Source: Planctomycetota bacterium
GTDB lineage: Bacteria; Planctomycetota; UBA8742; UBA2392
DNA length: 64,000 bases
NCBI GenBank assembly: GCA_025993795.1
Contig: JAMQHL010000033.1
Coordinates: 3,078 to 67,077, forward strand
Direction: 5' to 3'
In this document: positions 1 to 64,000 of the stretch, piece after piece
Position numbering within the stretch: position 1 is the stretch's first letter
Layout of the letters: every line of letters starts with the position of its first letter
Notes under the pieces: generated by a model
Seen by the model: the letters and a program-made list of their open reading frames with translations, nothing else
Told to the model about the DNA's origin: nothing
Databases searched by the model: none
Translations under genes and position numbers: made by a program

Positions 1-424
1 GCCACATGCCGGCGCCCATCACGATCGCCCAGAAGCCGACCTGCAGCAGGGAAAGCAGCACGCCCGCGAATGCCATGCCCTTGGCGCGCTTGTTGCCTAC
101 CAGTCCAACCATGCCCAGGATCAGCGAGATCGGTGAGAGAAAGCCGCAAAACAGAAAGCTGACCAGCGAAATGATCAGGCTGGATGCCGCCCAGGAGCCG
201 CTGCCGCTCTGGCGGTAGGCCGCGGGGTTGAACATCTGGCGCGTCATACCCCTGATCCCGTGGGCCTGCGGGTAGTGTTGCATCGGCGGCGGGCCATAGC
301 CCGGCTGCGGCTGGTAGCTGCCCGACTGCGGCATCGGCGCCGACTGCGGCGGATAGCCCGGAGGCGGGCCGTAACCCGATGGGGTGTTCATGCCGGCATG
401 CGGATCGTTGGGGGGCTGGTTCAT
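1..424 (-). CDS. Small membrane protein, partial (C-terminus lies beyond the left edge); Pro/Gly/Tyr/Gln-rich N-terminus followed by a DUF4190-like hydrophobic region
   Basis: Absent from the ORF track because it runs off the edge. Reverse complement from ATG at 424-422 reads MNQPPNDPHAGMNTPSGYGPPPGYPPQSAPMPQSGSYQPQPGYGPPP...SLIISLVSFLFCGFLSPISLILGMVGLVGNKRAKGMAFAGVLLSLLQVGFWAIV with no stop and G/C-rich third codon positions. Confidence 0.6.
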   Translation of the reverse strand, partial: MNQPPNDPHAGMNTPSGYGPPPGYPPQSAPMPQSGSYQPQPGYGPPPMQHYPQAHGIRGMTRQMFNPAAYRQSGSGSWAASSLIISLVSFLFCGFLSPISLILGMVGLVGNKRAKGMAFAGVLLSLLQVGFWAIVMGAGMW

Positions 425-441
425 TTGCGATGCTCCCGTCA

Positions 442-1296
442 TCAGTCGTACTTATAAAAACCGCGCTTTGTCTTTCGGCCAAGGTGACCAGCCGCCACAT
501 ATTTGCGCAGCAGCGGGCAGGGTCGGTACTTGCTGTCGCCCATGTCGCGGTGCAGCACCTCAAGGATGGAAAGGCAGGTGTCCAGGCCAATCAGGTCTGC
601 AAGCGCCAGCGGGCCGATCGGGTGATTCATGCCCAGTTTCATGATGGTGTCGATGGCTTCGGCGCTTGCCACGCCCTCGTGCAGGGCAAAGATCGCCTCG
701 TTGATCATGGGCAGCAGCACGCGGTTGCTGACAAAACCGGGCGAGTCGTTGCAGGCCACGGGCGTCTTGCCGAGGCTGGCGGCGGTTTCCATGACGGCGT
801 TGAAGGTGCCGTCATCGGTGTCAAGACCGCGGATGACTTCCACAAGCTGCATCAAAGGCACCGGGTTCATGAAGTGCATGCCGATAAAACGCGCGGGGTT
901 CTTCACGGTCGTCGCCAGCGTCGTGATGCTGATGCTGCTGGTGTTCGATGCGACAATCGCGTTGTCCGATGCAAAGCCCCGCACGTTGGCAAAGATCTGC
1001 CGCTTGAGGTCAAGGTTCTCGGTGGCCGCTTCAATAATCAGGTCGCGATCTTTCAGCATCGCGTACTCGGTGCCCGGCGCGATCATGGCAAGGGCGGCGC
1101 CCATCTGCGGCGCCTGCAACTTGCCTTTTTCGACCAGTTTGCCGAGTGACTTGGCAATGGTGTCCATGCCCTTCTTCAGGGCGTCCTGGTTCACGTCCAG
1201 CATCACTACATGGCGCCCGCTTGCCGCGAACACCTGGGCGATGCCGTTACCCATCTGGCCTGCACCAATGATGCCGACGCGTTGAATGGCTGCCAT
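442..1296 (-). CDS. hbd: 3-hydroxybutyryl-CoA / 3-hydroxyacyl-CoA dehydrogenase (NAD-binding)
   Basis: 284 aa. N-terminal Rossmann motif VGIIGAGQMGNGIA and the downstream MNHPIGPLALADLIGLD region typical of the HBD/PaaH family. AGGAG Shine-Dalgarno just upstream of the ATG at 1296. Confidence 0.9.
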   Translation of the reverse strand: MAAIQRVGIIGAGQMGNGIAQVFAASGRHVVMLDVNQDALKKGMDTIAKSLGKLVEKGKLQAPQMGAALAMIAPGTEYAMLKDRDLIIEAATENLDLKRQIFANVRGFASDNAIVASNTSSISITTLATTVKNPARFIGMHFMNPVPLMQLVEVIRGLDTDDGTFNAVMETAASLGKTPVACNDSPGFVSNRVLLPMINEAIFALHEGVASAEAIDTIMKLGMNHPIGPLALADLIGLDTCLSILEVLHRDMGDSKYRPCPLLRKYVAAGHLGRKTKRGFYKYD

Positions 1297-1499
1297 GCCT
1301 TGCTCCTGCGCGCTTTTCGAATCCCCGAAGCCCCCGAACCCGTACTGAATCGGGCCGAAGAGTCTATCACGCAGGGTGAAGTATGAAAGCGCGTGGGACC
1401 GGCGTCATTTACGAAGCCACGGTCCATTTGTAGCGACCCGCATGTGCTGCGCCGGCCGGCGCTGGGGCATGCAAGGCCAGCAAAGCACGGCAACCACGC

Positions 1500-1586
1500 G
1501 AACCACAAAAGCACGAAAACACGAAACAGGGCTTGGCGCGGTTGTAATCGTCCAGTGCTTTCGTGTTTTTTGTGCTTTCGTGGTTC
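1500..1586. repeat. Long imperfect inverted repeat (REP-like hairpin) built from CACGAAA/CACAAAA units
   Basis: 5' arm GAACCACAAAAGCACGAAAACACGAAAC (1500-1527) pairs with 3' arm CTTTCGTGTTTTTTGTGCTTTCGTGGTTC (1558-1586). About 26 pairs with one mismatch, one wobble and one bulge, and a ~30-nt loop. Lies in the 515-bp divergent intergenic region between hbd and the tricorn-like gene. Confidence 0.6.
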
Positions 1587-1812
1587 AAACGGGCCGTTCA
1601 TCGTGGCACTCTTTGCGCCTTGGCGTTTGGACTTGTAGTTCAGTTTCGCCGCGCGCCGCCCCGAAGCTTGAGCTACCCGGGGCAGCCAGCGGCCAAGTGC
1701 GGCGGATTCTGGTAGTCGCGGCACGCCATGGACCGTATTTAACTGTCGTACGGAATACCATTGACCGTGGGCCCGCCCGGCGTGCCTGCCTACTATTGAG
1801 GGAGCCCGTCCC

Positions 1813-4800
1813 ATGAGGACAACGCTTACCGTTTTGCTGCTGTTGCTCGCTGGCTCACTGACTGCCCAAGCCGGGCCGAAACCCAAGCCGGTGCTTGATC
1901 CCGCACAGGGAGCACCAGGGGCACGCTACCCGGCGCTGACACCGGACAAGCAGACTGTCGTGTTCAGCCTTCACGGCGACCTTTGGTCAATCCCGGCCGC
2001 CGGCGGGCGCGCGACCCGCCTGACCCTGCATGACGCCTATGACAGCCGCCCGCTGGTGACGCCTGACGGCAAGCAGGTGGTGTTCGTCAGCGACCGCGCC
2101 GGCAGCTACGACATTTGGGTCATGCCCATAGACGGCGGCACACCGCGCCGCCTGACGCACCACTTTGCTTCGGATGTGCCCAACGCATTCACAGCCGATG
2201 GCAAGAACCTGCTGTTCACCAGCACCCGCGCCATGGGCTGGAGCCGCGGCGGCAGCACCGAAATCTGGTCGGTGCCGCTTGCCGGTGGCACGCCGACGCG
2301 CGTTACGTTTACGGGCGCCAACTCGGCCTCTACGCCGGACAATGGCGACACCCTGTATTTCGTGTCAGGGCCCAGCGACGCCAAGGTCCAGGAGTATCAG
2401 GGCACAGCCAACGACCGCCTTTACGTGCAGCGCGGCAGCGAGCCCGCTGAAGAAATTCTTTACTTTCAGGGCAATAGCCGCGAGCCAAGCGTCAGCCGCG
2501 ACGGCAAGCGCCTGCATTTCACGCGTGAAGTCAACGGCAGCTTCGAGTTGTTCATCTGCGACACGACAAGCCAGACCTGTGAACAGGTCACGAGCCTGGG
2601 CGAAGACGGCCTCAGCATGGTCGCGTTCGCGCCCGACGACAGCATGATTGTGTTCGGGTGGAAGTTCTATCTGTGGACGCTGGACCTGACGGTCAAGGAC
2701 GCCAAGCCCAAGCTGTTGAAGATCGAGATCCGTGAAGACAGCAGTGGCGAAAAACTCGTCGAGCGCCGCTTCAGCGAGGGAGTCAGCCGCGCAAGCCTTA
2801 GTGCCGATGGCCGCCGCACCGTCTTCAGCCTTGGCGGCGACCTGTGGGTGATGGACGCCAATGGTGGCACCGCAACCGCCGTTACCAACGACGCGTTCCA
2901 GAATGACAACCCTAAGTTTTCACCCGATGGCAAGACCATCAGTTTCTACAGCAACCGCAGCGGCAACAGTGACATCTGGCTGATCGACGCAAGCGGGCAG
3001 AACCTGCGCCAGTTCACGAACAACCCTGCCGACGAGTTCTTCCAGAACTGGAGCCCGGACGGGCAGGCTCTGGTCTTCTGCAGCACGCGCAGTGGCAACA
3101 AGGACATCTGGATGCGCCGGCTGGACGGCTCGGCCGAAGTACAGCTCACGTCCGACGCCGCCAACGACGACGACCCGGCGTTCAGCCCCGACGGCCGCTT
3201 CATCCTGTTTGACAGCGGGCGCGGCGCGCCTAACAGCGCCAACATATGGATCATGGATGCTGACGGCAGCAACCAGCGCCGTGTATACGGCAGCACAGCC
3301 ATTGAAGAAGTGCCGGTCATGAGCCCCGACGGCCGCTTCATCCTGTTCGACCGCATCACGCGCGGCGGCACGTTTGTGCGCCAGGAAGTTGTGATGACCG
3401 ACCTGGCCGGCAGCGGCGAAGTCGTGATCGCCACCGGCGCCCACGGCTGCTTCACGCCCGACGGCAAAGAAATCCTGTTCGTGACCGCCGACGGCAAGCT
3501 GAACTACACGCCGACGCCGCTTGGCATCCAGAGCGGGCGCAGCGTGCCGTTTGTGGCGTCGCGCAAGGTCAGCGAGAAGGCCGAAATGCTCAAGGCCTTT
3601 GACGAGGCTCACGCGGCGTACCTTGAGTCGTTCTATGACCCCAAGTTCCACGGCAAGGACTGGGCCGCGCTGGGCAGGCAGTACCGCGCGCTGGTCGAGG
3701 CCTCAGGGTGCCGCGAAGAGTTCTTGTATTACCTGAACCGCATGGTCGGTGAAGTCAGCGCCAGCCACAGCGGCGCATCCAACCGCACCATGTTCACCGA
3801 ACGCACCGAGACTGGCTACCTGGGCCTGGAACTGGTGCCCGAGCGCATGCAGGGCAACCGAATGCGCCTGCACGTCGCGGAAGTAGAGAAGGGCGGCCCC
3901 GGCGATGCGGCATGGATTCGCAAGGGCGATTACGTCTTCCGCATTGACCGCAAGCCGCTGGCATTCACCGATGATTTCTATGAGCACTTGGACGGCAAAG
4001 TCGGTGTCGAAACCAGCCTGTTCGTTGCCGACAACCCGGAAGGCACAAACTTCCGTGAAGTGAAGGTAACGCCCGAAAGCTGGGCCCAGCGCCGCCAGCG
4101 CATGTACATGCAGTTCGTCATCGGCAACAAGCAGGCGGCTGCCCAGCAGACCCGCGGCCAGGTTGCCTATGTGCACATCCCCGGCATGAACCAGACCGCG
4201 CTGAACAACTTCCAGAACGAACTGGCCAGCCCCGCGGTGCAGGGCGCCAAGGCGCTGATCATTGACGTGCGCGACAACGGCGGCGGCAACATCCACCAGC
4301 AGTTGATCGACCTGCTGTCACGCAAGCCCTACGCGTACATGACGCTGCGTGACGGCCGCCGCATCAACCAGCCGACGGTTCACTGGGACCGCCCGATCGT
4401 CGTGCTGATCAACGAGCGCAGCTACAGCGACGCGGAAGTTTTCCCGCATGCGCTGAAGACGCTGGGCATGGCAACGATTATCGGTGTGCAGACGCCCGGT
4501 GCCGTAATCGGCACGCGCGACATTCGCCTGAGTGACGGCACCAACTGGCGCCTGCCCAGCACCGGGTTCTTTACATGGGACGGCACGAACCAGGAACACA
4601 ACGGTTGCAAACCCGACATTGAGGTGCAGATTACGCCCGCCGACATTCTCGCGGGTCGCGATACGCAATTGGCCAAGGCCATCGAGGTCGCGCACGAGCA
4701 AGCCCGCAACGGCGGCAAAGCACCGACCACAACCAAGCAGCCGGAACAGCCCAAGCCGAACAAGCCACTGAAAGAAGGCGAGTTCACCGAACCCGCGGCC

Positions 4801-4815
4801 CTGCCCTGGGAGTAG
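1813..4815 (+). CDS. Tricorn-like protease: secreted TolB/PD40 beta-propeller repeats plus a C-terminal S41 (tail-specific) peptidase domain
   Basis: 1000 aa. Signal peptide MRTTLTVLLLLLAGSLTAQA. Many PD40-type repeats (SPDGK..VF.S.R.G..DIW). C-terminal S41 motifs IIDVRDNGGGN and ERSYSDAEVF. GAGGGAG SD upstream of the ATG. Confidence 0.85.
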   Translation: MRTTLTVLLLLLAGSLTAQAGPKPKPVLDPAQGAPGARYPALTPDKQTVVFSLHGDLWSIPAAGGRATRLTLHDAYDSRPLVTPDGKQVVFVSDRAGSYDIWVMPIDGGTPRRLTHHFASDVPNAFTADGKNLLFTSTRAMGWSRGGSTEIWSVPLAGGTPTRVTFTGANSASTPDNGDTLYFVSGPSDAKVQEYQGTANDRLYVQRGSEPAEEILYFQGNSREPSVSRDGKRLHFTREVNGSFELFICDTTSQTCEQVTSLGEDGLSMVAFAPDDSMIVFGWKFYLWTLDLTVKDAKPKLLKIEIREDSSGEKLVERRFSEGVSRASLSADGRRTVFSLGGDLWVMDANGGTATAVTNDAFQNDNPKFSPDGKTISFYSNRSGNSDIWLIDASGQNLRQFTNNPADEFFQNWSPDGQALVFCSTRSGNKDIWMRRLDGSAEVQLTSDAANDDDPAFSPDGRFILFDSGRGAPNSANIWIMDADGSNQRRVYGSTAIEEVPVMSPDGRFILFDRITRGGTFVRQEVVMTDLAGSGEVVIATGAHGCFTPDGKEILFVTADGKLNYTPTPLGIQSGRSVPFVASRKVSEKAEMLKAFDEAHAAYLESFYDPKFHGKDWAALGRQYRALVEASGCREEFLYYLNRMVGEVSASHSGASNRTMFTERTETGYLGLELVPERMQGNRMRLHVAEVEKGGPGDAAWIRKGDYVFRIDRKPLAFTDDFYEHLDGKVGVETSLFVADNPEGTNFREVKVTPESWAQRRQRMYMQFVIGNKQAAAQQTRGQVAYVHIPGMNQTALNNFQNELASPAVQGAKALIIDVRDNGGGNIHQQLIDLLSRKPYAYMTLRDGRRINQPTVHWDRPIVVLINERSYSDAEVFPHALKTLGMATIIGVQTPGAVIGTRDIRLSDGTNWRLPSTGFFTWDGTNQEHNGCKPDIEVQITPADILAGRDTQLAKAIEVAHEQARNGGKAPTTTKQPEQPKPNKPLKEGEFTEPAALPWE

Positions 4816-4840
4816 CCGCCAGTACCCGAGTGTCCACGTC

Positions 4841-4868
4841 AGCCCGGCCTGCAAAGGCCGGGCTTTTC
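4841..4868 (+). terminator. Rho-independent terminator after the tricorn-like gene
   Basis: AGCCCGGCC-TGCAAA-GGCCGGGCT hairpin followed by TTTTCGTTT, 26 nt after the stop codon and between convergent genes. Confidence 0.7.
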
Positions 4869-4885
4869 GTTTACGGACCGATCTC

Positions 4886-5833
4886 CTACCCACGGATACG
4901 TCTGGCGATTCGAGGTGCGGCGAAAAGGGTCAATACCATGGCAAGCAGCACCGCAAACGATGCCGACGTGCCGGACTCGCGAGTGCTACAGTCCGAGTCG
5001 CCGGGTCCTGTTCCTGCACCCGGCTTTGAAGCATCGTAATGGAACTGTTGCGCCAACGTGATTGGTCCCAACAACGATGTGGTAACAACTACGTCGTAGT
5101 AGCCGTCAGTTCCCCCCAAGTTTGGCGTTACCCACCCAGAGCCAAAAGTGTGCGACGCGTTGATCGTGCCAGTGCCGAGATCAACTCCACCAATCGACAC
5201 CGACACCGGAGGGGTGAACCCAGAACCAGTAATTCTGAAGAAAGAACCGTACCGACTAGACGCCGGATCGATGGTGGTGACGAAGAAGATCACGATTGAA
5301 AACGTTGAGGAATCCGGCGTAGGCGTACCAAAGCTGACCGTTGCTGGCCCCTGAACATTCACGTCAGTTATGTTCGTAATACTGACTTGAAAGGTCTCAG
5401 CGACGCTCGCACCTGCGCCCGCGAGAAAATCGGCAACAACCCAAACGTCCACAGACGTTGCGTCTGGAACGGTCAACGTACTCGTGAAGTTGACCGTGAT
5501 CGTTGGTGATGCACCACCAGTTGATCCAAGATTCGTATCCAGCGTCGAACTGAAGCTGCCATCCCCATCGTCCTGCCAGACGCTGATTCCAGTACTCGGG
5601 TCGAGGTCATTCGCAAAGTCACCGGTGCCGCCAACCGTAAGCGTAATACCGTCAACCATCACGGCCCCACCGGAAGCCGCAAGGGTCACAGCCGCGAGTT
5701 CCTGTGAAAAAGCCGTGCCACCTTGCACCCCCGCTGCCGTCGGAGAGTTCGTGGACAACGAAACGGTCAACTGCTGGCCAAACACCGAGCCTGCGGCCAT
5801 CATGACAACCATTACCCAGAAAAGCCTTAGCAT
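4886..5833 (-). CDS. Secreted surface protein, paralogue 1 of 3: signal peptide, ~170-aa beta-rich N-domain, IPT/TIG domain, C-terminal Cys-motif/TM/Arg-cluster tail
   Basis: 315 aa. Signal peptide MLRLFWVMVVMMAAGSVFGQQ. IPT/TIG-like [23 protein letters not shown]...YDVVVTT. Tail [47 protein letters not shown] upstream. Confidence 0.85.
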   Translation of the reverse strand: MLRLFWVMVVMMAAGSVFGQQLTVSLSTNSPTAAGVQGGTAFSQELAAVTLAASGGAVMVDGITLTVGGTGDFANDLDPSTGISVWQDDGDGSFSSTLDTNLGSTGGASPTITVNFTSTLTVPDATSVDVWVVADFLAGAGASVAETFQVSITNITDVNVQGPATVSFGTPTPDSSTFSIVIFFVTTIDPASSRYGSFFRITGSGFTPPVSVSIGGVDLGTGTINASHTFGSGWVTPNLGGTDGYYDVVVTTSLLGPITLAQQFHYDASKPGAGTGPGDSDCSTRESGTSASFAVLLAMVLTLFAAPRIARRIRG

Positions 5834-5886
5834 GAACCCACCACCTCCAACCTGTGGTTTCCACCATGCCCAAGCCTGATTACATG

Positions 5887-6828
5887 CTACCCACGGACAC
5901 GTCTGGCAGTTCGAGGCACAGCGAACAGGACTGCCAGCGCTGTCAAGAGGAACACTAACGACGCGGATGTACTGGAGTCGCGAGTACTACAGTCGCCGGT
6001 GCCCGCACCATCTGCGTCATCAATAACCTCAGAGTGGTGGTATGTCTGGGCTAGTGTAATCGGGCCAAGAAGCGATGTAGTAACGACTACTGGATAGTCG
6101 CCACTTGGGCCAAGGTTCGGCGTCGTCCAACCAGACGCAAACGAGTTTGCGCCGTTTACCGATCCTGTGCCGAGGTCAATACCACCAATCGAAACGGATA
6201 CGGGCGGTGTAAAACCCGAGCCAGTGATTTCAAAGGGAAGGTTACGGTAACCCGAAGCAGGGCTAAAGGACGTAACGAAGAATATTACCACAGAGAGCAC
6301 TGTCGAATCCGGCGCCGGAGTGCCAAGACTGACTGTCGCTGGCGTCTGCACATTTACGTCACCGGCATTCGCGACACTCACCTGGTACGTGTCTGGAATG
6401 CTCGCACCTGCGCTAGCGAGGAAGTCTCCGACGATCCACAGTTCAACCGACGTTGCGTCTGGAACGGTCAACGTACTAGTGAAGTTGACCGTGATCGTCG
6501 CCGATGCACCACCGGTTGCTCCAAGGCTCGTATCCAGCGCCGAGTTGAAGCTGCCATCTCCGTCATCTTGCCAGACGCTGAGACCCGTACTTGGGTCGAT
6601 GTCATTCGCGAAGTCACCTGTGCCGCTGACTGTAACCGTTATGCCGTCAACCATTACGGCTCCTCCCGATGCGGTCAACGTCAGCGCAGCTAGCTCCTGT
6701 GAAAAAGCCGTGCCACCTTGCACCCCCGCTGCCGCCGGAGAGTTCGTGGACAACGAAACGGTCAACTGCTGGCCAGACACCGAGCAAGCGGCGAGAAGGA
6801 CAACTGTTGCTCCGATCCATCGCAACAT
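5887..6828 (-). CDS. Secreted surface protein, paralogue 2 of 3 (same architecture)
   Basis: 313 aa, roughly three-quarters identical by eye to paralogues 1 and 3. Tail GTGDCSTRDSSTSASLVFLLTALAVLFAVPRTARRVRG. Confidence 0.85.
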   Translation of the reverse strand: MLRWIGATVVLLAACSVSGQQLTVSLSTNSPAAAGVQGGTAFSQELAALTLTASGGAVMVDGITVTVSGTGDFANDIDPSTGLSVWQDDGDGSFNSALDTSLGATGGASATITVNFTSTLTVPDATSVELWIVGDFLASAGASIPDTYQVSVANAGDVNVQTPATVSLGTPAPDSTVLSVVIFFVTSFSPASGYRNLPFEITGSGFTPPVSVSIGGIDLGTGSVNGANSFASGWTTPNLGPSGDYPVVVTTSLLGPITLAQTYHHSEVIDDADGAGTGDCSTRDSSTSASLVFLLTALAVLFAVPRTARRVRG

Positions 6829-6879
6829 GAATTGTGGTCTCCGCCCACTGCCACAGACATGCCCAAGGCCAACTACTGC

Positions 6880-7857
6880 CTACCCACGCACACGCCTTGC
6901 TATGCGAGGCGCAGCAAACAGTGCGGCTAGGGTGGCAAGGAGAACCAGAAACGAAGCCGACGTGCCGGATTCGTGAGTGCTACAGTCCGACCCGTTGTTA
7001 CCTGTTCTGCCGCCTGGCTTGGTCGAGTCATAGTAGAACTGTTGCGTCAGAGTTATCGGGCCGAGTAAAGACGTGGTAACCACAACGTCGTGATATCCAT
7101 CGTTGGGGCCAAGGTCTGGAATCACCCAGCCCGATGCGAACGTGTTTGCGCCGTTTACAGTGCCCGTGCCCAAGTCAATTCCACCAATTGAAAGCGAGAC
7201 CGGCGGTGTGAAACCAGAACCGTAAATCCGAAAGAATGTGTTGTGGTAGCTCGACGCGGGGTCAATCGACGACACAAAAAAGATCACAACAGAAAGTTGC
7301 GCTGAGTCGGGTGCCGGTGTGCCAAGACTGACTGTAGCGGGTGCCTGTACGTTTACGTCACCGATACCCGCGACACTCACTTGGTATGTGTCGGGAATGC
7401 TAGCACCGGCGCTAGCGAGGAAGTCGGCAACAACCCAAACATCCACGGAGGTAGCGTCTGGAACGGTCAACGTACTCGTGAAGTTGACCGTGATCGTCGG
7501 CGATGCGCCACCGGTTGACCCCAGATTCGTATCCAGCGCCGAGTTGAAGCTGCCATCTCCGTCATCTTGCCAGACGCTGAGACCCGTACTCGGGTCGAGG
7601 TCGTTTACGAAGTCACCCGTGCCGCCAACTGTCAACGTGATGCCGTTAATCTGGACCGCTCCACCCGACGCCGAAAGAGTGAACGCCGCAAGTTCTTGTG
7701 TAAACGCCGTCCCGCCTTGGATACCCGAAGCCGCCGGCGAGTTTGTGGAAAGAGCTACAGTCACCTGCTGAGCCGCCAAAGAGCGGCCAACGGTCAGCAC
7801 TAGAAAGAGAATAGCCAGGCCTCTTAGCCAACGAGCGCTGGCCACGTTCACCAGCAT
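6880..7857 (-). CDS. Secreted surface protein, paralogue 3 of 3 (same architecture)
   Basis: The track ORF extends to 7980. I trimmed it to ATG 7857 ([31 protein letters not shown]), which gives a signal peptide aligned with paralogues 1 and 2; ATG 7872 is an alternative. Tail [37 protein letters not shown]. Confidence 0.8.
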
Positions 7858-8059
7858 GTGCCACTCAGCCATGAGCTTGAGGTCTTCTCGCGGCAATGTG
7901 CGATCAACGTCCTTCTTCGGGGCTGCAATCTTCACGTCGATGGCAGTTGTCGCGTCGTCGGGCATCGCTTGCCTGATCATACCATCGCTGTCCCCGCACT
8001 GTGACTACACAATGCGGGCGCGGTGTGTACGCTGCGCCCGCCTCTTGCGGAGCAACGCC

Positions 8060-10318
8060 ATGTCTGACGACGAGATCTACAAGGCTTCACTTGAATACCA
8101 TGCCAAGGGCCGCCCCGGCAAGATCGCCGTGGTACCCACCAAGCCCACACTCACCCAGCGCGACCTGTCGCTGGCTTACTCGCCGGGTGTCGCCGAGCCC
8201 TGCCGCGAAATCGCCCGCCAGCCCAACGACGCCTACCGCTACACCAGCAAGGGCAACCTCGTGGCCGTCATCAGCAACGGCACCGCCATTCTCGGCATCG
8301 GCAACCTTGGCGCGCTGGCCAGCAAGCCCGTCATGGAAGGCAAGGGCGTGCTGTTCAAGCGCTTTGCCGACATCGACGTGTTTGACATTGAGGTGGCGAC
8401 AGAAGATGTCGAGAAGTTCATTGAGACGGTAGCACTGCTTGAGCCCACGTTCGGCGGGATCAACCTTGAGGACATCAAGGCACCAGAATGCTTTGAAATC
8501 GAACGTCGCCTCAAAGAGCGCATGAACATCCCGGTGTTCCATGACGACCAGCACGGAACGGCCATCATCTCCGGCGCGGCGCTGGTGAACGCCATTGAGC
8601 TCACGGGCAAGAACATCGGCGACATTCGCATCGTCGTCAACGGCGCCGGCGCAAGCGGCATCGCGTGCACGAACTTCGCCATCCAGCTAGGCGTAAAGCC
8701 GCAAAACGTGATCATGTGTGACACCAAGGGCGTCATCCACAGCGGCCGCACAGACCTGAACCCGGTGAAGCAGCCGTTTGCCCTGAAGACAGACGCGCGC
8801 ACGCTTGACGATGCGCTCAAGGGCGCGGACGTGTTCTACGGCCTCAGCAGCAAGGGCGCCTTGAAGCCCGAGGCGCTGAAGACGATGGCAAAGGACCCCA
8901 TCGTGTTCGCGATGGCCAACCCCGACCCCGAGATTGAGTACGACGTTGCGCGCGCCGCCCGCGACGACGTGATCATGGCAACCGGCCGCAGCGACTACCC
9001 CAACCAGGTCAACAACGTGCTGGGCTTCCCGTTCATCTTTCGGGGTGCACTGGATTGCCGTGCGACCGCCATCAACGAAGAAATGAAGATCGCCGCCAGC
9101 AAGGCGCTGGCCCGCCTGGCCAAAGCCGAGGTTCCCGACAGCGTCAGCCGCGCGTATGGCGGCAAGCGCTTCAAGTTCGGGCGCGACTACCTGATTCCGA
9201 CGCCGTTTGATCCGCGTGTGCTGTACTACGTTGCACCCGCAGTAGCACAGGCCGCGATGGACACGGGCGTCGCGCGCGTCAAGCTTGATATCAACGAGTA
9301 CCGCGAACGCCTGCGGCTCAAGACTGAGCCGGGCCGCGCTGTGATGAGCGTTGCGATTCACAAAGCCCAGGAAATGCGCAAGCGCCTGGCGCTGCCAGAC
9401 GGCGAAGACGCGCGCGTGCTTTCAGTCGCGCGCCAGATCATACGCGATGGCGTGGCCAAGCCGGTGCTGGTCGGCAACGCGGGCCGGATTACCGCCGCAA
9501 TGAAGGGTTTTGACAGCGCGCAGTTCGAGGTGGCGGATCCGGCATCGCCCCCCAGCCACCCGCTGTTGCAACAGCGGTTCAAAGAGCGCGCCGGCATGTT
9601 CAGTGACGATGGCCAGATGGACAGTTACGCTCTGGCGGCCCTGATGACAGACCTGCAGCTTGTAGACGGCATGCTGAGCGCTGCCGACCGGATTTACCGT
9701 GAAACCGTGCCCAGCGTGCTGCGCTTCGTCAGCAAGCGCAGCGGCACCAAACGCGTGATCGGCATGCACATCATGGTGTTGCCGAACCGCGTGCTGTTCT
9801 TTGCAGACACGACCCTGAATGTGAGCCCCGACGCGGAAGTGCTGGCTGACAGCGCGCGGTTGTGCTCTGAGGCTGTGCTGGCGCTGGGAATCACGCCGCG
9901 CGTTGCATTTATCAGCTACAACAACTTCGGCGCGGCAGCTCACCCGGAAGCGGAGAAAGTCCGCGTGGCCTATGAACTGTTCACGCAGAAGAGCCCGGGT
10001 ATTGCGGCGATTGGCGAAGTGCAGGCCGACGTCGCCGTCGGCCCCGATGAATTCCGGAACATCCTTGAAGCTGAACGCTGGCGCGAACCAGCCAACGTGC
10101 TGATTTTCCCGAACCTCGACGCTGCCAACGCGGCCTTCCGCCTTGTGCGCACAACCGCCGACGCGACGGCGCTGGGCCCGCTGCTGCTGGGCCTGCGCCG
10201 GCCGGCCAACGTGATGCCCAAAGGCAGCAGCGTGCAGGATGCTGTGTCCATGGCGGCCGTGACGCTGGCAATGCCGGTGCTTGCGACAGGCAGCGGGATG
10301 TACCCCGCCGTGAAGTAA
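8060..10318 (+). CDS. maeB: NADP-dependent malic enzyme with C-terminal phosphotransacetylase-like domain
   Basis: Trimmed from track start 7856 to ATG 8060 ([24 protein letters not shown]...), giving 752 aa. Has the SPGVAEPC and [11 protein letters not shown] motifs and a PTA-like C-terminal half. Confidence 0.9.
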
Positions 10319-10348
10319 GCCGGCCCACGTCAACACAGGAAAACACAA

Positions 10349-10378
10349 CGGGCGCCACTTTCGTGGCGCCCGGTTGTT
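10349..10378. terminator. GC hairpin between convergent maeB and the TauE-like gene (possible bidirectional terminator)
   Basis: CGGGCGCCAC-TTTC-GTGGCGCCCG, a perfect 10-bp stem, followed by GTTGTTCGGG. The T-tract is weak. Confidence 0.45.
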
Positions 10379-10425
10379 CGGGTCGAAGAAATGTCTGCCC
10401 CCCCATAACAGCAAACACTTCCCTT

Positions 10426-11370
10426 TTACCGACCCTCAATTTGGTCTGCGGGGGGTGAGGTATAAACATTTTCCCCAGACGTCGCATCAGAAATTTTCAG
10501 AGTTTCGCCGGGCATTGCGGACCTGCGCTTTCGCATCAGGCGCAACGTTGCCGCAAGGATGAGAAGTGCAAAGACCGTCTTCAAAACATCCTGCGGCACG
10601 AGGTAGGCCAGCTGTACCCCAGCAACGGCTGCCACCGCCGCAAATGGCGTAACTCTCAGCGTCAGCGGCTTGTCCACGTTTCCGTCTCGCCAGTGCAACG
10701 CAGCGCCCAGCACACTGGTCGGCAGGATCATCACAAGGCTGGTGGCCCGGGTCGCCGTGAACGCATCGTGAAAGTAGGTGAACCCAAGCGTGAGCATCGG
10801 CACAGCCACCACACCGCCGCCGAGTCCGAACAGTGAAGCGACTATTCCCGCAAACAGCCCGACACTGATCAAGAAGATGACGTGACCGGGGTGACTCACC
10901 AACAGGGTCTCGCCAACGAACGGCGCAGTTTCCGGCAGCACTCCCAGAAGGCGCGCAGCAATCACGATCAGCACGACACAGAACGCGTAGCGAAACAGCA
11001 TTTCCGGCAGCACCCTGTGAAGCCATTTGCCGATGAACGACCCTGCCAGCGCACCCGCGATCAACAGCCCCGCGGCGGCCCAGTGGATGTCCCCTGGTTC
11101 GTGCAGCAACTGCGCGATCAGGCCGATCGTGATGACCACCGAGATCACGGCGAGGCTGGTACCCGCCGCGCGCTTTACGCGCATGATCCCGAACAGCGCA
11201 AACAGCGGGACCATGACGACGCCGCCGCCCACGCCGAGCATGGTGCTGACCAATCCCGCCAGGGCGCCCACCGCAGATGCCTTGAGCGTGCGGGTTCTGG
11301 ATTCTTTAGGTGTGAGGCTCACAAGCTGAGAAAAGCAACGTGTGCCGACGGATGCAACCCTCGACACCAT
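10426..11370 (-). CDS. TSUP/TauE-SafE family anion exporter (membrane protein)
   Basis: 314 aa, polytopic. Repeated G.GGG motifs (MLGVGGGVVMVPLF and LFGLGGGVVAVPML) typical of TauE/SafE. The start codon is uncertain; no clear SD, and only 24 bp downstream of the previous gene. Confidence 0.75.
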   Translation of the reverse strand: MVSRVASVGTRCFSQLVSLTPKESRTRTLKASAVGALAGLVSTMLGVGGGVVMVPLFALFGIMRVKRAAGTSLAVISVVITIGLIAQLLHEPGDIHWAAAGLLIAGALAGSFIGKWLHRVLPEMLFRYAFCVVLIVIAARLLGVLPETAPFVGETLLVSHPGHVIFLISVGLFAGIVASLFGLGGGVVAVPMLTLGFTYFHDAFTATRATSLVMILPTSVLGAALHWRDGNVDKPLTLRVTPFAAVAAVAGVQLAYLVPQDVLKTVFALLILAATLRLMRKRRSAMPGETLKISDATSGENVYTSPPADQIEGR

Positions 11371-11393
11371 GCGTAAGCCGTGTCGGCTTCAGG

Positions 11394-12854
11394 CTAATCC
11401 ACCGGCTCAGGTTCACCCTCGGTTGGCGGAGCTTCCTGCTGGCCGTCCTGTGTCCATGTAATGTCGGCGGCGTGGCCTTCTCCGCCCGGCTCGCCATCGC
11501 TGCCCAGGCACGTCAGCGTGTAGCCGGCATCGGTAAGTTCGTAACGGAATGCGTGGTCCCACGGATCGTTCGGGACTTCTCCGCCGGCCAGCTTGTCTTT
11601 GATGTCATCCAGCGACTCAGGAAATTTACCGGTATCGTCTCTGTAGACCTTCAGCTTCTCGGCGATGTCGCGCATCTGCTCGGTGGCGATTTCTGCCAGT
11701 CCCTCGTCGTTCTTATTCTCGTTGATCGGCGCAACTTTCACGATTCCGCGCCGACCCCGTCCGATCCGTCCCTCAGTCGATGAGCCGGGCAGCGGCGCAA
11801 TATGGTCGGCATCTTCCTTCATGCCGCCCGCCTGCCCGTCTTTGCCCAGCGCCACAATCGCGAAGTTCTCATCATCCAGGCGCAGATAAATGTATTCGCG
11901 ACCCCAATCATCAGAAGGGATGTTGTTGCGCAGCGCGTTGGCCTGCTTGCCATCCTTCAGCGGGATCGGTCGGGTCAGGTCCATCAGCTCATCGGGAAGT
12001 TTGCCAACCTGCTGGCGCCAGGTCTGTACCTCTTCGGCCAGGTTCTGCACCTGCCAGTCCATGTTGCGCTCAAAGCCGCCGCCCCACTCGTCTGTGTCGC
12101 GCGTCTGGCGCCGTATGTCGCGTTCTGAGATGACAAAGTCAACGTCACGGCCGGTGCCGCCTTCCACTCCGTCGGCACCCCAGCACACAATCGCAATGTT
12201 GTCCTGGGGCAGAATCCGTATGGCATACTCGTTGCCCCAAGGGTCGGTGAAACAGGCGTTGACGGCTTTGTCTTCGGCTTCTGTGCCAGTCCGCTTCGCG
12301 GATTCCAGTTTGGCGGGCCAACTGCCCTTCTCGCGCCTGTGCTGCACTACCTCAATGCCGACTGCGACCATGCGCGCGCGCGCCAGCGTAACCCGGGCCT
12401 CGTGGCGTGCGGCGTCGCGTTGCTTGTCCAGCTCGGCCTGCTGGTTGGCATTCAGTTCAACCTTCTCGCCATTGCGCGTGAAAGTGATGTCTGCGGCGCC
12501 GCCCTCTCCGCCCTGCTTGGCATCGGCCCCGAGGCTGACCAGCTTGTAGCCCGCTTCTTCGTCCAGGCTGTAACTGAACTCGTTGCCCCATGCGTCCTTA
12601 GGCACAGCATCGCGCAGGTTTGCATCTACAAGCTTCTGCAGTTTCTCAGGATACTTGTTCTCATTCGTGCCCGACCACGCGCGAAGGTCCTGGGCAAGGC
12701 TGCGCATTGTTTCGCGCGTTTCGCGCATCTTGGTGCGGTCGGTGCGGCTGATACGATCCTGCGCGGTTGCGGAAATCGCAATCCCGAACACCAGCACGCA
12801 GCAAAGCAGCAGGCGATACAGCATGGGAAGCTCCAGACCGTTCATACTACGCAA
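11394..12854 (-). CDS. Secreted protein with four tandem type II secretion GspG-like (pseudopilin head) domains
   Basis: 486 aa. N-terminus MLYRLLLCCVLVFGIAISATAQD is a signal/anchor, not a prepilin G-F-T-L-x-E leader. Four repeats, each with a helix followed by a (D)(P/A/D)WG..(Y/F).Y ... G.DG..GG...D(I/V) pattern: KDAWGNEFSY..LGADAKQGGEGGAADI; DPWGNEYAI..WGADGVEGGTGRDVDF; DDWGREYIY..LGKDGQAGGMKEDADHI; DPWDHAFRY..LGSDGEPGGEGHAADI. Confidence 0.8.
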   Translation of the reverse strand: MRSMNGLELPMLYRLLLCCVLVFGIAISATAQDRISRTDRTKMRETRETMRSLAQDLRAWSGTNENKYPEKLQKLVDANLRDAVPKDAWGNEFSYSLDEEAGYKLVSLGADAKQGGEGGAADITFTRNGEKVELNANQQAELDKQRDAARHEARVTLARARMVAVGIEVVQHRREKGSWPAKLESAKRTGTEAEDKAVNACFTDPWGNEYAIRILPQDNIAIVCWGADGVEGGTGRDVDFVISERDIRRQTRDTDEWGGGFERNMDWQVQNLAEEVQTWRQQVGKLPDELMDLTRPIPLKDGKQANALRNNIPSDDWGREYIYLRLDDENFAIVALGKDGQAGGMKEDADHIAPLPGSSTEGRIGRGRRGIVKVAPINENKNDEGLAEIATEQMRDIAEKLKVYRDDTGKFPESLDDIKDKLAGGEVPNDPWDHAFRYELTDAGYTLTCLGSDGEPGGEGHAADITWTQDGQQEAPPTEGEPEPVD

Positions 12855-12942
12855 CCGGCGCGTGCCGACAAGCCGCCCCCTTGACGCTTGGGGCGGGTTT
12901 AATACGGTTTGCGGGCCTTCCGGTGCCTATGGGAAGCACAAT

Positions 12943-13017
12943 TCCGCTGTAGCTCAATGGTAGAGCATTCGACTGTTAATCGACAGGTTGCTGGTTCGAG
13001 TCCAGCCAGCGGAGCCA
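12943..13017 (+). tRNA. tRNA-Asn (anticodon GTT)
   Basis: Hand-folded cloverleaf. Acceptor TCCGCTG/CAGCGGA, D arm GCTC-AATGGTA-GAGC, anticodon arm TTCGA-CTGTTAA-TCGAC, T arm GCTGG-TTCGAGT-CCAGC, discriminator G plus encoded CCA. Confidence 0.9.
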
Positions 13018-13025
13018 GAATCGAC

Positions 13026-13057
13026 AGCGCCCTGTGTAAGCAGGGCGCTTTGTTTTT
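13026..13057 (+). terminator. Rho-independent terminator after tRNA-Asn
   Basis: AGCGCCCTG-TGTAAG-CAGGGCGCT hairpin followed by TTTGTTTTT. Confidence 0.8.
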
Positions 13058-13066
13058 GCCGCCGGC

Positions 13067-13097
13067 GGTTGCTGGTTCTCGTCCAGCAGGCGGAGCC
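13067..13097 (+). repeat. Degenerate direct copy of the 3' portion of tRNA-Asn (T arm plus acceptor 3' strand)
   Basis: GGTTGCTGGTTCTCGTCCAGCAGGCGGAGCC matches tRNA positions 12986-13016 (GGTTGCTGGTTCGAGTCCAGCCAGCGGAGCC) at 27 of 31 positions, counted by hand. It lies 50 nt downstream of the tRNA. Confidence 0.6.
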
Positions 13098-13138
13098 GGC
13101 ATTCAACGGCGCCTCGCCATTTTCGGGGCGCTTGCCTG

Positions 13139-14281
13139 TCAGTCGCGGCGCAGGACGCTCACAAGGCAGCGCAAGCTGCCGAAGTAACCGTAGCACGCCG
13201 TACAATCGACGGGCTTGACCTCAAAGCCAGCCTGCCTCCAGACATCGGCGGCTGCGCGGTTCAGCACATCGGCCCCGGCGAACTGCGGCATGTACACCAC
13301 CCGCCGGCCGTCGCGGTCGTCGAGAATGCTGTTCAGGTACGTCAGGTAGGTGCGGCCGTCGCCGCCCGGCGCGATCGGAATGCGGATCACGTCATAGCCT
13401 GCCGCCCGGCACTGTTCGGCCACGGCGTCGAACTTTGCCGCCGTCTCTTCACTGAAATCAGCGCCGCCCTTCAGTGGAAGCGCACTCACCTGCTCTGGTG
13501 TCAGCAGAGTACGCGCCAGGCGCGGGTCACCGACCAGTACGCGGCGCTTGCCAAGGGTCATCATGTACATGCCGGCATGGTGGTCCGGTGCGTTCTTCAT
13601 GAGCACAACTTCAAGCCCCAGCAGGACCCCAAGGCGCTGCTGCAATTCCTGTTCGGTCTCGACGGTGCGTTGCAGGTTTCGCATCCGCACATTCGGCGTA
13701 ACGAAGGCCGTTTCGTTGTCCACGACAAAGTCGCCGCCATCGAAGTACAGTTCGCTGCGCACCGCAGCAACCTCGGGGGCCAGCGCTGCTGCCAGGCTCT
13801 CGCCTACGCTCTCGTCGCCCCTTCGGGCCGGCCAGCCATCGGCGCCGAGTTCGCCCTGTGGCGAAAGCAGTGTCACGGCGCGAGAGTCACCGGCTGGTCG
13901 AAGCGCCAGCCAGCGGTCCCGTGCCCAGGAGGTTATCTCGTGCTGGACAAGGACGGGGTGAAGTGTGCAGCCCGTGCTGCCAACGCGCCGCGCAAGATCA
14001 TCAAATGCAGCACGGTCACGAACCACAACGTGGACCGTGACCGAAGCGGGCAACTGGCGCAGAAAATCGGCAAAGGCAACGGCAACGATGTCAGCCGAGT
14101 CGGGGGTGTACTGGATGACAAGCTCACGGATCGCCCCGTCGCAATCGCTTTGGGTAGAGCCGACCGTAGACTTCGGCCGGCCCTCACCACCAAGCAATGG
14201 CATCAACAGCACTGCCGCGATCAATCCCAGGACGATGCCGACCGGCCACTTCCAGTTTGCCGCCTTGCCCGGCGCGTCCAT
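13139..14281 (-). CDS. Membrane-anchored guanidino-group-modifying enzyme superfamily protein (agmatine/peptidyl-arginine deiminase or amidinotransferase-like fold)
   Basis: Trimmed to ATG 14281 (MDAPGKAANWKWPVGIVLGLIAAVLLMPLLGG, an N-terminal TM anchor), which avoids overlap with the upstream gene. Family-like motifs: SWARDRW, YFDGGDFVVDNETAFVT, and C-terminal GYFGSLRCLVSVLRRD, which resembles the catalytic-Cys motif G.(H/R)C. Confidence 0.6.
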   Translation of the reverse strand: MDAPGKAANWKWPVGIVLGLIAAVLLMPLLGGEGRPKSTVGSTQSDCDGAIRELVIQYTPDSADIVAVAFADFLRQLPASVTVHVVVRDRAAFDDLARRVGSTGCTLHPVLVQHEITSWARDRWLALRPAGDSRAVTLLSPQGELGADGWPARRGDESVGESLAAALAPEVAAVRSELYFDGGDFVVDNETAFVTPNVRMRNLQRTVETEQELQQRLGVLLGLEVVLMKNAPDHHAGMYMMTLGKRRVLVGDPRLARTLLTPEQVSALPLKGGADFSEETAAKFDAVAEQCRAAGYDVIRIPIAPGGDGRTYLTYLNSILDDRDGRRVVYMPQFAGADVLNRAAADVWRQAGFEVKPVDCTACYGYFGSLRCLVSVLRRD

Positions 14282-14303
14282 GTTGGTTCTCCGTGCGACA
14301 ACT

Positions 14304-14828
14304 TCAGTTCTCGATGCTGATGGGCTTTTCCACCACGTCGCCGTTACCACCATCTTTGTTACCACCCAGGTGGAAGGAAATCGCCTGGCTGTCGGACACC
14401 TTGGTGTCGGTCTCGATCGTCAAGGTCTTGCTCTCGCCGGCGGCAAGAGTGACGGTGCGGCTGTCTTTCCACAACACCCGTGCCATGGCCGGCATGCGCG
14501 AACGGCTTTCAAGATCGCGGCCGGACATCGACACGTTGATGCCCTTGTCGATCGACTTGTCGGTGTTGTTGGTGATCACGATGGTCAGGATCGGCTTTTC
14601 GCCGGATGCATACGACTCTTTGTCGGTCTTGATGGTGATGGTACAGCCGTCTTCCTTCAGCGTAGGAACGGCGATTTCCGGCGTGACCTTGCGCAGCGTC
14701 TCGGTCGTCTTGGCACCTTCGCCGTCAGCGGCGTCGGCGTACTGTGGCGCGAGTACGGCCAGGCCCGCGACCATGGTCAGCGCTGCGATTGCCAGCATGC
14801 TCAGCGTGTTCTTGCCCAGGTTTCTCAT
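14304..14828 (-). CDS. Small secreted beta-sandwich protein (CARDB/BsuPI-like pattern), hypothetical
   Basis: Trimmed to ATG 14828, which is preceded by AAGGAGCACC. Signal peptide MRNLGKNTLSMLAIAALTMVAGLAVLAPQYADA. Alternating beta pattern CTITIKTDKESYASGEKPILTIVITNNTDKSI...TVTLAAGESKTLTIE. Confidence 0.65.
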   Translation of the reverse strand: MRNLGKNTLSMLAIAALTMVAGLAVLAPQYADAADGEGAKTTETLRKVTPEIAVPTLKEDGCTITIKTDKESYASGEKPILTIVITNNTDKSIDKGINVSMSGRDLESRSRMPAMARVLWKDSRTVTLAAGESKTLTIETDTKVSDSQAISFHLGGNKDGGNGDVVEKPISIEN

Positions 14829-15640
14829 TGTGGTGCTCCTTTGTTTCGGGTGGCCCCAACGGCCACCATGAATGATACGCGCTGGAAATCGCCGGGGCGG
14901 TCGTCCCCTGTAACCGTTGTGTAAAACCATGACCCGGGGCGGTTGAAGTGCGATTGTCCAACATCCCTGAAACGCAGAACTCTCGTCGCCGGTTCACAAG
15001 AATTGGTTCCTCGCTGACTGATGTGGAAATGCGGGCTACTGCAAACAGCCCAAGACCGCCCGGCGCGGTACAAATAGGCGGCCACAGATGTACACGGATT
15101 TGCGGTGGAGCTGTGCCGGCCACCTTGCGACCGGCGGCTCGCGCGCGGGCGCGGCGCCGTGCTGCAGCCTGCCTGCGGTCGCATGCCAGGGCGTCGCTGC
15201 GCCGTCTGATCCGCAATTCACAATGGCCTTGGGCACAGGCAGCGGACGGCGTCCTGCTTCGCCGACCCGGCTTGCCGCCATCTGTGTTCATCGGTGGCGA
15301 AACATGCCGTCGAACGGCGCCCATCGCACCGCATTGGGCTACCACGAAGCTGTTGCCGTTGCATGTGCTGGTGACACTGTGCCTTTGGGTGAAACCGCCG
15401 TTGCCGTTCGCCGCGCCTCCGTGTTCACAGCCAACTGCACCAGCATGGACCACAAAGTCACCAAGACGCGAAACGACTTCCCGCAAGCGGCGCAACATGA
15501 GCAAGGAACCACAACCCTGCGGGGGGCCCGTTGTCGCGCCTTGCGGCGCACTTGGGGCGCAGCCGTTTCGAATCAGTAGTAATGGCGGTATTGGCGGATT
15601 TGGCGGGAGTCACCCATTCCGCAGCAAATAGCGAAGAACG

Positions 15641-15680
15641 AAAAAGTCAGCCCGCCACTTGTGGGAGGTGGCGGGCTGAC
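15641..15680 (-). terminator. Rho-independent terminator after the RIC gene
   Basis: Perfect 13-bp stem GTCAGCCCGCCAC/GTGGCGGGCTGAC with a 9-nt loop, followed on the minus strand by TTTTT. It begins 16 nt after the stop codon. Confidence 0.8.
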
Positions 15681-15695
15681 AGGCGATCCCTACGA

Positions 15696-16364
15696 TCAGC
15701 CCTCAAGGGCGCGTGGGAAAAGGATGTTGTTCTCGAGGTGGATGTGCTGGTGGAGGTCTTTCTCCATGGCGGCGAGCCCGTGCCACAGTGCCCGCCAGGT
15801 GTTGCAAGCTTCTTCCGGTACTTCGTACTGGTTTGTCAGCAGGCGCAGGCGGCGCAGAGCCTCGCCCACTTCTTCATGCTCGCGGTTCATGACGTTGATT
15901 GGCCCGCCGGCATCTTTGCCCTGGCCCGCCTTGATCATCGGAAACAGGATCTCTTCTTCTTTGTGCATGTGCTGGTCGAGATCCGCCTTCACCTCTGCGA
16001 AAACCTCGACGATGCCGCTCAGCATCTCAGGCCGTTTGTCACCATGAACTGCCAGCACCTTGCGGGCCATCGCGTCGAGGCGATCAAGCTCTTCCCACAG
16101 CGGCACGTGGTAGACCTCGAGGATGTGGTCGATCAGCTTATCGACCGGTGCTTCGTCCCAGCGGGTCGTGTCGCCGGGCTCTTTGAGTTCCTTCTCGAGC
16201 TCGGCCACGATGGTGTCAGCGTCCAGACCCATCTCGTCGCAGACCTCGCTGAGTGGGCGTCCACCCCCACAGCAGTAGTCAATTCCGTGGCGCGCAAACA
16301 CACGTGTCGACAGCGGCTGTTCAGTTGCGAGTTGCCCCACCAGTACATCGGTCGTGATTGCCAT
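15696..16364 (-). CDS. ytfE: Iron-sulfur cluster repair di-iron protein (RIC; YtfE/ScdA family)
   Basis: 222 aa. N-terminal ScdA motif FARHGIDYCCGG and hemerythrin-like His/Glu motifs (HMHKEEEILFP, HIHLENNILFP). AGGAG SD upstream. Confidence 0.9.
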   Translation of the reverse strand: MAITTDVLVGQLATEQPLSTRVFARHGIDYCCGGGRPLSEVCDEMGLDADTIVAELEKELKEPGDTTRWDEAPVDKLIDHILEVYHVPLWEELDRLDAMARKVLAVHGDKRPEMLSGIVEVFAEVKADLDQHMHKEEEILFPMIKAGQGKDAGGPINVMNREHEEVGEALRRLRLLTNQYEVPEEACNTWRALWHGLAAMEKDLHQHIHLENNILFPRALEG

Positions 16365-16393
16365 GTCCGTCTCCTTCGATATTCATGCAGAGT

Positions 16394-17014
16394 TTATCTG
16401 CGTCCTTGCCCGGTTTGGATTGGCGCCAACATCTTCAGCAGCGCCTTAAGAATTCGGTCAGAGTTCGGTTGCCGGCTGTCGTTGGTCGCACGGTGCACGC
16501 CCGGCATGCCGATCAGCGCATGAATCGTGCCCATGATCGGAACCAGCAGCACCTCAGGCTCGATGTCGCCGCGAAAGTCGCCCAGCACAACGCCGTCTTC
16601 AATCGTCTGCAACAGAAAGCGCTTGGCGCGTTTCACGCATTGCCGCAAATGGCACACGGCACCGGAAGGCAGCGTTAGATACGCCTGTTCAGACCGCAGC
16701 AGCCAGGCAAGCCCCGCATCAGAGCCAATCACGCGAATTCGGTTGCGTGCGAACTCTAGCATGCGCTCAACCGGCGGCAGCGACGCATCCGGAAACGTTT
16801 CGTCCAGGCACTCAAGCGCGTACTGAACAGCCTGCTCTAGGATCGCATCAATGCTTGCGAAATGACGAAACAACGCGCCGGTCGAAACGCCAACTTCCCG
16901 CGCCAGATTGCTTGTGGTCAGCGAAGTCAGGCCCTGCGAGCCTATCAGGCGCAGTGCGGCCGACACGATTTCGCCGCGGCGTTCAGCACTGGGTTTGCGC
17001 GTCAGAGCAGCCAT
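16394..17014 (-). CDS. TetR family transcriptional regulator, upstream of and co-oriented with the RIC gene
   Basis: 206 aa. HTH region LTSLTTSNLAREVGVSTGALFRHFASIDAIL. 30-bp gap to the RIC start. Confidence 0.85.
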   Translation of the reverse strand: MAALTRKPSAERRGEIVSAALRLIGSQGLTSLTTSNLAREVGVSTGALFRHFASIDAILEQAVQYALECLDETFPDASLPPVERMLEFARNRIRVIGSDAGLAWLLRSEQAYLTLPSGAVCHLRQCVKRAKRFLLQTIEDGVVLGDFRGDIEPEVLLVPIMGTIHALIGMPGVHRATNDSRQPNSDRILKALLKMLAPIQTGQGRR

Positions 17015-17050
17015 GGTTTATATGTAAGCAACTAATTACTTACATGTCAA
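17015..17050 (-). promoter_or_regulatory. Candidate promoter with embedded inverted-repeat operator for the TetR-RIC operon
   Basis: The minus strand reads TTGACA-tgtaagtaattagttgct-TACATA-aacc-ATG. The -35 is perfect, and an A/T-rich 7-bp-arm inverted repeat ATGTAAG(N10)CTTACAT (17022-17045) occupies the spacer. No SD is visible, and the -10 candidate sits only ~4 nt from the ATG. Confidence 0.45.
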
Positions 17051-17142
17051 TAAGCGCTATCGCGCTTCTTGGGCAGCTTTGAGTGTCAGGTTATGATGCG
17101 GGGTCGATGGTCGATCGCCAAACCCGCCCGCTGTAGTTGCCT

Positions 17143-17169
17143 TTGACCATCGACGGTCAACTGTTGACC
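17143..17169. repeat. Triple alternating TTGACC/GGTCAA inverted-repeat cluster
   Basis: TTGACC-atcgac-GGTCAA-ctg-TTGACC read directly from the sequence, in the 345-bp gap between the TPR gene stop and the TetR start. Confidence 0.5.
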
Positions 17170-17358
17170 AGCAAGAGCTCTCACCCGTCCCCGGTGGTCT
17201 ACCAATGCGATGCAGGTGGGGCTTGAGCACGTTGATCAACGTCATGGCCGTTGCTTCAAGCACGTGGCCGGTGCCGACTCAGACCGCCACCGAGTCCCCG
17301 AGCGCCGCTTGCTTGCGCGCCATGTGCTTTACCGGCTGGATCGTCCGCTGTTCATTCT

Positions 17359-18876
17359 TCAGTGTTGACTGGCTTTGGCAATCAGCGCGGATGCTCGATC
17401 CAGCCCGTCCTGGTCCTTCAACACCTCGTACAGACGCAACGCTTCACGCAAATGGCTTATGGCTTCGACTCGGTCACCGTGGTCTTTCAGCAGCATGCCG
17501 AGCCACATGGCGTGGTGGGCCGAACGCCCCAAGTCACTGACTTCAGTACTCAGCGCGAATGCACGCCGGTAGTGGGCCTCCGCCTCAGGGATTCGGCCCT
17601 TGCGTTCACAGATTGCGCCGAGATAGCCCACGCATACACCCTCGCTGCGGCGATTCCGAACCTCTCGGTGGATCTCCATCGCACCGCTGAACTTCACTTC
17701 TGCTGCCTCCAGGTCTCCCAGATAGAAGTCGACTAGTGCCCAGTCCCCCAGAACGACGCCCTCGTGGCGTCGGTTGCCAACTTCACGATGCAGTGCAATC
17801 GCTTCGACATACACCCGCGCTGCCTGTGCATAATCCTTATGCTCCAACAACAGATTCCCGAGGTTTCCCATGATCACCGCTTCATCCATGCGGCTGCCGA
17901 TCTCGCGGGCCATCTGTGCTGCCTGCATGAGCTGCTGTTCAGCGACTTCCAAGTTGCCGCAGGCTTGCTCGTTCCAGCCAAGGTTTCCCAGGCACACTGT
18001 CTCGGCCCGTTTCTCGCCGACTTGCCGCAGCAGCTTGATCGAGCGCTTCAGCAGGTCACGGGCTTCGTCGGTGCGACCCGTTTCGGTCATCATGCCGCCC
18101 AGGTTCACCAGTACCCGCGCGGCACGCGCCGTCTCGCCCGCCGCCATGGCATGCTGGTAGCACTGGCGATACAGTTTTTCCGCCTCGGCAGTCTCGCCAA
18201 CCGCGTCATTCAGCCGCGCGTTACAGTTCACTGCCAGAATTGCCATTGAGCCGTCGTCGCCGGCGCGGGTACGCATCTCTTCCACGACGGCGCGCGCCAG
18301 ACTCATCTCACCGGCATCGATGAAGCTGCCCGCAAGGTGAACCAACGCCTGCAGGGCGCATTTGGCATCTCCGGCTTCGCTCGCGCGAAGCACCGTCCGG
18401 CGCAGCAGCTCCCTTGCTTCAGCACGGCGGCCAAGCAGCAACGCATTGGCGCCGGCTTGCAGCATGGCTTCGGCGCTGGTCGCGGCGTCGGCATCGGGAT
18501 GCAGCGCAACGCGCAATGCGAACTTGGCGCTTTCTTCAATGCGGAATGCCCCGGCTGCGAACTTCAGCGCGACGCGCAACCAGTGCAACTCGCGGGACCG
18601 ACGGGTAAGTGCGTCGCCGTGGGTGGCTGCTGCTGCCATGGTCGCGTGCTCAGCCAACTCGGCTGAGATCACCTCCAGCATTGGTGGCGGAAACGTCGCC
18701 TCAAGTATGTCCAGCACGGTGCCGTGCAACTCGGCGCGCTCGCTGGGCAGGTGCAGCACGTAAGCCGCGTCGCGCACCGTGGCGTGGCGGAAGAAATACA
18801 CAAGCTCAGCCGTGGCGCCCATGGGACGATTATGCAAGGCATAAGCGCTTTGAACATCCGCACTCTGTCCACTCAT
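17359..18876 (-). CDS. Tetratricopeptide-repeat protein resembling the C-terminal part of a STAND/MalT-type regulator
   Basis: 505 aa. About 10 TPR-like units (A..Y...L.....G....A). The N-terminus FFRHATVRDAAYVLHLPSERAELHGTVLDILE resembles the post-NTPase winged-helix segment of STAND proteins. No P-loop is present. Confidence 0.75.
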   Translation of the reverse strand: MSGQSADVQSAYALHNRPMGATAELVYFFRHATVRDAAYVLHLPSERAELHGTVLDILEATFPPPMLEVISAELAEHATMAAAATHGDALTRRSRELHWLRVALKFAAGAFRIEESAKFALRVALHPDADAATSAEAMLQAGANALLLGRRAEARELLRRTVLRASEAGDAKCALQALVHLAGSFIDAGEMSLARAVVEEMRTRAGDDGSMAILAVNCNARLNDAVGETAEAEKLYRQCYQHAMAAGETARAARVLVNLGGMMTETGRTDEARDLLKRSIKLLRQVGEKRAETVCLGNLGWNEQACGNLEVAEQQLMQAAQMAREIGSRMDEAVIMGNLGNLLLEHKDYAQAARVYVEAIALHREVGNRRHEGVVLGDWALVDFYLGDLEAAEVKFSGAMEIHREVRNRRSEGVCVGYLGAICERKGRIPEAEAHYRRAFALSTEVSDLGRSAHHAMWLGMLLKDHGDRVEAISHLREALRLYEVLKDQDGLDRASALIAKASQH

Positions 18877-18911
18877 TGCGGGGCGGCATACGCCTGCGAT
18901 AATTCAATGGT

Positions 18912-19727
18912 ATGGAATACTCGGCTGAAAAGGAGTTTGCGTTCGATTGGATGCGGGAGGTAGCAGAGGTCCTGCGTCCTTACATCGCGGACACCCGGCG
19001 CCGCACCGACTCAACGCGTTCGAAAGCAGCCGACGACGTGGTCACTACCGCCGACCTTGCCGTCAGTGAACTGCTGATTCGCCGCATCTCGGCGCTGTTC
19101 CCGCGCGACGCGATCTGCAGCGAAGAGGGCTCTGCGCACGATGACCCCGCGCGTCGGCGCCGCTGGATTATCGACCCGATCGACGGCACGCGAAGTTTCA
19201 TTGCAGGCGTGCCCGGCTACAGCGTCATGCTTGCACTGGCCGTAGAAGGCACGCCGGTCTTTGCCGTCGTGTACGACCCCGTGAAAGATGAGACGTGGTG
19301 GGCTGCCGAAGGCCAGGGCGTATGGCGCGGTGAACAGCGCGTGCTGCGCCACAGTCGCCCACCCCGCTTGATCTGGAGCCCCTTTGCACCCCGCGAAGCG
19401 GGCGAAGCAGTAGCGCGCGGCCTGGGTGTCGACGGCATCGTTATGGCCGAAAGCTTTGGGGTGCGCGCAGCCATCATGGCAAAGGACGGCGGCGGGGTGT
19501 GCGCGTCGCGCCCCGGCGGACCGCACATCTGGGACACAGCCGCGGGCTGGGTGATCGTGCGCGAAATCGGCGGCAGGGTTACCGGCTACGACGGCTCGCC
19601 CGTTGAGTACCCGCATGCACCGACGCTTCACCCAAGCGGATTTGTGGCGACACTGGGCGTCGACCACAACAAGGCGAGCGAATTGATGCGCGAGTACCTG
19701 CCGGGCCTGGAATCAGGACCGGCCTGA
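18912..19727 (+). CDS. Inositol monophosphatase / CysQ family phosphatase
   Basis: 271 aa with the IDPIDGT and WDTAAG family motifs. Confidence 0.85.
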   Translation: MEYSAEKEFAFDWMREVAEVLRPYIADTRRRTDSTRSKAADDVVTTADLAVSELLIRRISALFPRDAICSEEGSAHDDPARRRRWIIDPIDGTRSFIAGVPGYSVMLALAVEGTPVFAVVYDPVKDETWWAAEGQGVWRGEQRVLRHSRPPRLIWSPFAPREAGEAVARGLGVDGIVMAESFGVRAAIMAKDGGGVCASRPGGPHIWDTAAGWVIVREIGGRVTGYDGSPVEYPHAPTLHPSGFVATLGVDHNKASELMREYLPGLESGPA

Positions 19728-19818
19728 GCACTTCCGCCTGTCGCTGACCGCCGACGGCATCCGTGTATGTGCGCGGTTGCTTGACCCGTTCTTCCTATGC
19801 TCTGCCGTGCAGCGCGCT

Positions 19819-21897
19819 ATGGTCGATACCGTGGAACTGCTGAACCTGACCAACCCCAGTCTCTACATCAACCGGGAGCTGTCGCTGCTGGATTTCAACC
19901 GCCGCGTGCTGGCCCAGGCCGGCGACGCAGGTGTCCCGTTGCTTGAGCGCATGCGCTTTCTCTCGATCTCGTGTAACAACATGGACGAGTTTTTTGAGAT
20001 CCGCGCCAGCGGCATCAAGCAGCAGACCGAGGCTGGTGTCTCGACGGCGGGCCCCGACGGCATGACGCCGCGCGAGCTGCTGGCGGCGATCAGCACCACC
20101 GCCCGGTCGCTGGTCGCTGAGCAATACCGGCTGTTCAACGACGTGCTGCTGCCCGAGCTGGCAGCCACGCGCATTCGCATTCTGCGCCGCACGGACTGGA
20201 CCGCCGAACAGGCGGCCTGGGTGCGCGAATATTTCTTGCGAGAGGTCTATCCCCTGTTGACACCGATCGGGCTCGACCCTGCGCACCCGTTTCCGAACGT
20301 CCTGAACAAGATTCTCAATTTCTTCGTGGTGCTGGAGGGCAAGGACGCGTTTGACCGCAACAGCGGTACCGCGGTGGTGCAGGCCCCGCGCCTTGTGCCC
20401 AGGCTGATCCGGATGCCGTCGGACGTATCGGGGGGCATGCACGACTTCGTGCTGCTGTCGGCGGTGATGCACGCCAACATCGGCGACCTGTTTGCGGGTA
20501 TGGAGGTCAAGGGCTGCTACCAGTTCCGCGTCACGCGAAACAGCGACCTTTGGGTGGATGAAGAAGAAGTTGAAGACCTGCTGGATGCCGTTCGTTTTGA
20601 GCTGCCGCGACGGCACTACGGCGCGGCAGTGCGCCTTGAGGTCGCGGAGAGCTGCCCGCCTGACGTCGCGCGCTTCCTGCTGGACCACTTTCACCTGCGC
20701 GAGGAAGACCTTTACCAGTTCAACGGCCCGGTGAACCTGAACAGGCTGATGGCCCTGTACGACCTCACGGACCGGCCCGAGCTCAAATACCCGGTGCACA
20801 AGGCCGGCATCGCTCGCGAACTGCAACCGGGCGGGGAGCTGCTGGAAGTGCTGCGGGCACGCGACGTGTTACTGCATCACCCGTACCAGTCATTTGGCCC
20901 GGTGCTTGAGTTCGTCCGCGCCGCCGCCAAGGACCCGGCGGTGGTCGCGATCAAGAGCACGCTGTACCGCACCGGTGCCCACAGCGAGATCGTCGATGCC
21001 CTGTATGACGCTGCGCGCGCCGGCAAGGAAGTCACAGCCGTCGTCGAGCTTCGGGCGCGTTTTGACGAAGCCGCAAACGTCGACCTTGCCACGCGCCTGC
21101 AGACTGCCGGCGCCCATGTGGTGTACGGCGTCGTGGGTTACAAGACCCATGCCAAGATGCTGCTGGTAGTGCGGCGCGAAGAGGGCGGACTGCGCCGATA
21201 CGCGCACCTGGGCACGGGCAACTACCACACGGGCACGGCGCGGACGTACACCGACCTCGGGCTCCTGACTAGCAACGAACAGATCTGCGACGACATCAAC
21301 CAGCTGTTTCGTGAACTGACCAGCCTGGGAGTCGCCCCGAAGCTTCAACGGCTGTTCTATTCGCCGTTCACGCTGAACGACGAGTTACTGGCACGAATCA
21401 ACGAACAGGCAGAACTTGCGCGGCTGGGCAAGCCCGCCATGATTCGCGCCAAGATGAATGCGCTGTCCGACCCTGGCATCATCAAGGCGCTGTATCTGGC
21501 ATCGCTCGCGGGCGTCCGGATTCAACTGCTGGTGCGCGGCGTGTGCTGCCTGCGCCCGGGGATTGCCGGCGTCTCTGACAGCATTGTCGTGCGCTCGATT
21601 ATCGGACGCTTTCTTGAGCATTCGCGCGTCTACAGTTTTGGTCCGGAAGGCGACATCACCTACGCCTCCAGTGCCGACTGGATGCAGCGCAACCTGTTCC
21701 GGCGTGTTGAAACCTGCTTTCCCATCCTCGACCCCGACCTGCGCGCCCGGGTGGTCGAAGAGTGCCTTGACATCCCCCTCAGGGACAACGTACAGGCATG
21801 GCAGCTCCAGCCGGATGGAACGTGGGTACGCTGCACTCCGGGCAATGACCCGCCCCTGGTCAGCCAGGAGATTCTTGCAGCACGGCTGGGTGGTTAA
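19819..21897 (+). CDS. ppk: Polyphosphate kinase 1
   Basis: Track ORF starts at TTG 19777; I prefer ATG 19819 (MVDTVELLNLTNPSLYINRELSLLDFNRRVLAQA, a typical PPK1 N-terminus). Full-length four-domain PPK1 pattern including the YKTHAKMLLVVRRE region that carries the phospho-His. Confidence 0.9.
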   Translation: MVDTVELLNLTNPSLYINRELSLLDFNRRVLAQAGDAGVPLLERMRFLSISCNNMDEFFEIRASGIKQQTEAGVSTAGPDGMTPRELLAAISTTARSLVAEQYRLFNDVLLPELAATRIRILRRTDWTAEQAAWVREYFLREVYPLLTPIGLDPAHPFPNVLNKILNFFVVLEGKDAFDRNSGTAVVQAPRLVPRLIRMPSDVSGGMHDFVLLSAVMHANIGDLFAGMEVKGCYQFRVTRNSDLWVDEEEVEDLLDAVRFELPRRHYGAAVRLEVAESCPPDVARFLLDHFHLREEDLYQFNGPVNLNRLMALYDLTDRPELKYPVHKAGIARELQPGGELLEVLRARDVLLHHPYQSFGPVLEFVRAAAKDPAVVAIKSTLYRTGAHSEIVDALYDAARAGKEVTAVVELRARFDEAANVDLATRLQTAGAHVVYGVVGYKTHAKMLLVVRREEGGLRRYAHLGTGNYHTGTARTYTDLGLLTSNEQICDDINQLFRELTSLGVAPKLQRLFYSPFTLNDELLARINEQAELARLGKPAMIRAKMNALSDPGIIKALYLASLAGVRIQLLVRGVCCLRPGIAGVSDSIVVRSIIGRFLEHSRVYSFGPEGDITYASSADWMQRNLFRRVETCFPILDPDLRARVVEECLDIPLRDNVQAWQLQPDGTWVRCTPGNDPPLVSQEILAARLGG

Positions 21898-21905
21898 GAG
21901 GCTGC

Positions 21906-23435
21906 GTGCGACTGGCATCGATCGATATCGGCTCGAACTCGGTTCACATGATCATTGCGGACGTTACCGGCCCGCAGTCGTTCTTTGTCGTTGATCGTGA
22001 GCGTGAGCGGGTCAAGCTGGGCGCAGGCGCGTTCAAGACCGGCAAGCTGCGGGCCGCGCCGATGCAGGCCGCACTGGATGCGCTCAAGCGGTTCGCGCTG
22101 CTGTGCAAACGCCTGGGCGTGCAGCGGATTCACGCCGTGGCAACAAGCGCCGTTCGCGAAGCACGCAACGGGCGCACATTTCTTGCCGAGGTCAAGCGGC
22201 GCACCGGCATCGTTGCGAAACCAATCGGCGGCAAGGACGAAGCCGGCTTGATCTATCGCGGCATCCGCCACGCCACTGACCTGCGGGGCCGGCGCGCGCT
22301 GATGCTGGACCTTGGCGGCGGCAGCCTTGAGATCATGTACGGCAACGACCAGCGACTTGCAATTGCCGAGAGTCTGCCGCTGGGCGTGCAGCGCCTTCGC
22401 GACAATTTTGGTGGCCAGGACCCGCTGCCGCGCCGCGCGCGCGAACGCCTGGTCAAGCATATCCGCCAGACAGCCAAGCCGGTGCTTGAACGCATCCGCA
22501 AGCGCGGCATTGGTGCCGTGATCTGCACCTCGGGCACGCAGATGACGCTGGGGCTGGCGTGCCTGCGCCTTCGCGGCCGTGACCCTTGGGGGTCGCTGAA
22601 CGGCTACGTGATCCAGACCAGTGAACTGCGTGACCTGCACCGCCAGTTGATCGACACCGATGCGCCGGGGCGTTCGCGCCTGCCGGGAATTGACGAACGC
22701 CGCTCGGACATCGTGCACTACGGTTCGGCGGTGCTCGCGACGGTGCTTGAGATTGTCGGGGCCGGCGAGTTCCAGCTTTGTGGCGCGAGCCTGCGCGAGG
22801 GCCTGCTGCTGCAGCGTATGGAAGAGACGGGCGCACGGCGCGACGCACAGTCAGTACGGGTTTCCGCCGCCACGGAGCTTGTGCAGCGCACCGGCGGTGA
22901 ACCGCGCCGGGCACGGCGGGTCGCTGACCTTTCGCTCAGGCTGTTCGATGGCGCCCGGCGCGCGCACAAGCTGGCAAAACGCGAACGCGGGCTGCTCGAG
23001 ATCGCGGCGCTGGTGGCCGACCTGGGCCGGCATCTTTACCACGAAGACCGCGAGCACCTTACCTACCAGATTGTGCGTGGCGGTGGGCTGCGAGGTTTGA
23101 CCGACACCGAGCTTGAGACTGTCGGGCTGACTGCACGCTATTCCCGCGGCGGCGCGCCCAAGGCCAGGCACCGCCACTTCGCAGAGCTGGACACCGATTC
23201 GCAGCACATTGTGCGTGTGCTGGCGGGCATCCTGCGCATTGCCGACGGGCTTGACCGGGGCCGCGCCGGCGTGGTCAAGGACATTCGCTGCCGCCTCACG
23301 CGAGACACGCTGCGAATCTCACCCGTCGTCCGCGGCGACGCCAGCCTGGAATTGTGGTCTGCAACCAGGGCCGCCAAGCTGTTTGCCCAGGCGGTAGACC
23401 TCGAGGTCCTGATCCACGGCACCAAGCCGCGCTGA
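21906..23435 (+). CDS. ppx: Exopolyphosphatase (Ppx/GppA family) with C-terminal HD-type domain
   Basis: 509 aa. N-terminal ASIDIGSNSVHMIIADV motif. GTG start 8 nt after the ppk stop. Confidence 0.9.
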   Translation: MRLASIDIGSNSVHMIIADVTGPQSFFVVDRERERVKLGAGAFKTGKLRAAPMQAALDALKRFALLCKRLGVQRIHAVATSAVREARNGRTFLAEVKRRTGIVAKPIGGKDEAGLIYRGIRHATDLRGRRALMLDLGGGSLEIMYGNDQRLAIAESLPLGVQRLRDNFGGQDPLPRRARERLVKHIRQTAKPVLERIRKRGIGAVICTSGTQMTLGLACLRLRGRDPWGSLNGYVIQTSELRDLHRQLIDTDAPGRSRLPGIDERRSDIVHYGSAVLATVLEIVGAGEFQLCGASLREGLLLQRMEETGARRDAQSVRVSAATELVQRTGGEPRRARRVADLSLRLFDGARRAHKLAKRERGLLEIAALVADLGRHLYHEDREHLTYQIVRGGGLRGLTDTELETVGLTARYSRGGAPKARHRHFAELDTDSQHIVRVLAGILRIADGLDRGRAGVVKDIRCRLTRDTLRISPVVRGDASLELWSATRAAKLFAQAVDLEVLIHGTKPR

Positions 23436-23450
23436 CCGGCGCCGGCTTTT

Positions 23451-24983
23451 CTATTCCAGCGTGGCCAACACTCTGTCAATTCCGCCCGACTCGACCACTT
23501 CGCGGACGCTGGCGAAGTCGTCGTGCAATACTCGATCCTGCTTGAGCGGCTTGACCACCCTGCGAAGGGCATCGGCGATTGCTTCGACGTTGCTGCCGGC
23601 CTTCAGCGGCTTGTGGTAATCCAGCGCCAGCCGCCCCGCCAGCAGCTCGATGCTGACGATGTGCTGCAAGTTCTCGAAAACCATCGCCGCCTTCAACGCG
23701 GCGGTAACACCCATGCTGACGTGGTCTTCTTTGTTGGCGCTGGTGGGAATGCTGTCGACACTGGCGGGATGGCTGAAGACCTTGTTTTCGCTAGCCAGTG
23801 CAGCCGCCACGACCTGCGCGATCATCAGCCCGCTGTTCAGGCCGCTGCCCTGCACGAGAAATGGCGGCAGGTTTGAAAGGTCCGGATTGACCATCTGCTC
23901 GGTGCGGCGCTCGCTGATGCTGCCGAGCTCCGACATCAGGATTGCAAGAAAGTCGAGCGCCTGGGAAAGCGGCTGGCCATGGAAGTTACCGGCGCTGATC
24001 ACGTCGCCGTCTTCTGGAAACAGCAGCGGGTTGTCGGTCACGGCGTTGAGTTCGCGCTCAAAGATCTGTTTTACGAAGGCAAATCCGTCCCGGGCCGCGC
24101 CATGCACCTGGGGCACGCAGCGCAGCGAGTAGGCGTCCTGTACGCGCGGGTCGTTCTCGCGGTGACTTTCGCGGATTGCGCTGCCCTGCAGCATCTTGAG
24201 CATGTTGCGCGCCACCAAGGCATGGCCGGGGTGCGGGCGAATCGCCGCCACGCGCGGGTCAAAGGGGCTGTCGCTGCCGCGCATTGCCTCCAGCGTAAGG
24301 GCCGCTGCCGCGTCACACACCTTGATCCAGCGCTCCATGCCACAGATCGTCGCTAAGCCGATGGCCTGGATGATCTGCGTGCCATTGATCAGCGCCAGGC
24401 CTTCTTTGGCCTTGAGCGTGATGGGCTTGAGGCCGGCCTTCTTGAGTGCTGCAGCGGCTTTGCCGAGCTTGCCGTGGCGGTACGCCTTGCCTTCGCCCAA
24501 CAGGGTCAGCGCGATGTGCGCCAACGGCGCCAGGTCGCCCGATGCGCCGACGCTGCCCTTGCGGGGCACCCAGGGGGCCACGGGCGAGTTCAGCAGCGCG
24601 ACAAATGCATCTACCACATCCTGGCGCACGCCCGAGTTGCCGCTGACCAGGCTGTTCACGCGAAGCAGCATCGCAAGCCGGACAACCGGCAACGGCAGGG
24701 GCTCACCGACACCGCAAGCGTGGCTGCGGATCAGGTTGAGCTGCAACCGGTCAAGCTGCTCGTCAGGGATGCGGACGCTGGCCAGTTTGCCAAAGCCGGT
24801 GTTCACGCCGTAAACCGGCTGGTTGCGTGCGAGCAGTTGCTCGACAAAGGCGCGGCCGCGCTTCACCGCCGCACGCGCGCCAGATGACACTTCCACGGAC
24901 GAGTAGCCGTCATGCAGAAAGCGGTCGACCTGGGCAAGCGTCAAGGACTGCCCATCCAGCGTAAGCGTGTCTCGTTTAGCCAT
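23451..24983 (-). CDS. hutH: Histidine ammonia-lyase
   Basis: 510 aa. MIO-forming GSVGASGDLAPLAH motif. NLIRSHACGVG carries the S-H pair typical of HAL rather than PAL/TAL. Confidence 0.9.
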   Translation of the reverse strand: MAKRDTLTLDGQSLTLAQVDRFLHDGYSSVEVSSGARAAVKRGRAFVEQLLARNQPVYGVNTGFGKLASVRIPDEQLDRLQLNLIRSHACGVGEPLPLPVVRLAMLLRVNSLVSGNSGVRQDVVDAFVALLNSPVAPWVPRKGSVGASGDLAPLAHIALTLLGEGKAYRHGKLGKAAAALKKAGLKPITLKAKEGLALINGTQIIQAIGLATICGMERWIKVCDAAAALTLEAMRGSDSPFDPRVAAIRPHPGHALVARNMLKMLQGSAIRESHRENDPRVQDAYSLRCVPQVHGAARDGFAFVKQIFERELNAVTDNPLLFPEDGDVISAGNFHGQPLSQALDFLAILMSELGSISERRTEQMVNPDLSNLPPFLVQGSGLNSGLMIAQVVAAALASENKVFSHPASVDSIPTSANKEDHVSMGVTAALKAAMVFENLQHIVSIELLAGRLALDYHKPLKAGSNVEAIADALRRVVKPLKQDRVLHDDFASVREVVESGGIDRVLATLE

Positions 24984-25013
24984 GGCGGGAAGTTAGCTGC
25001 GCCAGCAACCGAT

Positions 25014-25658
25014 TCAATGGACAGAGGGGCGGGGCCTTCGCAGCAAGTGAACAGCGAAGGAAAGAGACAGCGGCACAACCAATGCAAGTAGCCTAGTTGT
25101 GGGGTACTCCGGGTTGTTGGCCCGTATGCCGGTGAAACCAAGCGGCCCGGTCGTGTAGGTGACGGCGACCCCGACTGCCATGATCATGGGAAGGGCCAGA
25201 GCGGCCACCACATGGTTGCGGCGAATCCGTCCCAGTAGCACGTCTCTTCTGAAACACGAAACTGTGATTGAAGCTGTTGCAAGAACCAATCCAATCACAG
25301 CGCCACAGACAGCTTGCCAACGGGGAAACCCGCCGTACTCGACGTACGCCTCTATGGACTCTTGGGGCAGCACAAAGAACGTCAGCACGCCGATATGAAG
25401 GAGAACGCACGAGAGGCCGACACCCTGCAACGGGCTGCTGGGCCGGACTGACGCGAAAAATGCTGCGATCATGCCGAATTGCAGCGTGAGGGGCGCGCCT
25501 ATAGTCCAGCGGTCCATCCCCAAGCCAAGCCCAGCCCCAGCCAAATTGTCACCCAAAGGGCGAACAATGCCATCTATGATGAATAGCGACACAATCAACA
25601 AACCACAGCTAACGCCTGCGCTAATCAACCGAGGCGAACCTGTTGCGTCTTTGGACAT
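25014..25658 (-). CDS. Polytopic membrane protein, hypothetical
   Basis: Trimmed to ATG 25658 (MSKDATGSPRLISAGVSCGLLIVSLFII...). About 6 predicted hydrophobic helices and no recognisable motif. Visibly more A/T-rich than its neighbours. Confidence 0.55.
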   Translation of the reverse strand: MSKDATGSPRLISAGVSCGLLIVSLFIIDGIVRPLGDNLAGAGLGLGMDRWTIGAPLTLQFGMIAAFFASVRPSSPLQGVGLSCVLLHIGVLTFFVLPQESIEAYVEYGGFPRWQAVCGAVIGLVLATASITVSCFRRDVLLGRIRRNHVVAALALPMIMAVGVAVTYTTGPLGFTGIRANNPEYPTTRLLALVVPLSLSFAVHLLRRPRPSVH

Positions 25659-25739
25659 ATAGCAATCGTAGACGTTGGGCAGTTGGCAGCAAAACACAAT
25701 ACCGGATTGAATAGGCAAGATTGGCCGTCAACCGGCAAT

Positions 25740-26192
25740 GCAAGCGCGCTTCGAATCGCCGTAAAGCGCCCGAAGGGCGCGTCCTGAAGTCGCCCGGCGC
25801 GTCAGCGCCAGAAAGGCGCGCACCTAGGTCCAACAAGCCCGCGGGGCGGGCGGTATGAATCGCAAGGGGCGCAAGCCCCGCCTACACTGGCAACAACCAG
25901 CGCTCGTCGTAAGTGATACCGCGCGCGTCGGACATATGGCCGAAAGGCACTCGCGCATGGTGCGCCACCTACCCATCGAGGTATTGCTTCGTTGCTTCAA
26001 CACTCGACGGGCTGGTGGTAGGTGTCGGACATGGCTTGTGTTACGGGCTTGCGCCCTTTGGATTCATGGCGCCCCCGTCGGGGGCTCATTTCACACTTCG
26101 CGCTCTTTCCCGGCGCTCACGCGCCGGGCTAGCGCATGGCGCGCCCGCCAGGCGCTCTACTGCCTGTTCTGCGTCGCCGCGGCGGTGATCTA
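25740..26192. other. ORF-poor interval dense in short GC hairpins (candidate structured RNA or repeat-element cluster)
   Basis: Hand-identified stems: 25766-25780 GCGCCC-GAA-GGGCGC; 25796-25809 / 25805-25819 (mutually exclusive); 25866-25879 GGGGC-GCAA-GCCCC; 25966-26024 nested CACCTACC/GGTAGGTG plus TCGAG/CTCGA; 26045-26056; 26071-26085 GCCCCC-GTC-GGGGGC; 26109-26128 CCCGGCGC-TCAC-GCGCCGGG; 26141-26155. Only shadow-type ORFs are present. Confidence 0.5.
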
Positions 26193-26270
26193 TCCGCCCG
26201 TTCCTGCTTCCAGCTACCTGCTTCCTGCCTCCTACTTCCTGCCACTTGCCTCCACCGACCTGCCTCCTGT
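26193..26270 (-). repeat. Polypurine tract with eight GGA motifs on the minus strand, immediately 3' of the LOG gene
   Basis: The minus strand reads CAGGAGGCAGGTCGGTGGAGGCAAGTGGCAGGAAGTAGGAGGCAGGAAGCAGGTAGCTGGAAGCAGGAACGGGCGGATA. Eight GGA were counted by hand in ~75 nt, several in CAGGA(A/G)G context. The plus strand is a matching C/T tract. Confidence 0.6.
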
Positions 26271-26275
26271 CGTCG

Positions 26276-26986
26276 TTACTTCTTTGGTGGCTGAATCGGC
26301 CGGGTGTCGTGGCCGATGGTTCGGCCTTTCTTGCCGGGGCTGCGCTTGTGGAAATCCACGATGTACCGCACGGCGTCGTCCACGTCTGACGTGCGATGAA
26401 ACAGTTCAAGGTCAACGTCGTTGATGTGCTTCCACTGGTCGCACATCGTCGTCTTCATCCAGTCATACAGGCCCTGCCAGTAGTCCATTCCGAACAGCAC
26501 GCAGGGTATGCGCCGGATTTTCAGCGTCTGCACCAGCGTCAGCACCTCGAACATCTCGTCCATGGTCCCAAAGCCGCCAGGCATGAACACGAAGGCTTCG
26601 CTGTACTTCACAAACATCACCTTGCGGATGAAGAAATATCGAAAGTCCACCAGCGTCTTGGCGTACGGGTTCGCTTCCTGCTCCATGGGCAGGTCAATCG
26701 CCAGGCCAACGCTGTCGCCGCCGGCATCCACGGCACCGCGGTTGCCCGCTTCCATGACGCCCGGGCCGCCGCCCGTGATTACGCCATAGCCGGCTTCCAC
26801 CAGCTTGCGCCCCAGCTCAACGGTTGTCCTGTAAAGCGGTTCGTCGGCGTGGGTGCGAGCGCTGCCAAAAATAGCGACGCACTTGCCCACCTTGCTCATC
26901 GTGTCGAAGCCTTCGACAAACTCGGCCATGACACGAAACACCTGCCAGGTGTCCCTCAGGCCCTCCAGTACTTCGCCCTTGCGCAT
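26276..26986 (-). CDS. LOG family (TIGR00730-type) nucleotide phosphoribohydrolase
   Basis: 236 aa with GGGPGVMEA and PGGFGTMDE motifs. Confidence 0.85.
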   Translation of the reverse strand: MRKGEVLEGLRDTWQVFRVMAEFVEGFDTMSKVGKCVAIFGSARTHADEPLYRTTVELGRKLVEAGYGVITGGGPGVMEAGNRGAVDAGGDSVGLAIDLPMEQEANPYAKTLVDFRYFFIRKVMFVKYSEAFVFMPGGFGTMDEMFEVLTLVQTLKIRRIPCVLFGMDYWQGLYDWMKTTMCDQWKHINDVDLELFHRTSDVDDAVRYIVDFHKRSPGKKGRTIGHDTRPIQPPKK

Positions 26987-27284
26987 GGCGTGCTCCGTGT
27001 GCGGCAGACGTCGGATTGTGGTTTGCCGCGACGCCAGGAACAGGAAAAAGGCACTAATTCCGGCAACTCAAGACCACAATCGGCAATGATTTAGACACTT
27101 CTGAGCGTTAAGGGCATGGGGCGGCAGAGTGTATGCGGCCCGGCAAGGGTGTCCAGAATCACCCGAAAATGACCAATCCAGGCAGTTTTCCAGAATTGCC
27201 TGACATACAGGAACGAACATGTATAAGAGCGCAAGTGACAACCTGAACGTAGTTTACGCGCCGGATGCCAGCGCCGAAGAGCCC

Positions 27285-28292
27285 ATGACCAAGCACGCAC
27301 CAAGATCCAGCGATGAATTCGAGTACATCCGGTGGCTTCGCAGTGAGTTGCCGCCCTCGGGCCCAAACCTTGAGGTAGGCCCCGGCGACGATTGCGCCAT
27401 TCTGCGCGTCAGCAACGACAAGCTGGCCCTGAAGATCGACAGCGTCATTGAGGGCAAGCATTTCGTCCTTTACGACAAGGGCGTGCGCCGCCCGCCGGTG
27501 CTGGGACCCGCTTCGACGCCCGAGGAAGTCGGCCGCAAGGCCATCACGCGCTGCCTTTCTGACTTGGCTGCGATGGGTGCCACGCCGGTTTCGTGCATGG
27601 TTGCGGTTACGCTGCACACGGGTGCCCCCGTCAAGCTGCGCCAAGACCTGTTTCTTGGCATCAGCAAGACCTGTGCAACTTACGGTTTGTCCCTGGCCGG
27701 CGGCGACACCCAAAGCTGGGACGGCCCGCTGAGTATCACCGTCAGCATGATCGGGTCGATGAACGGCGTGCGCCCCGCCTTGCGCGCAGGGGCAGCACCC
27801 GGCGACGTGATCGCGATTACCGGCAGCCTTGGCGGCAGCATTCTGGGCAAGCACCTGCGCTTTGAGCCGCGCATTGCCGAGGGCCGCTTCCTGGCCGAGC
27901 GCGGCGTAAGCGCCATGATTGACATTTCTGACGGGGTGAGCGGCGACATCACGCGCATCTGCGAAGAAAGCGGTCTGCGGTTCAAAGTTGGCGCCGACAT
28001 TGCCGCAGAAGCTGTGCCCGTTAGCAAGTCGGCCCGGCGCCTCGCGAAACTTGAGAACCAGGGCGCCGAGCGCGCCATGCATCATGCCCTTCATGACGGC
28101 GAAGACTTTGAGTTGCTGTTCATCGTCAAGCCGAACCGCTGGAAGGCGATCATCAAGGAGTGGCCGTTCGATGTGCCGATCCGCGCACTCGGGATGATGC
28201 GCGCCTTGAAGAAAGACGAGCCGCTGGTGCGGATTCTTCGGAAGGGCGAACCGGAAGCTCTCGAAGTCCTGAGCTGGGTGCACCAGCTCTAA
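27285..28292 (+). CDS. thiL: Thiamine-monophosphate kinase
   Basis: EFEYIRWLR...VGPGDDCAIL N-terminal motif and AIR-synthase-like fold pattern. Start is either ATG 27285 (335 aa) or ATG 27219. Confidence 0.85.
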   Translation: MTKHAPRSSDEFEYIRWLRSELPPSGPNLEVGPGDDCAILRVSNDKLALKIDSVIEGKHFVLYDKGVRRPPVLGPASTPEEVGRKAITRCLSDLAAMGATPVSCMVAVTLHTGAPVKLRQDLFLGISKTCATYGLSLAGGDTQSWDGPLSITVSMIGSMNGVRPALRAGAAPGDVIAITGSLGGSILGKHLRFEPRIAEGRFLAERGVSAMIDISDGVSGDITRICEESGLRFKVGADIAAEAVPVSKSARRLAKLENQGAERAMHHALHDGEDFELLFIVKPNRWKAIIKEWPFDVPIRALGMMRALKKDEPLVRILRKGEPEALEVLSWVHQL

Positions 28293-28455
28293 AGGGCGCC
28301 CGGCGGTACCTGAATTTCAAAAGAGTGTGCAATCGGTCGGAAACCCTAACCCGTAGGGCTTTGCGGGCGATTGTCCGGCGATTTGCCCGACATGTGACGT
28401 GATAACGTGATAGAATGACAGTGACGGGATTCACCTCGTCGGGTTGGAGTGCCGT

Positions 28456-28950
28456 ATGACCAAGCTATTGCTGCAAAGCCCGAACCCCCAAGCCACGATC
28501 CAGATCGGGCGAATCCTCGGTACCTGTTTGCCGCGTGGAAGCTTCGTTGCGCTGGACGGAATTCTGGGCGCCGGCAAGACCCAACTGGTCAAGGGGATTG
28601 CGTGCGGTCTGGATGAAGGCGGCTGGGCTGGACTTCGCAGCCCCACATTCACGCTTATGCTGAGCTATCACGGCGGGCGCTGCGTGCTGCACCACGTGGA
28701 CTTCTATCGCCTGAATGAAGCGCCGGAGCTGCCGGGAGAAATCCTGGAAGCCATGAACAGCGAGCGAGACATCACGGTGGTGGAGTGGGCCAGCATCTGG
28801 CGCGAGGTTTGGCCGGAGCACTACATTCATGTTTCGATCGAGGTAGAAGACGACGAGAAGCGCCGCATAACGATCGAAGACCCGTTTTCGCTGTGCCCCG
28901 AAATACCCAAGGCGCTGGAAGAATTCATCGTCCAGCCCGCCGAAACCTAG
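28456..28950 (+). CDS. tsaE: tRNA threonylcarbamoyladenosine biosynthesis ATPase TsaE
   Basis: P-loop LDGILGAGKTQLVKG and HVDFYRL motif. ATG 28456 is preferred over the TTG at 28444. Confidence 0.85.
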   Translation: MTKLLLQSPNPQATIQIGRILGTCLPRGSFVALDGILGAGKTQLVKGIACGLDEGGWAGLRSPTFTLMLSYHGGRCVLHHVDFYRLNEAPELPGEILEAMNSERDITVVEWASIWREVWPEHYIHVSIEVEDDEKRRITIEDPFSLCPEIPKALEEFIVQPAET

Positions 28951-29013
28951 CAGAACGCAACGGCTTCGACATTCCCTGATCCTCGCGCCTGCCTCGCTAT
29001 GCGCCGTGCCACC

Positions 29014-30954
29014 CTACTTCAACGTACGCACGCCGTTTGCGTTCTTGGTTACACCTTTGAGGTCAAGCCACTCGAGCAGCGGAATCAGGTACTTGCGCGA
29101 CGTGGGCAGAATTTCTTTGAAGTCCTTCGCCGCCGCCTGCTTGCCGTCTTTCAGGAATTTCACGGTTTCAGCTGTCGCAAACTCAAGCGCCTTGGCGCCG
29201 AACAGAACGCCGCTGGGCAGCACTTCGGCCCGGCCGCTGCCTACCAGGTAATCGACGGCATTCTGGGTTGACTGCTGGTTTGTGCCCGCAGCCTGCGCAA
29301 GCTCCTTCAGCGTAGGCGGGTTGAGCATTGCCTGCTCAAGTTGCGCCGAGACGCGTTCTACAACTTTGCGGTCTTCATCGTTCAGCTTGCCGCCTTCGCC
29401 TGGCAGACCCAGCAGGTCGCCACGCTGGTCTATGGTGCCGGCTTCCACTGCTTTCAGCAGAATCGGCGCAAACGTGCGCGCGTCTACGCCCAGCTGCTGC
29501 TGCACGCTGGCGGCTTTGAGGCCCACCTGCGCCGGGTGCTGCGCGTGGAATGCCCGCAGAATCTCTACCAGCCGCACCCGCGCGCGCATCCACGCGTCCT
29601 TGTGAATCAGCGCGCGTCCAGGGCCGAACTCGGTGGCGACGCCTTTCTCCAGCAACTGGTCCACCAATGGCCCAAGGGCACTCGCAGAAAGTTCCGTGCG
29701 CGCCGCGAGCCCGTCCCGGGTAAGGCCCATTGGCCCTGCCTCAAGGACCGCGGCCTCCGCACGCTGCACGGGGTCATCGGCGGCAGCGGCCCAGTGCTGC
29801 AGCGACGCCAGCAAGTCGGGCTCATTGCGTCGCAGGATCTCGGCTTCGCGCTTGATCACACGACCGCCACCCAGCGTAATCGGCGGCGATGGTAAACGAA
29901 TGATGAAGTGATCGCCGATGCCCGCGACTACCGGGTCTTCCAGCAGCACTTCGCAGATGCAGCTTTCGCCGGGATTCAGCAACGCCCGATCAATGAAGTG
30001 GACGTGCCCGACAAGCTCGCTGGTGCCCACATGAAACTTGACCTCGGCACGGTGCTTCAAGGGCCGCGGCGAACTGGCCAGCAGCGAAAGGCTCAGCGAA
30101 AAGAATCGTGAATGCTCAAACACCCCCGGCGCGCACAGGGTGTGGCCGCGCTGCACCAGGGTATGGTCGATGCCCGCGAGGTTGAAGGCGCTGGAGTGCC
30201 CGGCGCGGGCCTCATCAATCGCGCTGTGGTAGGCCTGCATCGCGCGCACTTTTGCCTTCTGTTCGCCCGGCAGCACGACGAGGTTGTCGCCGATCCTGAC
30301 GCGGCCCGTCACCGGAATGCCGGTCAGCACCGCGCCGTGGCCCTTGGCTGAGAACACGCGCTGCACGGGCATGCGAAAGACACCGGCAACGTCGCGCGTG
30401 GGCGTGGCCTCGATCAACTCGCCGAGTCTTGCCCAGAGTTGATCGATTCCCTGGCCGGTAAGCGCGCTGACGGAAACGACCGGAGCACCTTCGAGAAACG
30501 TCCCGCGCAGCAGGTCGCGGACGTCTTCCGTCGCCAGCTCAATCGTGTCGGCATCTACCTTGTCAATCTTATTCAGCACGATCATGCCGCGCTTCACACC
30601 CAGCAACGTCAAGATCTCAAGATGCTCACGTGTCTGTGGCATCACGCCGTCATCTGCGGCAACGACCAGCATCACGATGTCGATGCCGGTAGCGCCCGCG
30701 ACCATGTTCTTCACAAAGCGCTCGTGGCCGGGCACGTCGATGATGCCCACACGAAAGCGCTCCTGGTACACGAAGTTCGCGAACCCAAGATCGATCGTGA
30801 TGCCCTTGTCCTTTTCTTCCTGCCAGCGGTCAGGGTCGATGCCCGTCAGCGTCTTGACCAGCGTGGACTTGCCGTGGTCGATGTGCCCGGCCGTGCCGAT
30901 TACTACATTCCGGATCTCGGCAGCCTGTGCGGTCATGCCCGAATGATCGGACAT
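29014..30954 (-). CDS. selB: Selenocysteine-specific translation elongation factor SelB
   Basis: GTPase motifs [21 protein letters not shown] and NKID, followed by a long C-terminal extension consistent with winged-helix SECIS-binding domains. ATG 30954 is preferred over the TTG at 30963. Confidence 0.85.
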
Positions 30955-31154
30955 CGGCGGCAATTGGGCAAGTGGGGTCGGAGCGTTTCAGCTGCGGACT
31001 TCCAGCCCCGGAGGCCCAAGTCTAAATGCCCGGATTGCCGAACCGGGCAGCAATTCACCGCCACCTGCAATCCGCAATGTAACTTCCGCTACCCGCCACA
31101 GCCATCCGTGCGACACCCTTCCAGCAGGCGCGCCTCTTCTTTACACTTCTGCCT

Positions 31155-33905
31155 GTGAATCGACTGGTCTATGAACACGATGGCAAGCAGGTCGAAATCC
31201 GGCTTGGCAGCAAGCCGGTTTCGCTTGGTCGCTCTGACGAAGCCGACCACAAACTGCCCACCAAACTAGCCAGTCGCATTCACGCGCAGGTATTCCAGCG
31301 CGATGGCGGCTGGTGGGTCGAAGATCTTGGCAGCAGCAATGGCACGATTCTTAACGGCGCCAAGATCGAGGCCCCCACTGCGCTGAAGCCGGGCGACGTC
31401 ATCACCATCGGCGACGTGAAGGTCAAATATGAAGGCGAGGGTGCCAAGCCCCAGGGCGCGCCCGACAAGCTGTTGGCCCGCCTGCTGTACCAGCCCGACA
31501 AGGGCAAGCCGCCCGTTGAACTCATCGTGCGCGACCGCGTCACGATCGGGCGAAAACCTGACAACACTCTGCAGATCGATACCAAGGCGGTTTCCGGTTA
31601 TCACTGCGAAGTGATCAACCGCCAGGGCGCGTACCTGTTGCGCGACCTCGGCAGCAGCAATGGCACCTACATCGGGAAGCAACAAGTCACCGAACATACC
31701 CTGCGAAATGGCGAGATCCTGCTGCTGGGCAAGACCGTCGCCGTGTACTTCATTGATCCTGCGGGGGCCACGGTGCCGTCTGCGCAATCTCAGCCCGCAG
31801 CCGCTCCGGCGGCCACCAAGGCCGCACCGGTTGCAGCAGCGTCGTCTGCAGCTGGCGCATCTGACCGCGGGCAGTTCGCGCCTGTCCGTGCAGAACCGGC
31901 GGCCAAGCCGCCTCGCAACCCGCTTCCCCACGTGGCGGTGGGGATTGCGCTTGGCGCGCTGTTTGTGCTCGCCGGCTGGCTGATCGGTGAGGTGATTACC
32001 GGGTTTCGCGCGCCGCGAAACGAGGGCGCCGACCAGCCAAAGCCTGAGCTTGCGCTCGCCGACGCGGCATTCAGCTTTGAGGGCGAGATTGACGACAACG
32101 GCAACCCCGACGGCTGGAGTGCAAGCTTCGAGGCAACCGGCGGCGGAAAGGCTGAGTTGTTCAGCGATACCGACCGCCCCTACGACGGCGCGCGCAGCCT
32201 GCGTGTGAAAGCAGGCGGCCTCAGCGGCGCGGCGACGCTGGTGCTGCAGACAAGCAAGGCAAGACCCATCGACCTTGGGGGCGAGTGCAAGGCCAGCCTG
32301 TTTGCACGCGCGGAGGGCGGCCAGAAGATTGCAGTCGCGCTGTCGGTGCTTGGAGAAACCGGCAAGTCGCATACCGTGGCGGTCGGCAGCTTCAGCGGTC
32401 TACGCGCCGGCGAATGGGTGAAGCTTGAGCTCAGCGGCAAGCTGCTGACCCCGCTGCCGGCCAACGGCGGCTACCGGCTGATGCTGTGCGGGAACTACAG
32501 CCAGCTCTGGATTGACCGCCTCGATATTTCCAAGGCGGCTGACGGTCCGGCAGACAAGCCCTTCCGCAAGCTGGCGGGCGGTGAGGTCAACATCATGCTG
32601 GACGCGGATGCGCCGGCACGCGCCGTGATTGAGAGCGGCAGGCATGCGGCAAAGATGGTCCCGCGCATGCTTGCGTTCGGCAACGAAGGCGTTTCTGAGC
32701 ACGACCTGTGGTCCATTCAGGCCCACGACAGCAGCAGCGTCACCTACAACGCGCTGCTTCCGGGCTTTGGCGACACGGCGACGTGCGAGCTGGCAGTATC
32801 GGAGCATCCGTCGGCCTTGTTTGCGGGCAACGGCCTGAAGCTGCAGTGGGACCTGAAGCAGGGCAATGTAGAGAGCCTTGCCGTTGAGATAGAGCTTCCG
32901 TTGCCGGCATCATCGACCATCATGATTGCCGACCGGCGCGACATGCCGCTGGAAGTAGACCGAACGGCAATTCACACTTATGCATACTCAACCATCCGCG
33001 AACTCATGGTAAGCGACACGGACCTGTCGGTCAGCTTTCCGGATGGCGCAGTCGTGTGGCTTGACATGTCAAGACCAGGGCGCCTGGTCGCGGTGGTGCG
33101 TGCTGCGCTTGGTGAAACGCGCCGGACGATGAGCGCCGTGGTGAACACCCGGCCGCTGATGTATGCGCGCTTCTATGAACGGCTTTACGACGAAGCCTTT
33201 CGTATGTGGGGTGCGCAGCGCGGCTCAGCGGCAAAAGTGCGGCTGAACTGGTTGCTCGACCCGGTACGTCCGCAACGCGGCCTGGCCGCAATCAGCAAGG
33301 CACGCACCCTGCTTGAAAAGCTTGATGACTCACTGCTGAAGCTGCGTGAAACCGCCGACAGCGCATATGAATCCGCCGACCGCACGCGCACCGCGCAAGC
33401 TGTTGAAGTCTCGCGCAAGATTGTGCAGCGCTACATCGAAACCTGGCCCGGCGAGGCTGACGTCGCGGAGATGCAGAAGCGACTGGAGAAGCTCAAGATC
33501 TGGCAGGTCGAGATTGACGCCCGCAAGCGCACGCCTGAAGAAATGCAGCGGGCCGAGGCCTCCGCTCGCCGGCTGTGGCTCGACGCGCAGAGCAGCAACA
33601 AGGATGGCCATGTGCTTCTGTGCCTTGTGCTGCTTGAGAACATTCTGCGCGACTTTGCCGATACCTCGGTGCATCGCGACGCCACCGTGATGTATGAGCA
33701 GGTCAACGCACGCATGAAAGACCCCAAGGAGCGCGACAAGCTGATCGACGCGGAGTTGCTTGGCATCGACGAAGACATCAAGTTCAAGGACTACAGCCTC
33801 GCCCGCGACCGCTGCCTGAAGCTGTTCAAACGCTTTCCAGATACACCGCGCAACCGCGACATCATGAAGCGCCTGAGGCAGGTCGAAGACGCGTTCGAAG
33901 GATAG
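31155..33905 (+). CDS. Dual-FHA-domain transmembrane protein with an extracytoplasmic CBM-like beta-sandwich and a helical-repeat C-terminus
   Basis: 916 aa, GTG start. Two FHA signatures (LGRS...SRIHAQV...VEDLGSSNGTILNG and IGRK...SGYHCEV...LRDLGSSNGTYIG). TM helix LPHVAVGIALGALFVLAGWLIGEVI. Then FSFEGEIDDNGNPDGWSA...RSLRV..., reminiscent of CBM4/9-type modules. Confidence 0.8.
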   Translation: MNRLVYEHDGKQVEIRLGSKPVSLGRSDEADHKLPTKLASRIHAQVFQRDGGWWVEDLGSSNGTILNGAKIEAPTALKPGDVITIGDVKVKYEGEGAKPQGAPDKLLARLLYQPDKGKPPVELIVRDRVTIGRKPDNTLQIDTKAVSGYHCEVINRQGAYLLRDLGSSNGTYIGKQQVTEHTLRNGEILLLGKTVAVYFIDPAGATVPSAQSQPAAAPAATKAAPVAAASSAAGASDRGQFAPVRAEPAAKPPRNPLPHVAVGIALGALFVLAGWLIGEVITGFRAPRNEGADQPKPELALADAAFSFEGEIDDNGNPDGWSASFEATGGGKAELFSDTDRPYDGARSLRVKAGGLSGAATLVLQTSKARPIDLGGECKASLFARAEGGQKIAVALSVLGETGKSHTVAVGSFSGLRAGEWVKLELSGKLLTPLPANGGYRLMLCGNYSQLWIDRLDISKAADGPADKPFRKLAGGEVNIMLDADAPARAVIESGRHAAKMVPRMLAFGNEGVSEHDLWSIQAHDSSSVTYNALLPGFGDTATCELAVSEHPSALFAGNGLKLQWDLKQGNVESLAVEIELPLPASSTIMIADRRDMPLEVDRTAIHTYAYSTIRELMVSDTDLSVSFPDGAVVWLDMSRPGRLVAVVRAALGETRRTMSAVVNTRPLMYARFYERLYDEAFRMWGAQRGSAAKVRLNWLLDPVRPQRGLAAISKARTLLEKLDDSLLKLRETADSAYESADRTRTAQAVEVSRKIVQRYIETWPGEADVAEMQKRLEKLKIWQVEIDARKRTPEEMQRAEASARRLWLDAQSSNKDGHVLLCLVLLENILRDFADTSVHRDATVMYEQVNARMKDPKERDKLIDAELLGIDEDIKFKDYSLARDRCLKLFKRFPDTPRNRDIMKRLRQVEDAFEG

Positions 33906-34168
33906 GCTGGACGAGGCGCTGTATCGCCGCCTCGGTTGCGTCGTGTCGTATGATCTGTGAGTGAACTGGCATCGACTCGTCGACGACGCCCGGGCCGGCT
34001 GGCGCAGAGGCTGGAGAACTCGCGCTTTCCGTGACTTGGCGGAAGAAGGTGTACAGCCAGGATACGCACATAGGGCGACCCAGCCCAACAGCCCCCGAGA
34101 ACCTGGGAGCGCAGCCTTTCCGAGCGGAGCGAAGCCTCGCGGCGGAAGGCAGAGGCTCCGTCCGGTGC

Positions 34169-34196
34169 TTGACGCTAAGGACCGCACTGTTACGCT
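34169..34196 (+). promoter_or_regulatory. Candidate sigma-70-type promoter for tRNA-Val
   Basis: TTGACG (34169-34174), a 16-nt spacer, then TACGCT (34191-34196), 18 nt upstream of the mature tRNA 5' end. A similar CTTGACGCT string precedes tRNA-Asn (12880-12888). Confidence 0.4.
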
Positions 34197-34213
34197 TCGC
34201 GCCGCATGCCAAT

Positions 34214-34290
34214 GGACCGTTAGCTCAGTTGGCTAGAGCGCTTCCTTGACACGGAAGAGGTCACAGGTTCGAGTCCTGTACGGTCCACCA
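34214..34290 (+). tRNA. tRNA-Val (anticodon GAC)
   Basis: Hand-folded. Acceptor GGACCGT/ACGGTCC, D arm GCTC-AGTTGGCTA-GAGC, anticodon arm CTTCC-TTGACAC-GGAAG, T arm ACAGG-TTCGAGT-CCTGT, encoded CCA. Confidence 0.9.
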
Positions 34291-34299
34291 TTCCCTTCA

Positions 34300-34342
34300 A
34301 AGCGGTCGTGCGAATCCCCTGGTTCGCGCGACCGCTTCGTTT
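34300..34342 (+). terminator. Rho-independent terminator after tRNA-Val
   Basis: 15-bp stem AAGCGGTCGTGCGAA/TTCGCGCGACCGCTT (one G-U pair) with an 8-nt loop, followed by CGTTT. Confidence 0.65.
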
Positions 34343-34481
34343 ACGCCCCGTAAAGCCGCTCCGAGCATGCGGGTGGCCGGCATCCTGGGCTGCGGCAAAT
34401 CGCGTGTCACCATAGTTGGGGCGGCCTACGCCTCTCGGCGATAGGCTTCTGCATCATCGGATGAGGCGGATGTATAGCGAC

Positions 34482-35234
34482 TTACTTGCCCGCCCACAGG
34501 ATTCCGCCCAGGCCTTGGCCTTCGAGCATGGCGTTGAACGCGGTTTGCTGGGTGCTGTCCAGTTCGTCGCGGATTGACTGCTCGGCGGTGCTGACAATGG
34601 AATCCCACTCGGTTTGCCAGTCGAACTTCGTTCCCGCCTGGTCGGCTGCTGCGCTTCGTTCTTTCAGCCGGATGGTTTGGGTGTTCATGTCTTCCAGAAT
34701 GACGTCGAGGCGGTCACGCTGGTATGGCGAGAGGTTCAGCTTGGCGTCGAGGGCCTTCAGCGCGCGTCCGCGGGCGGCCTGCATGACTTCCTGCGCCTTC
34801 TTTTGGTCAATGCCCTCCTGCCTTGCCTTCTCGGCCTCGCGCGCTTTTCGCAAAGCGTCGGCAACGGCGTTGTCCAGGTCGGACTGGCTTGGCGCCGGCC
34901 CGATGGCAATCTCGCCATCACTGGCCGCAGCTTCCTGTTCCTTCAGGGTCTTGATCTGTTGTGTCAACCCTTCGTTGGCCCGTTCCAGAGTTGCGTCGCG
35001 CATGGAAGCGGCTGCAATCTCGTTTCGGAGTCCGGCAATCTCGCGGGCTTGGTTGGCCAACTCCTGCCGCAGCAGTTGAAGCTCCTCGGGACTCACGGCG
35101 GTGTCGCTCGTTCCGGCGACCGGTACATCGGTCGATGCGGGTGATGCGGTTTCCAGGGCCTTGCCCAGCGCCCCACCGACCAACCCGCCGCAAACGGATG
35201 CAAGAATGACCACAGCAAAAACTTGCGCTTTCAT
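34482..35234 (-). CDS. Secreted coiled-coil protein with a Spy/CpxP-like (LTXXQ-type) C-terminal region, hypothetical
   Basis: Trimmed to ATG 35234, preceded by GAGAGGAGCAGCC. Signal/anchor MKAQVFAVVILASVCGG. Heptad-rich middle. LNLSPYQRDRLDVILEDM resembles the LTXXQ motif. Confidence 0.6.
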   Translation of the reverse strand: MKAQVFAVVILASVCGGLVGGALGKALETASPASTDVPVAGTSDTAVSPEELQLLRQELANQAREIAGLRNEIAAASMRDATLERANEGLTQQIKTLKEQEAAASDGEIAIGPAPSQSDLDNAVADALRKAREAEKARQEGIDQKKAQEVMQAARGRALKALDAKLNLSPYQRDRLDVILEDMNTQTIRLKERSAAADQAGTKFDWQTEWDSIVSTAEQSIRDELDSTQQTAFNAMLEGQGLGGILWAGK

Positions 35235-35436
35235 GGCTGCTCCTCTCACTCATCGTGAGAATAGGTTTGGCAAGCACTCCCTGCAGCAAATAACACAGGA
35301 ACTCTGGATGCGCGATGCGGTTTCGCAACGGATTGCCAGGCCGGATGTAGCGAAGCTTCCCTCTACTTCTTCCACTGCGTACCGCTGCATCTTCAGTCAG
35401 CCATGTCGCATTCGCAACAGCGCAGCCGACAGCGGC

Positions 35437-35679
35437 CTACCCGTAAATGTACTGCATGGTTTCGGGCAGTCTTTTCACGGCCCAGCCGTTCCAGACAGCC
35501 CTGCACGCGCATTGGTAGTACGTGAAGGTGTCGTCGCCGGGGCAGGGCTGCACAAGGTCCATGTTGCCGGTCGCACGCGCGATGCGCATAACGCCGGTCA
35601 CGCCATCTGCGGGACTGAACGAGTACTGAACGAATTGCTCGTCCTCGCTGGATTTCCAGATGTAGATATAGACTGCCAT
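35437..35679 (-). CDS. Small cytoplasmic protein (80 aa), hypothetical, translationally coupled to the upstream decarboxylase gene
   Basis: MAVYIYIWKSSEDEQFVQYSFSPADGVTGVMRIARATGNMDLVQPCPGDDTFTYYQCACRAVWNGWAVKRLPETMQYIYG. Its ATG shares one nucleotide with the upstream TGA stop (CTGATGG). Third codon positions are strongly G/C-biased (hand check). Confidence 0.6.
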   Translation of the reverse strand: MAVYIYIWKSSEDEQFVQYSFSPADGVTGVMRIARATGNMDLVQPCPGDDTFTYYQCACRAVWNGWAVKRLPETMQYIYG

Positions 35680-36608
35680 CAGTGCTTCCTGAACCACTCG
35701 ATGGTGCGGCGCAGTCCTTCGTCCAGGCCGATTCGCGGCTCGAACGCCAGCTCTTTTCTTGCGCGCGCGATGTCGGGACAGCGGCGCGCTGGGTCGTCCT
35801 GCTGCGCAGGCTTCAAGACGGGTTGCGAAGAAACGCCGGCAAGGGCTGCAATGCGAGCAGCCAGCTCGCGCACCGTGACTTCGTGGGGATTGCCAAGGTT
35901 GAAGGGCTCGTGGCGCAACGACCCCGCGTACTCCATCAGGGTGCGCAGGCCAGCCACCATGTCGTCGACGTAGCAGAAGCTGCGGCTCTGGCTGCCATCG
36001 CCATACAGTTCCGGTGGGATGCTGCTCAGCGCCTTGAGGATGAAGTTGCTGACGACACGGCCATCATCGGCTTGCATGCGCGGGCCGTATGTGTTGAAGA
36101 TACGGGCGATGCGGATGTCCACTTTGTGTTCGCGGTGGTACTCCATCATCAGGGTCTCGGCGATGCGTTTGCCCTCGTCATAGCAGGCGCGGGGGCCGAG
36201 CTGGTTGACGTTGCCAAGGTAGCTCTCGGGCTGTGGGTGCACTTTGGGGTCGCCGTATACTTCGCTGGTGCCGGCCAGCAGAATGCGGGCGCCAGTGCGC
36301 CGCGCCAGGCCCAGCATGTTCATGGTACCGAGCACGTTGGTTTTCACCGTACGCACGGGGTTGCTGCGGTACGCAACGGGGCTTGCCGGGCATGCGAGGT
36401 GGTAGACGCGGTCCGCCTCGGTGACATAGGGCAGGATCAGGTCGTGCTGGACAAACTCAAATTGCGGGTTGCCGATCAGCGGTGCAAGGTTTTCGATACG
36501 CCCCGTGCTGAGATTGTCCAGGCAGACGACGTAGTGACGCTCTTGAAGCAGCGCCGCGCACAGGTGGCTGCCGATGAATCCCGCGCCGCCAGTTACCAGG
36601 ATTCTCAT
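35679..36608 (-). CDS. uxs: UDP-glucuronate decarboxylase (UDP-xylose synthase) / NAD-dependent sugar epimerase-dehydratase
   Basis: Trimmed to ATG 36608 (MRILVTGGAGFIGSHLC), 309 aa. Extended SDR pattern with CYDEGKR, typical of the UXS/ArnA decarboxylase subgroup. Confidence 0.8.
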   Translation of the reverse strand: MRILVTGGAGFIGSHLCAALLQERHYVVCLDNLSTGRIENLAPLIGNPQFEFVQHDLILPYVTEADRVYHLACPASPVAYRSNPVRTVKTNVLGTMNMLGLARRTGARILLAGTSEVYGDPKVHPQPESYLGNVNQLGPRACYDEGKRIAETLMMEYHREHKVDIRIARIFNTYGPRMQADDGRVVSNFILKALSSIPPELYGDGSQSRSFCYVDDMVAGLRTLMEYAGSLRHEPFNLGNPHEVTVRELAARIAALAGVSSQPVLKPAQQDDPARRCPDIARARKELAFEPRIGLDEGLRRTIEWFRKH

Positions 36609-36609
36609 C

Positions 36610-37368
36610 TCAGTCCGCAAGGGCGCCGTCAGCAACCGCGTCGACCAGCAGTGCCGTGCCCAGGGCATTCGTCACGCCGCCTACAATGCGCAGTGTGATG
36701 CCCAGCGCGCGCTCAAGGTCCTGCAACCACGACTGGTCGAGGAACAGCACGTCGCCGGGGTGCAGGGGCAAGTCAGGCGAGCCGCCGCGCACGGCCTCCG
36801 CCAGGTCGTAGCGGTACACCTGCCGGCCCTTGATCGACTTGATGTTTCGCACGATGTAAAGGTAGGGGGCTACGTCGATATCCGGCTCACCGGCGCCGCC
36901 GGCAAGTGCCACGGCTTCGATTACGCCCATGCCCTTGCGGTACGGAATGGTGCCGCCGGTGTTTTTCTGGGCGCCCAAAGCGTATGAGCTGCTGCCGCCG
37001 AAGTTGCCGAGAAATACGATCGGGTCGGGTCCGCCGGCGCGCTCCAGATAGACAGTCATGGTGGGCGACGCGTACCACGGCTCGAGCTTTTCCTTGATCA
37101 GATCGCGCGTCTCGACCAGCGTCAGGCCCATCAGGTCAATGTGCCCGGCCCAGCGAAACGTTGCGCTGCCATCGGGCAGCACAGTCGCGGCGAAGTTGTA
37201 ATCCTTATCTTCGGCAATTTCGACGCGCACGATGTCGCCCGGGTTGATCCGATACACGTAGTTGTCGGGCGGCAGTTCCTGCAGCGTGGTCACGTCAATC
37301 GCATTCTCGGGGCCGGCACAGCCCCAAAGTGCAAACACTGCGCATGCGATGAACCCAAGTCCCTTCAT
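36610..37368 (-). CDS. Polysaccharide export outer-membrane lipoprotein (Wza-like: Poly_export plus SLBB domain)
   Basis: 252 aa. Lipobox FALWGC. YRINPGDIVRVEI and later PLHPGDVLFL motifs typical of Wza/GumB-type exporters. ATGA overlap with the upstream PCP gene. Confidence 0.8.
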   Translation of the reverse strand: MKGLGFIACAVFALWGCAGPENAIDVTTLQELPPDNYVYRINPGDIVRVEIAEDKDYNFAATVLPDGSATFRWAGHIDLMGLTLVETRDLIKEKLEPWYASPTMTVYLERAGGPDPIVFLGNFGGSSSYALGAQKNTGGTIPYRKGMGVIEAVALAGGAGEPDIDVAPYLYIVRNIKSIKGRQVYRYDLAEAVRGGSPDLPLHPGDVLFLDQSWLQDLERALGITLRIVGGVTNALGTALLVDAVADGALAD

Positions 37369-39443
37369 GCCGTCACCCGTCTCAATTGCCGGCGCCGCAG
37401 CAACCCGATTGCAACGCCGATGCCGACGACCAGGCCAAGGACGATGCCGACGGCAATGCCGACCAGCACATCCTTCTGTACCTTGGTGGACTTGCTTGCC
37501 GGCGAAACGAGTGCCAGCTCACGGTCCGCCGAGCCCTTGATGGCGCCAATCTCTTCAATCACGACGTCGTTCCGCGACTGCTGTGCGAGCAGGTCAGCTT
37601 CTTCCCGGCGCATGCTTTCGCTTTGCAGATAGCCGTCGCGCAGGCCCGCCAGTTCGCTCTCAAGGCGCGGGATCAGTTCTTCAAGGCGCGCGACCGTATC
37701 CTCGTTCAATGTGACGTTGTAGCGCGCCTTCACTACCCGGTCTTCGGCAATGGCGCGGTCGCGGTTCAGGGGCAACTCCTGCCCGGGCGAGCGCTGCGCG
37801 GCCTCAAGCTCTTTGATCTCGGCGCGCAACAGCGCGATGTCATCCTCAAGCTGCGTGATGCGTTTGCGGGCAGGGTGCTCTGGTCCGTAAGTCTCGGCCT
37901 TGCGGTTCAACTCGCGCAGCTCACGCTCAATCTCGGTCAGGTTTCTTACGCGCTCGCCGATGCGGGCGTCGGCCGCCGGCTGCTCGTACTCGGGGATGCG
38001 CTCACTGATCTGGATCTGGGCGTCAAGTTCCTGGCGCGCGGCTTTGAGCGTAATGCGGCTGGTTTGCAGGTCGTTGCGAGAAGTTCCGACCTTGGTCAGC
38101 AGGTGATTGATGCGCTGCTCAAGAGTGGCCCCAAGACCTTCGGCCTCACTGGTCTTGAACTCGTTGAGGCGCGCCTTGCGAATGGTATCAATGCGTTCCT
38201 TCATCTGTCCGCGTCGTGCCTCGTAGTCAGTCAGGTTGGCGATTGCTTCGCGGGTGATGTGCTCGTAGTGAACGACGCGGAACTCGTCAGCGGCCCCACC
38301 GGCGATGGCCTGCGCCCACTCCGGATTATCGTGGGTCGCCTGAAACGAAATCATGAATGTCTGCGCGCCCGTGTCCTCAACCGTCACGTCAAGTGATTGC
38401 GTGATCGCGTCTGCTGATATCGAATACTTCTTGAGTTCATTCGCAGCCGGCATTTCTCCCGGCGCCCACCCGCTGTTCTGCAGGCGGCTTGACACACGCT
38501 CGTGAAACGTCCGCAGCTGGACAAGTTGCAGAATTGTCTTCGGCGGCAATGGCGGCACATAGGTCTGCGGACGGTTCGTGATCGGCGCCCTCAGGTTGCT
38601 CTGTGGCGTCTTCTGCAGCAAAGCCGTACTTGCATAGCGGTCAGGCGCGCCAACCATCGTCAGGTAGCCGATCACGCCGAACAGCAGGGCCGACGCCAGC
38701 ACGATGTGCCAGTTCTCAAGGGCCGCGCGGCTGACGACTTCAAACGGGTCCATCGGTCGCGCGCCGTCGGTGGCGGTCTGCGGGGCGGCACTGACTCTTT
38801 CACGCTGCTCTTGCTCAATCAGAATGCGCCCGATCACCGGCGACTCACTGTCTTCGGCGCGCGTCACCGGCACGTTGGCAGCGCTGCGGCTGGCCTCGGG
38901 CACAGCTTCCACGGGGCGGCTCAGGCTTGAGCGCCATGGCTTGCGGTTGAGCAGGTCACCCAACGTAGAGGTCGCCTGCGCTTGCGCAGGGTCAAGCGCA
39001 GCCTCAAGGTTGCGGCTGACAGTTTCGCGTTCAAGGGCAGTAAGCTCGCGGCCCAGGTGCTGCACGAAGGCGCCGACTTCTTCGCTGGTGCGGCCGCCGC
39101 GGTCCCCGCTTTCCATCCGGCGGGCAAGATCTCCGGCACGGCCGAGCAGTGACAGCGCCGCCCCGACCACACCCAGGCGGGCGTACTCATCCCGGTTCAG
39201 GGCGTTCAGGATTGTGCCGCTGGCCCGCGCGGCCCCTGCGGCGTCGCCCTCGCGCAGCAAGCGGCGCACGAGGTCTATGCTTTCAAGCACTTCAAGCGTA
39301 AGGGACTGCCGATGCAACGAAGCCCGCACGTCCGGTTCGGCTTCGCGGGACGCGGAATCAAGTTCCCGCCGGGCCTCGGCAAAGTCGCCGCGCGCTGAGA
39401 AGCGACGGGCCTGCTGTAAGGATTCTCTCAGGTCCTGTTCCAC
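37365..39443 (-). CDS. Polysaccharide co-polymerase (Wzz/GumC-type chain-length determinant) with a ~230-aa cytoplasmic N-terminal extension and no kinase domain
   Basis: 692 aa, GTG start. First TM IVLASALLFGVIGYLTMV followed by YASTALLQ (Wzz motif region). Long coiled-coil periplasmic segment. C-terminal TM VLVGIAVGIVLGLVVGIGVAIGLL. No Walker A/tyrosine-rich tail. Confidence 0.75.
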   Translation of the reverse strand: MEQDLRESLQQARRFSARGDFAEARRELDSASREAEPDVRASLHRQSLTLEVLESIDLVRRLLREGDAAGAARASGTILNALNRDEYARLGVVGAALSLLGRAGDLARRMESGDRGGRTSEEVGAFVQHLGRELTALERETVSRNLEAALDPAQAQATSTLGDLLNRKPWRSSLSRPVEAVPEASRSAANVPVTRAEDSESPVIGRILIEQEQRERVSAAPQTATDGARPMDPFEVVSRAALENWHIVLASALLFGVIGYLTMVGAPDRYASTALLQKTPQSNLRAPITNRPQTYVPPLPPKTILQLVQLRTFHERVSSRLQNSGWAPGEMPAANELKKYSISADAITQSLDVTVEDTGAQTFMISFQATHDNPEWAQAIAGGAADEFRVVHYEHITREAIANLTDYEARRGQMKERIDTIRKARLNEFKTSEAEGLGATLEQRINHLLTKVGTSRNDLQTSRITLKAARQELDAQIQISERIPEYEQPAADARIGERVRNLTEIERELRELNRKAETYGPEHPARKRITQLEDDIALLRAEIKELEAAQRSPGQELPLNRDRAIAEDRVVKARYNVTLNEDTVARLEELIPRLESELAGLRDGYLQSESMRREEADLLAQQSRNDVVIEEIGAIKGSADRELALVSPASKSTKVQKDVLVGIAVGIVLGLVVGIGVAIGLLRRRQLRRVTA

Positions 39444-39533
39444 GCCATATCCACAGTACCACCCGAATCACCGAAAATGTGGCGATTGGGGCAAACTTCG
39501 CTACCTTTTAAAGATTATCGACATTCCTTGCCC

Positions 39534-41075
39534 ATGACTCAAGCCTACATCCTGCCAATGAGGCAGCCCTTTGCCTCTCAATCCGGACCGCGCAACGGCG
39601 GTGCGTTTCGTAAAGGCCTGGCGCTCAGCGGCGCTTTAGCCCTGTTTGGCGGCGCGATTGGCGCCACCGGCGTATCCGGCGACCACGTGCTTGGCGCAGC
39701 GCAGTTCGCAGCCGTTGGTTTCCTGCTCGCTGCGATGTTCACGGCCTTGCAGGACTGGCGCGCCGGACTCGGCCTGTTGGTCATTATCGTGCTGGCGGAG
39801 GATTCGTTACGTAAGGGCTTGCCGGGCACCCCCTATGCAGTCTCGCTGGGAAAAGACCTGCTTGTTGCGGTCTGCTATCTGTCGTACCTGATTCGACCGA
39901 GAGAGCGCCTGGGGGCGCGAGGTTCGTCCCGGCTTGAGCGTGTCGGAATATGGCTGCCGATCGGGATCTGGGCGTTGTTCGTGATTGCCCAGGCATTCAA
40001 CCCGCGGTTGCCGCATATCCTTGTCGGCATCTCAGGGATTCGCACCTGGTTACTGGCTGTACCGCTGATGGGCCTGCTGGCCAACACGTTTCGGGACTCG
40101 GAGAACGCGGAACGGGTGATGCGCTGGATCGCTTACCTTGCGATGCCGCTTTTTGCGGTCGCGTTGATCCAGAACCTTTACTATGACAGCCTGCCGGAGT
40201 TCCTGGCCAACAGCGCGTTTGCGAAGTTTCGCGGCCTCGAGAGCGGAGCCAACGTGCGTTACAACGAGTCGCTGTTTGCTTCGCCTACGCTGTATGCCCT
40301 GGCGTGTGTTTATCAGCTTTGCCTGGTTGTAGGCCTGTTGAGGATCCAGCGACCGAACCGTCAAACGGTCCTGCTGTGGATTTCGGGCTATTGCACGGTA
40401 ATGGGCGCGCACCTGTCGGGCGTCCGAACCGGCCTGTTGTTCGCCGGCTTGGCTGTGCTGGCGATGTTGCCGCTGCTGCTGTATCCCACAGAAGCACGAA
40501 CAGACGGCGTAGCCCGGAAGCGCCCGGGGTTGATACTGGGTGGCTTGATCGGGCTGGTACTGGGCGGCTTCCTTGTCGGCGCAATGAAGGAAACGAGGGC
40601 CGAAGCATTTTGGACCAGCCTTGAGATCAACATCATCGGGCAGCGCATGGAAGAGTCCGTGGAGGGCGCAGGCTCGGTTCAGGCGCCTGCGCTGGGCAAC
40701 GGAACAGGCTCTGCGGGCAAGAGCGGTCAGATAATGACGCTGTTGGGGCGCGACGCCATGGGCTTTGAAAACGCTGAATGGGGCAACCTGCTGGTTCGCT
40801 ACAGTTTTGGGCCCGTGGGGTTCTGGCTTGGCGCCTTGCTGCTTGGCTGGATGATGCTGGGGCTGCTGGGAATTGCCTGGCGCGACCGGCGCGGGCGCTT
40901 CGGCCCGTTGCGCTTCGCTTTGTGGATCTACGTTGGCGCGCAGATGGCGTGGTTCCTGTTCAAGGCCTACCCGGTCCTGGAAAACGGCACGATGGTGATG
41001 ATGTTCTGGACGAGTGTCGGGTTGATCATGGGCCTGGCCAGGCTGGATGAGCGCGAACTGAGTGTACAGGCGTGA
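39534..41075 (+). CDS. O-antigen ligase/polymerase-like (Wzy family) polytopic membrane protein
   Basis: About 12 hydrophobic helices with a large loop typical of Wzy/WaaL. The track start at 39477 is only 34 bp from the divergent PCP start, so ATG 39534 or 39558 is preferred. The start remains uncertain. Confidence 0.65.
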   Translation: MTQAYILPMRQPFASQSGPRNGGAFRKGLALSGALALFGGAIGATGVSGDHVLGAAQFAAVGFLLAAMFTALQDWRAGLGLLVIIVLAEDSLRKGLPGTPYAVSLGKDLLVAVCYLSYLIRPRERLGARGSSRLERVGIWLPIGIWALFVIAQAFNPRLPHILVGISGIRTWLLAVPLMGLLANTFRDSENAERVMRWIAYLAMPLFAVALIQNLYYDSLPEFLANSAFAKFRGLESGANVRYNESLFASPTLYALACVYQLCLVVGLLRIQRPNRQTVLLWISGYCTVMGAHLSGVRTGLLFAGLAVLAMLPLLLYPTEARTDGVARKRPGLILGGLIGLVLGGFLVGAMKETRAEAFWTSLEINIIGQRMEESVEGAGSVQAPALGNGTGSAGKSGQIMTLLGRDAMGFENAEWGNLLVRYSFGPVGFWLGALLLGWMMLGLLGIAWRDRRGRFGPLRFALWIYVGAQMAWFLFKAYPVLENGTMVMMFWTSVGLIMGLARLDERELSVQA

Positions 41076-42151
41076 TTGTCCTGCATGTGATACCGGGCCT
41101 GAGCGCCGCACAGGGCGGACTGCAGGGTGCGCTGCTGAATCTGTGCCGGGCACAGCAGGCATCCGGCATTACCCCCGTGATTGCCGCGCTGCATGAGGAC
41201 TCGCCGCCTGACGCAGCGTTCAGCGCATTCGAAACTCACCTGTTTGATTGCACCTTCCGCCCCACCGGCGCCAGCCGCGACATGAAGGATTGGCTGCGGC
41301 TGCACGCGGACAAGTACCAGGCGGTGATCGCCCACTCACTGTGGCGCGACCCACTTCTATATGCCGCCGAAGCCGCAAGTCCGCTGATTGTGGTAGCCCA
41401 CGGCATGCTGGACCCCGAGGCGCTGGGGCACCGGGCGTGGCGAAAACTCTGGCGGCTACGGATGAAACTTCCCGACGTGCTGAGGCGGGCGACAGTGGTC
41501 TACACATGCGCCGCCGAACAACAGCGTTCCCATACCGGGCCGGGGGGGTCGGCAAAGACATCGGCGGTGATTCCCCTGTGCGTTGACGTCCCGGCGGCGC
41601 CGCCTGACCAGTCACCGGACGGGCCAATCATGGTGCTTGGGCGCATTCACCCGCGCAAGGGAACGCTGGAGTGGGTGCGCGCACTCTGCCTGATGGCGCA
41701 GCAGGGGACAGGCTTCACGGCAATGCACGCCGGCCCTGCGGAAGACAGAGCGTACGCCCGAAGCGTGTACGCCGCCGCCGAGCCGTTGCAGGGCAAGCTG
41801 ATCTTCAAGGGCGCCCTGCCATACAGCCAGGCGCAGGCGCTGCTGGCCCGCGCACGCATCGTCGTGGCGCCCTGTGCCGTCCGCGAGAATTTCGGCATGG
41901 TGATCGCTGAGGCCATGGCGAACGCGCGTCCGGTCGTTGCGGGCCGTCGCGGACTGATCGTGCCCGAGCTTGAGGCCGCCGGCGCAGTCACTGGCGCCGA
42001 TCACGAACCACAGGCGTATGCGGCAGCAATGCGCGCGGTGTTCGCACACCCCGAACGGACGGCCATGCGGGGCCACAATTTTGCAAGCCGGCACTATGCA
42101 CTGCCTGTGGTCGGGGCAAGTTGGCGTGGGCTTCTTGGAACCGTGGGGTAG
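41072..42151 (+). CDS. Glycosyltransferase, GT4 (GT-B fold) family
   Basis: 359 aa. N-terminus MIVLHVIPGLSAAQGG and C-terminal E..G....EAMA..PVV pattern (ENFGMVIAEAMANARPVV). GTGA overlap with the upstream gene. Confidence 0.8.
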   Translation: MIVLHVIPGLSAAQGGLQGALLNLCRAQQASGITPVIAALHEDSPPDAAFSAFETHLFDCTFRPTGASRDMKDWLRLHADKYQAVIAHSLWRDPLLYAAEAASPLIVVAHGMLDPEALGHRAWRKLWRLRMKLPDVLRRATVVYTCAAEQQRSHTGPGGSAKTSAVIPLCVDVPAAPPDQSPDGPIMVLGRIHPRKGTLEWVRALCLMAQQGTGFTAMHAGPAEDRAYARSVYAAAEPLQGKLIFKGALPYSQAQALLARARIVVAPCAVRENFGMVIAEAMANARPVVAGRRGLIVPELEAAGAVTGADHEPQAYAAAMRAVFAHPERTAMRGHNFASRHYALPVVGASWRGLLGTVG

Positions 42152-42157
42152 CGGTGC

Positions 42158-43576
42158 ATGCTGTTCACTTCTCCGGTTTTTCTGGTCTTCATTCTGGTTG
42201 TACTTGGAGTCGCACGAGCACCGCTGCCGTGGTCCGGCAAGAAAGCCTTCCTGCTGCTGGCGAGCTACTACTTCTATGCCAGCTGGAATCCGCCATTCGT
42301 GATCCTGCTGGCCGCAAGCACGGTCGTGGACTTCTTTGCCGCGATCCTGATGGGCAAAGCAAAGTCCACGAGTCTGCGGCGCTTTCTACTGACAGTCAGC
42401 CTGTGTACGAACCTTGGCCTGCTGGGTGTGTTCAAGTACGCGGTTTTCTTTTCGGAGAGCGTCGAGTGGGTGGCTCATCAGTTCGGCTGGGACTATGCGG
42501 CGCCAGGATGGTCGATCATCCTGCCGGTCGGAATCAGTTTCTACACGTTTCAGACGCTCAGCTACACGATTGACGTCTATCGAGGCAAACTGGCCCCCAC
42601 GCGCAATTTTGTGGACTTCGCGCTGTATGTGAGCTTCTTTCCGCAGCTGGTTGCAGGGCCCATCGTTCGCGCCAGCGAATTCCTGCCGCAATTGCACGAT
42701 CCGAAGCGTCCACACCCGCGCGTGCTCGCCTGGGGCGTGCTTTTGTTTATAGTCGGGCTGTTCAAGAAAGTATTCCTGGCGGACCACATATTTGCGGTCG
42801 TTAGCGTCCGTGCTTTCGCACCCGGTGCAGATCTCACCGCGCTTGAAGCCTGGGTGGGCACTTACGCGTTCGCAGGCCAGATTTTCTGCGACTTCAGTGG
42901 CTACACAGACATGGCGATAGCAGTTGCGCTGATGCTGGGATTCAAGCTGCCTCGGAACTTTGCCGGCCCGTACGGAGCACTTGGGTTTTCCGACTTCTGG
43001 CGCCGCTGGCACATCTCGCTGTCGAGCTGGCTGCGCGACTATCTGTACATCCCACTGGGTGGCAATCGCAAAGGGCTGGCGCGTACGCAGTTCAACCTGG
43101 CGGCTACAATGCTGCTTGGCGGACTCTGGCACGGCGCCAACTGGACCTTTGTGATATGGGGCGGCCTGCACGGGATCTATCTGATGGCAGAGCGGCTTGT
43201 GCGCAGAGCCCTGGGAGATCATTGGCGACCCTCGCGGCCCACCCGGGTAATACTGATACTGCTGACCTTTCACCTGGTCTGCTTTGCCTGGGTGTTCTTT
43301 CGCGCCGAGGACCTCACTCATGCCATTCAAGTAATCCAGGCCATGTTTGGGTTCGGCACTGGTGCGGGCGCGGTGCTTGGGCGCTGGCAGGGGGGGCTCG
43401 CATGCATCGCCATCGGGTTGCTGGTGTTGTGCCACGGGATGTCCCGAGGAAAGCGCCTGGAAGACTGGGTCAAATGGTCTGGTTGGAAAGCGGCGGCCAT
43501 CGTTGCCGCGATTCTGCTGTTTCTAGTTCTGACGTCAGGAGGAAACGGTGAAGCCTTCATCTACTTCCAGTTCTGA
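42158..43576 (+). CDS. MBOAT family membrane-bound O-acyltransferase (AlgI/DltB-like)
   Basis: 472 aa. N-terminus MLFTSPVFLVFIL. Conserved region FWRRWHISLSSWLRDYLYIPLGGNR with the catalytic His context. Confidence 0.85.
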   Translation: MLFTSPVFLVFILVVLGVARAPLPWSGKKAFLLLASYYFYASWNPPFVILLAASTVVDFFAAILMGKAKSTSLRRFLLTVSLCTNLGLLGVFKYAVFFSESVEWVAHQFGWDYAAPGWSIILPVGISFYTFQTLSYTIDVYRGKLAPTRNFVDFALYVSFFPQLVAGPIVRASEFLPQLHDPKRPHPRVLAWGVLLFIVGLFKKVFLADHIFAVVSVRAFAPGADLTALEAWVGTYAFAGQIFCDFSGYTDMAIAVALMLGFKLPRNFAGPYGALGFSDFWRRWHISLSSWLRDYLYIPLGGNRKGLARTQFNLAATMLLGGLWHGANWTFVIWGGLHGIYLMAERLVRRALGDHWRPSRPTRVILILLTFHLVCFAWVFFRAEDLTHAIQVIQAMFGFGTGAGAVLGRWQGGLACIAIGLLVLCHGMSRGKRLEDWVKWSGWKAAAIVAAILLFLVLTSGGNGEAFIYFQF

Positions 43577-44609
43577 GGACGATGAATATGGCGTAAGCCC
43601 GTGGGCGATCGTCATGGTCGTCGGGATCGGGCTGGCGCTGACGACAGCGTGGGAGGGGCTCCTGGCCTTGCTACGGGCGCCAACTTCCGACCCATCCCAC
43701 AAGGAGATGCGTGCTCTTGAGCGCGCGGAACAGCCGGCGGCGCCTGGCAAGAGGCGCGTACTGTTCCTGGGCAGTTCGCGGGTGTATTGCGGGGTAGTAC
43801 CGGCCGTGTTGGAGCAGGAATCGCGCCACGGGATGGAAGCCCGACTTGTCGCTCTCAGTGCGGGTTCGAGTGTCGAGATTCTGGAGGGTATTGATGACCG
43901 CATTCACGACGGCGACATCGTTGTTCTTGAGGTGTTGCCAGTCAGCTTCTATGGCGGCCTTGCGACGCCGTCGTCGGAACAACTGCGTGCCCTCAGCGCG
44001 ATGGTTCGCGAACATCGGGTGTTTGAGGACTGGTGCTCCGATCGCTATGCGGGACTTCGCCTTGCAAGGCCGCAGAACGCGCCCGCAAGTCTGTTGCATT
44101 CGCAGGTTCGGGAGATTCTGGGCTTTCCTGAACCGGGCATCGAGTGGAGACCATTCAAACCCGTGTTTCGCGAGAACGGGTGGGTCGTCTTTGAGATGAA
44201 CACGCCTGAGTATGGAAGGCACGAGGCCCACGAACGGGCCACAGCCGAGTCTATGCGCAAGATGCAGCGCGCCGTCGGCCAACGGGCCGAGCGAAGATTC
44301 AGGCAGGTGCTGAGTCATCTGCTGCATCTGGTCCGGCAGATCCGCGCACGAGGCGCAGAGGTGTATGTCGTACGCTTTCCAAGCAGCGGCTGGGTGTTGG
44401 AGTACGAGAAGACAGAGTTTCCCCGCGAGAAGTACTGGGACGTCCTGGCTTCGGAGTTTCCCGAATGCTCGGTGAACGTCCTGGACGTACCGGAACTGAA
44501 GACCCTCTACATGCCCGACGGCTCGCACCTTGAAGAGGGCAACGCCCGCACCTTTACACGATGGCTTGCCGCCTGGCTGGAAGAACGCACATCTCTGCAC
44601 AAGCCCTGA
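43548..44609 (+). CDS. SGNH/AlgJ-like partner protein of the MBOAT acyltransferase (hypothetical)
   Basis: 353 aa. N-terminal TM AIVMVVGIGLALTTAW. Block-I-like VLFLGSSRVY and C-terminal D-x-x-H (MPDGSHL). Overlaps the MBOAT 3' end by 29 nt if the GTG at 43548 is the start; start uncertain. Confidence 0.55.
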   Translation: MKPSSTSSSEDDEYGVSPWAIVMVVGIGLALTTAWEGLLALLRAPTSDPSHKEMRALERAEQPAAPGKRRVLFLGSSRVYCGVVPAVLEQESRHGMEARLVALSAGSSVEILEGIDDRIHDGDIVVLEVLPVSFYGGLATPSSEQLRALSAMVREHRVFEDWCSDRYAGLRLARPQNAPASLLHSQVREILGFPEPGIEWRPFKPVFRENGWVVFEMNTPEYGRHEAHERATAESMRKMQRAVGQRAERRFRQVLSHLLHLVRQIRARGAEVYVVRFPSSGWVLEYEKTEFPREKYWDVLASEFPECSVNVLDVPELKTLYMPDGSHLEEGNARTFTRWLAAWLEERTSLHKP

Positions 44610-44670
44610 ACACACTGTCTCTTGCATTGGGACGCGGTATCATCAAACTGCGGCCCGACGCGGGGAAAGC

Positions 44671-45600
44671 ATGACCAACGAACTGGCGCCAGACGGACCG
44701 GAACTTCAGCCCGACATGATGGGCGACTTCGCCGACGAGGGCGGAAGCGAGGACGCGTCACAGCTCCTGCCCCCGATTCGCGAATTGCCAACCGATCGCG
44801 AGTTCGTCCCGGGCGCCTTCTACGCCATCCATGCCGCCGATGGTCAGCCGTCCGGCAAGCAGCTGGGCGAAATTCTCGGCAATGCACTGTTCCAGAGCCT
44901 GGCAGACGTCCATATTTTCGGGCGCAACACGGGCGAAGAACCGTGGCTTGAAGTCGGGCCCTTGACCCCAGAACCGGTACAGGTGCTGGTAGCGCAGGAA
45001 CTGCTTCCAGGCACTGGTCAGCCGCTTGCGCAGGACGATCTTGAGATGTTCGAGATGGTCGCTGGCCGTGTTGCCAAGACGCTGGGGCGCGCCAAACAGC
45101 CGCCGAAGGAAGATGCCGCCGCGGGCGCCGCGCGCAGCGCGAAGGTCGGCGCGCTCAAGGGCAAGCTTTCTGACCGCTTCGGCTTGGCGGTCGCGGGAAG
45201 CTTTGACCTGGCGCAAGTCACCGACTGCTGCCTGTGCCTGGGCATGAAGCGCGCCGGCGACGCGTTTGCGTGGCTTGGTGGACAGGCGATGGGCGACCCG
45301 GTGTTCCAGGTCGCGGTGGATGGCGCGAAGCTGGCGCCGGGGGCAAAGGGCAAGTCTCCGCGCATCACGATCAGCTACGCCGTGGCTGGCGTGAAGCAGC
45401 CGCGCAAAGTGCTTGAGCGTATCTTTGCCGCGTGCCACTACTTCACCAAACGACTCGGCGGCACGCTGCAATTGCTCGATGGCAGCGCCGCCGGCGATGG
45501 TGTCGCGCGCGGCGAGCACCCAAAGCTTGAAGCGCTGATCAAGAAGATCACCGACACGGGCCTGAAGCCGGGTCACCTCGTGACCAAACGCCTGGTCTAG
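44671..45600 (+). CDS. Hypothetical cytoplasmic protein with a tentative ZipA C-terminal-domain-like pattern
   Basis: Trimmed to ATG 44671 (GGGGAAAG upstream), 309 aa. Acidic N-terminus. Segments AFYAIHAADGQPSGKQLGEILGNALFQSLADVHIFGR and ITISYAVAG...RIFAACHYFTKRLGGTLQLLDG resemble the two halves of ZipA_C by eye only. Confidence 0.5.
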   Translation: MTNELAPDGPELQPDMMGDFADEGGSEDASQLLPPIRELPTDREFVPGAFYAIHAADGQPSGKQLGEILGNALFQSLADVHIFGRNTGEEPWLEVGPLTPEPVQVLVAQELLPGTGQPLAQDDLEMFEMVAGRVAKTLGRAKQPPKEDAAAGAARSAKVGALKGKLSDRFGLAVAGSFDLAQVTDCCLCLGMKRAGDAFAWLGGQAMGDPVFQVAVDGAKLAPGAKGKSPRITISYAVAGVKQPRKVLERIFAACHYFTKRLGGTLQLLDGSAAGDGVARGEHPKLEALIKKITDTGLKPGHLVTKRLV

Positions 45601-46041
45601 TCATTGCTGCTGAGCAACATAGCGCGAACCGAACATGCCGCGCAGCACCGCCTCTTGCGCCGCCCACATGCGGGCGCGTTTTATCGCGTTCGAGTCGTCG
45701 AAGCCAGTGCAGTGCAGGCACCCGTGTACAACATAGCGCGCAAGCTCCTGGGCATACGGTACGCCGAAACTGCGGGCTTGGCTGGCAGCGTAGTCGGGGC
45801 AGACCACAATTTCGCAAAGCCGCCCCTCGGGCGAGTCGCCATAATCAAAAGTGAGCACGTCTGTCACGTAATCGTGACCCAGAGCGTCTCGATTCAGTGA
45901 TCGCATACGCGCCGCGCCTGCAAGGACCACGGTCACGCTTGCGCGGCCGACACGGTCTGACAGGGCAGCCTGCACGGCGCGCCGGATCAACCGGTCGTCA
46001 TGGCGCTTGCGCAGTTTCGAAAGTACGGAAACTTCAATCAT
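45601..46041 (-). CDS. ybeY: rRNA maturation endoribonuclease YbeY
   Basis: 146 aa. Metal-binding motif region VVHGCLHCTGFDD (canonical H-G-x-L-H-L-x-G-Y-D-H). Confidence 0.85.
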   Translation of the reverse strand: MIEVSVLSKLRKRHDDRLIRRAVQAALSDRVGRASVTVVLAGAARMRSLNRDALGHDYVTDVLTFDYGDSPEGRLCEIVVCPDYAASQARSFGVPYAQELARYVVHGCLHCTGFDDSNAIKRARMWAAQEAVLRGMFGSRYVAQQQ

Positions 46042-46075
46042 GGGCGGAGCTGTTGTAGCTCAGCCGCAGTCAGCC

Positions 46076-46996
46076 TCAAGCGCTCTTCTTGCCGCCGGGG
46101 TGGGCGCGCTCATACACGTCGAGCATGCGCGCGGTGCTCACATGGGTGTAGACCTGGGTGGTGGCCAGGTGCGCGTGGCCAAGCAGTTCCTGCACGTCGC
46201 GCAGGTCGGCGCCATGGTTGAGCAGGTGGGTGGCGAAACTGTGGCGCAGGGTGTGCGGCGTAACGTGGCAACTGATGGCGGCTTGCGCCACATAGGCGTC
46301 GATCAGCCGCCGCACGCTGCGGTCGGTCAACTTGGTGCCGCGCTGATTGATGAAGATCTGGTCAACGCCGACGGCTATTGACCGCGATCGCGCCCGGGGT
46401 GGTTGCCCGCGGACCTTGAGCCAGGCTTGGATCGATTCGATGGCGGAAGGGAGCAGGGGAAGGATTCGCTCCTTGCGGCCCTTGCCGAACGCGCGCAAGG
46501 AGCCTCGTGCGAGATGGACGTCTGAGAGTTGAAGCCGTACGAGTTCAGAGACACGAAGTCCGGTTGCATACAGCAGCTCCAGGATAGCCCGGTCGCGCAG
46601 CCCGCTCCAGTTAGCGGGGTCCGGCGCGCTGAGCAGCGCATTGACCTGCTGCTCGTCCAGGAAGTTCGGAAGGTTGCGTGAAAGTTTAGGCGTGCGCAGC
46701 ATGCGTGCCGGGTTCTCCGCGATCTCGCTGCGGCGGTGCAGAAACCGGAACAGCGAGCGCACGCTCGCCAGCTTGCGGGCGATGGTGCGGCGCTCATAAC
46801 CATGCTCAGAGAGCTGGGCAAGCCACGCCCGCAGGTTCAGATGCTCAACCTGCGCAAGATCGGAGATCGCACGCGCATCCAGAAACCCGGCGAATTGCTT
46901 CAAGTCGCCGGAATAGGCGCGCAGGCTCTGGTCGCTGAAATTGCGTTCAACGTCCAGGTGCTCGAGAAAGCGCTCGATGGTTTGGCGAAGTTCCAT
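46076..46996 (-). CDS. xerC: Tyrosine recombinase XerC/XerD
   Basis: Trimmed to ATG 46996 (MELRQTIERFLEHLDVERNFSDQSLRAYSGDL). Catalytic-region motifs RHSFATHLL and LGHAHLATTQVYTHV. Confidence 0.85.
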   Translation of the reverse strand: MELRQTIERFLEHLDVERNFSDQSLRAYSGDLKQFAGFLDARAISDLAQVEHLNLRAWLAQLSEHGYERRTIARKLASVRSLFRFLHRRSEIAENPARMLRTPKLSRNLPNFLDEQQVNALLSAPDPANWSGLRDRAILELLYATGLRVSELVRLQLSDVHLARGSLRAFGKGRKERILPLLPSAIESIQAWLKVRGQPPRARSRSIAVGVDQIFINQRGTKLTDRSVRRLIDAYVAQAAISCHVTPHTLRHSFATHLLNHGADLRDVQELLGHAHLATTQVYTHVSTARMLDVYERAHPGGKKSA

Positions 46997-47070
46997 GTAC
47001 ACATCCCGGCCATGAATCGGTCGTGGAGTGCGGGAAACTTCAGGAAATCCGGCAGCAAACCGGAATGCGG

Positions 47071-47830
47071 TCACTTCTCGCCCCGGGCGATGACTACACC
47101 GTAATACCGCCGGTTGTCCGTGAACTCACGATACGCGGCACTGAAGCGCGCCAGCTTTGCGGGATCGGCAAACGCATTGTGAAAAATCTGTGCCGTGCCT
47201 TCCGCTTCTTCATCTGCCTGTAAACCCGTTCGCGTGAAAAAGCTGACAACGGCAAGTTCGTTCTGCAGTCCACGAAAGCCCGCCTCTTCCAGCTTGTCCC
47301 ACCACCCCCGTACAACCATGGGCGCAACCGGCCCACGCCACACGTCCAGCAGCGCCCCCTCAAGCTCTGCCGTCGGCGGCTGGCGCCAGCACAATTCATG
47401 TATGCCGATGCGGCCGCCGGGCTTCAGCACGCGGTGCAGTTCTTTCAGCGCCGCACGTTGTTCCAGGGGGTGCATGTAACTGAGGCTCGCTTCCACCATT
47501 GCCGCGTGAAAGTGACCCTCGGGAAAGGGCAGCTCTTCGGCTTTGCCGATGCGGGCGGTGCTGCGGCGCTTCAGGGACGGGTCGCCTTCGGTGACCTTCT
47601 CCGACTCTGTGCGCACCAGCGCCTCGGTCGTGGCCTGGGTGGTCATGCTCACAAACAGCGCCGTGCTGCCAGCGTTGGGCCCGCACACAAGGGCGTGGTC
47701 TCCACCGCGCAGATCCAGCAGCCGAATCAACGCCCCGGTGGCGTAAGTTCCGCCCGGCTTGAGTTCGGTCTTGCCCAGGGAAGCCAGAAACTCCGGAAGA
47801 GGCAGGTCGGTCATGGCCATAGTATGCCCA
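47071..47830 (-). CDS. Class I SAM-dependent methyltransferase (type 11-like)
   Basis: Trimmed from 48144 to ATG 47830 (MAMTDLPLPEFL...); the upstream part of the track ORF is antisense to ggt. Has LKELHRVLKPGGRIGIHE, typical of Methyltransf_11. Confidence 0.65.
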
Positions 47831-47896
47831 ATGTAGTGACCGCTTACCGCCACCAACTGCCTTCGCGTTCGTACCCCCCGGCTGTAGAAGCTGTGC

Positions 47897-49525
47897 ATGC
47901 AGATCGACTTTGAATTCATGTCCCGCCGCAGCTCTGTGCTTAGCACTCGCGGCGCCATTGCCACCAGCCATCCTCTGGCGGCACAGGCCGGTGCAGGCGT
48001 TTTGCGAGATGGCGGCAACGCAGCCGACGCCGCCATCGCCGCAGCCGCCATGCTGTGCGTGGTTGAGCCTGTTTCCAACGGCATCGGTGGCGATTGCTTT
48101 GCCCTGTACTTTGACGCGAAAACCAGACAGGTCACGGCGCTCAACGGCAGCGGCCGCAGTGCCTATGGCGCCGACGCCGACAGCCTGCGCGCCGCCGGTT
48201 ACCGCGACATGCCCAAGTTCACCGGCGCAGCCGTAACCGTGCCGGGCGTGGCGCGGGGCTGGTCAGACCTGAACGCGCGTCACGGCAGCATGCCACTTGC
48301 CGCGTTGCTGGCGCCTGCCATCGACATCGCCGAAACCGGCTTTCCAGTCACCGAGTGGATTGCCCGCGCCTGGGACCAAAGCCGGAAAAAGCTTCGGCGT
48401 GACCCCGACTGGAACAGCGGCGACAAGGACAACGGCCCGGAACAAGCCAGCGGCCACGAGCTGTTGATCGAAGGCCGGGCTCCAAGATTCGGCGAAGTCA
48501 TGCGCCTGCCAACCATGGCCGGTACGCTGCGCGGCATTGCCGAAGGCGGCGCCGACTTCATTTACACCGGCGAGTTCGCGCGCAATGCCGCCGCGCACGT
48601 CCAGCATTACGGCGGCTGGCTGACTGAACGTGACTTTGCAGATCACCGCTCAGAATGGCCGCAGCCCCTGACCATCGACTACCGTGGCGTGCGGCTTTAC
48701 GAGTGCCCGCCCAACGGCCAGGGGATCTCCGCCCTGATCGCATGCGGCCTCGCGGACATGGCCGCGCTGACAGAAATGCGCGCCCCCGAACGTGTTGCTT
48801 ACTTGGTCGACTGCATGCGCGTTGCCATGGGCGAAGCCGAATCACGCGTCTTCGACGCCGGCTTTGACGTCAGCGGCTTGTGGCCCCTCGACGAGCCGTT
48901 CTTCGACCAGATTCGAAAGAAACTAAGCGTGAGCCAGGCCTATACCGGCTACGTGTTCGGCCCCAAGGGCAACGATACCGTTTACCTCAGCGTCGTGGAC
49001 GGGGCCGGCAACGCGTGCTCGTGGATCCAGTCCTGCTACATGGGCACGGGCACCGGCCTGGTTGTGCCCGGCACCGGCGTTTCATTGCAGAACCGAGGCA
49101 ACGGTTTCTCACTTGACGCCCAGCACCGCAACCACCTGGCGCCGCACAAGCGCCCGTTCCACACCATCATTCCTGCCATGACAACGCGCGACGGTGATCT
49201 GCACGCATGCTTTGGCGTCATGGGCGGGCACATGCAGCCGCAGGGACACTTCCAGGTGCTGACTCACCTGCTGAACGGGTTGACGCCTCAAGCCGCGCTC
49301 GACGCGCCACGCTGGCAACTGGTCGGCCGCGACGCGCGACTGATGATTGAGCCCGGTTTGCCCAACGACGTGGTGCAGGGACTGATGACCAGCGGCTATC
49401 TGCTTGAGAAGGTCGAGGGCTTCGACCGCATTCACATGGGCGGCGGACAGTTGATTGTGAAGCAGGGCGATGTGTTGATCGCCGGCAGCGACCCACGAAA
49501 AGACGGCTGTGCGGTGGGTTTATAG
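47897..49525 (+). CDS. ggt: Gamma-glutamyltransferase family protein (no obvious signal peptide)
   Basis: 542 aa. N-terminal GAIATSHPLAAQAGAGVLRDGGNAADAAIA and autoprocessing-site region GNDTVYLSVVD. The start could also be ATG 47918. Confidence 0.85.
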   Translation: MQIDFEFMSRRSSVLSTRGAIATSHPLAAQAGAGVLRDGGNAADAAIAAAAMLCVVEPVSNGIGGDCFALYFDAKTRQVTALNGSGRSAYGADADSLRAAGYRDMPKFTGAAVTVPGVARGWSDLNARHGSMPLAALLAPAIDIAETGFPVTEWIARAWDQSRKKLRRDPDWNSGDKDNGPEQASGHELLIEGRAPRFGEVMRLPTMAGTLRGIAEGGADFIYTGEFARNAAAHVQHYGGWLTERDFADHRSEWPQPLTIDYRGVRLYECPPNGQGISALIACGLADMAALTEMRAPERVAYLVDCMRVAMGEAESRVFDAGFDVSGLWPLDEPFFDQIRKKLSVSQAYTGYVFGPKGNDTVYLSVVDGAGNACSWIQSCYMGTGTGLVVPGTGVSLQNRGNGFSLDAQHRNHLAPHKRPFHTIIPAMTTRDGDLHACFGVMGGHMQPQGHFQVLTHLLNGLTPQAALDAPRWQLVGRDARLMIEPGLPNDVVQGLMTSGYLLEKVEGFDRIHMGGGQLIVKQGDVLIAGSDPRKDGCAVGL

Positions 49526-49772
49526 GCAAACGGTGCAATATAATCCGGCGAATCTGATTGGCTGATGGCGCCGAATCCCCATACTTAGCGACCCCGGCAG
49601 AATGCCGTAGAGCCGCCACGTAGTTCGCCAAAGAACACGGAGAAGGATAATGGCGTGAACCGGACACGCAAAGTGCGCGATCCCTGTCGCCCTGCAGTCC
49701 ACGGTGAAACTCCGCGTGCTCCGTCGTTGAGGCCCTTTTTGCAGTCGTCATTAGCACGAAGGAGGAGTCGCC

Positions 49773-50462
49773 ATGGGCAAGTTCGTCATCTGCACGTACC
49801 AGGCTAGTGATTGCGCATTCACTGCTACCTGCAACGGATTTGAAGTCTTCAATTGCAAGGATGGCGGCAGCGGAATGGCGCAACTCACCCCATACCTGAT
49901 TGGCAAGGGCAACGTGTTGCGGTTTGTCTTCACGCGAAAGGGACCGCATGCCAGCTTCAGCTCAGGCGTTCGCGAAGCCGAGGAGGGCGAGATGGTAGAC
50001 TCGCGCCAAGATGGCGACATGCAGATGCCGGAGGGCAACGAGCTGGTGCACACGTTTGACAGCCAGTTCGACGAACTGAAGCAGTTGCTGGACACTGCCA
50101 GCGTTGCTGACGCCAAGACGATGCTGGCGTTCGCAATGGACTACTGCAAAGCCATCAAGTCGGGCGACAAACCCGCGCTCAGGAAGTTCAACCGCTACCG
50201 CATGGCCGAGGCTTCAAAGACCTTCGGCGTTCCGTTGGAGACCGTGGAACCGGGAATGCTCGAGATGTTCACGTTCTTTAGGGATGGCGGGGCCGACGTA
50301 AGCGTGGAAGACCTTGAGGTGCAGATGATCACCCATGACAAGGTCTTTGAGGTCAAACGCAAAGACGGCAACCCCCTGCTGTTCAAGGAAGAAGAGGATG
50401 GCAGCAGCTCGTCCAACTTCATAGCAGCAATCCTGCAAGACGGCCCACAAGTAGTCCGATAG
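49773..50462 (+). CDS. Hypothetical soluble protein (229 aa), no recognisable motif
   Basis: Strong SD GAAGGAGGAG 6 nt upstream of the ATG. Coherent codon bias. Acidic and Cys-containing N-terminus (MGKFVICTYQASDCAFTATCNGFEVFNCKDGG). Confidence 0.65.
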   Translation: MGKFVICTYQASDCAFTATCNGFEVFNCKDGGSGMAQLTPYLIGKGNVLRFVFTRKGPHASFSSGVREAEEGEMVDSRQDGDMQMPEGNELVHTFDSQFDELKQLLDTASVADAKTMLAFAMDYCKAIKSGDKPALRKFNRYRMAEASKTFGVPLETVEPGMLEMFTFFRDGGADVSVEDLEVQMITHDKVFEVKRKDGNPLLFKEEEDGSSSSNFIAAILQDGPQVVR

Positions 50463-50544
50463 GCCGGCCCAGAGGACGGCAGGCCGGAGTACCGGCAACC
50501 GACAGGCGTGCTGGCTCGTTGACTTTTGAACGGCGGTTCAGATA

Positions 50545-51177
50545 ATGAACCGTATGCAGGCTGCGGAACGCCGACAGAAGAAGACTGAACTCAAGCGCGA
50601 AGCCATTCTTCGCAGCGCTGCGGCTGCCTTCCGGCGCAAGGGCTACCACGGCACGAGCATGGAAGACATCAGCGAGGCACTGCTGATGACCAAGGGCTCG
50701 CTGTACTACTACTTCAAAGACAAGGAAGAGATTCTCTTTGCCTGCCACGACTTCAGCCTTGATCGCGTGCTTGAAAAGATGCGCGAAGTGTTTGCCGCCC
50801 AGAAGGGCGAAAGCGCCGCGACGCGCCTGGCGGCGCTGATCCAGGGCTTCGTGGATGTCATGATCGATGATCTGCAAGGGTCCGCGCTGGCGCTGGACTT
50901 CACAGCGCTGAAAGAGGAACTGCTCGCGAAAATCATCGTCAAGCGCGACCAGTTCGAACGCGGCATGCGCCAGGTCATCCAGGACGGCTTGAAGAACGGT
51001 GAATTCCGCAAGGTCGAGCCCAAGCTCGCGTCTCTGGCGATCCTGGGCGCGATCAACTGGATCGGCAAGTGGTACCGCCCCGACGGCAACTTCAAGGCCG
51101 CCGACATCGGGCGCATGTACAGCGATCTGTTCGTGAAGGGACTGAGCAAAGGACAAGTTGCAGGGACTGGGTTTTAG
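50545..51177 (+). CDS. TetR/AcrR family transcriptional regulator
   Basis: 210 aa. HTH region FRRKGYHGTSMEDISEALLMTKGSLYYYFKDKEEIL. Confidence 0.85.
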   Translation: MNRMQAAERRQKKTELKREAILRSAAAAFRRKGYHGTSMEDISEALLMTKGSLYYYFKDKEEILFACHDFSLDRVLEKMREVFAAQKGESAATRLAALIQGFVDVMIDDLQGSALALDFTALKEELLAKIIVKRDQFERGMRQVIQDGLKNGEFRKVEPKLASLAILGAINWIGKWYRPDGNFKAADIGRMYSDLFVKGLSKGQVAGTGF

Positions 51178-51242
51178 GAGACAGCAACCAAACCCAGCCG
51201 CCCGCAGCTTACTGCCCACAACCTGCTGTTTGGGAGCAAGCC

Positions 51243-52436
51243 ATGGAGATCATCCGCAACATCCAGAAATTCGACGACTGGATGGACTACCTGAAGGACT
51301 GGCAGTCCGACATCGGCGTGAAGATCGAAGACTCTGAAAACTTCATTATGACGCCGATTTACGACAACACGATCCCGCCCGAGATCGAGTTCGGCGACTT
51401 CAAAGGCCAGCCCAAGTGGGATCGCATCACGCAGATCCCGACCCAGAATATGCGCGACAGCCTGCTTGCACTGACATTCGTGCAGGGCGACACCGAGTTC
51501 GCCAGCGTGGAGCAACAGCGGCGCCTGCTTGAAAACGTCCCGCACGACTACGACCGCTACGCCGCTGTACGCATCATGCTTGAGGAAATCCGCCACGGCC
51601 TGCAGATGTGCCACATTCTTGTCGAGCACTTCGGCACCAGCGGCAAAGTGGAAGCCCGCAAGCTGCTTGAACGGCGCGCGCGCGAAGCCTTCCCTGAGGC
51701 CAAGAACCCGCGCCTGCTGGGCGCCTTCAACGAAGCCGTAGACAACTGGCTGGACTTTTACGCCTACACCTGCTTCGTCGATCGCGACGGCAAGTTTCAG
51801 TTGGGCATGCTGAAACCCTGCGGCTTCAGCCCGCTGGCACGCAGCGCGGGGCCCATGCTGCGCGAAGAGGCCTTCCACCTGGGCAGCGGCAACGACGGCC
51901 TGACACGCATCGTGAAAGCCGGCCAGGTGCCGGTGGCGATTCTGCAGCGCTTCTTCAACAAATGGATTTCATGCGCGATGGACCTGTTCGGCAAGGACGA
52001 AAGCAGCACCGCCGAATGGGGCTATGTGTGGGGCTTCAAGGCCCGCTTTGACGAAGAGCAGCAGCGCAAGGACGGCAACCTTGACCCGGACCGCAAAGAG
52101 CTGAATCACCACAACCGGATGCTCTATCACGTCGAGGTCGCCGACATCGTCAAGCGCCTGAACAGCTTCATCCCGGGCGAGGAGAAGCTCTTCATGCCCC
52201 ACGAGAAGTTCCACCGCGCGATCGGTCGCTACGCCAACCAGCCTTACGACGTCCACGGCAACCTGATGGAGCAGGCCGAGTACGACAAGTACATCAAGAC
52301 GGCGCTGCCGACGCCGCAGGACTACGCCCTGCTGAAAGACATCTTCAAGAACCCGAACTGGATCGCCGACCGGGCTTTGCCCAAGGACCTGTGGGGCTAC
52401 CAGGAAAACATCCGCAAAGCCACCCTTGGCAAGTAG
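51243..52436 (+). CDS. BoxB/PaaA-family di-iron oxygenase (benzoyl-CoA 2,3-epoxidase subunit B-like)
   Basis: Trimmed to ATG 51243 (GGGAG SD), 397 aa. Two E-x-x-H motifs (MLEEIRHG, LREEAFHL). Segments VQGDTEFASVEQQRRL and FVDRDGKFQLGML closely recall BoxB as I remember it. Confidence 0.7.
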   Translation: MEIIRNIQKFDDWMDYLKDWQSDIGVKIEDSENFIMTPIYDNTIPPEIEFGDFKGQPKWDRITQIPTQNMRDSLLALTFVQGDTEFASVEQQRRLLENVPHDYDRYAAVRIMLEEIRHGLQMCHILVEHFGTSGKVEARKLLERRAREAFPEAKNPRLLGAFNEAVDNWLDFYAYTCFVDRDGKFQLGMLKPCGFSPLARSAGPMLREEAFHLGSGNDGLTRIVKAGQVPVAILQRFFNKWISCAMDLFGKDESSTAEWGYVWGFKARFDEEQQRKDGNLDPDRKELNHHNRMLYHVEVADIVKRLNSFIPGEEKLFMPHEKFHRAIGRYANQPYDVHGNLMEQAEYDKYIKTALPTPQDYALLKDIFKNPNWIADRALPKDLWGYQENIRKATLGK

Positions 52437-52496
52437 CAAAGCGCGACTTCCAGCCCGCGCCTCAACCTGTCCACAGGAACACTTCGCTCTGGTGCA

Positions 52497-52522
52497 CCAG
52501 CCGAGAATAGATTCTCGGCTGG
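52497..52522. promoter_or_regulatory. Perfect palindrome 55 nt upstream of katG (candidate operator; alternatively a hairpin)
   Basis: CCAGCCGAGAAT-AG-ATTCTCGGCTGG, with 12-nt perfectly complementary arms and an A/T-rich core GAGAATAGATTCTC. No T-tract follows. Confidence 0.5.
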
Positions 52523-52534
52523 CGACGTTGATGA

Positions 52535-54727
<2,193 letters not shown>

Positions 54728-55006
54728 CCACACCGACTGGCAATCAGAACCACGAGCTGTCAGATGGCCCCCCAGAATCGCCGAACGGGCCCAGAGATTG
54801 GACCCATTCGGCAGTCGGCGCGGGCGGCTGATTCGTCGCCCGAGCTGACGTTGGCAGCGGCACCTGAATGCCTGCAATCATGGCGGCGGCTACGCAGCGA
54901 TTGAGGAACGCCGTTGAATTGTGCTCAGACTGCAACAAAGGTCTGCTTGAGGGCCAGAAGCCGTTCGGCCCCTCGACTTATCCTGCCCCTTCGCCACACT
55001 GCCGCC

Positions 55007-55633
55007 ATGGAGTTGCTTGTCCTGCACATCCCCGGCCTCAGTGCGCGGCTGCTGCGCGACCAGGGCGCCGCTGCGGTTGATCTGGCTCGCGTTGGTGGTG
55101 AAGGCGCGGCTGCGACGCTGGTCAACCTGGAGGGCGCGTCCCGCCAGCAGCAAGAGGCTGCTCTTCTCACGGGCCTGCTGCCGGAGTACCTGGGCGCATT
55201 TGGCGGCGGTGTCGGACCCTGCCGCGGCGAGCCGTTCTGGGTGAAAGCCGCCGCAAAACGCGCAAGCCTTCAAAGCCGCGTGCGAACGATACTGCCCCTG
55301 CCCGCGCAGTGGCAGGCGGGTACATCCGAGCCGCACCTGCGCTGGGAGACTCTTGAGCAAGTCGCCGTCGGCGGCGCGTCCCGCGAGACACTGCATGCCG
55401 CCAACGCTGCTGCCCGGCCATGGATTGAGCAGGCGCAGGCCGTGGTGGTGGTGTCAGCCTGGTCGATCGACAAACGAGGCCAGCTCGCGACCCAGCGGTG
55501 CGAGCCGCTGGATCGCCCGGTGTTTTTGACCCGAGGCGTCGAACAGGCCAAGGCAACGATCGGCATTCTTGAGATTGCGGGCCTGCTTGAACGTGCCCTG
55601 ACCGGGGAGACGGTGCGTGACCAGCTGCTGTAG
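55007..55633 (+). CDS. Hypothetical protein with a degenerate alkaline-phosphatase-superfamily-like N-terminus
   Basis: Trimmed to ATG 55007, 208 aa. LLVLHIPGLS...ALLTGLLPEYLGAFGG echoes the NPP/phosphodiesterase pattern (IDG...T.P...TG..P..HG), but the metal/nucleophile positions are substituted. Good G/C third-position bias. Confidence 0.5.
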   Translation: MELLVLHIPGLSARLLRDQGAAAVDLARVGGEGAAATLVNLEGASRQQQEAALLTGLLPEYLGAFGGGVGPCRGEPFWVKAAAKRASLQSRVRTILPLPAQWQAGTSEPHLRWETLEQVAVGGASRETLHAANAAARPWIEQAQAVVVVSAWSIDKRGQLATQRCEPLDRPVFLTRGVEQAKATIGILEIAGLLERALTGETVRDQLL

Positions 55634-55655
55634 ACAATGGGTCCCGGGCACAGCG

Positions 55656-56195
55656 ATGCGGCGAGCATGCTTGCTCGTGATGCTGTGCGGTCTGGTCGGC
55701 GGCTGTGCGCTCTCGCGCCCCGTAACGCCAGTACCCAAGGGCGCGCCGGTTGCTGTTCTGCCTGTGAAGAACCTGTCGGGCGTGACACTCAACGTTCCTG
55801 AACTGTACATGGGCGACGCAGGCGAGAAGGCCGCCGGGCTTGAAATCGAAAAGATTGACCTGCGATTGCTCGCAGAAGCCGGCCTGGCGGCCCGGCTGGG
55901 TGCAACAGGCCACGAACCGACGGGCGGCGGGTATGAAGTTCACGCCGGGGTTTCGAAATTTGATATGACTGAATTGCGCCGGACAGGACGTATCAAGCTC
56001 GGGCTGGCGCTAATGGTCGTAGACGGCAAAACCCAAACAGTCATCGCGGAGTCTGAGGCTGAGCAGGAGTACCAGCTTCTGGATAAGCCGCCCGCAGAAA
56101 CCGGCATCATCGGCGAGCAACGCTTTGTCAGGCAGCGGCTTGAGATGTTCATGGAGGCGCTCGCACGTGAAGCATTGATCCTGGCCGGCCTTTAG
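55656..56195 (+). CDS. Lipoprotein, hypothetical (LpoB/CsgG-like small domain pattern)
   Basis: Trimmed to ATG 55656. Lipobox LCGLVGGC, followed by PVAVLPVKNLSG, typical of this class of periplasmic lipoproteins. Confidence 0.6.
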   Translation: MRRACLLVMLCGLVGGCALSRPVTPVPKGAPVAVLPVKNLSGVTLNVPELYMGDAGEKAAGLEIEKIDLRLLAEAGLAARLGATGHEPTGGGYEVHAGVSKFDMTELRRTGRIKLGLALMVVDGKTQTVIAESEAEQEYQLLDKPPAETGIIGEQRFVRQRLEMFMEALAREALILAGL

Positions 56196-56270
56196 GGGAC
56201 CCGGAACGGATGTCAGAATGGAAGCCATCGGGGTACGGATTAGCAGGACAATACGTATGAGGAGAGAACG

Positions 56271-57605
56271 ATGCGAATGACGATACTCGTTGCCTGCTGC
56301 GCGCTTGCCATAGCGGCGGCGTTTGCAGCGAACACGATCGCGGAACCACCGGCAGAGCCCAGCGGGCCGATGCTGACGCAAGCAGCCAAGTACGACGTTT
56401 CTGCGTCGCGGGACGCAATGGTCGAGAAGTCTGTCGCGTTCCTGAAGACACAATACAACAAGCCACCGTCGCCGGACGACCCGAGTGGGTTGTTGAGCGG
56501 CTGGGGTCCAAAGTCAATGAACGTTCCTTACACGGCACTGGTGCTGCACGGCCTTGTCGGCACGAAGGCCTGGAACGCCGACGACGCCATGATCAAAGAC
56601 AGCATGACCTGGCTGATTGAAAGCCAGGAAACCAGCGGCGGCTGGAGCTATATGCCGGGTATTGAGAAGCTCAAGGGCGTTCGCGCCGTCTACATCACCA
56701 GCATCTGCGCGCAATTGTTTGCGGACGTCGACAAGGCGGCAGCAGCCGGCAACCCCTGGAAAGGCAAGCTGGCCACGCACATCGCCTCGGCCCGTGACTA
56801 TTTGCGCCAGTCGCAGGTGGGCAATGCCGACGGCCCCGCCCCCGACTACAAGAAAGACAATGCGGGCTATGGTGGCTGGGCGTACAGCAAAGAAGAGATC
56901 GACAAGGCGGTGAAGAAAGGCGGCAAGCCGCCCGCGAACATGAGCACCAGCACCTTTGCCATCGATGCGCTGAAGGCATGCGGATTGAGCGAAGACGACC
57001 CGTTGTGGGAGCAGGCGCTTGTGTTTCTGAAGCGCAATCAGAACGCGGGCGAAGTGCAGGAAGAGGGCTTTGAAGCAGTGGACAAAGCCACCGGCAAGAA
57101 GATCAAGCCTGCCGAGAAGGGCAGCGACGATTACGGCGGCGCGGTGTACAGCGAAGAAACCAGCATGGCCGAAGGCAGCCAGGAGAACAAGGACGGCAGC
57201 GTCACGCTGTTCAGCTACGGCAGCATGACCTACAACCTGCTGCGCGCGTACCTGTTTGCCGGCCTGCCAAAGGACAGCCTTCCGGTCAAGCTGGCCTACG
57301 GCTGGATCCAGCGCAACTACACGCTGGAAAAGGTGCCCGGCTTCCGCGACGCCAAGCAGCACGAAATGGGCATCTACTACTATTATCTGAGCATGGCCAA
57401 GACGCTTGAGGCCTGGGGCGAAGATGTCGTGGAAGAGCCCGAACGCGGGTTCAAGCACGCCTGGCGCGAAGACCTGGTCAAGCAGTTTGCCAAGCGCCAG
57501 AAAGAAGACGGCTCGTGGGTGAACGCAGGCAACGACCGCTGGCAGGAAAACAGCCCGGTGCTTTGCACAGCCTACGCACTGAATGCTTTGCGCCACACGA
57601 AGTAG
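56271..57605 (+). CDS. Secreted prenyltransferase/squalene-oxidase-repeat (alpha/alpha toroid) protein
   Basis: 444 aa. GAGGAGAG SD. Signal peptide MRMTILVACCALAIAAAFA. Repeated Q..GGW.Y-type motifs (SQETSGGWSYMPG, NAGYGGWAYS, KEDGSWVN). Confidence 0.75.
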   Translation: MRMTILVACCALAIAAAFAANTIAEPPAEPSGPMLTQAAKYDVSASRDAMVEKSVAFLKTQYNKPPSPDDPSGLLSGWGPKSMNVPYTALVLHGLVGTKAWNADDAMIKDSMTWLIESQETSGGWSYMPGIEKLKGVRAVYITSICAQLFADVDKAAAAGNPWKGKLATHIASARDYLRQSQVGNADGPAPDYKKDNAGYGGWAYSKEEIDKAVKKGGKPPANMSTSTFAIDALKACGLSEDDPLWEQALVFLKRNQNAGEVQEEGFEAVDKATGKKIKPAEKGSDDYGGAVYSEETSMAEGSQENKDGSVTLFSYGSMTYNLLRAYLFAGLPKDSLPVKLAYGWIQRNYTLEKVPGFRDAKQHEMGIYYYYLSMAKTLEAWGEDVVEEPERGFKHAWREDLVKQFAKRQKEDGSWVNAGNDRWQENSPVLCTAYALNALRHTK

Positions 57606-57626
57606 CTGGATAGTGAATCAGTTTCG

Positions 57627-57662
57627 CAGCCCGCAGACCCCTGGTCTGCGGGCTGTTTTGTT
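57627..57662 (+). terminator. Rho-independent terminator (also sits just downstream of the convergent pfkA)
   Basis: CAGCCCGCAGACC-CCT-GGTCTGCGGGCTG stem followed by TTTTGTT. Confidence 0.8.
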
Positions 57663-57667
57663 GGCGC

Positions 57668-58696
57668 TCAGCCGAACAGCTCCGCCAGCCGCGCCCAAGC
57701 CTTGGTAACTCTCTTTTCCTTGCCGACGATATCCTTGAGTGCAACGGCTTTGACTTCGCGGCCCGCCAGGCCTGCCAGCATGCCACTCTGGCCGCCTTGC
57801 AGCAGGTCGTAGGCCTTGTCACTGACGCGAGTGGCCAGAATACGGTCACTGGCAACCGGGGCCGCGCTGCGTTGCAGGTAGCCCAGCGTTGTGTTGCGTG
57901 CGTCATAGCCCAGCCGCTCTTCGATCTCACGCGCGAGCATGGGCCCCACACCACCAAGCTTCGGGCGCCCGAGTTTGTCGCGTATGTTGCTTTTCGGGTC
58001 GATCACGCCGTCGCGGTCAAACGCGCCTTCGGCGATCACGATGATCGAATAGTTGCGCCCCCAGGTCGTGTGGCGGGTGCGGATCTTGTCGCAGACTTCG
58101 TCCACACTGAACGGAAACTCGGGGATCAACGCCAGGTCGGCCCCACCGGCGATTGCACTCTCGATCGCGATCCAGCCGACGTTGCGGCCCATTACCTCAA
58201 CGACCATCACCCGGTTGTGCGACTCGGCAGTGGCGCGCAGGTTATCAAGCGCGTGGGTACACATCTCGACAGCGGTCAGAAAGCCCACGGTCAGCTCGGT
58301 TCCGGCCAGGTCGTTGTCGATGGTCTTGGGTACGCCAACGCAGGGAAAGCCGCTGTCGGCGAGGATACTGGTTGCGATCTGCGAGCCGTTGCCGCCGACG
58401 ACGACCATGCCCTCGATGCCGTGCTTGGACAGTGCTGCCTTTGCAATCTCGGCGTCGCCGGGGGCAAGGAACAAGCGGGAGCGAGCCGAGCGCAGGATCG
58501 TGCCGGCGGTCTGCACAATGCCTGTCACGTCGTCTCGTGTAAGCAGCCGGACCTTGTCGGCCAGCAACCCGTCCCACGAGTCGAATATGCCCATCAGCTC
58601 AACGCCGTCATACAGACACCGGCGCGCAACCGTGCGGATGCAGGCGTTGGTGCCGGGCGCGTCACCGCCAGAAGTAATGATGCCGATGCGTTTCAT
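57668..58696 (-). CDS. pfkA: 6-phosphofructokinase (ATP-dependent type by motif)
   Basis: 342 aa with IGIITSGGDAPGTNA, VVVGGNGS and GVPKTIDNDL motifs. Confidence 0.9.
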   Translation of the reverse strand: MKRIGIITSGGDAPGTNACIRTVARRCLYDGVELMGIFDSWDGLLADKVRLLTRDDVTGIVQTAGTILRSARSRLFLAPGDAEIAKAALSKHGIEGMVVVGGNGSQIATSILADSGFPCVGVPKTIDNDLAGTELTVGFLTAVEMCTHALDNLRATAESHNRVMVVEVMGRNVGWIAIESAIAGGADLALIPEFPFSVDEVCDKIRTRHTTWGRNYSIIVIAEGAFDRDGVIDPKSNIRDKLGRPKLGGVGPMLAREIEERLGYDARNTTLGYLQRSAAPVASDRILATRVSDKAYDLLQGGQSGMLAGLAGREVKAVALKDIVGKEKRVTKAWARLAELFG

Positions 58697-58718
58697 AGTT
58701 CGCGGTGAGTGTGTCTCA

Positions 58719-59750
58719 TCATGTGTTGAACTCTGGTTTCAAGCCATCCTGCGTTGCCAGCATCACAATCAGGTCCGCTACACGGTTGCTGTAGCCCCAT
58801 TCGTTGTCGTACCAGCCGATCAGCTTGACGAGGGTATCGTCAAGCACCTGCGTCAGCCCGGAGTCGAAAACGCAACTGTGGCTGTTGCCAATGATGTCGC
58901 TGCTGACGATCTCGTCTACGCAGTACTCCAGGTACGGCACCATCGGGCCTGCTGCGGCACTCCTGAACGCGGCGTTGACGCTTTCCACGCTTGCTTTGCG
59001 TTCAACTTCGCAGACCAGGTCAACAACGCTGCCGTCGGGCACCGGCACCCGCAGCGCCAGCCCGTCCAGCTTGCCATCCAGCTCGGGCAGTACCTTGCCG
59101 ATGGCCTTGGCCGCGCCGGTGCTGGTCGGAATAATGTTCAGCGCCGCGTGGCGCGAACGCCGAAAATCCCTGTGCGGCGTGTCGACAAGGCGCTGGTCGG
59201 CTGTGTAGGCGTGCACGGTGGTAAGCAATCCACGCTTGATACCGAAGGCATCGTGCAGGACCTTTGCCATCGGTGCGGCGCAGTTGGTGGTACAGCTTGC
59301 GTTGCTGATGATCCTGGCGTCTCTGGTAACCACGTGGTCGTTCACGCCAAGAACTACGGTGCTTTCAAGGTGGTCTTTTGTCGGCACCGTGACCAGTACG
59401 CGGCGCGCACCGGCGTCGAGATGGTGCTGCAACTCGGACAACTTGCGGAACTTGCCGGTGCTTTCGATGACGTAGTCGACACCTAGTTCTTTCCACGGCA
59501 GCTTTGCGGGGTCCTTCTCGCTGAGCACCTGAAACGGGTCACCGTCGATCGTAAGCGTGTTGCCCACGAGTTTGACCTCGCCGGGATACGTGCGATGCAC
59601 GCTGTCGTACTTGAAGTTGTAGGCCAGCGCCTCTGGCTCGGCCAGGTCGTTGATCGCCACAACGTCAAAGTGCCTGCGCAGCTTGGCAATGCGAATGATT
59701 GTGCGGCCGATGCGGCCAAAGCCATTGATCGCGATCTTTGGTGCGGGCAT
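58719..59750 (-). CDS. gap: Glyceraldehyde-3-phosphate dehydrogenase, type I
   Basis: 343 aa with INGFGRIGR and the active site SNASCTTNC. AGGAG SD upstream. Confidence 0.95.
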   Translation of the reverse strand: MPAPKIAINGFGRIGRTIIRIAKLRRHFDVVAINDLAEPEALAYNFKYDSVHRTYPGEVKLVGNTLTIDGDPFQVLSEKDPAKLPWKELGVDYVIESTGKFRKLSELQHHLDAGARRVLVTVPTKDHLESTVVLGVNDHVVTRDARIISNASCTTNCAAPMAKVLHDAFGIKRGLLTTVHAYTADQRLVDTPHRDFRRSRHAALNIIPTSTGAAKAIGKVLPELDGKLDGLALRVPVPDGSVVDLVCEVERKASVESVNAAFRSAAAGPMVPYLEYCVDEIVSSDIIGNSHSCVFDSGLTQVLDDTLVKLIGWYDNEWGYSNRVADLIVMLATQDGLKPEFNT

Positions 59751-59931
59751 GGGGTCTCCTTACCGTCTCTCATAGCAGTTGCAGCCGTGTTTGCGGCCCC
59801 TTGACAGCAGTTTCAAAGCATTTCGCCGGCCCCTTCATGCTTCAAGCATGTCCCGGCAGGAACTCCGCTACCTTGGCGCACCGACGGGGTTTCATCGCCG
59901 AAGGGTCCCGAAGTACAACCAGGAGATTTCC

Positions 59932-60303
59932 ATGAAATACGCACTGATATTGATCGCGATGGCTGCTCTTGCCATCGGCGGCGTGCAACTGAATGCGGCA
60001 CCAAACACCCCGTCGTTCGCACCCAGGGCCGGCAAGGGCGACGCGCGTCCAGGCAAACGCAAGAACGCCAAGCCCGAACACGGCAAACGTGCCGACAAGG
60101 GTGAGCCCAGGCGGGGGCAACGCGACGCCAAGCGGCGCGGGAATGACCGCGACGAGCGCAAGCGCGCGGGCAAGAATGGCAAACGCAAGGGCGACGACAG
60201 ACGCGCGGGCCGGGGCGAAAGGCGCGGCAAAGATGCCGGCAAGGGAAAACGCTGGCACCGGCACAAGGGCAAGCGCGGCCACCGCAGACACAACCGCCGC
60301 TAA
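59932..60303 (+). CDS. Small secreted, extremely Lys/Arg/Gly-rich (polycationic) protein, hypothetical
   Basis: 123 aa. AGGAG SD 7 nt upstream. Signal peptide MKYALILIAMAALAIGGVQLNA, then ...GKRKNAKPEHGKRADKGEPRRGQRDAKRRGNDRDERKRAGKNGKRKGDDRRAGRGERRGKDAGKGKRWHRHKGKRGHRRHNRR. Followed by a strong terminator. Confidence 0.7.
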   Translation: MKYALILIAMAALAIGGVQLNAAPNTPSFAPRAGKGDARPGKRKNAKPEHGKRADKGEPRRGQRDAKRRGNDRDERKRAGKNGKRKGDDRRAGRGERRGKDAGKGKRWHRHKGKRGHRRHNRR

Positions 60304-60314
60304 CACAATCGCAA

Positions 60315-60348
60315 AGAAAAGGCCCCCGCAACGCGGGGGCTCTTTTCT
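60315..60348. terminator. Bidirectional rho-independent terminator between the polycationic-protein gene and the peroxiredoxin gene
   Basis: GCCCCCGC-AAC-GCGGGGGC stem flanked by AGAAAAG on one side and CTCTTTTCT on the other. Confidence 0.8.
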
Positions 60349-60361
60349 TGCCAGGCAATGC

Positions 60362-60952
60362 CTACTTGTGTGACTTGGCAAGATACGCGCCGGTGCTGGC
60401 TGCGGTCGGCTTGATCGCTTCCGCGCCTTCGTCCCAATTTGCCGGGCAGACGTCGCCGTGCTGCTTGCTCCACTGGAATGCCTTCACGACGCGCAGGGTT
60501 TCCTTGACGCTGCGCCCGACATTCAGGGCGTTGACGGTCTGGTGCTGCAACACGCCGTCCGGGTCGATCAGGAACAAGCCGCGCAAGGCAACGCCCGCCT
60601 GCTCCAGCAGCACGCCGTAATCGCGCGAGATGTTCTTGGTCAGGTCGGAAAGAAGCGGGTAGCTGACACCGCCCAAGCCGCCCTTGGAAAGCTCCGTCTG
60701 GTTCCAGGCCAGGTGGCTGAACTTGCTGTCAACGCTGCACGCGATGACCTCTGTGTTGAGTTTCTTGAAGTCGGCGATGTGGTCGTTGAATGCGACGATT
60801 TCCGTGGGGCAGACGAACGTGAAGTCGAGCGGGTAGAAGAACAGCACGACCCACTTGCCTTTGAAGTCCGCGAGCTTGATCTGCTTGGTGTCCTTGCCGA
60901 TGACTGCGTCGCCACTGAAGTCGGGCGCCGGTGATCCAACCTGGATAGCCAT
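60362..60952 (-). CDS. Typical 2-Cys peroxiredoxin (AhpC/Prx1 subfamily)
   Basis: 196 aa. Peroxidatic Cys motif FYPLDFTFVCPTE and C-terminal resolving Cys region HGDVCPANW. Confidence 0.9.
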   Translation of the reverse strand: MAIQVGSPAPDFSGDAVIGKDTKQIKLADFKGKWVVLFFYPLDFTFVCPTEIVAFNDHIADFKKLNTEVIACSVDSKFSHLAWNQTELSKGGLGGVSYPLLSDLTKNISRDYGVLLEQAGVALRGLFLIDPDGVLQHQTVNALNVGRSVKETLRVVKAFQWSKQHGDVCPANWDEGAEAIKPTAASTGAYLAKSHK

Positions 60953-61176
60953 GATTCGTCCTCTCTGGTCTCAAGTACTTATTGGTGTTTCCGGCCACTG
61001 CCGTTCCGGTCTGAACGTCGGGACCGGGGATGATAATCCGCCTGACCCGGGTCTCAAGAAAGTTTTTCATACTCAGTATGAAATTAGGAGTGTCGGTAAA
61101 GGCACGCGGCCGCCCAGTCGCTTCCCCTTCCAACTTGCGTGCTTCCCTTCTACGGTGCGCGCCACAGGAGACGACC

Positions 61177-61647
61177 ATGGCGATTGAACGCACACTCATC
61201 CTTATCAAACCTGACGGCGTGCAGCGCGGCCTCATTGGTGATGTTCTGGGGCGGTTTGAGCGCACCGGCATGAAGATTGTCGGGCTCAAGCTGATGCAGA
61301 TGACACCTGACCTTGCGGCACAGCACTACAAAGACCACGTCGGCAAGGGTTTCTATGCCGGGCTGGTCAAGTTCATGACCAGCGCACCCCTCGTCGCGAT
61401 CTGCGTAGAGGGCCCCAAAGCCATCGACAATTGCCGCAAGCTGATGGGCAAAACCTTTTGCACTGACGCACAGGCCGGCACAATTCGCGGTGACTTTGGC
61501 GTTTCGCGTGGCCTGAACCTGGTTCACGGCAGTGACGGCCCCGAAGCGGCAGCCCGCGAACTCGGCCTGTTCTTCAAGGCCGGCGAGCTGGTCGAGTACA
61601 GCCGTGCCGTAGACGCATGGACCTGGAACGACGAAGACAGGGCGTGA
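61177..61647 (+). CDS. ndk: Nucleoside-diphosphate kinase
   Basis: Trimmed to ATG 61177 (AGGAG SD): MAIERTLILIKPDGVQRGLIG... Active-site region NLVHGSD. Confidence 0.9.
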   Translation: MAIERTLILIKPDGVQRGLIGDVLGRFERTGMKIVGLKLMQMTPDLAAQHYKDHVGKGFYAGLVKFMTSAPLVAICVEGPKAIDNCRKLMGKTFCTDAQAGTIRGDFGVSRGLNLVHGSDGPEAAARELGLFFKAGELVEYSRAVDAWTWNDEDRA

Positions 61648-62600
61648 ACTACCGTCAGGTCCTGACAGGCATCAACCGAGAGCTGGGTATTGGCGTGGCC
61701 GACGAAGTACACCTGATCACTTCATTGCCGACGCTCAAGAAGCGCGCGGACAGCATGCATAAAGGCGATGCCGGCCGCGTGTTCTGCGTTGCAGGCAGCG
61801 TCGGTATGGTCGGCGCTGCGGCGCTCTGTTCGCGCGCGGCATTGCGTGCCGGGGCCGGCGCGGTGCGCACCGGCATGCCCTGGCGACTTGCGGCTGTCGT
61901 GGCTGGGCGCGACCCCAATGTAATGACCAGCGCGTTGCCCGAAACCGAAGATGGCACCATCAGCGCCATGGCACCGCCAAAGATCCTGAAAGCAGCCGAG
62001 AAGTTTCACGTGATGCTGATCGGCCCGGGCATCAGCACCAACCCGCAAACCGTGCAGGCGGTGAAGAGCCTTTTGCCGGACGTGAACATCAGGCTGGTGA
62101 TCGACGCCGACGCGCTGAACGCAATTGCGCTGGACGACTGCAAATGCCTCAAGGGTGTTGATCGCACGGTGGGCTGGCCGATCCTGACGCCGCACCCCGG
62201 CGAAATGCGGCGCTTGCTGGGCAAGGATGCCCCCGGCGACCTGAAAGACGACCACGCCAACCGACTGAAGGTCGCCGCGAAGTTTGCGGCAAAGCACAAG
62301 GTTGTGCTGGTGCTTAAGGGCCACCAGACCGTTGTCACCGACGGGCGGCAGGCGTACGTGAACACGACCGGAAACCCCGGCATGGCCAAGGCGGGCGTCG
62401 GCGACGTGCTGGCCGGCGTGATCTCGGCCCTGCTGGCCCAGGGGCTGCCGCCGTTTGATGCCGCACAGCTTGGCGTTTACCTGCATGGGCTTGCAGGCGA
62501 CATGGTCCGCGACAGAATAGGCGAGATCGGAATTCTGGCCACAGACGTCGTCGAGGAACTGCCGGCGGCCATTCGCCGCCACCAGTCGGAGAACGCATGA
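61617..62600 (+). CDS. nnrD: ADP-dependent NAD(P)H-hydrate dehydratase (YjeF C-terminal domain type)
   Basis: HKGDAGRVFCVAGS, LTPHPGEMRRL and GNPGMAKAGVGDVLAG motifs. The start is either ATG 61617 (31-nt overlap with ndk) or GTG 61644 (GTGA overlap with the ndk stop). Confidence 0.8.
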   Translation: MDLERRRQGVNYRQVLTGINRELGIGVADEVHLITSLPTLKKRADSMHKGDAGRVFCVAGSVGMVGAAALCSRAALRAGAGAVRTGMPWRLAAVVAGRDPNVMTSALPETEDGTISAMAPPKILKAAEKFHVMLIGPGISTNPQTVQAVKSLLPDVNIRLVIDADALNAIALDDCKCLKGVDRTVGWPILTPHPGEMRRLLGKDAPGDLKDDHANRLKVAAKFAAKHKVVLVLKGHQTVVTDGRQAYVNTTGNPGMAKAGVGDVLAGVISALLAQGLPPFDAAQLGVYLHGLAGDMVRDRIGEIGILATDVVEELPAAIRRHQSENA

Positions 62601-63772
62601 GCACGCGCGAGACCGAGGACAAGTACCTCGTGCCCACGTACACAAAGATGCCCCTCACCGTGGTCAAGGGCGAAGACGTGTGGGTCATCGACGATATGGG
62701 CAACAGGTATCTCGACCTGTATGCCGGGCATGCCGTATGCAACATCGGCCACAGCCACCCCAAGCTGGTCAAGGCAATCACCGAGCAGGCCAAGAAGCTG
62801 ATCTTCTACAGCAACGCCGTTTACAACGACACTCGCGCTGAAGCCGCCGAAATGGTGGTGAAGAACGCGTACCCACACAGTGCAGCAGTCTTTTTCTGCA
62901 ACAGCGGCACCGAAGCCAATGAAACCGCGCTGAAAATCGCGCGCCGCGCCACCGGGCGGCCGCGCGTAGTTGCCATGGAAACTGGCTTTCACGGCCGCAC
63001 CGTCGGCGCGCTGAGCGTGACCGGAAAGCAGAAACTGAGGGACGACTTTCCCGAGAACCTGAGCCACATCACGGATTTCGTGCCACTGGGCGACTTCGAC
63101 ACACTGGAAGCGTTGATGGGGCCCGACGTTGCGGCCATCATTCTTGAGCCCGTGACCAGCGTCGGCGGTGTGCGCATCGCAAGCCGCAAGTATTACGACT
63201 CGTTGCGCGAACTCTGCGTCGGCAACGGTACTGCGCTGATCTTTGATGAAGTCCAGACCGGTTTCGGCCGCACCGGTGCGATGTTCGCCGGCATGCACTG
63301 GGATGTTGAACCCGACATCTGTACCAGCGCCAAGGGTGCCGGCGGGGGCTTTCCTGTCGGCATGGTGATCCTGAACGAGGCAATCGCCAACGCCCCGGCG
63401 CCCGGTGAACACGGATGTACATTCGGCGGCGGGCCGCTTGCGATGGCAGCGGTGATAGCAAACCTCGAAGTGATGCTTGCCGAAAAGCTTGTTGAGAACG
63501 CCGCAGCCATGGAAATCGTGGTGCGCGACGCCCTGGGTTCAATCCCGGAAGTACTGGCAGTGACCGGCAAGGGCCTGCTGCTCGGCATCGAGCTTGAGTG
63601 CCCGGCCAAGCCTGTGATTGAAAACCTGATGGAGCAGAAGATCATCGTGGGCGGCTGCGACCGGCCCAACATGATTCGCCTGCTGCCGCCACTGACGATC
63701 AAGGCCGAGCACGTCAAGACGTTTGCCGCAGCACTGGCTAATGCGTTGGCAGCCGTGAAACAGAGCGCGTAG
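62597..63772 (+). CDS. argD: Acetylornithine/class III aminotransferase
   Basis: 391 aa. ATGA overlap with nnrD. Motifs GHSHP, FFCNSGTEANE, DEVQTGFGRTG and the PLP-Lys region CTSAKGAGGGFP. Confidence 0.85.
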   Translation: MSTRETEDKYLVPTYTKMPLTVVKGEDVWVIDDMGNRYLDLYAGHAVCNIGHSHPKLVKAITEQAKKLIFYSNAVYNDTRAEAAEMVVKNAYPHSAAVFFCNSGTEANETALKIARRATGRPRVVAMETGFHGRTVGALSVTGKQKLRDDFPENLSHITDFVPLGDFDTLEALMGPDVAAIILEPVTSVGGVRIASRKYYDSLRELCVGNGTALIFDEVQTGFGRTGAMFAGMHWDVEPDICTSAKGAGGGFPVGMVILNEAIANAPAPGEHGCTFGGGPLAMAAVIANLEVMLAEKLVENAAAMEIVVRDALGSIPEVLAVTGKGLLLGIELECPAKPVIENLMEQKIIVGGCDRPNMIRLLPPLTIKAEHVKTFAAALANALAAVKQSA

Positions 63773-63781
63773 CTGTGTGCC

Positions 63782-64000
63782 CTACGGTGCCTCGACAAGC
63801 CGCGACGTCCGCTTAAGCAAGATCGGCGTCAGTTGCACGCCATCGTCAATGTGGGCACCCAGCAGTGTGCCGCTGGCTTTGATGTCGAGGTTGGCGAGTT
63901 CGAACTCTGCCGGCGACACTGGCTCGCCGCCTGTAAACACCGCATACATCAACGCGCTTCGACCCTTGATACTTACGCGCCCCTCATACAACTGGTCGGT
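63782..64000 (-). CDS. Hypothetical protein, C-terminal fragment (N-terminus beyond the right edge)
   Basis: The reading frame is open to the window edge (...TDQLYEGRVSIKGRSALMYAVFTGGEPVSPAEFELANLDIKASGTLLGAHIDDGVQLTPILLKRTSRLVEAP*). Moderate G/C third-position bias. No motif recognised. Confidence 0.4.
   Translation of the reverse strand, partial: TDQLYEGRVSIKGRSALMYAVFTGGEPVSPAEFELANLDIKASGTLLGAHIDDGVQLTPILLKRTSRLVEAP

Follow-up and report, generated by a model that had tools for sequence, protein, structure and literature searches.

Three tandem genes in a 64,000-nucleotide stretch of planctomycete DNA (the window) probably encode small members of a Planctomycetota-wide surface repeat family whose Cys-containing C-terminal tail would be sorted in a myxosortase-like manner. 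We place the probability of this reading at roughly 60%. The argument rests on the recurrence of the tail in homologues, on its scores against curated models of processed signals and on its presence in proteins of other architecture.

The three genes and their passenger domains

The preliminary description of this locus, made from the DNA sequence, placed three open reading frames on the minus strand, and all three are present in the ORF list. Paralogue 1 (4886..5833; 315 aa) comprises a signal peptide, a beta domain, an IPT/TIG-like domain and a Cys-type tail. Paralogue 2 (5887..6828; 313 aa) has the same layout, and paralogue 3 (6880..7857) is 325 aa long from its 7857 start. Pairwise identity is 73–75%, with a mean column identity of 83% in the alignment of the three, and a protein identical to paralogue 1 occurs in public assemblies (P0001). 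In the AF2 model of paralogue 1 (mean pLDDT 71), two beta-sandwich domains are followed by a disordered linker and a helix at the C-terminus.

A Sec-type signal peptide was read from the sequence of paralogue 1 (5774..5833, minus strand; MLRLFWVMVVMMAAGSVFG, ending before QQ), where AF2 models a helix at residues 2-15. Equivalent signal peptides lie at 6772-6828 in paralogue 2 and 7771-7857 in paralogue 3. The start of paralogue 3 is placed at 7965 by gene callers (361 aa) and the longest ORF begins at 7980; the preliminary description took 7857. A signal peptide is obtained only with the 7857-proximal start, and the extension added by either upstream start is hydrophilic and without signal-peptide character. 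The signal peptide of paralogue 2 contains a lipobox-like LAAC; a lipoprotein reading of this protein was set aside because the Cys is absent in paralogues 1 and 3.

The beta domain spans ~160 aa and carries a W-x-DDGDG loop (minus strand; 5294..5773 in paralogue 1, with equivalents at 6292-6771 and 7291-7770 in paralogues 2 and 3). A Pfam scan of this domain in the window proteins returned zero matches. The sequence motif named for it in the preliminary description was confirmed in the paralogues, and W86, D88, D89, G90 and D91 are invariant across eight close relatives. In relatives the domain is repeated up to 25 times per protein; the repeats are visible in the proteins of loci L005, L006 and L010, and the family search gave several matched stretches per protein.

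The IPT/TIG-like Ig domain follows at 5036..5290 in paralogue 1 and at the equivalent positions 6037-6288 and 7033-7287 in paralogues 2 and 3 (minus strand). In a direct scan at a threshold as loose as E<=10, the Pfam TIG model (PF01833) matched none of the three window proteins. In the L005 relative, the homologous region scored 29.6 bits against the same model (cut-off 20.9), PGAP names relatives as IPT/TIG proteins, and Foldseek matched the IPT domains of plexin, Met and EBF1 at E ~1e-4 to 1e-5. A PDB sequence search also gave weak matches to the Met and plexin IPT domains. The earlier IPT/TIG assignment is thus supported indirectly, through the L005 relative, the PGAP names and the modelled fold. 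With one beta repeat and one IPT/TIG domain, the passenger is a single-repeat counterpart of giant adhesin-like proteins, and its role is most likely surface structural or adhesive.

The C-terminal tail and its relatives

The linker and tail of paralogue 1 occupy 4889..5035 on the minus strand and read DASKPGAGTGPGDSD, followed by C282 (codon 4988-4990). Those of paralogue 2 lie at 5890..6036 (Cys codon 5989-5991) and those of paralogue 3 at 6883..7032 (Cys codon 6982-6984). The tail strings match the original transcription in all three proteins; that of paralogue 2 is GTGD-C-STRDSSTSAS-LVFLLTALAVLFAV-PRTARRVRG. Each window tail has one Cys 33 residues from the C-terminus, a 10-residue spacer, a 14-residue hydrophobic core and a terminal PRxARRxRG that makes up the final 9 residues. 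A helix of ~17 residues, as previously proposed, is obtained only by counting flanking small residues and Pro, whereas the strictly hydrophobic stretch is 14. In the AF2 model of paralogue 1 the linker (272-292) is disordered (pLDDT <50) and residues 291-310 form a helix. The tripartite, sorting-signal-like layout of Cys signature, helix and Arg cluster is present in 3/3 paralogues. The mature window proteins have no Cys apart from the one in the tail, which itself lacks a second.

The tail had also been described as the strongly conserved part of these proteins, which did not hold. Among the three paralogues it is 63-80% identical, as compared to 75-79% for the body, and across the eight close relatives its column identity is 49% versus 59% overall. 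In this wider set, linker length varies and the invariant positions of the tail are limited to one Gly, the Cys and one Arg.

A family of 231 representatives was collected at E<=1e-3, with many members 1000-2300 aa long. All named relatives are Planctomycetota MAGs; many family members come from activated-sludge MAGs. An ending of Cys, helix and basic cluster was present in 124/156 family sequences examined, that is, in 124/127 of those that end in a hydrophobic helix. This recurrence, together with the existence of homologues, puts the observation far above chance, and the idea that the tail might be confined to the three paralogues, in which case, given also no co-varying processing enzyme in any genome, the preliminary description would have regarded it as a plain anchor, is disproved outright. 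In the canonical family tail a Gly-rich linker leads to G-C-[SAT], which is followed by a helix and then an RRR cluster. Across 112 tails the Cys lies 22-39 residues from the C-terminus (median 31), with Gly at position -1 in 80/112 and S, A or T at +1 in 94/112; the window tails have Asp before the Cys as opposed to the Gly of the family. Several close relatives (P0006-P0008 and P0012) continue for 10-40 residues past the basic cluster, which is atypical of sorting signals.

Searches with the tail by itself were less productive. A profile of eight tails compared with a 5.8-billion-protein database yielded no match at E<=10 from 160 word candidates, the query being too short and low in information. 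A homologue search with a profile of 26 family C-termini returned only close relatives that were already known. The pattern [DN]CST[RHS][ED]S[GS][TG]S was found in 43 stretches of GTDB genomes, 0 of which were confirmed by tblastn, so the exact DCST flavour is not widespread. As judged from these sequences, the window tail is a divergent end of a large Planctomycetota family and not a separate class, with DCST and PRxARRxRG being just a local flavour of the family tail.

The tails were scored against NCBIfam sorting-signal models, for which the cut-offs are 20 bits (MYXO-CTERM, TIGR03901), 22.5 bits (Synerg-CTERM, TIGR04564) and 27 bits (JDVT-CTERM, NF033191). Taken alone, the tails of paralogues 1, 2 and 3 scored 12.7, 16.4 and 20.3 bits against MYXO-CTERM. 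As full-length proteins all three were below its cut-off, with 14.3 bits for paralogue 3 and no match for the other two. MYXO-CTERM was the best-scoring model for the window tails, in agreement with the earlier view of it as the nearest idea. GlyGly-CTERM and PEP-CTERM gave no match to them at E<=10, nor did JDVT-CTERM at that threshold or Synerg-CTERM; the sole match among the other CTERM models at E<=10 was IPTL-CTERM, to one tail, at 13.1 bits (cut-off 20.5).

The relatives gave clearer results. The L005 tail scored 24.7 bits against MYXO-CTERM, and when 94 family tails were searched alone at E<=6e-4, 25 matched MYXO-CTERM, 13 JDVT-CTERM, 8 Synerg-CTERM and 8 GC_trans_RRR. Canonical family tails pass the curated cut-offs of all four of these models; single tails reached 39 bits against Synerg-CTERM (22.5), 26 against MYXO-CTERM (20) and 27.5 against JDVT-CTERM (27). 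One tail also passed GlyGly-CTERM (17.9 vs 15.5), the same tail that scored 39 against Synerg-CTERM. The claim that the tail fits no named class is not supported, given the window matches to MYXO-CTERM and the family tails over curated cut-offs. A score above threshold, which had been named as grounds for giving up that claim, is marginal for the window (20.3 vs 20) and clear for relatives.

The tail also occurs outside the repeat family. One carrier is a 664-aa LTD + He_PIG protein whose gene shares a contig with that of a family member; its C-terminus consists of GGGGCAAAGAGP, then a helix, then RRRKNRS, and at full length it scores 20.1 against TIGR03382 (cut-off 15.85). The second, a 1137-aa protein adjoining another family member, terminates with DGGSCSTGG followed by a helix and PRRKSSL, and its tail is the one part that aligns with the family profile. 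Because two proteins of other architecture carry the same tail beside family members, the tail appears, from sequence comparison, to behave as a module. These two are the only non-family carriers seen, and for one of the two a distant relationship to the family repeats is possible; nearly every carrier found belongs to the one passenger family, and no carrier of other architecture was found within the 64-kb window. In P0060, a distant repeat-domain relative from another lineage, the C-terminus is a T9SS sorting domain (28.9 bits vs cut-off 23). The presence of this domain at the end of distant relatives in other lineages suggests that the C-terminal module is a lineage-specific sorting device.

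Proposed sorting mechanism and alternative explanations

The proposed pathway would begin with Sec export directed by the N-terminal signal peptide. The C-terminal helix would then stop transfer, and the positive-inside rule predicts a cytoplasmic PRxARRxRG and a periplasmic passenger. By analogy with TraA and MrtX of M. xanthus, the conserved Cys, ~10 residues outside the helix, may be lipidated, after which the helix would be removed by a myxosortase-like CPBP (Rce1-type) glutamic intramembrane protease. On the same analogy, the lipid-anchored protein could then reach the cell surface, perhaps with a type II secretion-like system as its carrier.

MrtX cleaves the MYXO-CTERM of TraA in a Cys-dependent manner (PMC11980579), and the TraA tail (CCGTTADATPAGSTTFLLLLAAGLTFLRPRRPAR; PMC11980579) resembles the window tails in its layout of Cys, hydrophilic spacer, helix and P-R-R. 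The likeness to MYXO-CTERM in general includes a Gly-rich stretch followed by an invariant Cys, a hydrophilic spacer, an uncharged helix, a terminal Arg cluster starting with P-R, a length of ~34 residues and placement on Sec-exported surface proteins. However, MYXO-CTERM (TIGR03901 / TIGR03382; MrtX/MrtC/MrtP) belongs to Myxococcota and Bradymonadales, which form its curated range (Haft preprint), and the planctomycete lineage of the window lies outside it. MYXO-CTERM often has a second Cys in GCGC, whereas the window tails have a single Cys and no GCGC; their signature is D-C-S-T-(R/H)-(E/D)-S, and they score at or below the cut-off. The clients of MYXO-CTERM are dozens of unrelated proteins as compared to mainly one passenger family among the clients seen here, and no counterpart of its cognate myxosortase was found in the window or the neighbourhoods examined.

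Two other Cys-type signals share part of this layout. Synerg-CTERM (TIGR04564, MrtS, Synergistota) has a Ser/Gly-rich cluster with a single invariant Cys at its end, and many canonical family tails pass its model, at up to 39 bits; it has no spacer and an invariant Pro in the helix (Haft preprint), in contrast to the 10-residue spacer and Pro-free helix of the window tails. JDVT-CTERM (NF033191, MrtJ, beta-/gamma-proteobacteria) is likewise tripartite with a single Cys, and some family tails pass its cut-off. Its near-invariant DP before a Leu-rich helix is missing from the window tails, and it occurs as one client per genome beside the protease (Haft preprint), whereas the window has three copies in tandem, with no CPBP gene next to them. 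A tentative, distinctly less probable extension of the main reading is that an uncultured Planctomycetota clade has its own Cys-dependent system, used mainly by a family of giant repeat proteins that end in IPT and by the one-repeat forms derived from them. The signal of this system would fall between MYXO-, Synerg- and JDVT-CTERM, the enzyme would be a new, lineage-specific Mrt subfamily or a non-CPBP protein, and the C-S/T-T-x-(E/D) and hydrophilic spacer of the window would form a distinct sub-signal.

The statement that the window holds no processing enzyme was borne out by Pfam lists and motif searches of the 64 kb. CPBP (PF02517) was found neither in the window, nor a few kb past each end, nor in the neighbourhoods of ~15 relatives, and a regular-expression search of the window and some of the relatives' loci for EExxxR, FxxxH and HxxxN, the motifs of CPBP proteins, gave no CPBP gene. 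Rhomboid and exosortase families were absent from the Pfam lists of 12 neighbourhood contexts and from a multi-TM ORF screen. Two unannotated multi-TM ORFs were read by eye; that at 25014-25727 of the window has no protease motif, and that at 2531-3331 of L006 is His-rich and transporter-like. Housekeeping sorting enzymes are not expected close to their clients (Haft preprint). Processing by the convergent, tricorn-like S41 protease next to the genes (1813-4815), a link already rated as speculative, is highly improbable. Its physical adjacency is seen in this window only, Pfam describes a soluble or periplasmic PD40/S41 enzyme as opposed to an intramembrane one, and it is missing from the neighbourhoods of every relative examined; the link was rejected because the adjacency is not conserved.

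The absence of a processing enzyme from the window and neighbourhoods examined would also agree with a plain, uncleaved anchor, in which an Ig-like ectodomain is held at the cytoplasmic membrane, on its periplasmic side, and the Cys serves, for example, in an intermolecular disulphide or S-acylation. The sub-threshold MYXO-CTERM scores of the full-length window proteins, the extra 10-40 residues beyond the basic cluster in some close relatives and a tail no more conserved than the body point the same way. However, such an anchor has no need of an invariant Cys at a set distance (22-39 residues) from the C-terminus, with Gly ahead of it in 71% of tails and drift at the other tail positions, and a 14-residue hydrophobic core is short for stability. 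The same module on proteins of other architecture and the family tails over the curated cut-offs of three processed-signal models also argue against it, and we consider a plain anchor unlikely. If it were correct, peptides covering FAVLLAMVLTLFAAPR would be retained on the mature protein.

More doubtful still is a cleaved signal served by an enzyme other than a myxosortase, either a rhombosortase-like rhomboid with the Gly-rich stretch as its target or an undescribed clade-specific family. Such an enzyme would be consistent with the myxosortase-core model NF040914, which has zero matches outside Myxococcota and Bradymonadales in ~14,000 representative proteomes (Haft preprint). One planctomycete, Rhodopirellula baltica, is reported to have GlyGly-CTERM/rhombosortase (PMC3237569), a system dependent on type II secretion; its signal resembles the present tails in its Gly-rich motif, helix and basic cluster, and most family tails have poly-Gly ahead of the Cys. 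Against this, the invariant residue here is the Cys and not a helix-adjacent Gly-Gly pair, and the window tails match neither GlyGly-CTERM (TIGR03501) nor PEP-CTERM. The one family tail over the GlyGly-CTERM cut-off scores far higher on Synerg-CTERM, and no rhomboid or exosortase gene was found in any of the neighbourhoods.

Implications for planctomycete surface proteins

Cys-type C-terminal signals and CPBP myxosortases have been recognized recently, in Myxococcota, Bradymonadales, some Proteobacteria, Synergistota and Thermococcales. A Cys-type, MYXO-CTERM-like tail has not so far been described for Planctomycetota. Should myxosortase-like sorting of these tails be correct, Cys-type sorting would extend to a phylum with poorly understood cell-surface biogenesis. 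If these genomes contain no Mrt-like enzyme, a new sorting enzyme would be implied. The ~315-aa, single-Cys clients would provide a clean test set for the generality of lipidation followed by CPBP cleavage, and planctomycete surface proteins could readily be predicted with the tail as a marker.

Three tandem paralogues and their domains

The minus strand carries three open reading frames in head-to-tail order: paralogue 1 at 4886-5833 (315 aa), paralogue 2 at 5887-6828 (313 aa) and paralogue 3 at 6880-7857 (325 aa; at its longest the ORF would reach 7980). The preliminary description of them as tandem paralogues carrying a Cys-type tail was confirmed, with the same parts in each and pairwise identities of 73–75%. 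In each instance, a hydrophobic signal sequence ends directly ahead of QQ and is followed by a first domain of ~160 residues, which includes the previously described 10-residue motif, then by an ~85-residue second domain, likewise beta, a short linker and the tail. The tail cysteine is the only cysteine in the mature part of each protein. An AlphaFold2 model of a paralogue (8 input sequences, mean pLDDT 71) predicted two beta-sandwich domains, with residues 272-292 disordered and 291-310 forming a terminal helix. Identical proteins are encoded on contigs of ≤123.5 kb from several public metagenome assemblies, and the paralogues are therefore real genes.

The second domain had been described as IPT/TIG-like. 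A Pfam scan of the window paralogues gave no direct TIG match. In one relative the last beta domain reached 29.6 bits with the Pfam TIG model (cut-off 20.9), and Foldseek matched the window model to the IPT domains of plexin, Met and EBF1, which indirectly supports a probable IPT/TIG identity. Two further details of the preliminary description required correction. The helix, put at ~17 residues, has a strictly hydrophobic core of 14, and the tail is no better conserved among the paralogues than the body (63–80% versus 75–79% identity).

The signal peptide of paralogue 2 (6772-6828), and of this paralogue only, contains a lipobox-like L-A-A-C, which might allow lipidation of both termini or may be a coincidence. 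Third-position GC across the paralogues (4886-7857) is 0.57–0.60, much lower than the 0.72–0.82 of flanking genes, and local GC is 57–59% as compared to ~62% for the whole window. Recent acquisition is one possible cause, atypical codon use another. In the region 7856-8060 (plus strand), the mechanical ORF for malic enzyme starts at 7856, where it runs into upstream sequence of paralogue 3; a start near 8060 (752 aa) is chosen by gene callers and leaves a divergent intergenic region of ~100–200 nt.

Tail composition and likeness to named sorting signals

A word-indexed search of 5.8 billion proteins returned only 8 close relatives, the sole named one belonging to a Planctomycetota MAG. Their tails vary (CSTSE, CTTSD, CTTSE, CAANA); what stays constant is a single Gly, the Cys, the helix and a basic position. 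An exhaustive search with a profile against 1.84 billion cluster representatives gave 231 proteins at E≤1e-3, 108 of them at E≤1e-30. Many of these span 1000–2300 aa, align to the query repeatedly and have a window-like unit at the C-terminus. All named members are from Planctomycetota MAGs, some named “IPT/TIG domain-containing protein” by PGAP.

Tail composition was assessed in 156 sequences, comprising the 8 first relatives and representatives listed from the profile search. A Cys, helix and basic cluster end 124 of them, while three have the helix and basic cluster without Cys; the 29 with no terminal helix include clear fragments and T9SS-type proteins. Among 112 clean tails, the Cys stands 22–39 residues from the C-terminus (median 31), preceded by Gly in 80 and followed by Ser, Ala or Thr in 94, and the sequence ahead of it is usually a poly-Gly or Ser/Asp-rich linker. 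These statistics give the consensus Gly-rich linker, G-C-[SAT]-[ATL], a handful of small or acidic residues, helix, RRR. The window form, D-C-S-T-(R/H)-(E/D)-S, is that of a sub-group of small proteins (~315 aa) that share the signature C-[ST]-[ST]-x-[ED]; a MAG labelled genus UBA2392 carries a tandem triplet of this sub-group as well.

The tail had been thought to lie outside any named class, which was not borne out. Scanned alone against NCBIfam release 20, the window tails scored 12.7, 16.4 and 20.3 bits with MYXO-CTERM (TIGR03901.2, cut-off 20 bits); one tail added a weak IPTL-CTERM match, and no other models of that release matched. Only one of the three full-length proteins gave a match (14.3 bits). 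Relatives exceed the cut-offs: a tail from the L005 relative scored 24.7 bits with MYXO-CTERM, and single family tails reached 39 for Synerg-CTERM (cut-off 22.5), 26 for MYXO-CTERM (20) and 27.5 for JDVT-CTERM (27). At E≤6e-4, the 94 family tails scanned alone matched MYXO-CTERM (25), JDVT-CTERM (13), Synerg-CTERM (8) and GC_trans_RRR (8).

MYXO-CTERM, Synerg-CTERM and JDVT-CTERM form the bacterial part of the Cys-containing class, to which Haft assigned CPBP-family “myxosortases” (10.1101/2023.06.07.544157). For the MYXO-CTERM of TraA, cleavage by MrtX and dependence on the Cys have been demonstrated by experiment, and its tail, CCGTTADATPAGSTTFLLLLAAGLTFLRPRRPAR, shares the window-tail layout, including the hydrophilic spacer and the P-R opening of the basic cluster (PMC11980579). 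The model matches and this TraA-like layout therefore mark the window tail as most probably a divergent member of a known Cys-type class that bears a signature of its own, rather than as the first of a new class. It also extends the lineage range, since MYXO-CTERM is curated for Myxococcota and Bradymonadales (10.1101/2023.06.07.544157) whereas the host here is a planctomycete. Full-text literature searches found no account of such a Cys-type signal for Planctomycetota.

Proposed processing of the tail

The best explanation, to which we give a probability of about 0.6, is by analogy with the characterized signals. The paralogues would be exported by Sec and held by the C-terminal helix as a stop-transfer anchor, with the Arg cluster on the inside of the cell; the tail Cys would then receive a lipid, an Mrt-like CPBP protease would cut off the helix, and the protein would finally be displayed on the surface. 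The sequence data show the architecture, the pattern of conservation, the likeness to existing models and the occurrence of the tail on other passengers; all biochemical steps are proposed from the analogy. Neither the window, nor the few kb reachable past each end, nor the neighbourhoods of relatives that were examined yielded a CPBP (PF02517), rhomboid or exosortase gene, in agreement with the preliminary description as regards the window. This absence is weak evidence either way; sorting enzymes with many clients are not expected near client genes (10.1101/2023.06.07.544157). There are two other accounts: that the tail is an uncleaved anchor, which we regard as unlikely, and that it is cleaved by an enzyme other than an Mrt-like CPBP protease, which seems a little less likely still. 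The tricorn-like S41 protease (1813-4815), speculatively linked to the tails before, adjoins the cluster here but accompanies no relative examined; it was rejected as the processing enzyme, and such a role is highly improbable. As a whole, the preliminary interpretation was partly supported.

Other window genes may also be noted. At 11394-12854 (minus strand), 3.5 kb from the paralogue cluster, a secreted ~480-aa protein has several tandem GspG-like repeats (DxWGxEY motifs; Pfam T2SSG) and an ordinary signal peptide, not a prepilin leader. This odd architecture could be linked to type II secretion-dependent surface sorting. A membrane protein at 25014-25727 (minus strand), with ~6 predicted TM helices and a C-terminus of a helix then LLRRPRP, belongs to no Pfam family and lacks any recognisable protease motif. 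A cluster for polysaccharide export and modification (35679-43576) encodes an epimerase, Poly_export, a GT4 glycosyltransferase, an MBOAT acyltransferase and two proteins without a Pfam family (692 aa, and ~520 aa with 9 TM helices).

The wider family and other tail carriers

Loci from GTDB genomes and JGI metagenomes repeat the family pattern, and one contig of relatives carries three tandem paralogues of 1000–1150 aa, each with a tail of this type. On an ENA contig labelled Planctomycetota genus UBA2392 (L013, 2897-11909), three tandem small members (330, 321 and 313 aa) come after a 2030-aa RHS/YD-repeat protein, separated by 1–18 nt, with PT-HINT toxin and SUKH/Imm35 immunity genes in the vicinity. 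In this lineage the small Cys-tailed proteins are located in a polymorphic-toxin locus. The window block at ~52500-56000 (catalase-peroxidase, a ~300-aa protein, PaaA_PaaC, TetR and a 229-aa gene) shares synteny with 19633-25632 of L020, a locus on a 618-kb metagenome contig (ERZ2606016). A 2166-aa member lies a few kb from that block, which suggests that relatives of the source organism have both large and small family members.

No Pfam family covers the N-terminal repeat. Among distant relatives in other lineages, up to 25 copies of it precede a different C-terminal module. Four of these proteins (P0060, P0142, P0149 and P0150; 1552–5201 aa, 8–25 copies) have T9SS-type or FlgD-Ig-like ends replacing the Cys tail, and P0060 matches a C-terminal T9SS sorting domain at 28.9 bits (cut-off 23). 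The repeat is a widespread building block of surface proteins.

Nearly all tail carriers reached were identified by homology and for that reason share the IPT domain. Two further carriers, both adjoining family members, came from ~380 kb of flanking DNA. One, of 664 aa, has a lamin-tail domain, three He_PIG Ig domains and the C-terminus GGGGCAAAGAGP, then helix, then RRRKNRS; at full length it scored 20.1 with TIGR03382, above the cut-off of 15.85. The other, a secreted protein of 1137 aa, has no Pfam domains and ends in DGGSCSTGG, helix, PRRKSSL. Its tail alone aligns to the family profile and scores 19.8 bits with MYXO-CTERM; its N-terminus is slightly family-repeat-like, so it may not be a wholly independent passenger. 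Small as this sample is, these two carriers and the T9SS-tailed distant relatives indicate that the tail is a transferable C-terminal sorting module.

Follow-up and report, generated by a model that had tools for sequence, protein, structure and literature searches.

A gene of an uncultured planctomycete (MAG) was found to encode an array of pseudopilin heads, probably exapted, and not the pseudopilin GspG. Its product carries four GspG-type heads in tandem behind a Sec-type signal, in a leaderless architecture that is very probably unable to polymerize. The gene lies in a 64-kb stretch of DNA, which was analysed as a whole (the window), and its only conserved partner gene encodes a TauE permease (Table 1).

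The four heads were recognized in sequence and in a structural model. PF08334 (T2SSG) matched the whole protein in four stretches (E=8.9e-43), as did TIGR01710, and the quarters scanned singly scored from 29.2 to 51.3 bits, each exceeding the 21-bit Pfam gathering score. This bears out the first-pass annotation, which had read four such domains from the sequence: its head boundaries (aa 42-127, 153-243, 264-353 and 386-468) lie within a few residues of those of Pfam, and its nucleotide conversions of the repeats were correct. The AlphaFold (AF2) model that it had recommended (mean pLDDT 85.9, pTM 0.62) contains four helix-plus-sheet units. The Foldseek matches with a probability of at least 0.99 were all EpsG/GspG/XcpG (TM 0.5-0.7 relative to target), the few weaker ones being type IV pilins. 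Among the heads, head 1 is the most constrained (dN/dS 0.016-0.03), and its alignment with Vibrio vulnificus EpsG (3gn9) in the calcium-loop region is ungapped. Head 2 is preceded by a 41-residue helix (H136-176) that, in the AlphaFold model, is continuous from head 1. Head 4 is the most acidic (pI about 4.1-4.3) and is missing from the three-head relatives P0040-P0042 and P0032, which reach only to profile positions ~350-377. The mature protein is strongly acidic throughout the family, with net charges of -16 to -49.

Table 1. Features of the four-head gene and its neighbour, by position in the window; residues of the heads are in 486-aa numbering.
Feature	Position	Strand	Details
Putative -35 (TTGTCG) of the operon promoter	12866..12871	(-)	TTG invariant in the 7-locus alignment
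Putative -10 (TAGTAT)	12844..12849	(-)	16 nt after the -35; T-A-x-x-A-T positions invariant in 7 loci
Shine-Dalgarno GGAG	12831..12834	(-)	6 nt before the ATG; GG.G...CCATG block in 7/7 aligned loci
Four-head CDS	11394..12824	(-)	476 aa + stop; ATG at 12824 as start (MLYRLLL...)
Sec-type signal peptide MLYRLLLCCVLVFGIAISATA	12762..12824	(-)	predicted signal peptidase I site between A-T-A and Q
Head 1	12483..12749	(-)	aa 36-124; PF08334 46.1 bits
Head 1 calcium-loop motif LGADAKQGGEGGAADI	12486..12533	(-)	length equal to the EpsG loop LGADGQEGGEGAAADI; both Asp in 34/34 sequences
Head 2	12138..12404	(-)	aa 151-239; PF08334 29.2 bits
Head 2 calcium-loop motif WGADGVEGGTGRDVDF	12135..12182	(-)	first Asp 30/35, second 35/35
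Head 3	11805..12059	(-)	aa 266-350; PF08334 43.2 bits; secondary structure seen in the model
Head 3 calcium-loop motif LGKDGQAGGMKEDADH	11802..11849	(-)	first Asp 34/35, second 35/35
Head 4	11457..11714	(-)	aa 381-466; PF08334 51.3 bits
Head 4 calcium-loop motif LGSDGEPGGEGHAADI	11460..11507	(-)	first Asp 33/34, second 34/34
TauE/SafE (TSUP) permease gene	10426..11370	(-)	PF01925 E=8.7e-49; 23 nt downstream of the four-head gene
Intrinsic terminator-like hairpin	10349..10372	(-)	10-bp stem with 9 G-C pairs; tail rich in T; 54 nt downstream of the stop codon of TauE

The N-terminus departs from that of a prepilin. All 34 homologues with an N-terminus begin with M(R), followed by 13-17 hydrophobic residues and a small-x-small site before Q[DE]. 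When aligned to six true prepilins, the signal segment was colinear with their alpha1-N (31-36% identity), yet the leader, G-1, F+1 and E+5 were missing and an A-x-A site was added. The prepilin motif G[FMLIVY][ST]xxE was found in none of 35 family members, and Pfam N_methyl gave no match at E<=1. The lack of a prepilin leader, first remarked in the single protein, thus holds for the family, and the N-terminal pattern across homologues supports the accompanying view that an ordinary Sec-type signal stands in place of a class III leader. Judged by the -3/-1 rule and by how long the hydrophobic region is, signal peptidase I most likely cleaves off a signal peptide of 21 residues, and the predicted mature N-terminus is Gln32 in 486-aa numbering (Gln22 of the 476-aa protein). 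Furthermore, the segment evolves fast (dN/dS 0.45-0.5), as expected of a discarded signal peptide.

Each of the four heads carries a 16-residue calcium-loop motif of the same length as the loop of Vibrio EpsG, with both Asp kept, in agreement with the calcium site per head for which a check had been advised. The ligand roles of the two loop Asp are known from PulG/OutG (PMC13081927), and we infer from the motifs that all four heads would bind calcium. In head 2, Cys201 is present in 35 of 35 sequences and Cys224 in 34 of 35, and the conservation of this pair fits an oxidizing, exported location.

The gene had been described as a 486-aa ORF at 11394-12854 on the reverse strand; the ORF exists, but the true start is the ATG at 12824, which shortens the protein to 476 aa. 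This start was assigned because a conserved GGAG lies ahead of it and a conserved promoter spans the upstream TTG and ATG. The TTG at 12854 and the ATG at 12845 were ruled out as starts, being inside the conserved -10/spacer region; the in-frame ATG at 12845-12843 overlaps the -10 element and would thus belong to the promoter, not to coding sequence. The promoter was found by aligning seven loci whose proteins are only 50-89% identical. A generic sigma-70 consensus scanner called no promoter here, since the -35 and -10 elements match 8 of 12 consensus positions. With one putative promoter ahead of the four-head gene and one terminator-like hairpin after TauE, the two genes are most likely co-transcribed. 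A scan of 10200-13300 against Rfam for a riboswitch that would reveal a ligand returned tRNA-Asn only, and the 5' UTR of ~13 nt is too short to hold a riboswitch.

The four-head architecture is common to about 34 protein clusters (458-514 aa) from 15 GTDB species-level Planctomycetota MAGs, so that the search of relatives proposed at the outset did recover it; a metagenome scan added 4 further loci only. The repeats within a protein are 23-30% identical, as against 49-56% between orthologous positions. For the CDS, dN/dS is 0.08-0.09 (versus 89%-identical orthologues), and all four domains are under purifying selection. We infer an origin from a GspG-like prepilin through leader loss and head quadruplication: the prepilin would have lost its leader, what had been its alpha1-N would have come to serve as the hydrophobic core of a signal peptide that is cleaved off, and quadruplication of the head would have preceded the radiation of the family.

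The TauE-like gene that the first-pass annotation had reported on the same strand is confirmed by PF01925, which matches in two stretches, consistent with an internal repeat. The gap to it, given there as 24 bp, measures 23 nt (11371-11393). The start codon of TauE is uncertain, its close homologues being called at 281-298 aa. TauE lies directly downstream, at 8-86 nt, in 16 four-head loci; at a further locus a mobile-element insertion lies between the two genes, which brings the linkage to 17 of 20 distinct four-head loci. The pairing recurs in those three-head loci that were examined, where the remaining neighbours are unrelated. The partner TauE proteins form a discrete clade of about 38 clusters at >=44% identity, followed by a drop to <=37%, and one TauE outside the clade has no multi-head neighbour. 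In one four-head subclade, a ChaN-like gene lies downstream in place of TauE, and upstream of one divergent member of the TauE clade (L034) there is an ECF sigma/anti-sigma pair, not a multi-head gene. The 470-aa gene upstream of L034 was considered as a hidden family member and rejected (hhalign probability 0.2%), as it resembles an anti-sigma factor beside an ECF sigma. Shared synteny in the form of malic enzyme and Tricorn protease genes largely reflects kinship among the MAGs.

Adjacency of genes does not by itself prove that they act together, and the case for a functional link between the four-head protein and TauE is evenly balanced. A limited search of the TSUP literature found no periplasmic partner, and we know of none described for this family; nor, to our knowledge, is the GspG fold a solute-binding fold. 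As a whole, the account favoured here is tentative, with slightly more doubt than confidence attached to it: an exported, calcium-stabilized, non-polymerizing and exapted head array would work with the co-transcribed TauE permease. The protein would be exported by Sec and cleaved between A-T-A and Q, leaving an acidic protein of about 455 residues, soluble in the periplasm, with four heads, each with a calcium loop. As the mature protein would have no leader, N-methylated Phe, Glu5 or hydrophobic alpha1-N, it would undergo neither prepilin peptidase processing nor polymerization into a pseudopilus. It might then act as the extracytoplasmic partner of TauE in ligand capture and delivery, in gating or as a scaffold, any one specific role being unlikely when taken singly. 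It is improbable, though conceivable, that the four linked heads fold into a fixed assembly, either an extracytoplasmic subunit of TauE/TSUP or a 'pseudopilus mimic' of one turn; a turn of a major pseudopilus comprises roughly four subunits, as in the symmetry of the PulG pilus. If true, the subunit version would represent a kind of binding-protein-assisted secondary transporter not known before, derived from an exapted pseudopilin head, and the mimic would present the surface of an assembled filament without the assembly machinery.

Several other explanations were weighed against this account. NCBI names the homologues 'type II secretion system protein GspG', and the score for TIGR01710, an equivalog model, is 122.5 bits against a cut-off of 88.85. 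That score, however, is the sum of four domain matches, and a 476-aa protein with four heads, with no class III signal, Glu5 or N_methyl match, and with no gsp genes nearby, is extremely unlikely to be a true major pseudopilin. The name is a misannotation, and the passing of the GspG equivalog threshold by summed domain scores could inflate T2SS counts in Planctomycetota genomes. An artefact of assembly, or four adjacent genes read as one, either of which the first-pass annotation had named as what would undo its reading, can be practically dismissed: two metagenomic fragments (P0045 and P0047) do have frameshifted tails, but the gene is intact at full length in >20 independent assemblies, some of them with contigs of 3-4 Mb, its domains are under the purifying selection described above, and repeats so divergent make collapse or expansion during assembly implausible. 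The other refuting condition named there, a lack of significant T2SSG matches, did not hold either, all four being significant. The structural side of that reading, a non-polymerizing concatenated head array, is supported by the Sec-type signal, the four heads with their retained calcium-loop motifs and the lack of a prepilin motif in family members. Its functional side, in which the protein would serve the T2SS or type IV pilus machinery as a periplasmic decoy or scaffold, found no support among the neighbouring genes. As a decoy, regulator or scaffold, the linked heads would mimic a stretch of pseudopilus and bind the secretin, the assembly platform or substrates, for which the bona fide GspG-type folds with their calcium loops and the 31-36% identity of head 1 to true prepilins speak, as does the pTM of 0.62, which suggests a defined arrangement of domains in the model, not beads on a string. 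Nevertheless, no GspC-M/D/E/F or Pil genes were found in the 64-kb window, nor any T2SS/T4P genes in the homologous neighbourhoods with called genes listed; the conserved partner is a permease, and alpha1-N, on which the filament contacts of pilins mostly depend, is probably absent from the mature protein. A role of this kind is very unlikely.

Two further explanations concern how the protein is held and whether its neighbour matters. Were the signal left uncleaved, it would tether the protein to the inner membrane, N-in/C-out like an unassembled pilin, with four periplasmic heads beside TauE. The segment is homologous in position to alpha1-N, which in prepilins is embedded in the membrane, and offers up to about 17 apolar residues after a basic residue; yet the hydrophobic stretch is short, often with Pro or Gly, nearly all members have a small-x-small motif after it, and it evolves at the rate of a discarded signal peptide, which leaves such an anchor distinctly unlikely. 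Alternatively, the protein could have a generic exported function in binding, adhesion or calcium buffering, its heads being a reusable module, with the TauE adjacency as inherited synteny of no functional meaning. This would suit the strong negative charge of the mature protein, the many other architectures in which leaderless heads occur, with no TauE alongside at the two neighbourhoods examined, and the breaks of linkage in one subclade and one TauE lineage. It is nonetheless unlikely, as the pairing persists in three-head relatives with completely different other neighbours, and the intergenic gaps are short, with a single predicted promoter and terminator.

Pseudopilins and type IV pilins are regarded as filament subunits, defined by a class III signal and a polymerizing helix. 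The four-head family suggests a different evolutionary route, in which the hydrophobic helix has apparently been turned into a cleavable signal peptide while the calcium-stabilized head was copied several times and put to use as an exported, soluble module; such reuse seems to be wider in metagenomes than this family alone. For the poorly understood TSUP/TauE family, the protein would provide a candidate periplasmic partner that is directly testable. Periplasmic binding partners of secondary transporters are exemplified by DctP of TRAP and TctC of TTT systems. The likeness to these is one of functional analogy only, in that a soluble periplasmic protein is predicted to be co-transcribed with a secondary permease; the fold is unrelated, and the partner role is put forward as a hypothesis, with no membership of either system claimed.

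The best matches in both sequence and structure are GspG/PulG/EpsG/XcpT (PF08334; TIGR01710). As in these, each unit combines an alpha1-C helix with the DPWG loop and a small beta-sheet, and ends in a calcium loop of 16 residues that contains two Asp. Unlike them, the four-head protein has no prepilin leader, Gly-1, Phe+1 or Glu5, and an A-x-A site, predicted to be cleaved, comes after its hydrophobic segment; whereas GspG is a single head of about 130-150 aa encoded in a gsp cluster, the four-head protein has 476 aa and no gsp operon, and its conserved partner is a permease gene. Modular type IV pilins likewise reuse a pilin-type head in a larger multidomain protein. However, they are filament subunits in which modules are grafted onto a pilin domain and the class III signal and alpha1-N are kept, whereas the added modules here are heads and the polymerization helix is probably missing. 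Leaderless heads occur elsewhere in metagenomes: HEAT repeats with 2-4 heads (P0048, P0051, P0053, P0058 and P0103), lipoproteins with 1-3 heads (P0049, P0050, P0052, P0064 and P0088) and ~800-aa proteins with 2 heads (P0074). These share a Sec or lipoprotein signal in place of a prepilin one, and many have the calcium-loop motif; they differ from the four-head family in architecture, and P0049 and P0050 have no calcium loop. At the two such neighbourhoods examined (a 2-head lipoprotein and a HEAT-plus-heads protein), TauE linkage was absent. Literature searches on PF08334, GspG-like domains and tandem pseudopilins in Planctomycetes returned no description of the four-head architecture or of other leaderless T2SSG-head architectures. 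The first-pass judgement that the protein is unusual has to be narrowed, as leaderless multi-head T2SSG proteins occur in other architectures too; the four-head family thus exemplifies a broader, so far undescribed pattern.

The minus-strand ORF at the centre of this analysis was found to be real and to encode four tandem GspG (T2SSG) head domains, as the first-pass annotation had claimed. Four stretches of it matched PF08334 in Pfam (E=8.9e-43) and likewise the NCBIfam GspG model TIGR01710, and when the ORF was cut into four pieces and each was scanned alone, every piece exceeded the PF08334 gathering score of 21 bits, with Pfam limits that differ by a few residues from the boundaries first proposed. 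An AlphaFold2 model built on the 35-sequence family alignment (mean pLDDT 85.9, pTM 0.62) comprised four units, each of helix plus beta-sheet, with a 41-residue helix that continues out of head 1 into head 2; the linkers at residues 255-261 and 365-379 are of low confidence. Foldseek against the PDB returned, at a probability of at least 0.99, only the major pseudopilins EpsG, GspG and XcpG (TM 0.5-0.7 relative to target); a small number of type IV pilins scored far lower, and no other match was credible. A lower pTM would be expected if the four domains of ~100 residues each were freely jointed, a hint that the modelled heads have a defined arrangement.

In PulG and OutG, the C-terminal loop holds calcium via two Asp side chains, Ser/Thr and backbone carbonyls (PMC13081927). 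The head 1 loop aligned without gaps to that of Vibrio EpsG (LGADGQEGGEGAAADI versus LGADAKQGGEGGAADI), and the loop in all four heads has 16 residues of the form x-G-x-D-x3-G-G-x5-D-x. The first loop Asp is conserved in 34/34, 30/35, 34/35 and 33/34 family sequences (heads 1 to 4, respectively) and the second in 34/34, 35/35, 35/35 and 34/34. Since both Asp are conserved in all four heads, four calcium sites are likely. Conservation of Cys201 (35/35) and Cys224 (34/35) in head 2 suggests a putative disulfide and an oxidising, exported location. The mature family proteins are acidic (pI 4.4-5.1; net charge -16 to -49).

All 34 homologues that have an N-terminus begin with M(R), 13-17 apolar residues and a small-x-small site followed by Q[DE] (A-T-A then Q-D in the window protein). 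A motif of the G-[FM]-[ST]-L-I-E type occurred in none of the family sequences and Pfam N_methyl did not match the four-head protein, in agreement with the absence of a prepilin leader noted earlier. Aligned with six genuine prepilin GspGs (RGFTLIE...), the signal peptide and head 1 together are colinear with them at 31-36% identity, the hydrophobic core of the signal peptide matching pilin alpha1-N in position, and the TIGR01710 alignment starts at profile position 9 (positions 9-132). Cleavage of the signal peptide is predicted from the -3/-1 rule, the short hydrophobic region (often with Pro or Gly) and the fast evolution of this segment, whose dN/dS is 0.45-0.5 versus 0.08 for the whole gene. 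We infer that a class III signal and polymerisation helix gave rise to this ordinary class I signal peptide.

A word-indexed search yielded 34 homologous clusters (458-514 aa; 38-89% identity), whose source names, where given, are all Planctomycetes, several being labelled 'GspG'. When 1.84 billion representatives were searched exhaustively with a profile, only 18 proteins fell below E=1e-30, about a dozen full-length and four (P0032 and P0040-P0042) covering heads 1-3 only. The same four-domain architecture was found in relatives, and its carriers include 15 GTDB species genomes, all uncultured Planctomycetota MAGs, many of activated-sludge origin. Heads within a protein share 23-30% identity versus 49-56% with their orthologous positions, by which the quadruplication would be older than the family. 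Compared with two orthologues of 89% identity, the gene has a dN/dS of 0.08-0.09; head 1 has the lowest value (0.016-0.03). An assembly artefact or gene fusion is excluded by the conserved family, the head divergence and dN/dS. After a variable tail rich in Pro and Glu, about a quarter of the members end in a short basic-aromatic motif (RKFR, GRFR, REFK, or simply FR or YR; in the family alignment e.g. P0008, P0009, P0012, P0013, P0031 and loci L017, L032, L033), a possible signal for sorting or docking; the window protein ends in ...EPEPVD and has no such motif. In the family's metagenomic fragments P0045 and P0047, Arg-rich out-of-frame tails start inside the head 1 calcium loop; short-read assembly probably introduced frameshifts at the G-rich stretch that codes for GGxGG.

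The upstream regions of seven loci (proteins 50-89% identical) were aligned. Because TTG, T-A-x-x-A-T, GGAG and CCATG are invariant among them, the ATG at 12824 (MLYRLLL...) is the true start, giving 476 aa; TTG 12854 and ATG 12845 are ruled out, both lying inside the promoter. No Rfam element was found upstream besides the divergent tRNA-Asn. With a strong terminator-like hairpin after the TauE gene, the two genes look like an operon. The tRNA-Asn and an intergenic block (AAACCGTATTA ... GTCAAGGGGGCG, TTGAC on the plus strand) are kept in six other loci (L001, L007, L008, L010, L011 and L020), and the block may contain the tRNA promoter or a shared regulatory site.

Coordinates of features in the window and in homologous loci (L-numbers)
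Feature	Location	Strand	Remark
Four-head ORF	11394-12854	-	486 aa
Head 1	aa 36-124		46.1 bits, PF08334
Head 2	aa 151-239		29.2 bits, PF08334
Head 3	aa 266-350		43.2 bits, PF08334
Head 4	aa 381-466		51.3 bits, PF08334
Putative -35 TTG	12871-12866	-	invariant in seven loci
Putative -10 T-A-x-x-A-T	12849-12844	-	16-nt spacer; invariant in seven loci
GGAG	12834-12831	-	invariant in seven loci
tRNA-Asn (GTT)	12943-13017	+	divergent from four-head gene
Terminator-like hairpin	13026-13049	+	beside tRNA-Asn
TauE	10426-11370	-	314 aa from first ATG
Strong terminator-like hairpin	10372-10349	-	after TauE
408-aa ORF	13139-14365	-	
ScdA/RIC-type protein	15696-17014	-	
Inositol monophosphatase family	18912-19727		ahead of ppk1/ppx
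ppk1, ppx/gppA	19777-23435	+	adjoining
AIRS-domain protein	27219-28292	+	
SelB	29014-30963	-	
Polysaccharide cluster	35679-45600		biosynthesis and export
Insert	L006 7502-10904		~3.5 kb
ChaN-like gene	L017 7420-9006		downstream of four-head gene
ChaN-like gene	L032 1966-3534		downstream of four-head gene
ChaN-like gene	L033 1674-2471		downstream of four-head gene

The TauE-like gene flagged on the downstream side was confirmed as a TauE/SafE (TSUP) permease gene, 23 nt from the four-head gene; its true start, and hence the exact gap, is uncertain, gene callers giving 281 aa (identical protein) or 298 aa (close homologues). TSUP permeases are little characterised and predicted to move sulfur-containing anions (PMC5840216); the best NCBIfam match here, far under cut-off, was the TauE-like C-terminal domain of the magnetosome protein MamO. 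TauE lies directly 3' in 16 of 20 distinct four-head loci (gap 8-86 nt by gene calls), and in one further locus, L006, it is split off solely by a mobile-element insertion (P63C, IS1-like transposase and HNH genes; one MAG). A single subclade (L017, L032 and L033) has a ChaN-like gene in its place, encoding a 528-aa ChaN/Tiki-superfamily protein (PF04187, E=3e-53). TauE also immediately follows P0042 and P0041, both three-head relatives, and the gene upstream of P0214, all in unrelated neighbourhoods, which argues that the pairing is functional and not inherited synteny. The partner belongs to a discrete clade: ~38 clusters share >=44% identity, beyond which identity falls to <=37%. The one TauE checked outside this clade had no multi-head neighbour gene, and one divergent clade member has an ECF sigma/anti-sigma pair upstream instead. 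The linkage is strong, not absolute.

Besides the family, the profile search yielded numerous proteins that lack a prepilin signal and have 2-4 T2SSG-like stretches, including, from metagenomes, (i) a signal peptide with HEAT repeats and 2-4 heads (P0048, P0051, P0053, P0058, P0103); (ii) lipoproteins with 1-3 heads, in some of which the calcium loop is missing (P0049, P0050, P0052, P0064, P0088); (iii) ~800-aa proteins with one head at each end (P0074). TauE was absent beside both such genes whose neighbourhoods were examined (2/2), and a literature search found no description of these leaderless architectures. Pseudopilin heads without a leader appear to form a reusable module outside the cytoplasm, of which the four-head family is the most elaborate tandem form seen here.

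Other identifiable genes of the window include those for a Tricorn-like protease, malic enzyme, ScdA/hemerythrin, TetR, a TPR protein, ppk-ppx, an aromatic amino acid lyase (probably HAL), SelD-like and SelB proteins, an FHA protein, a polysaccharide cluster, an integrase, GGT, a peroxidase (likely KatG), PFK, GAPDH, peroxiredoxin and NDK. The 408-aa ORF has no Pfam or NCBIfam match; its orthologues (65-87% identity) occupy a syntenic position upstream of the four-head gene, and one has a weak PAD_porph (agmatine/peptidyl-arginine deiminase-like) match. The ScdA/RIC-type protein, a di-iron hemerythrin for the repair of iron centres, adjoins the TetR-family regulator. Proximity of SelB, a selenocysteine elongation factor, to the AIRS-domain gene (possibly selenophosphate synthetase SelD) suggests that this planctomycete makes selenoproteins; a tRNA-Sec was not among the ARAGORN results for the window. 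The polysaccharide cluster holds an NAD-dependent epimerase/dehydratase, Wza-like Poly_export, a GT4 glycosyltransferase, an MBOAT O-acyltransferase and several large ORFs without Pfam match.

The first-pass annotation had suggested that the protein could be a periplasmic decoy or scaffold for T2SS or type IV pilus machinery, or a repurposed binding module. Its structural part, four heads and no leader, is supported; its functional part is only partly supported, the decoy being without contextual support, and no such machinery was found among identifiable genes of the 64-kb window. That role is improbable. Most likely, the product would be a soluble, calcium-stabilised periplasmic protein working together with the apparently co-transcribed TSUP permease, for which ligand capture, gating or stabilising the permease, or another action are candidates.

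It is firmly supported that this exported protein has four GspG heads and lacks both the signal and the assembly determinants that define pseudopilins; it is not a GspG. Its PGAP-style name comes from the summing of four domain scores to a TIGR01710 total of 122.5 bits, above the equivalog cut-off of 88.85; that identity is ruled out by the missing determinants. The proposed exaptation and the association with TauE are both unexpected and open to test. The domain is a known one, but its tandem arrangement, conserved and leaderless, is new, as is its conserved partner. True GspG prepilins carry the leader, Gly-1, Phe+1 and Glu+5, whereas in alignment with them the four-head protein lacks all four.
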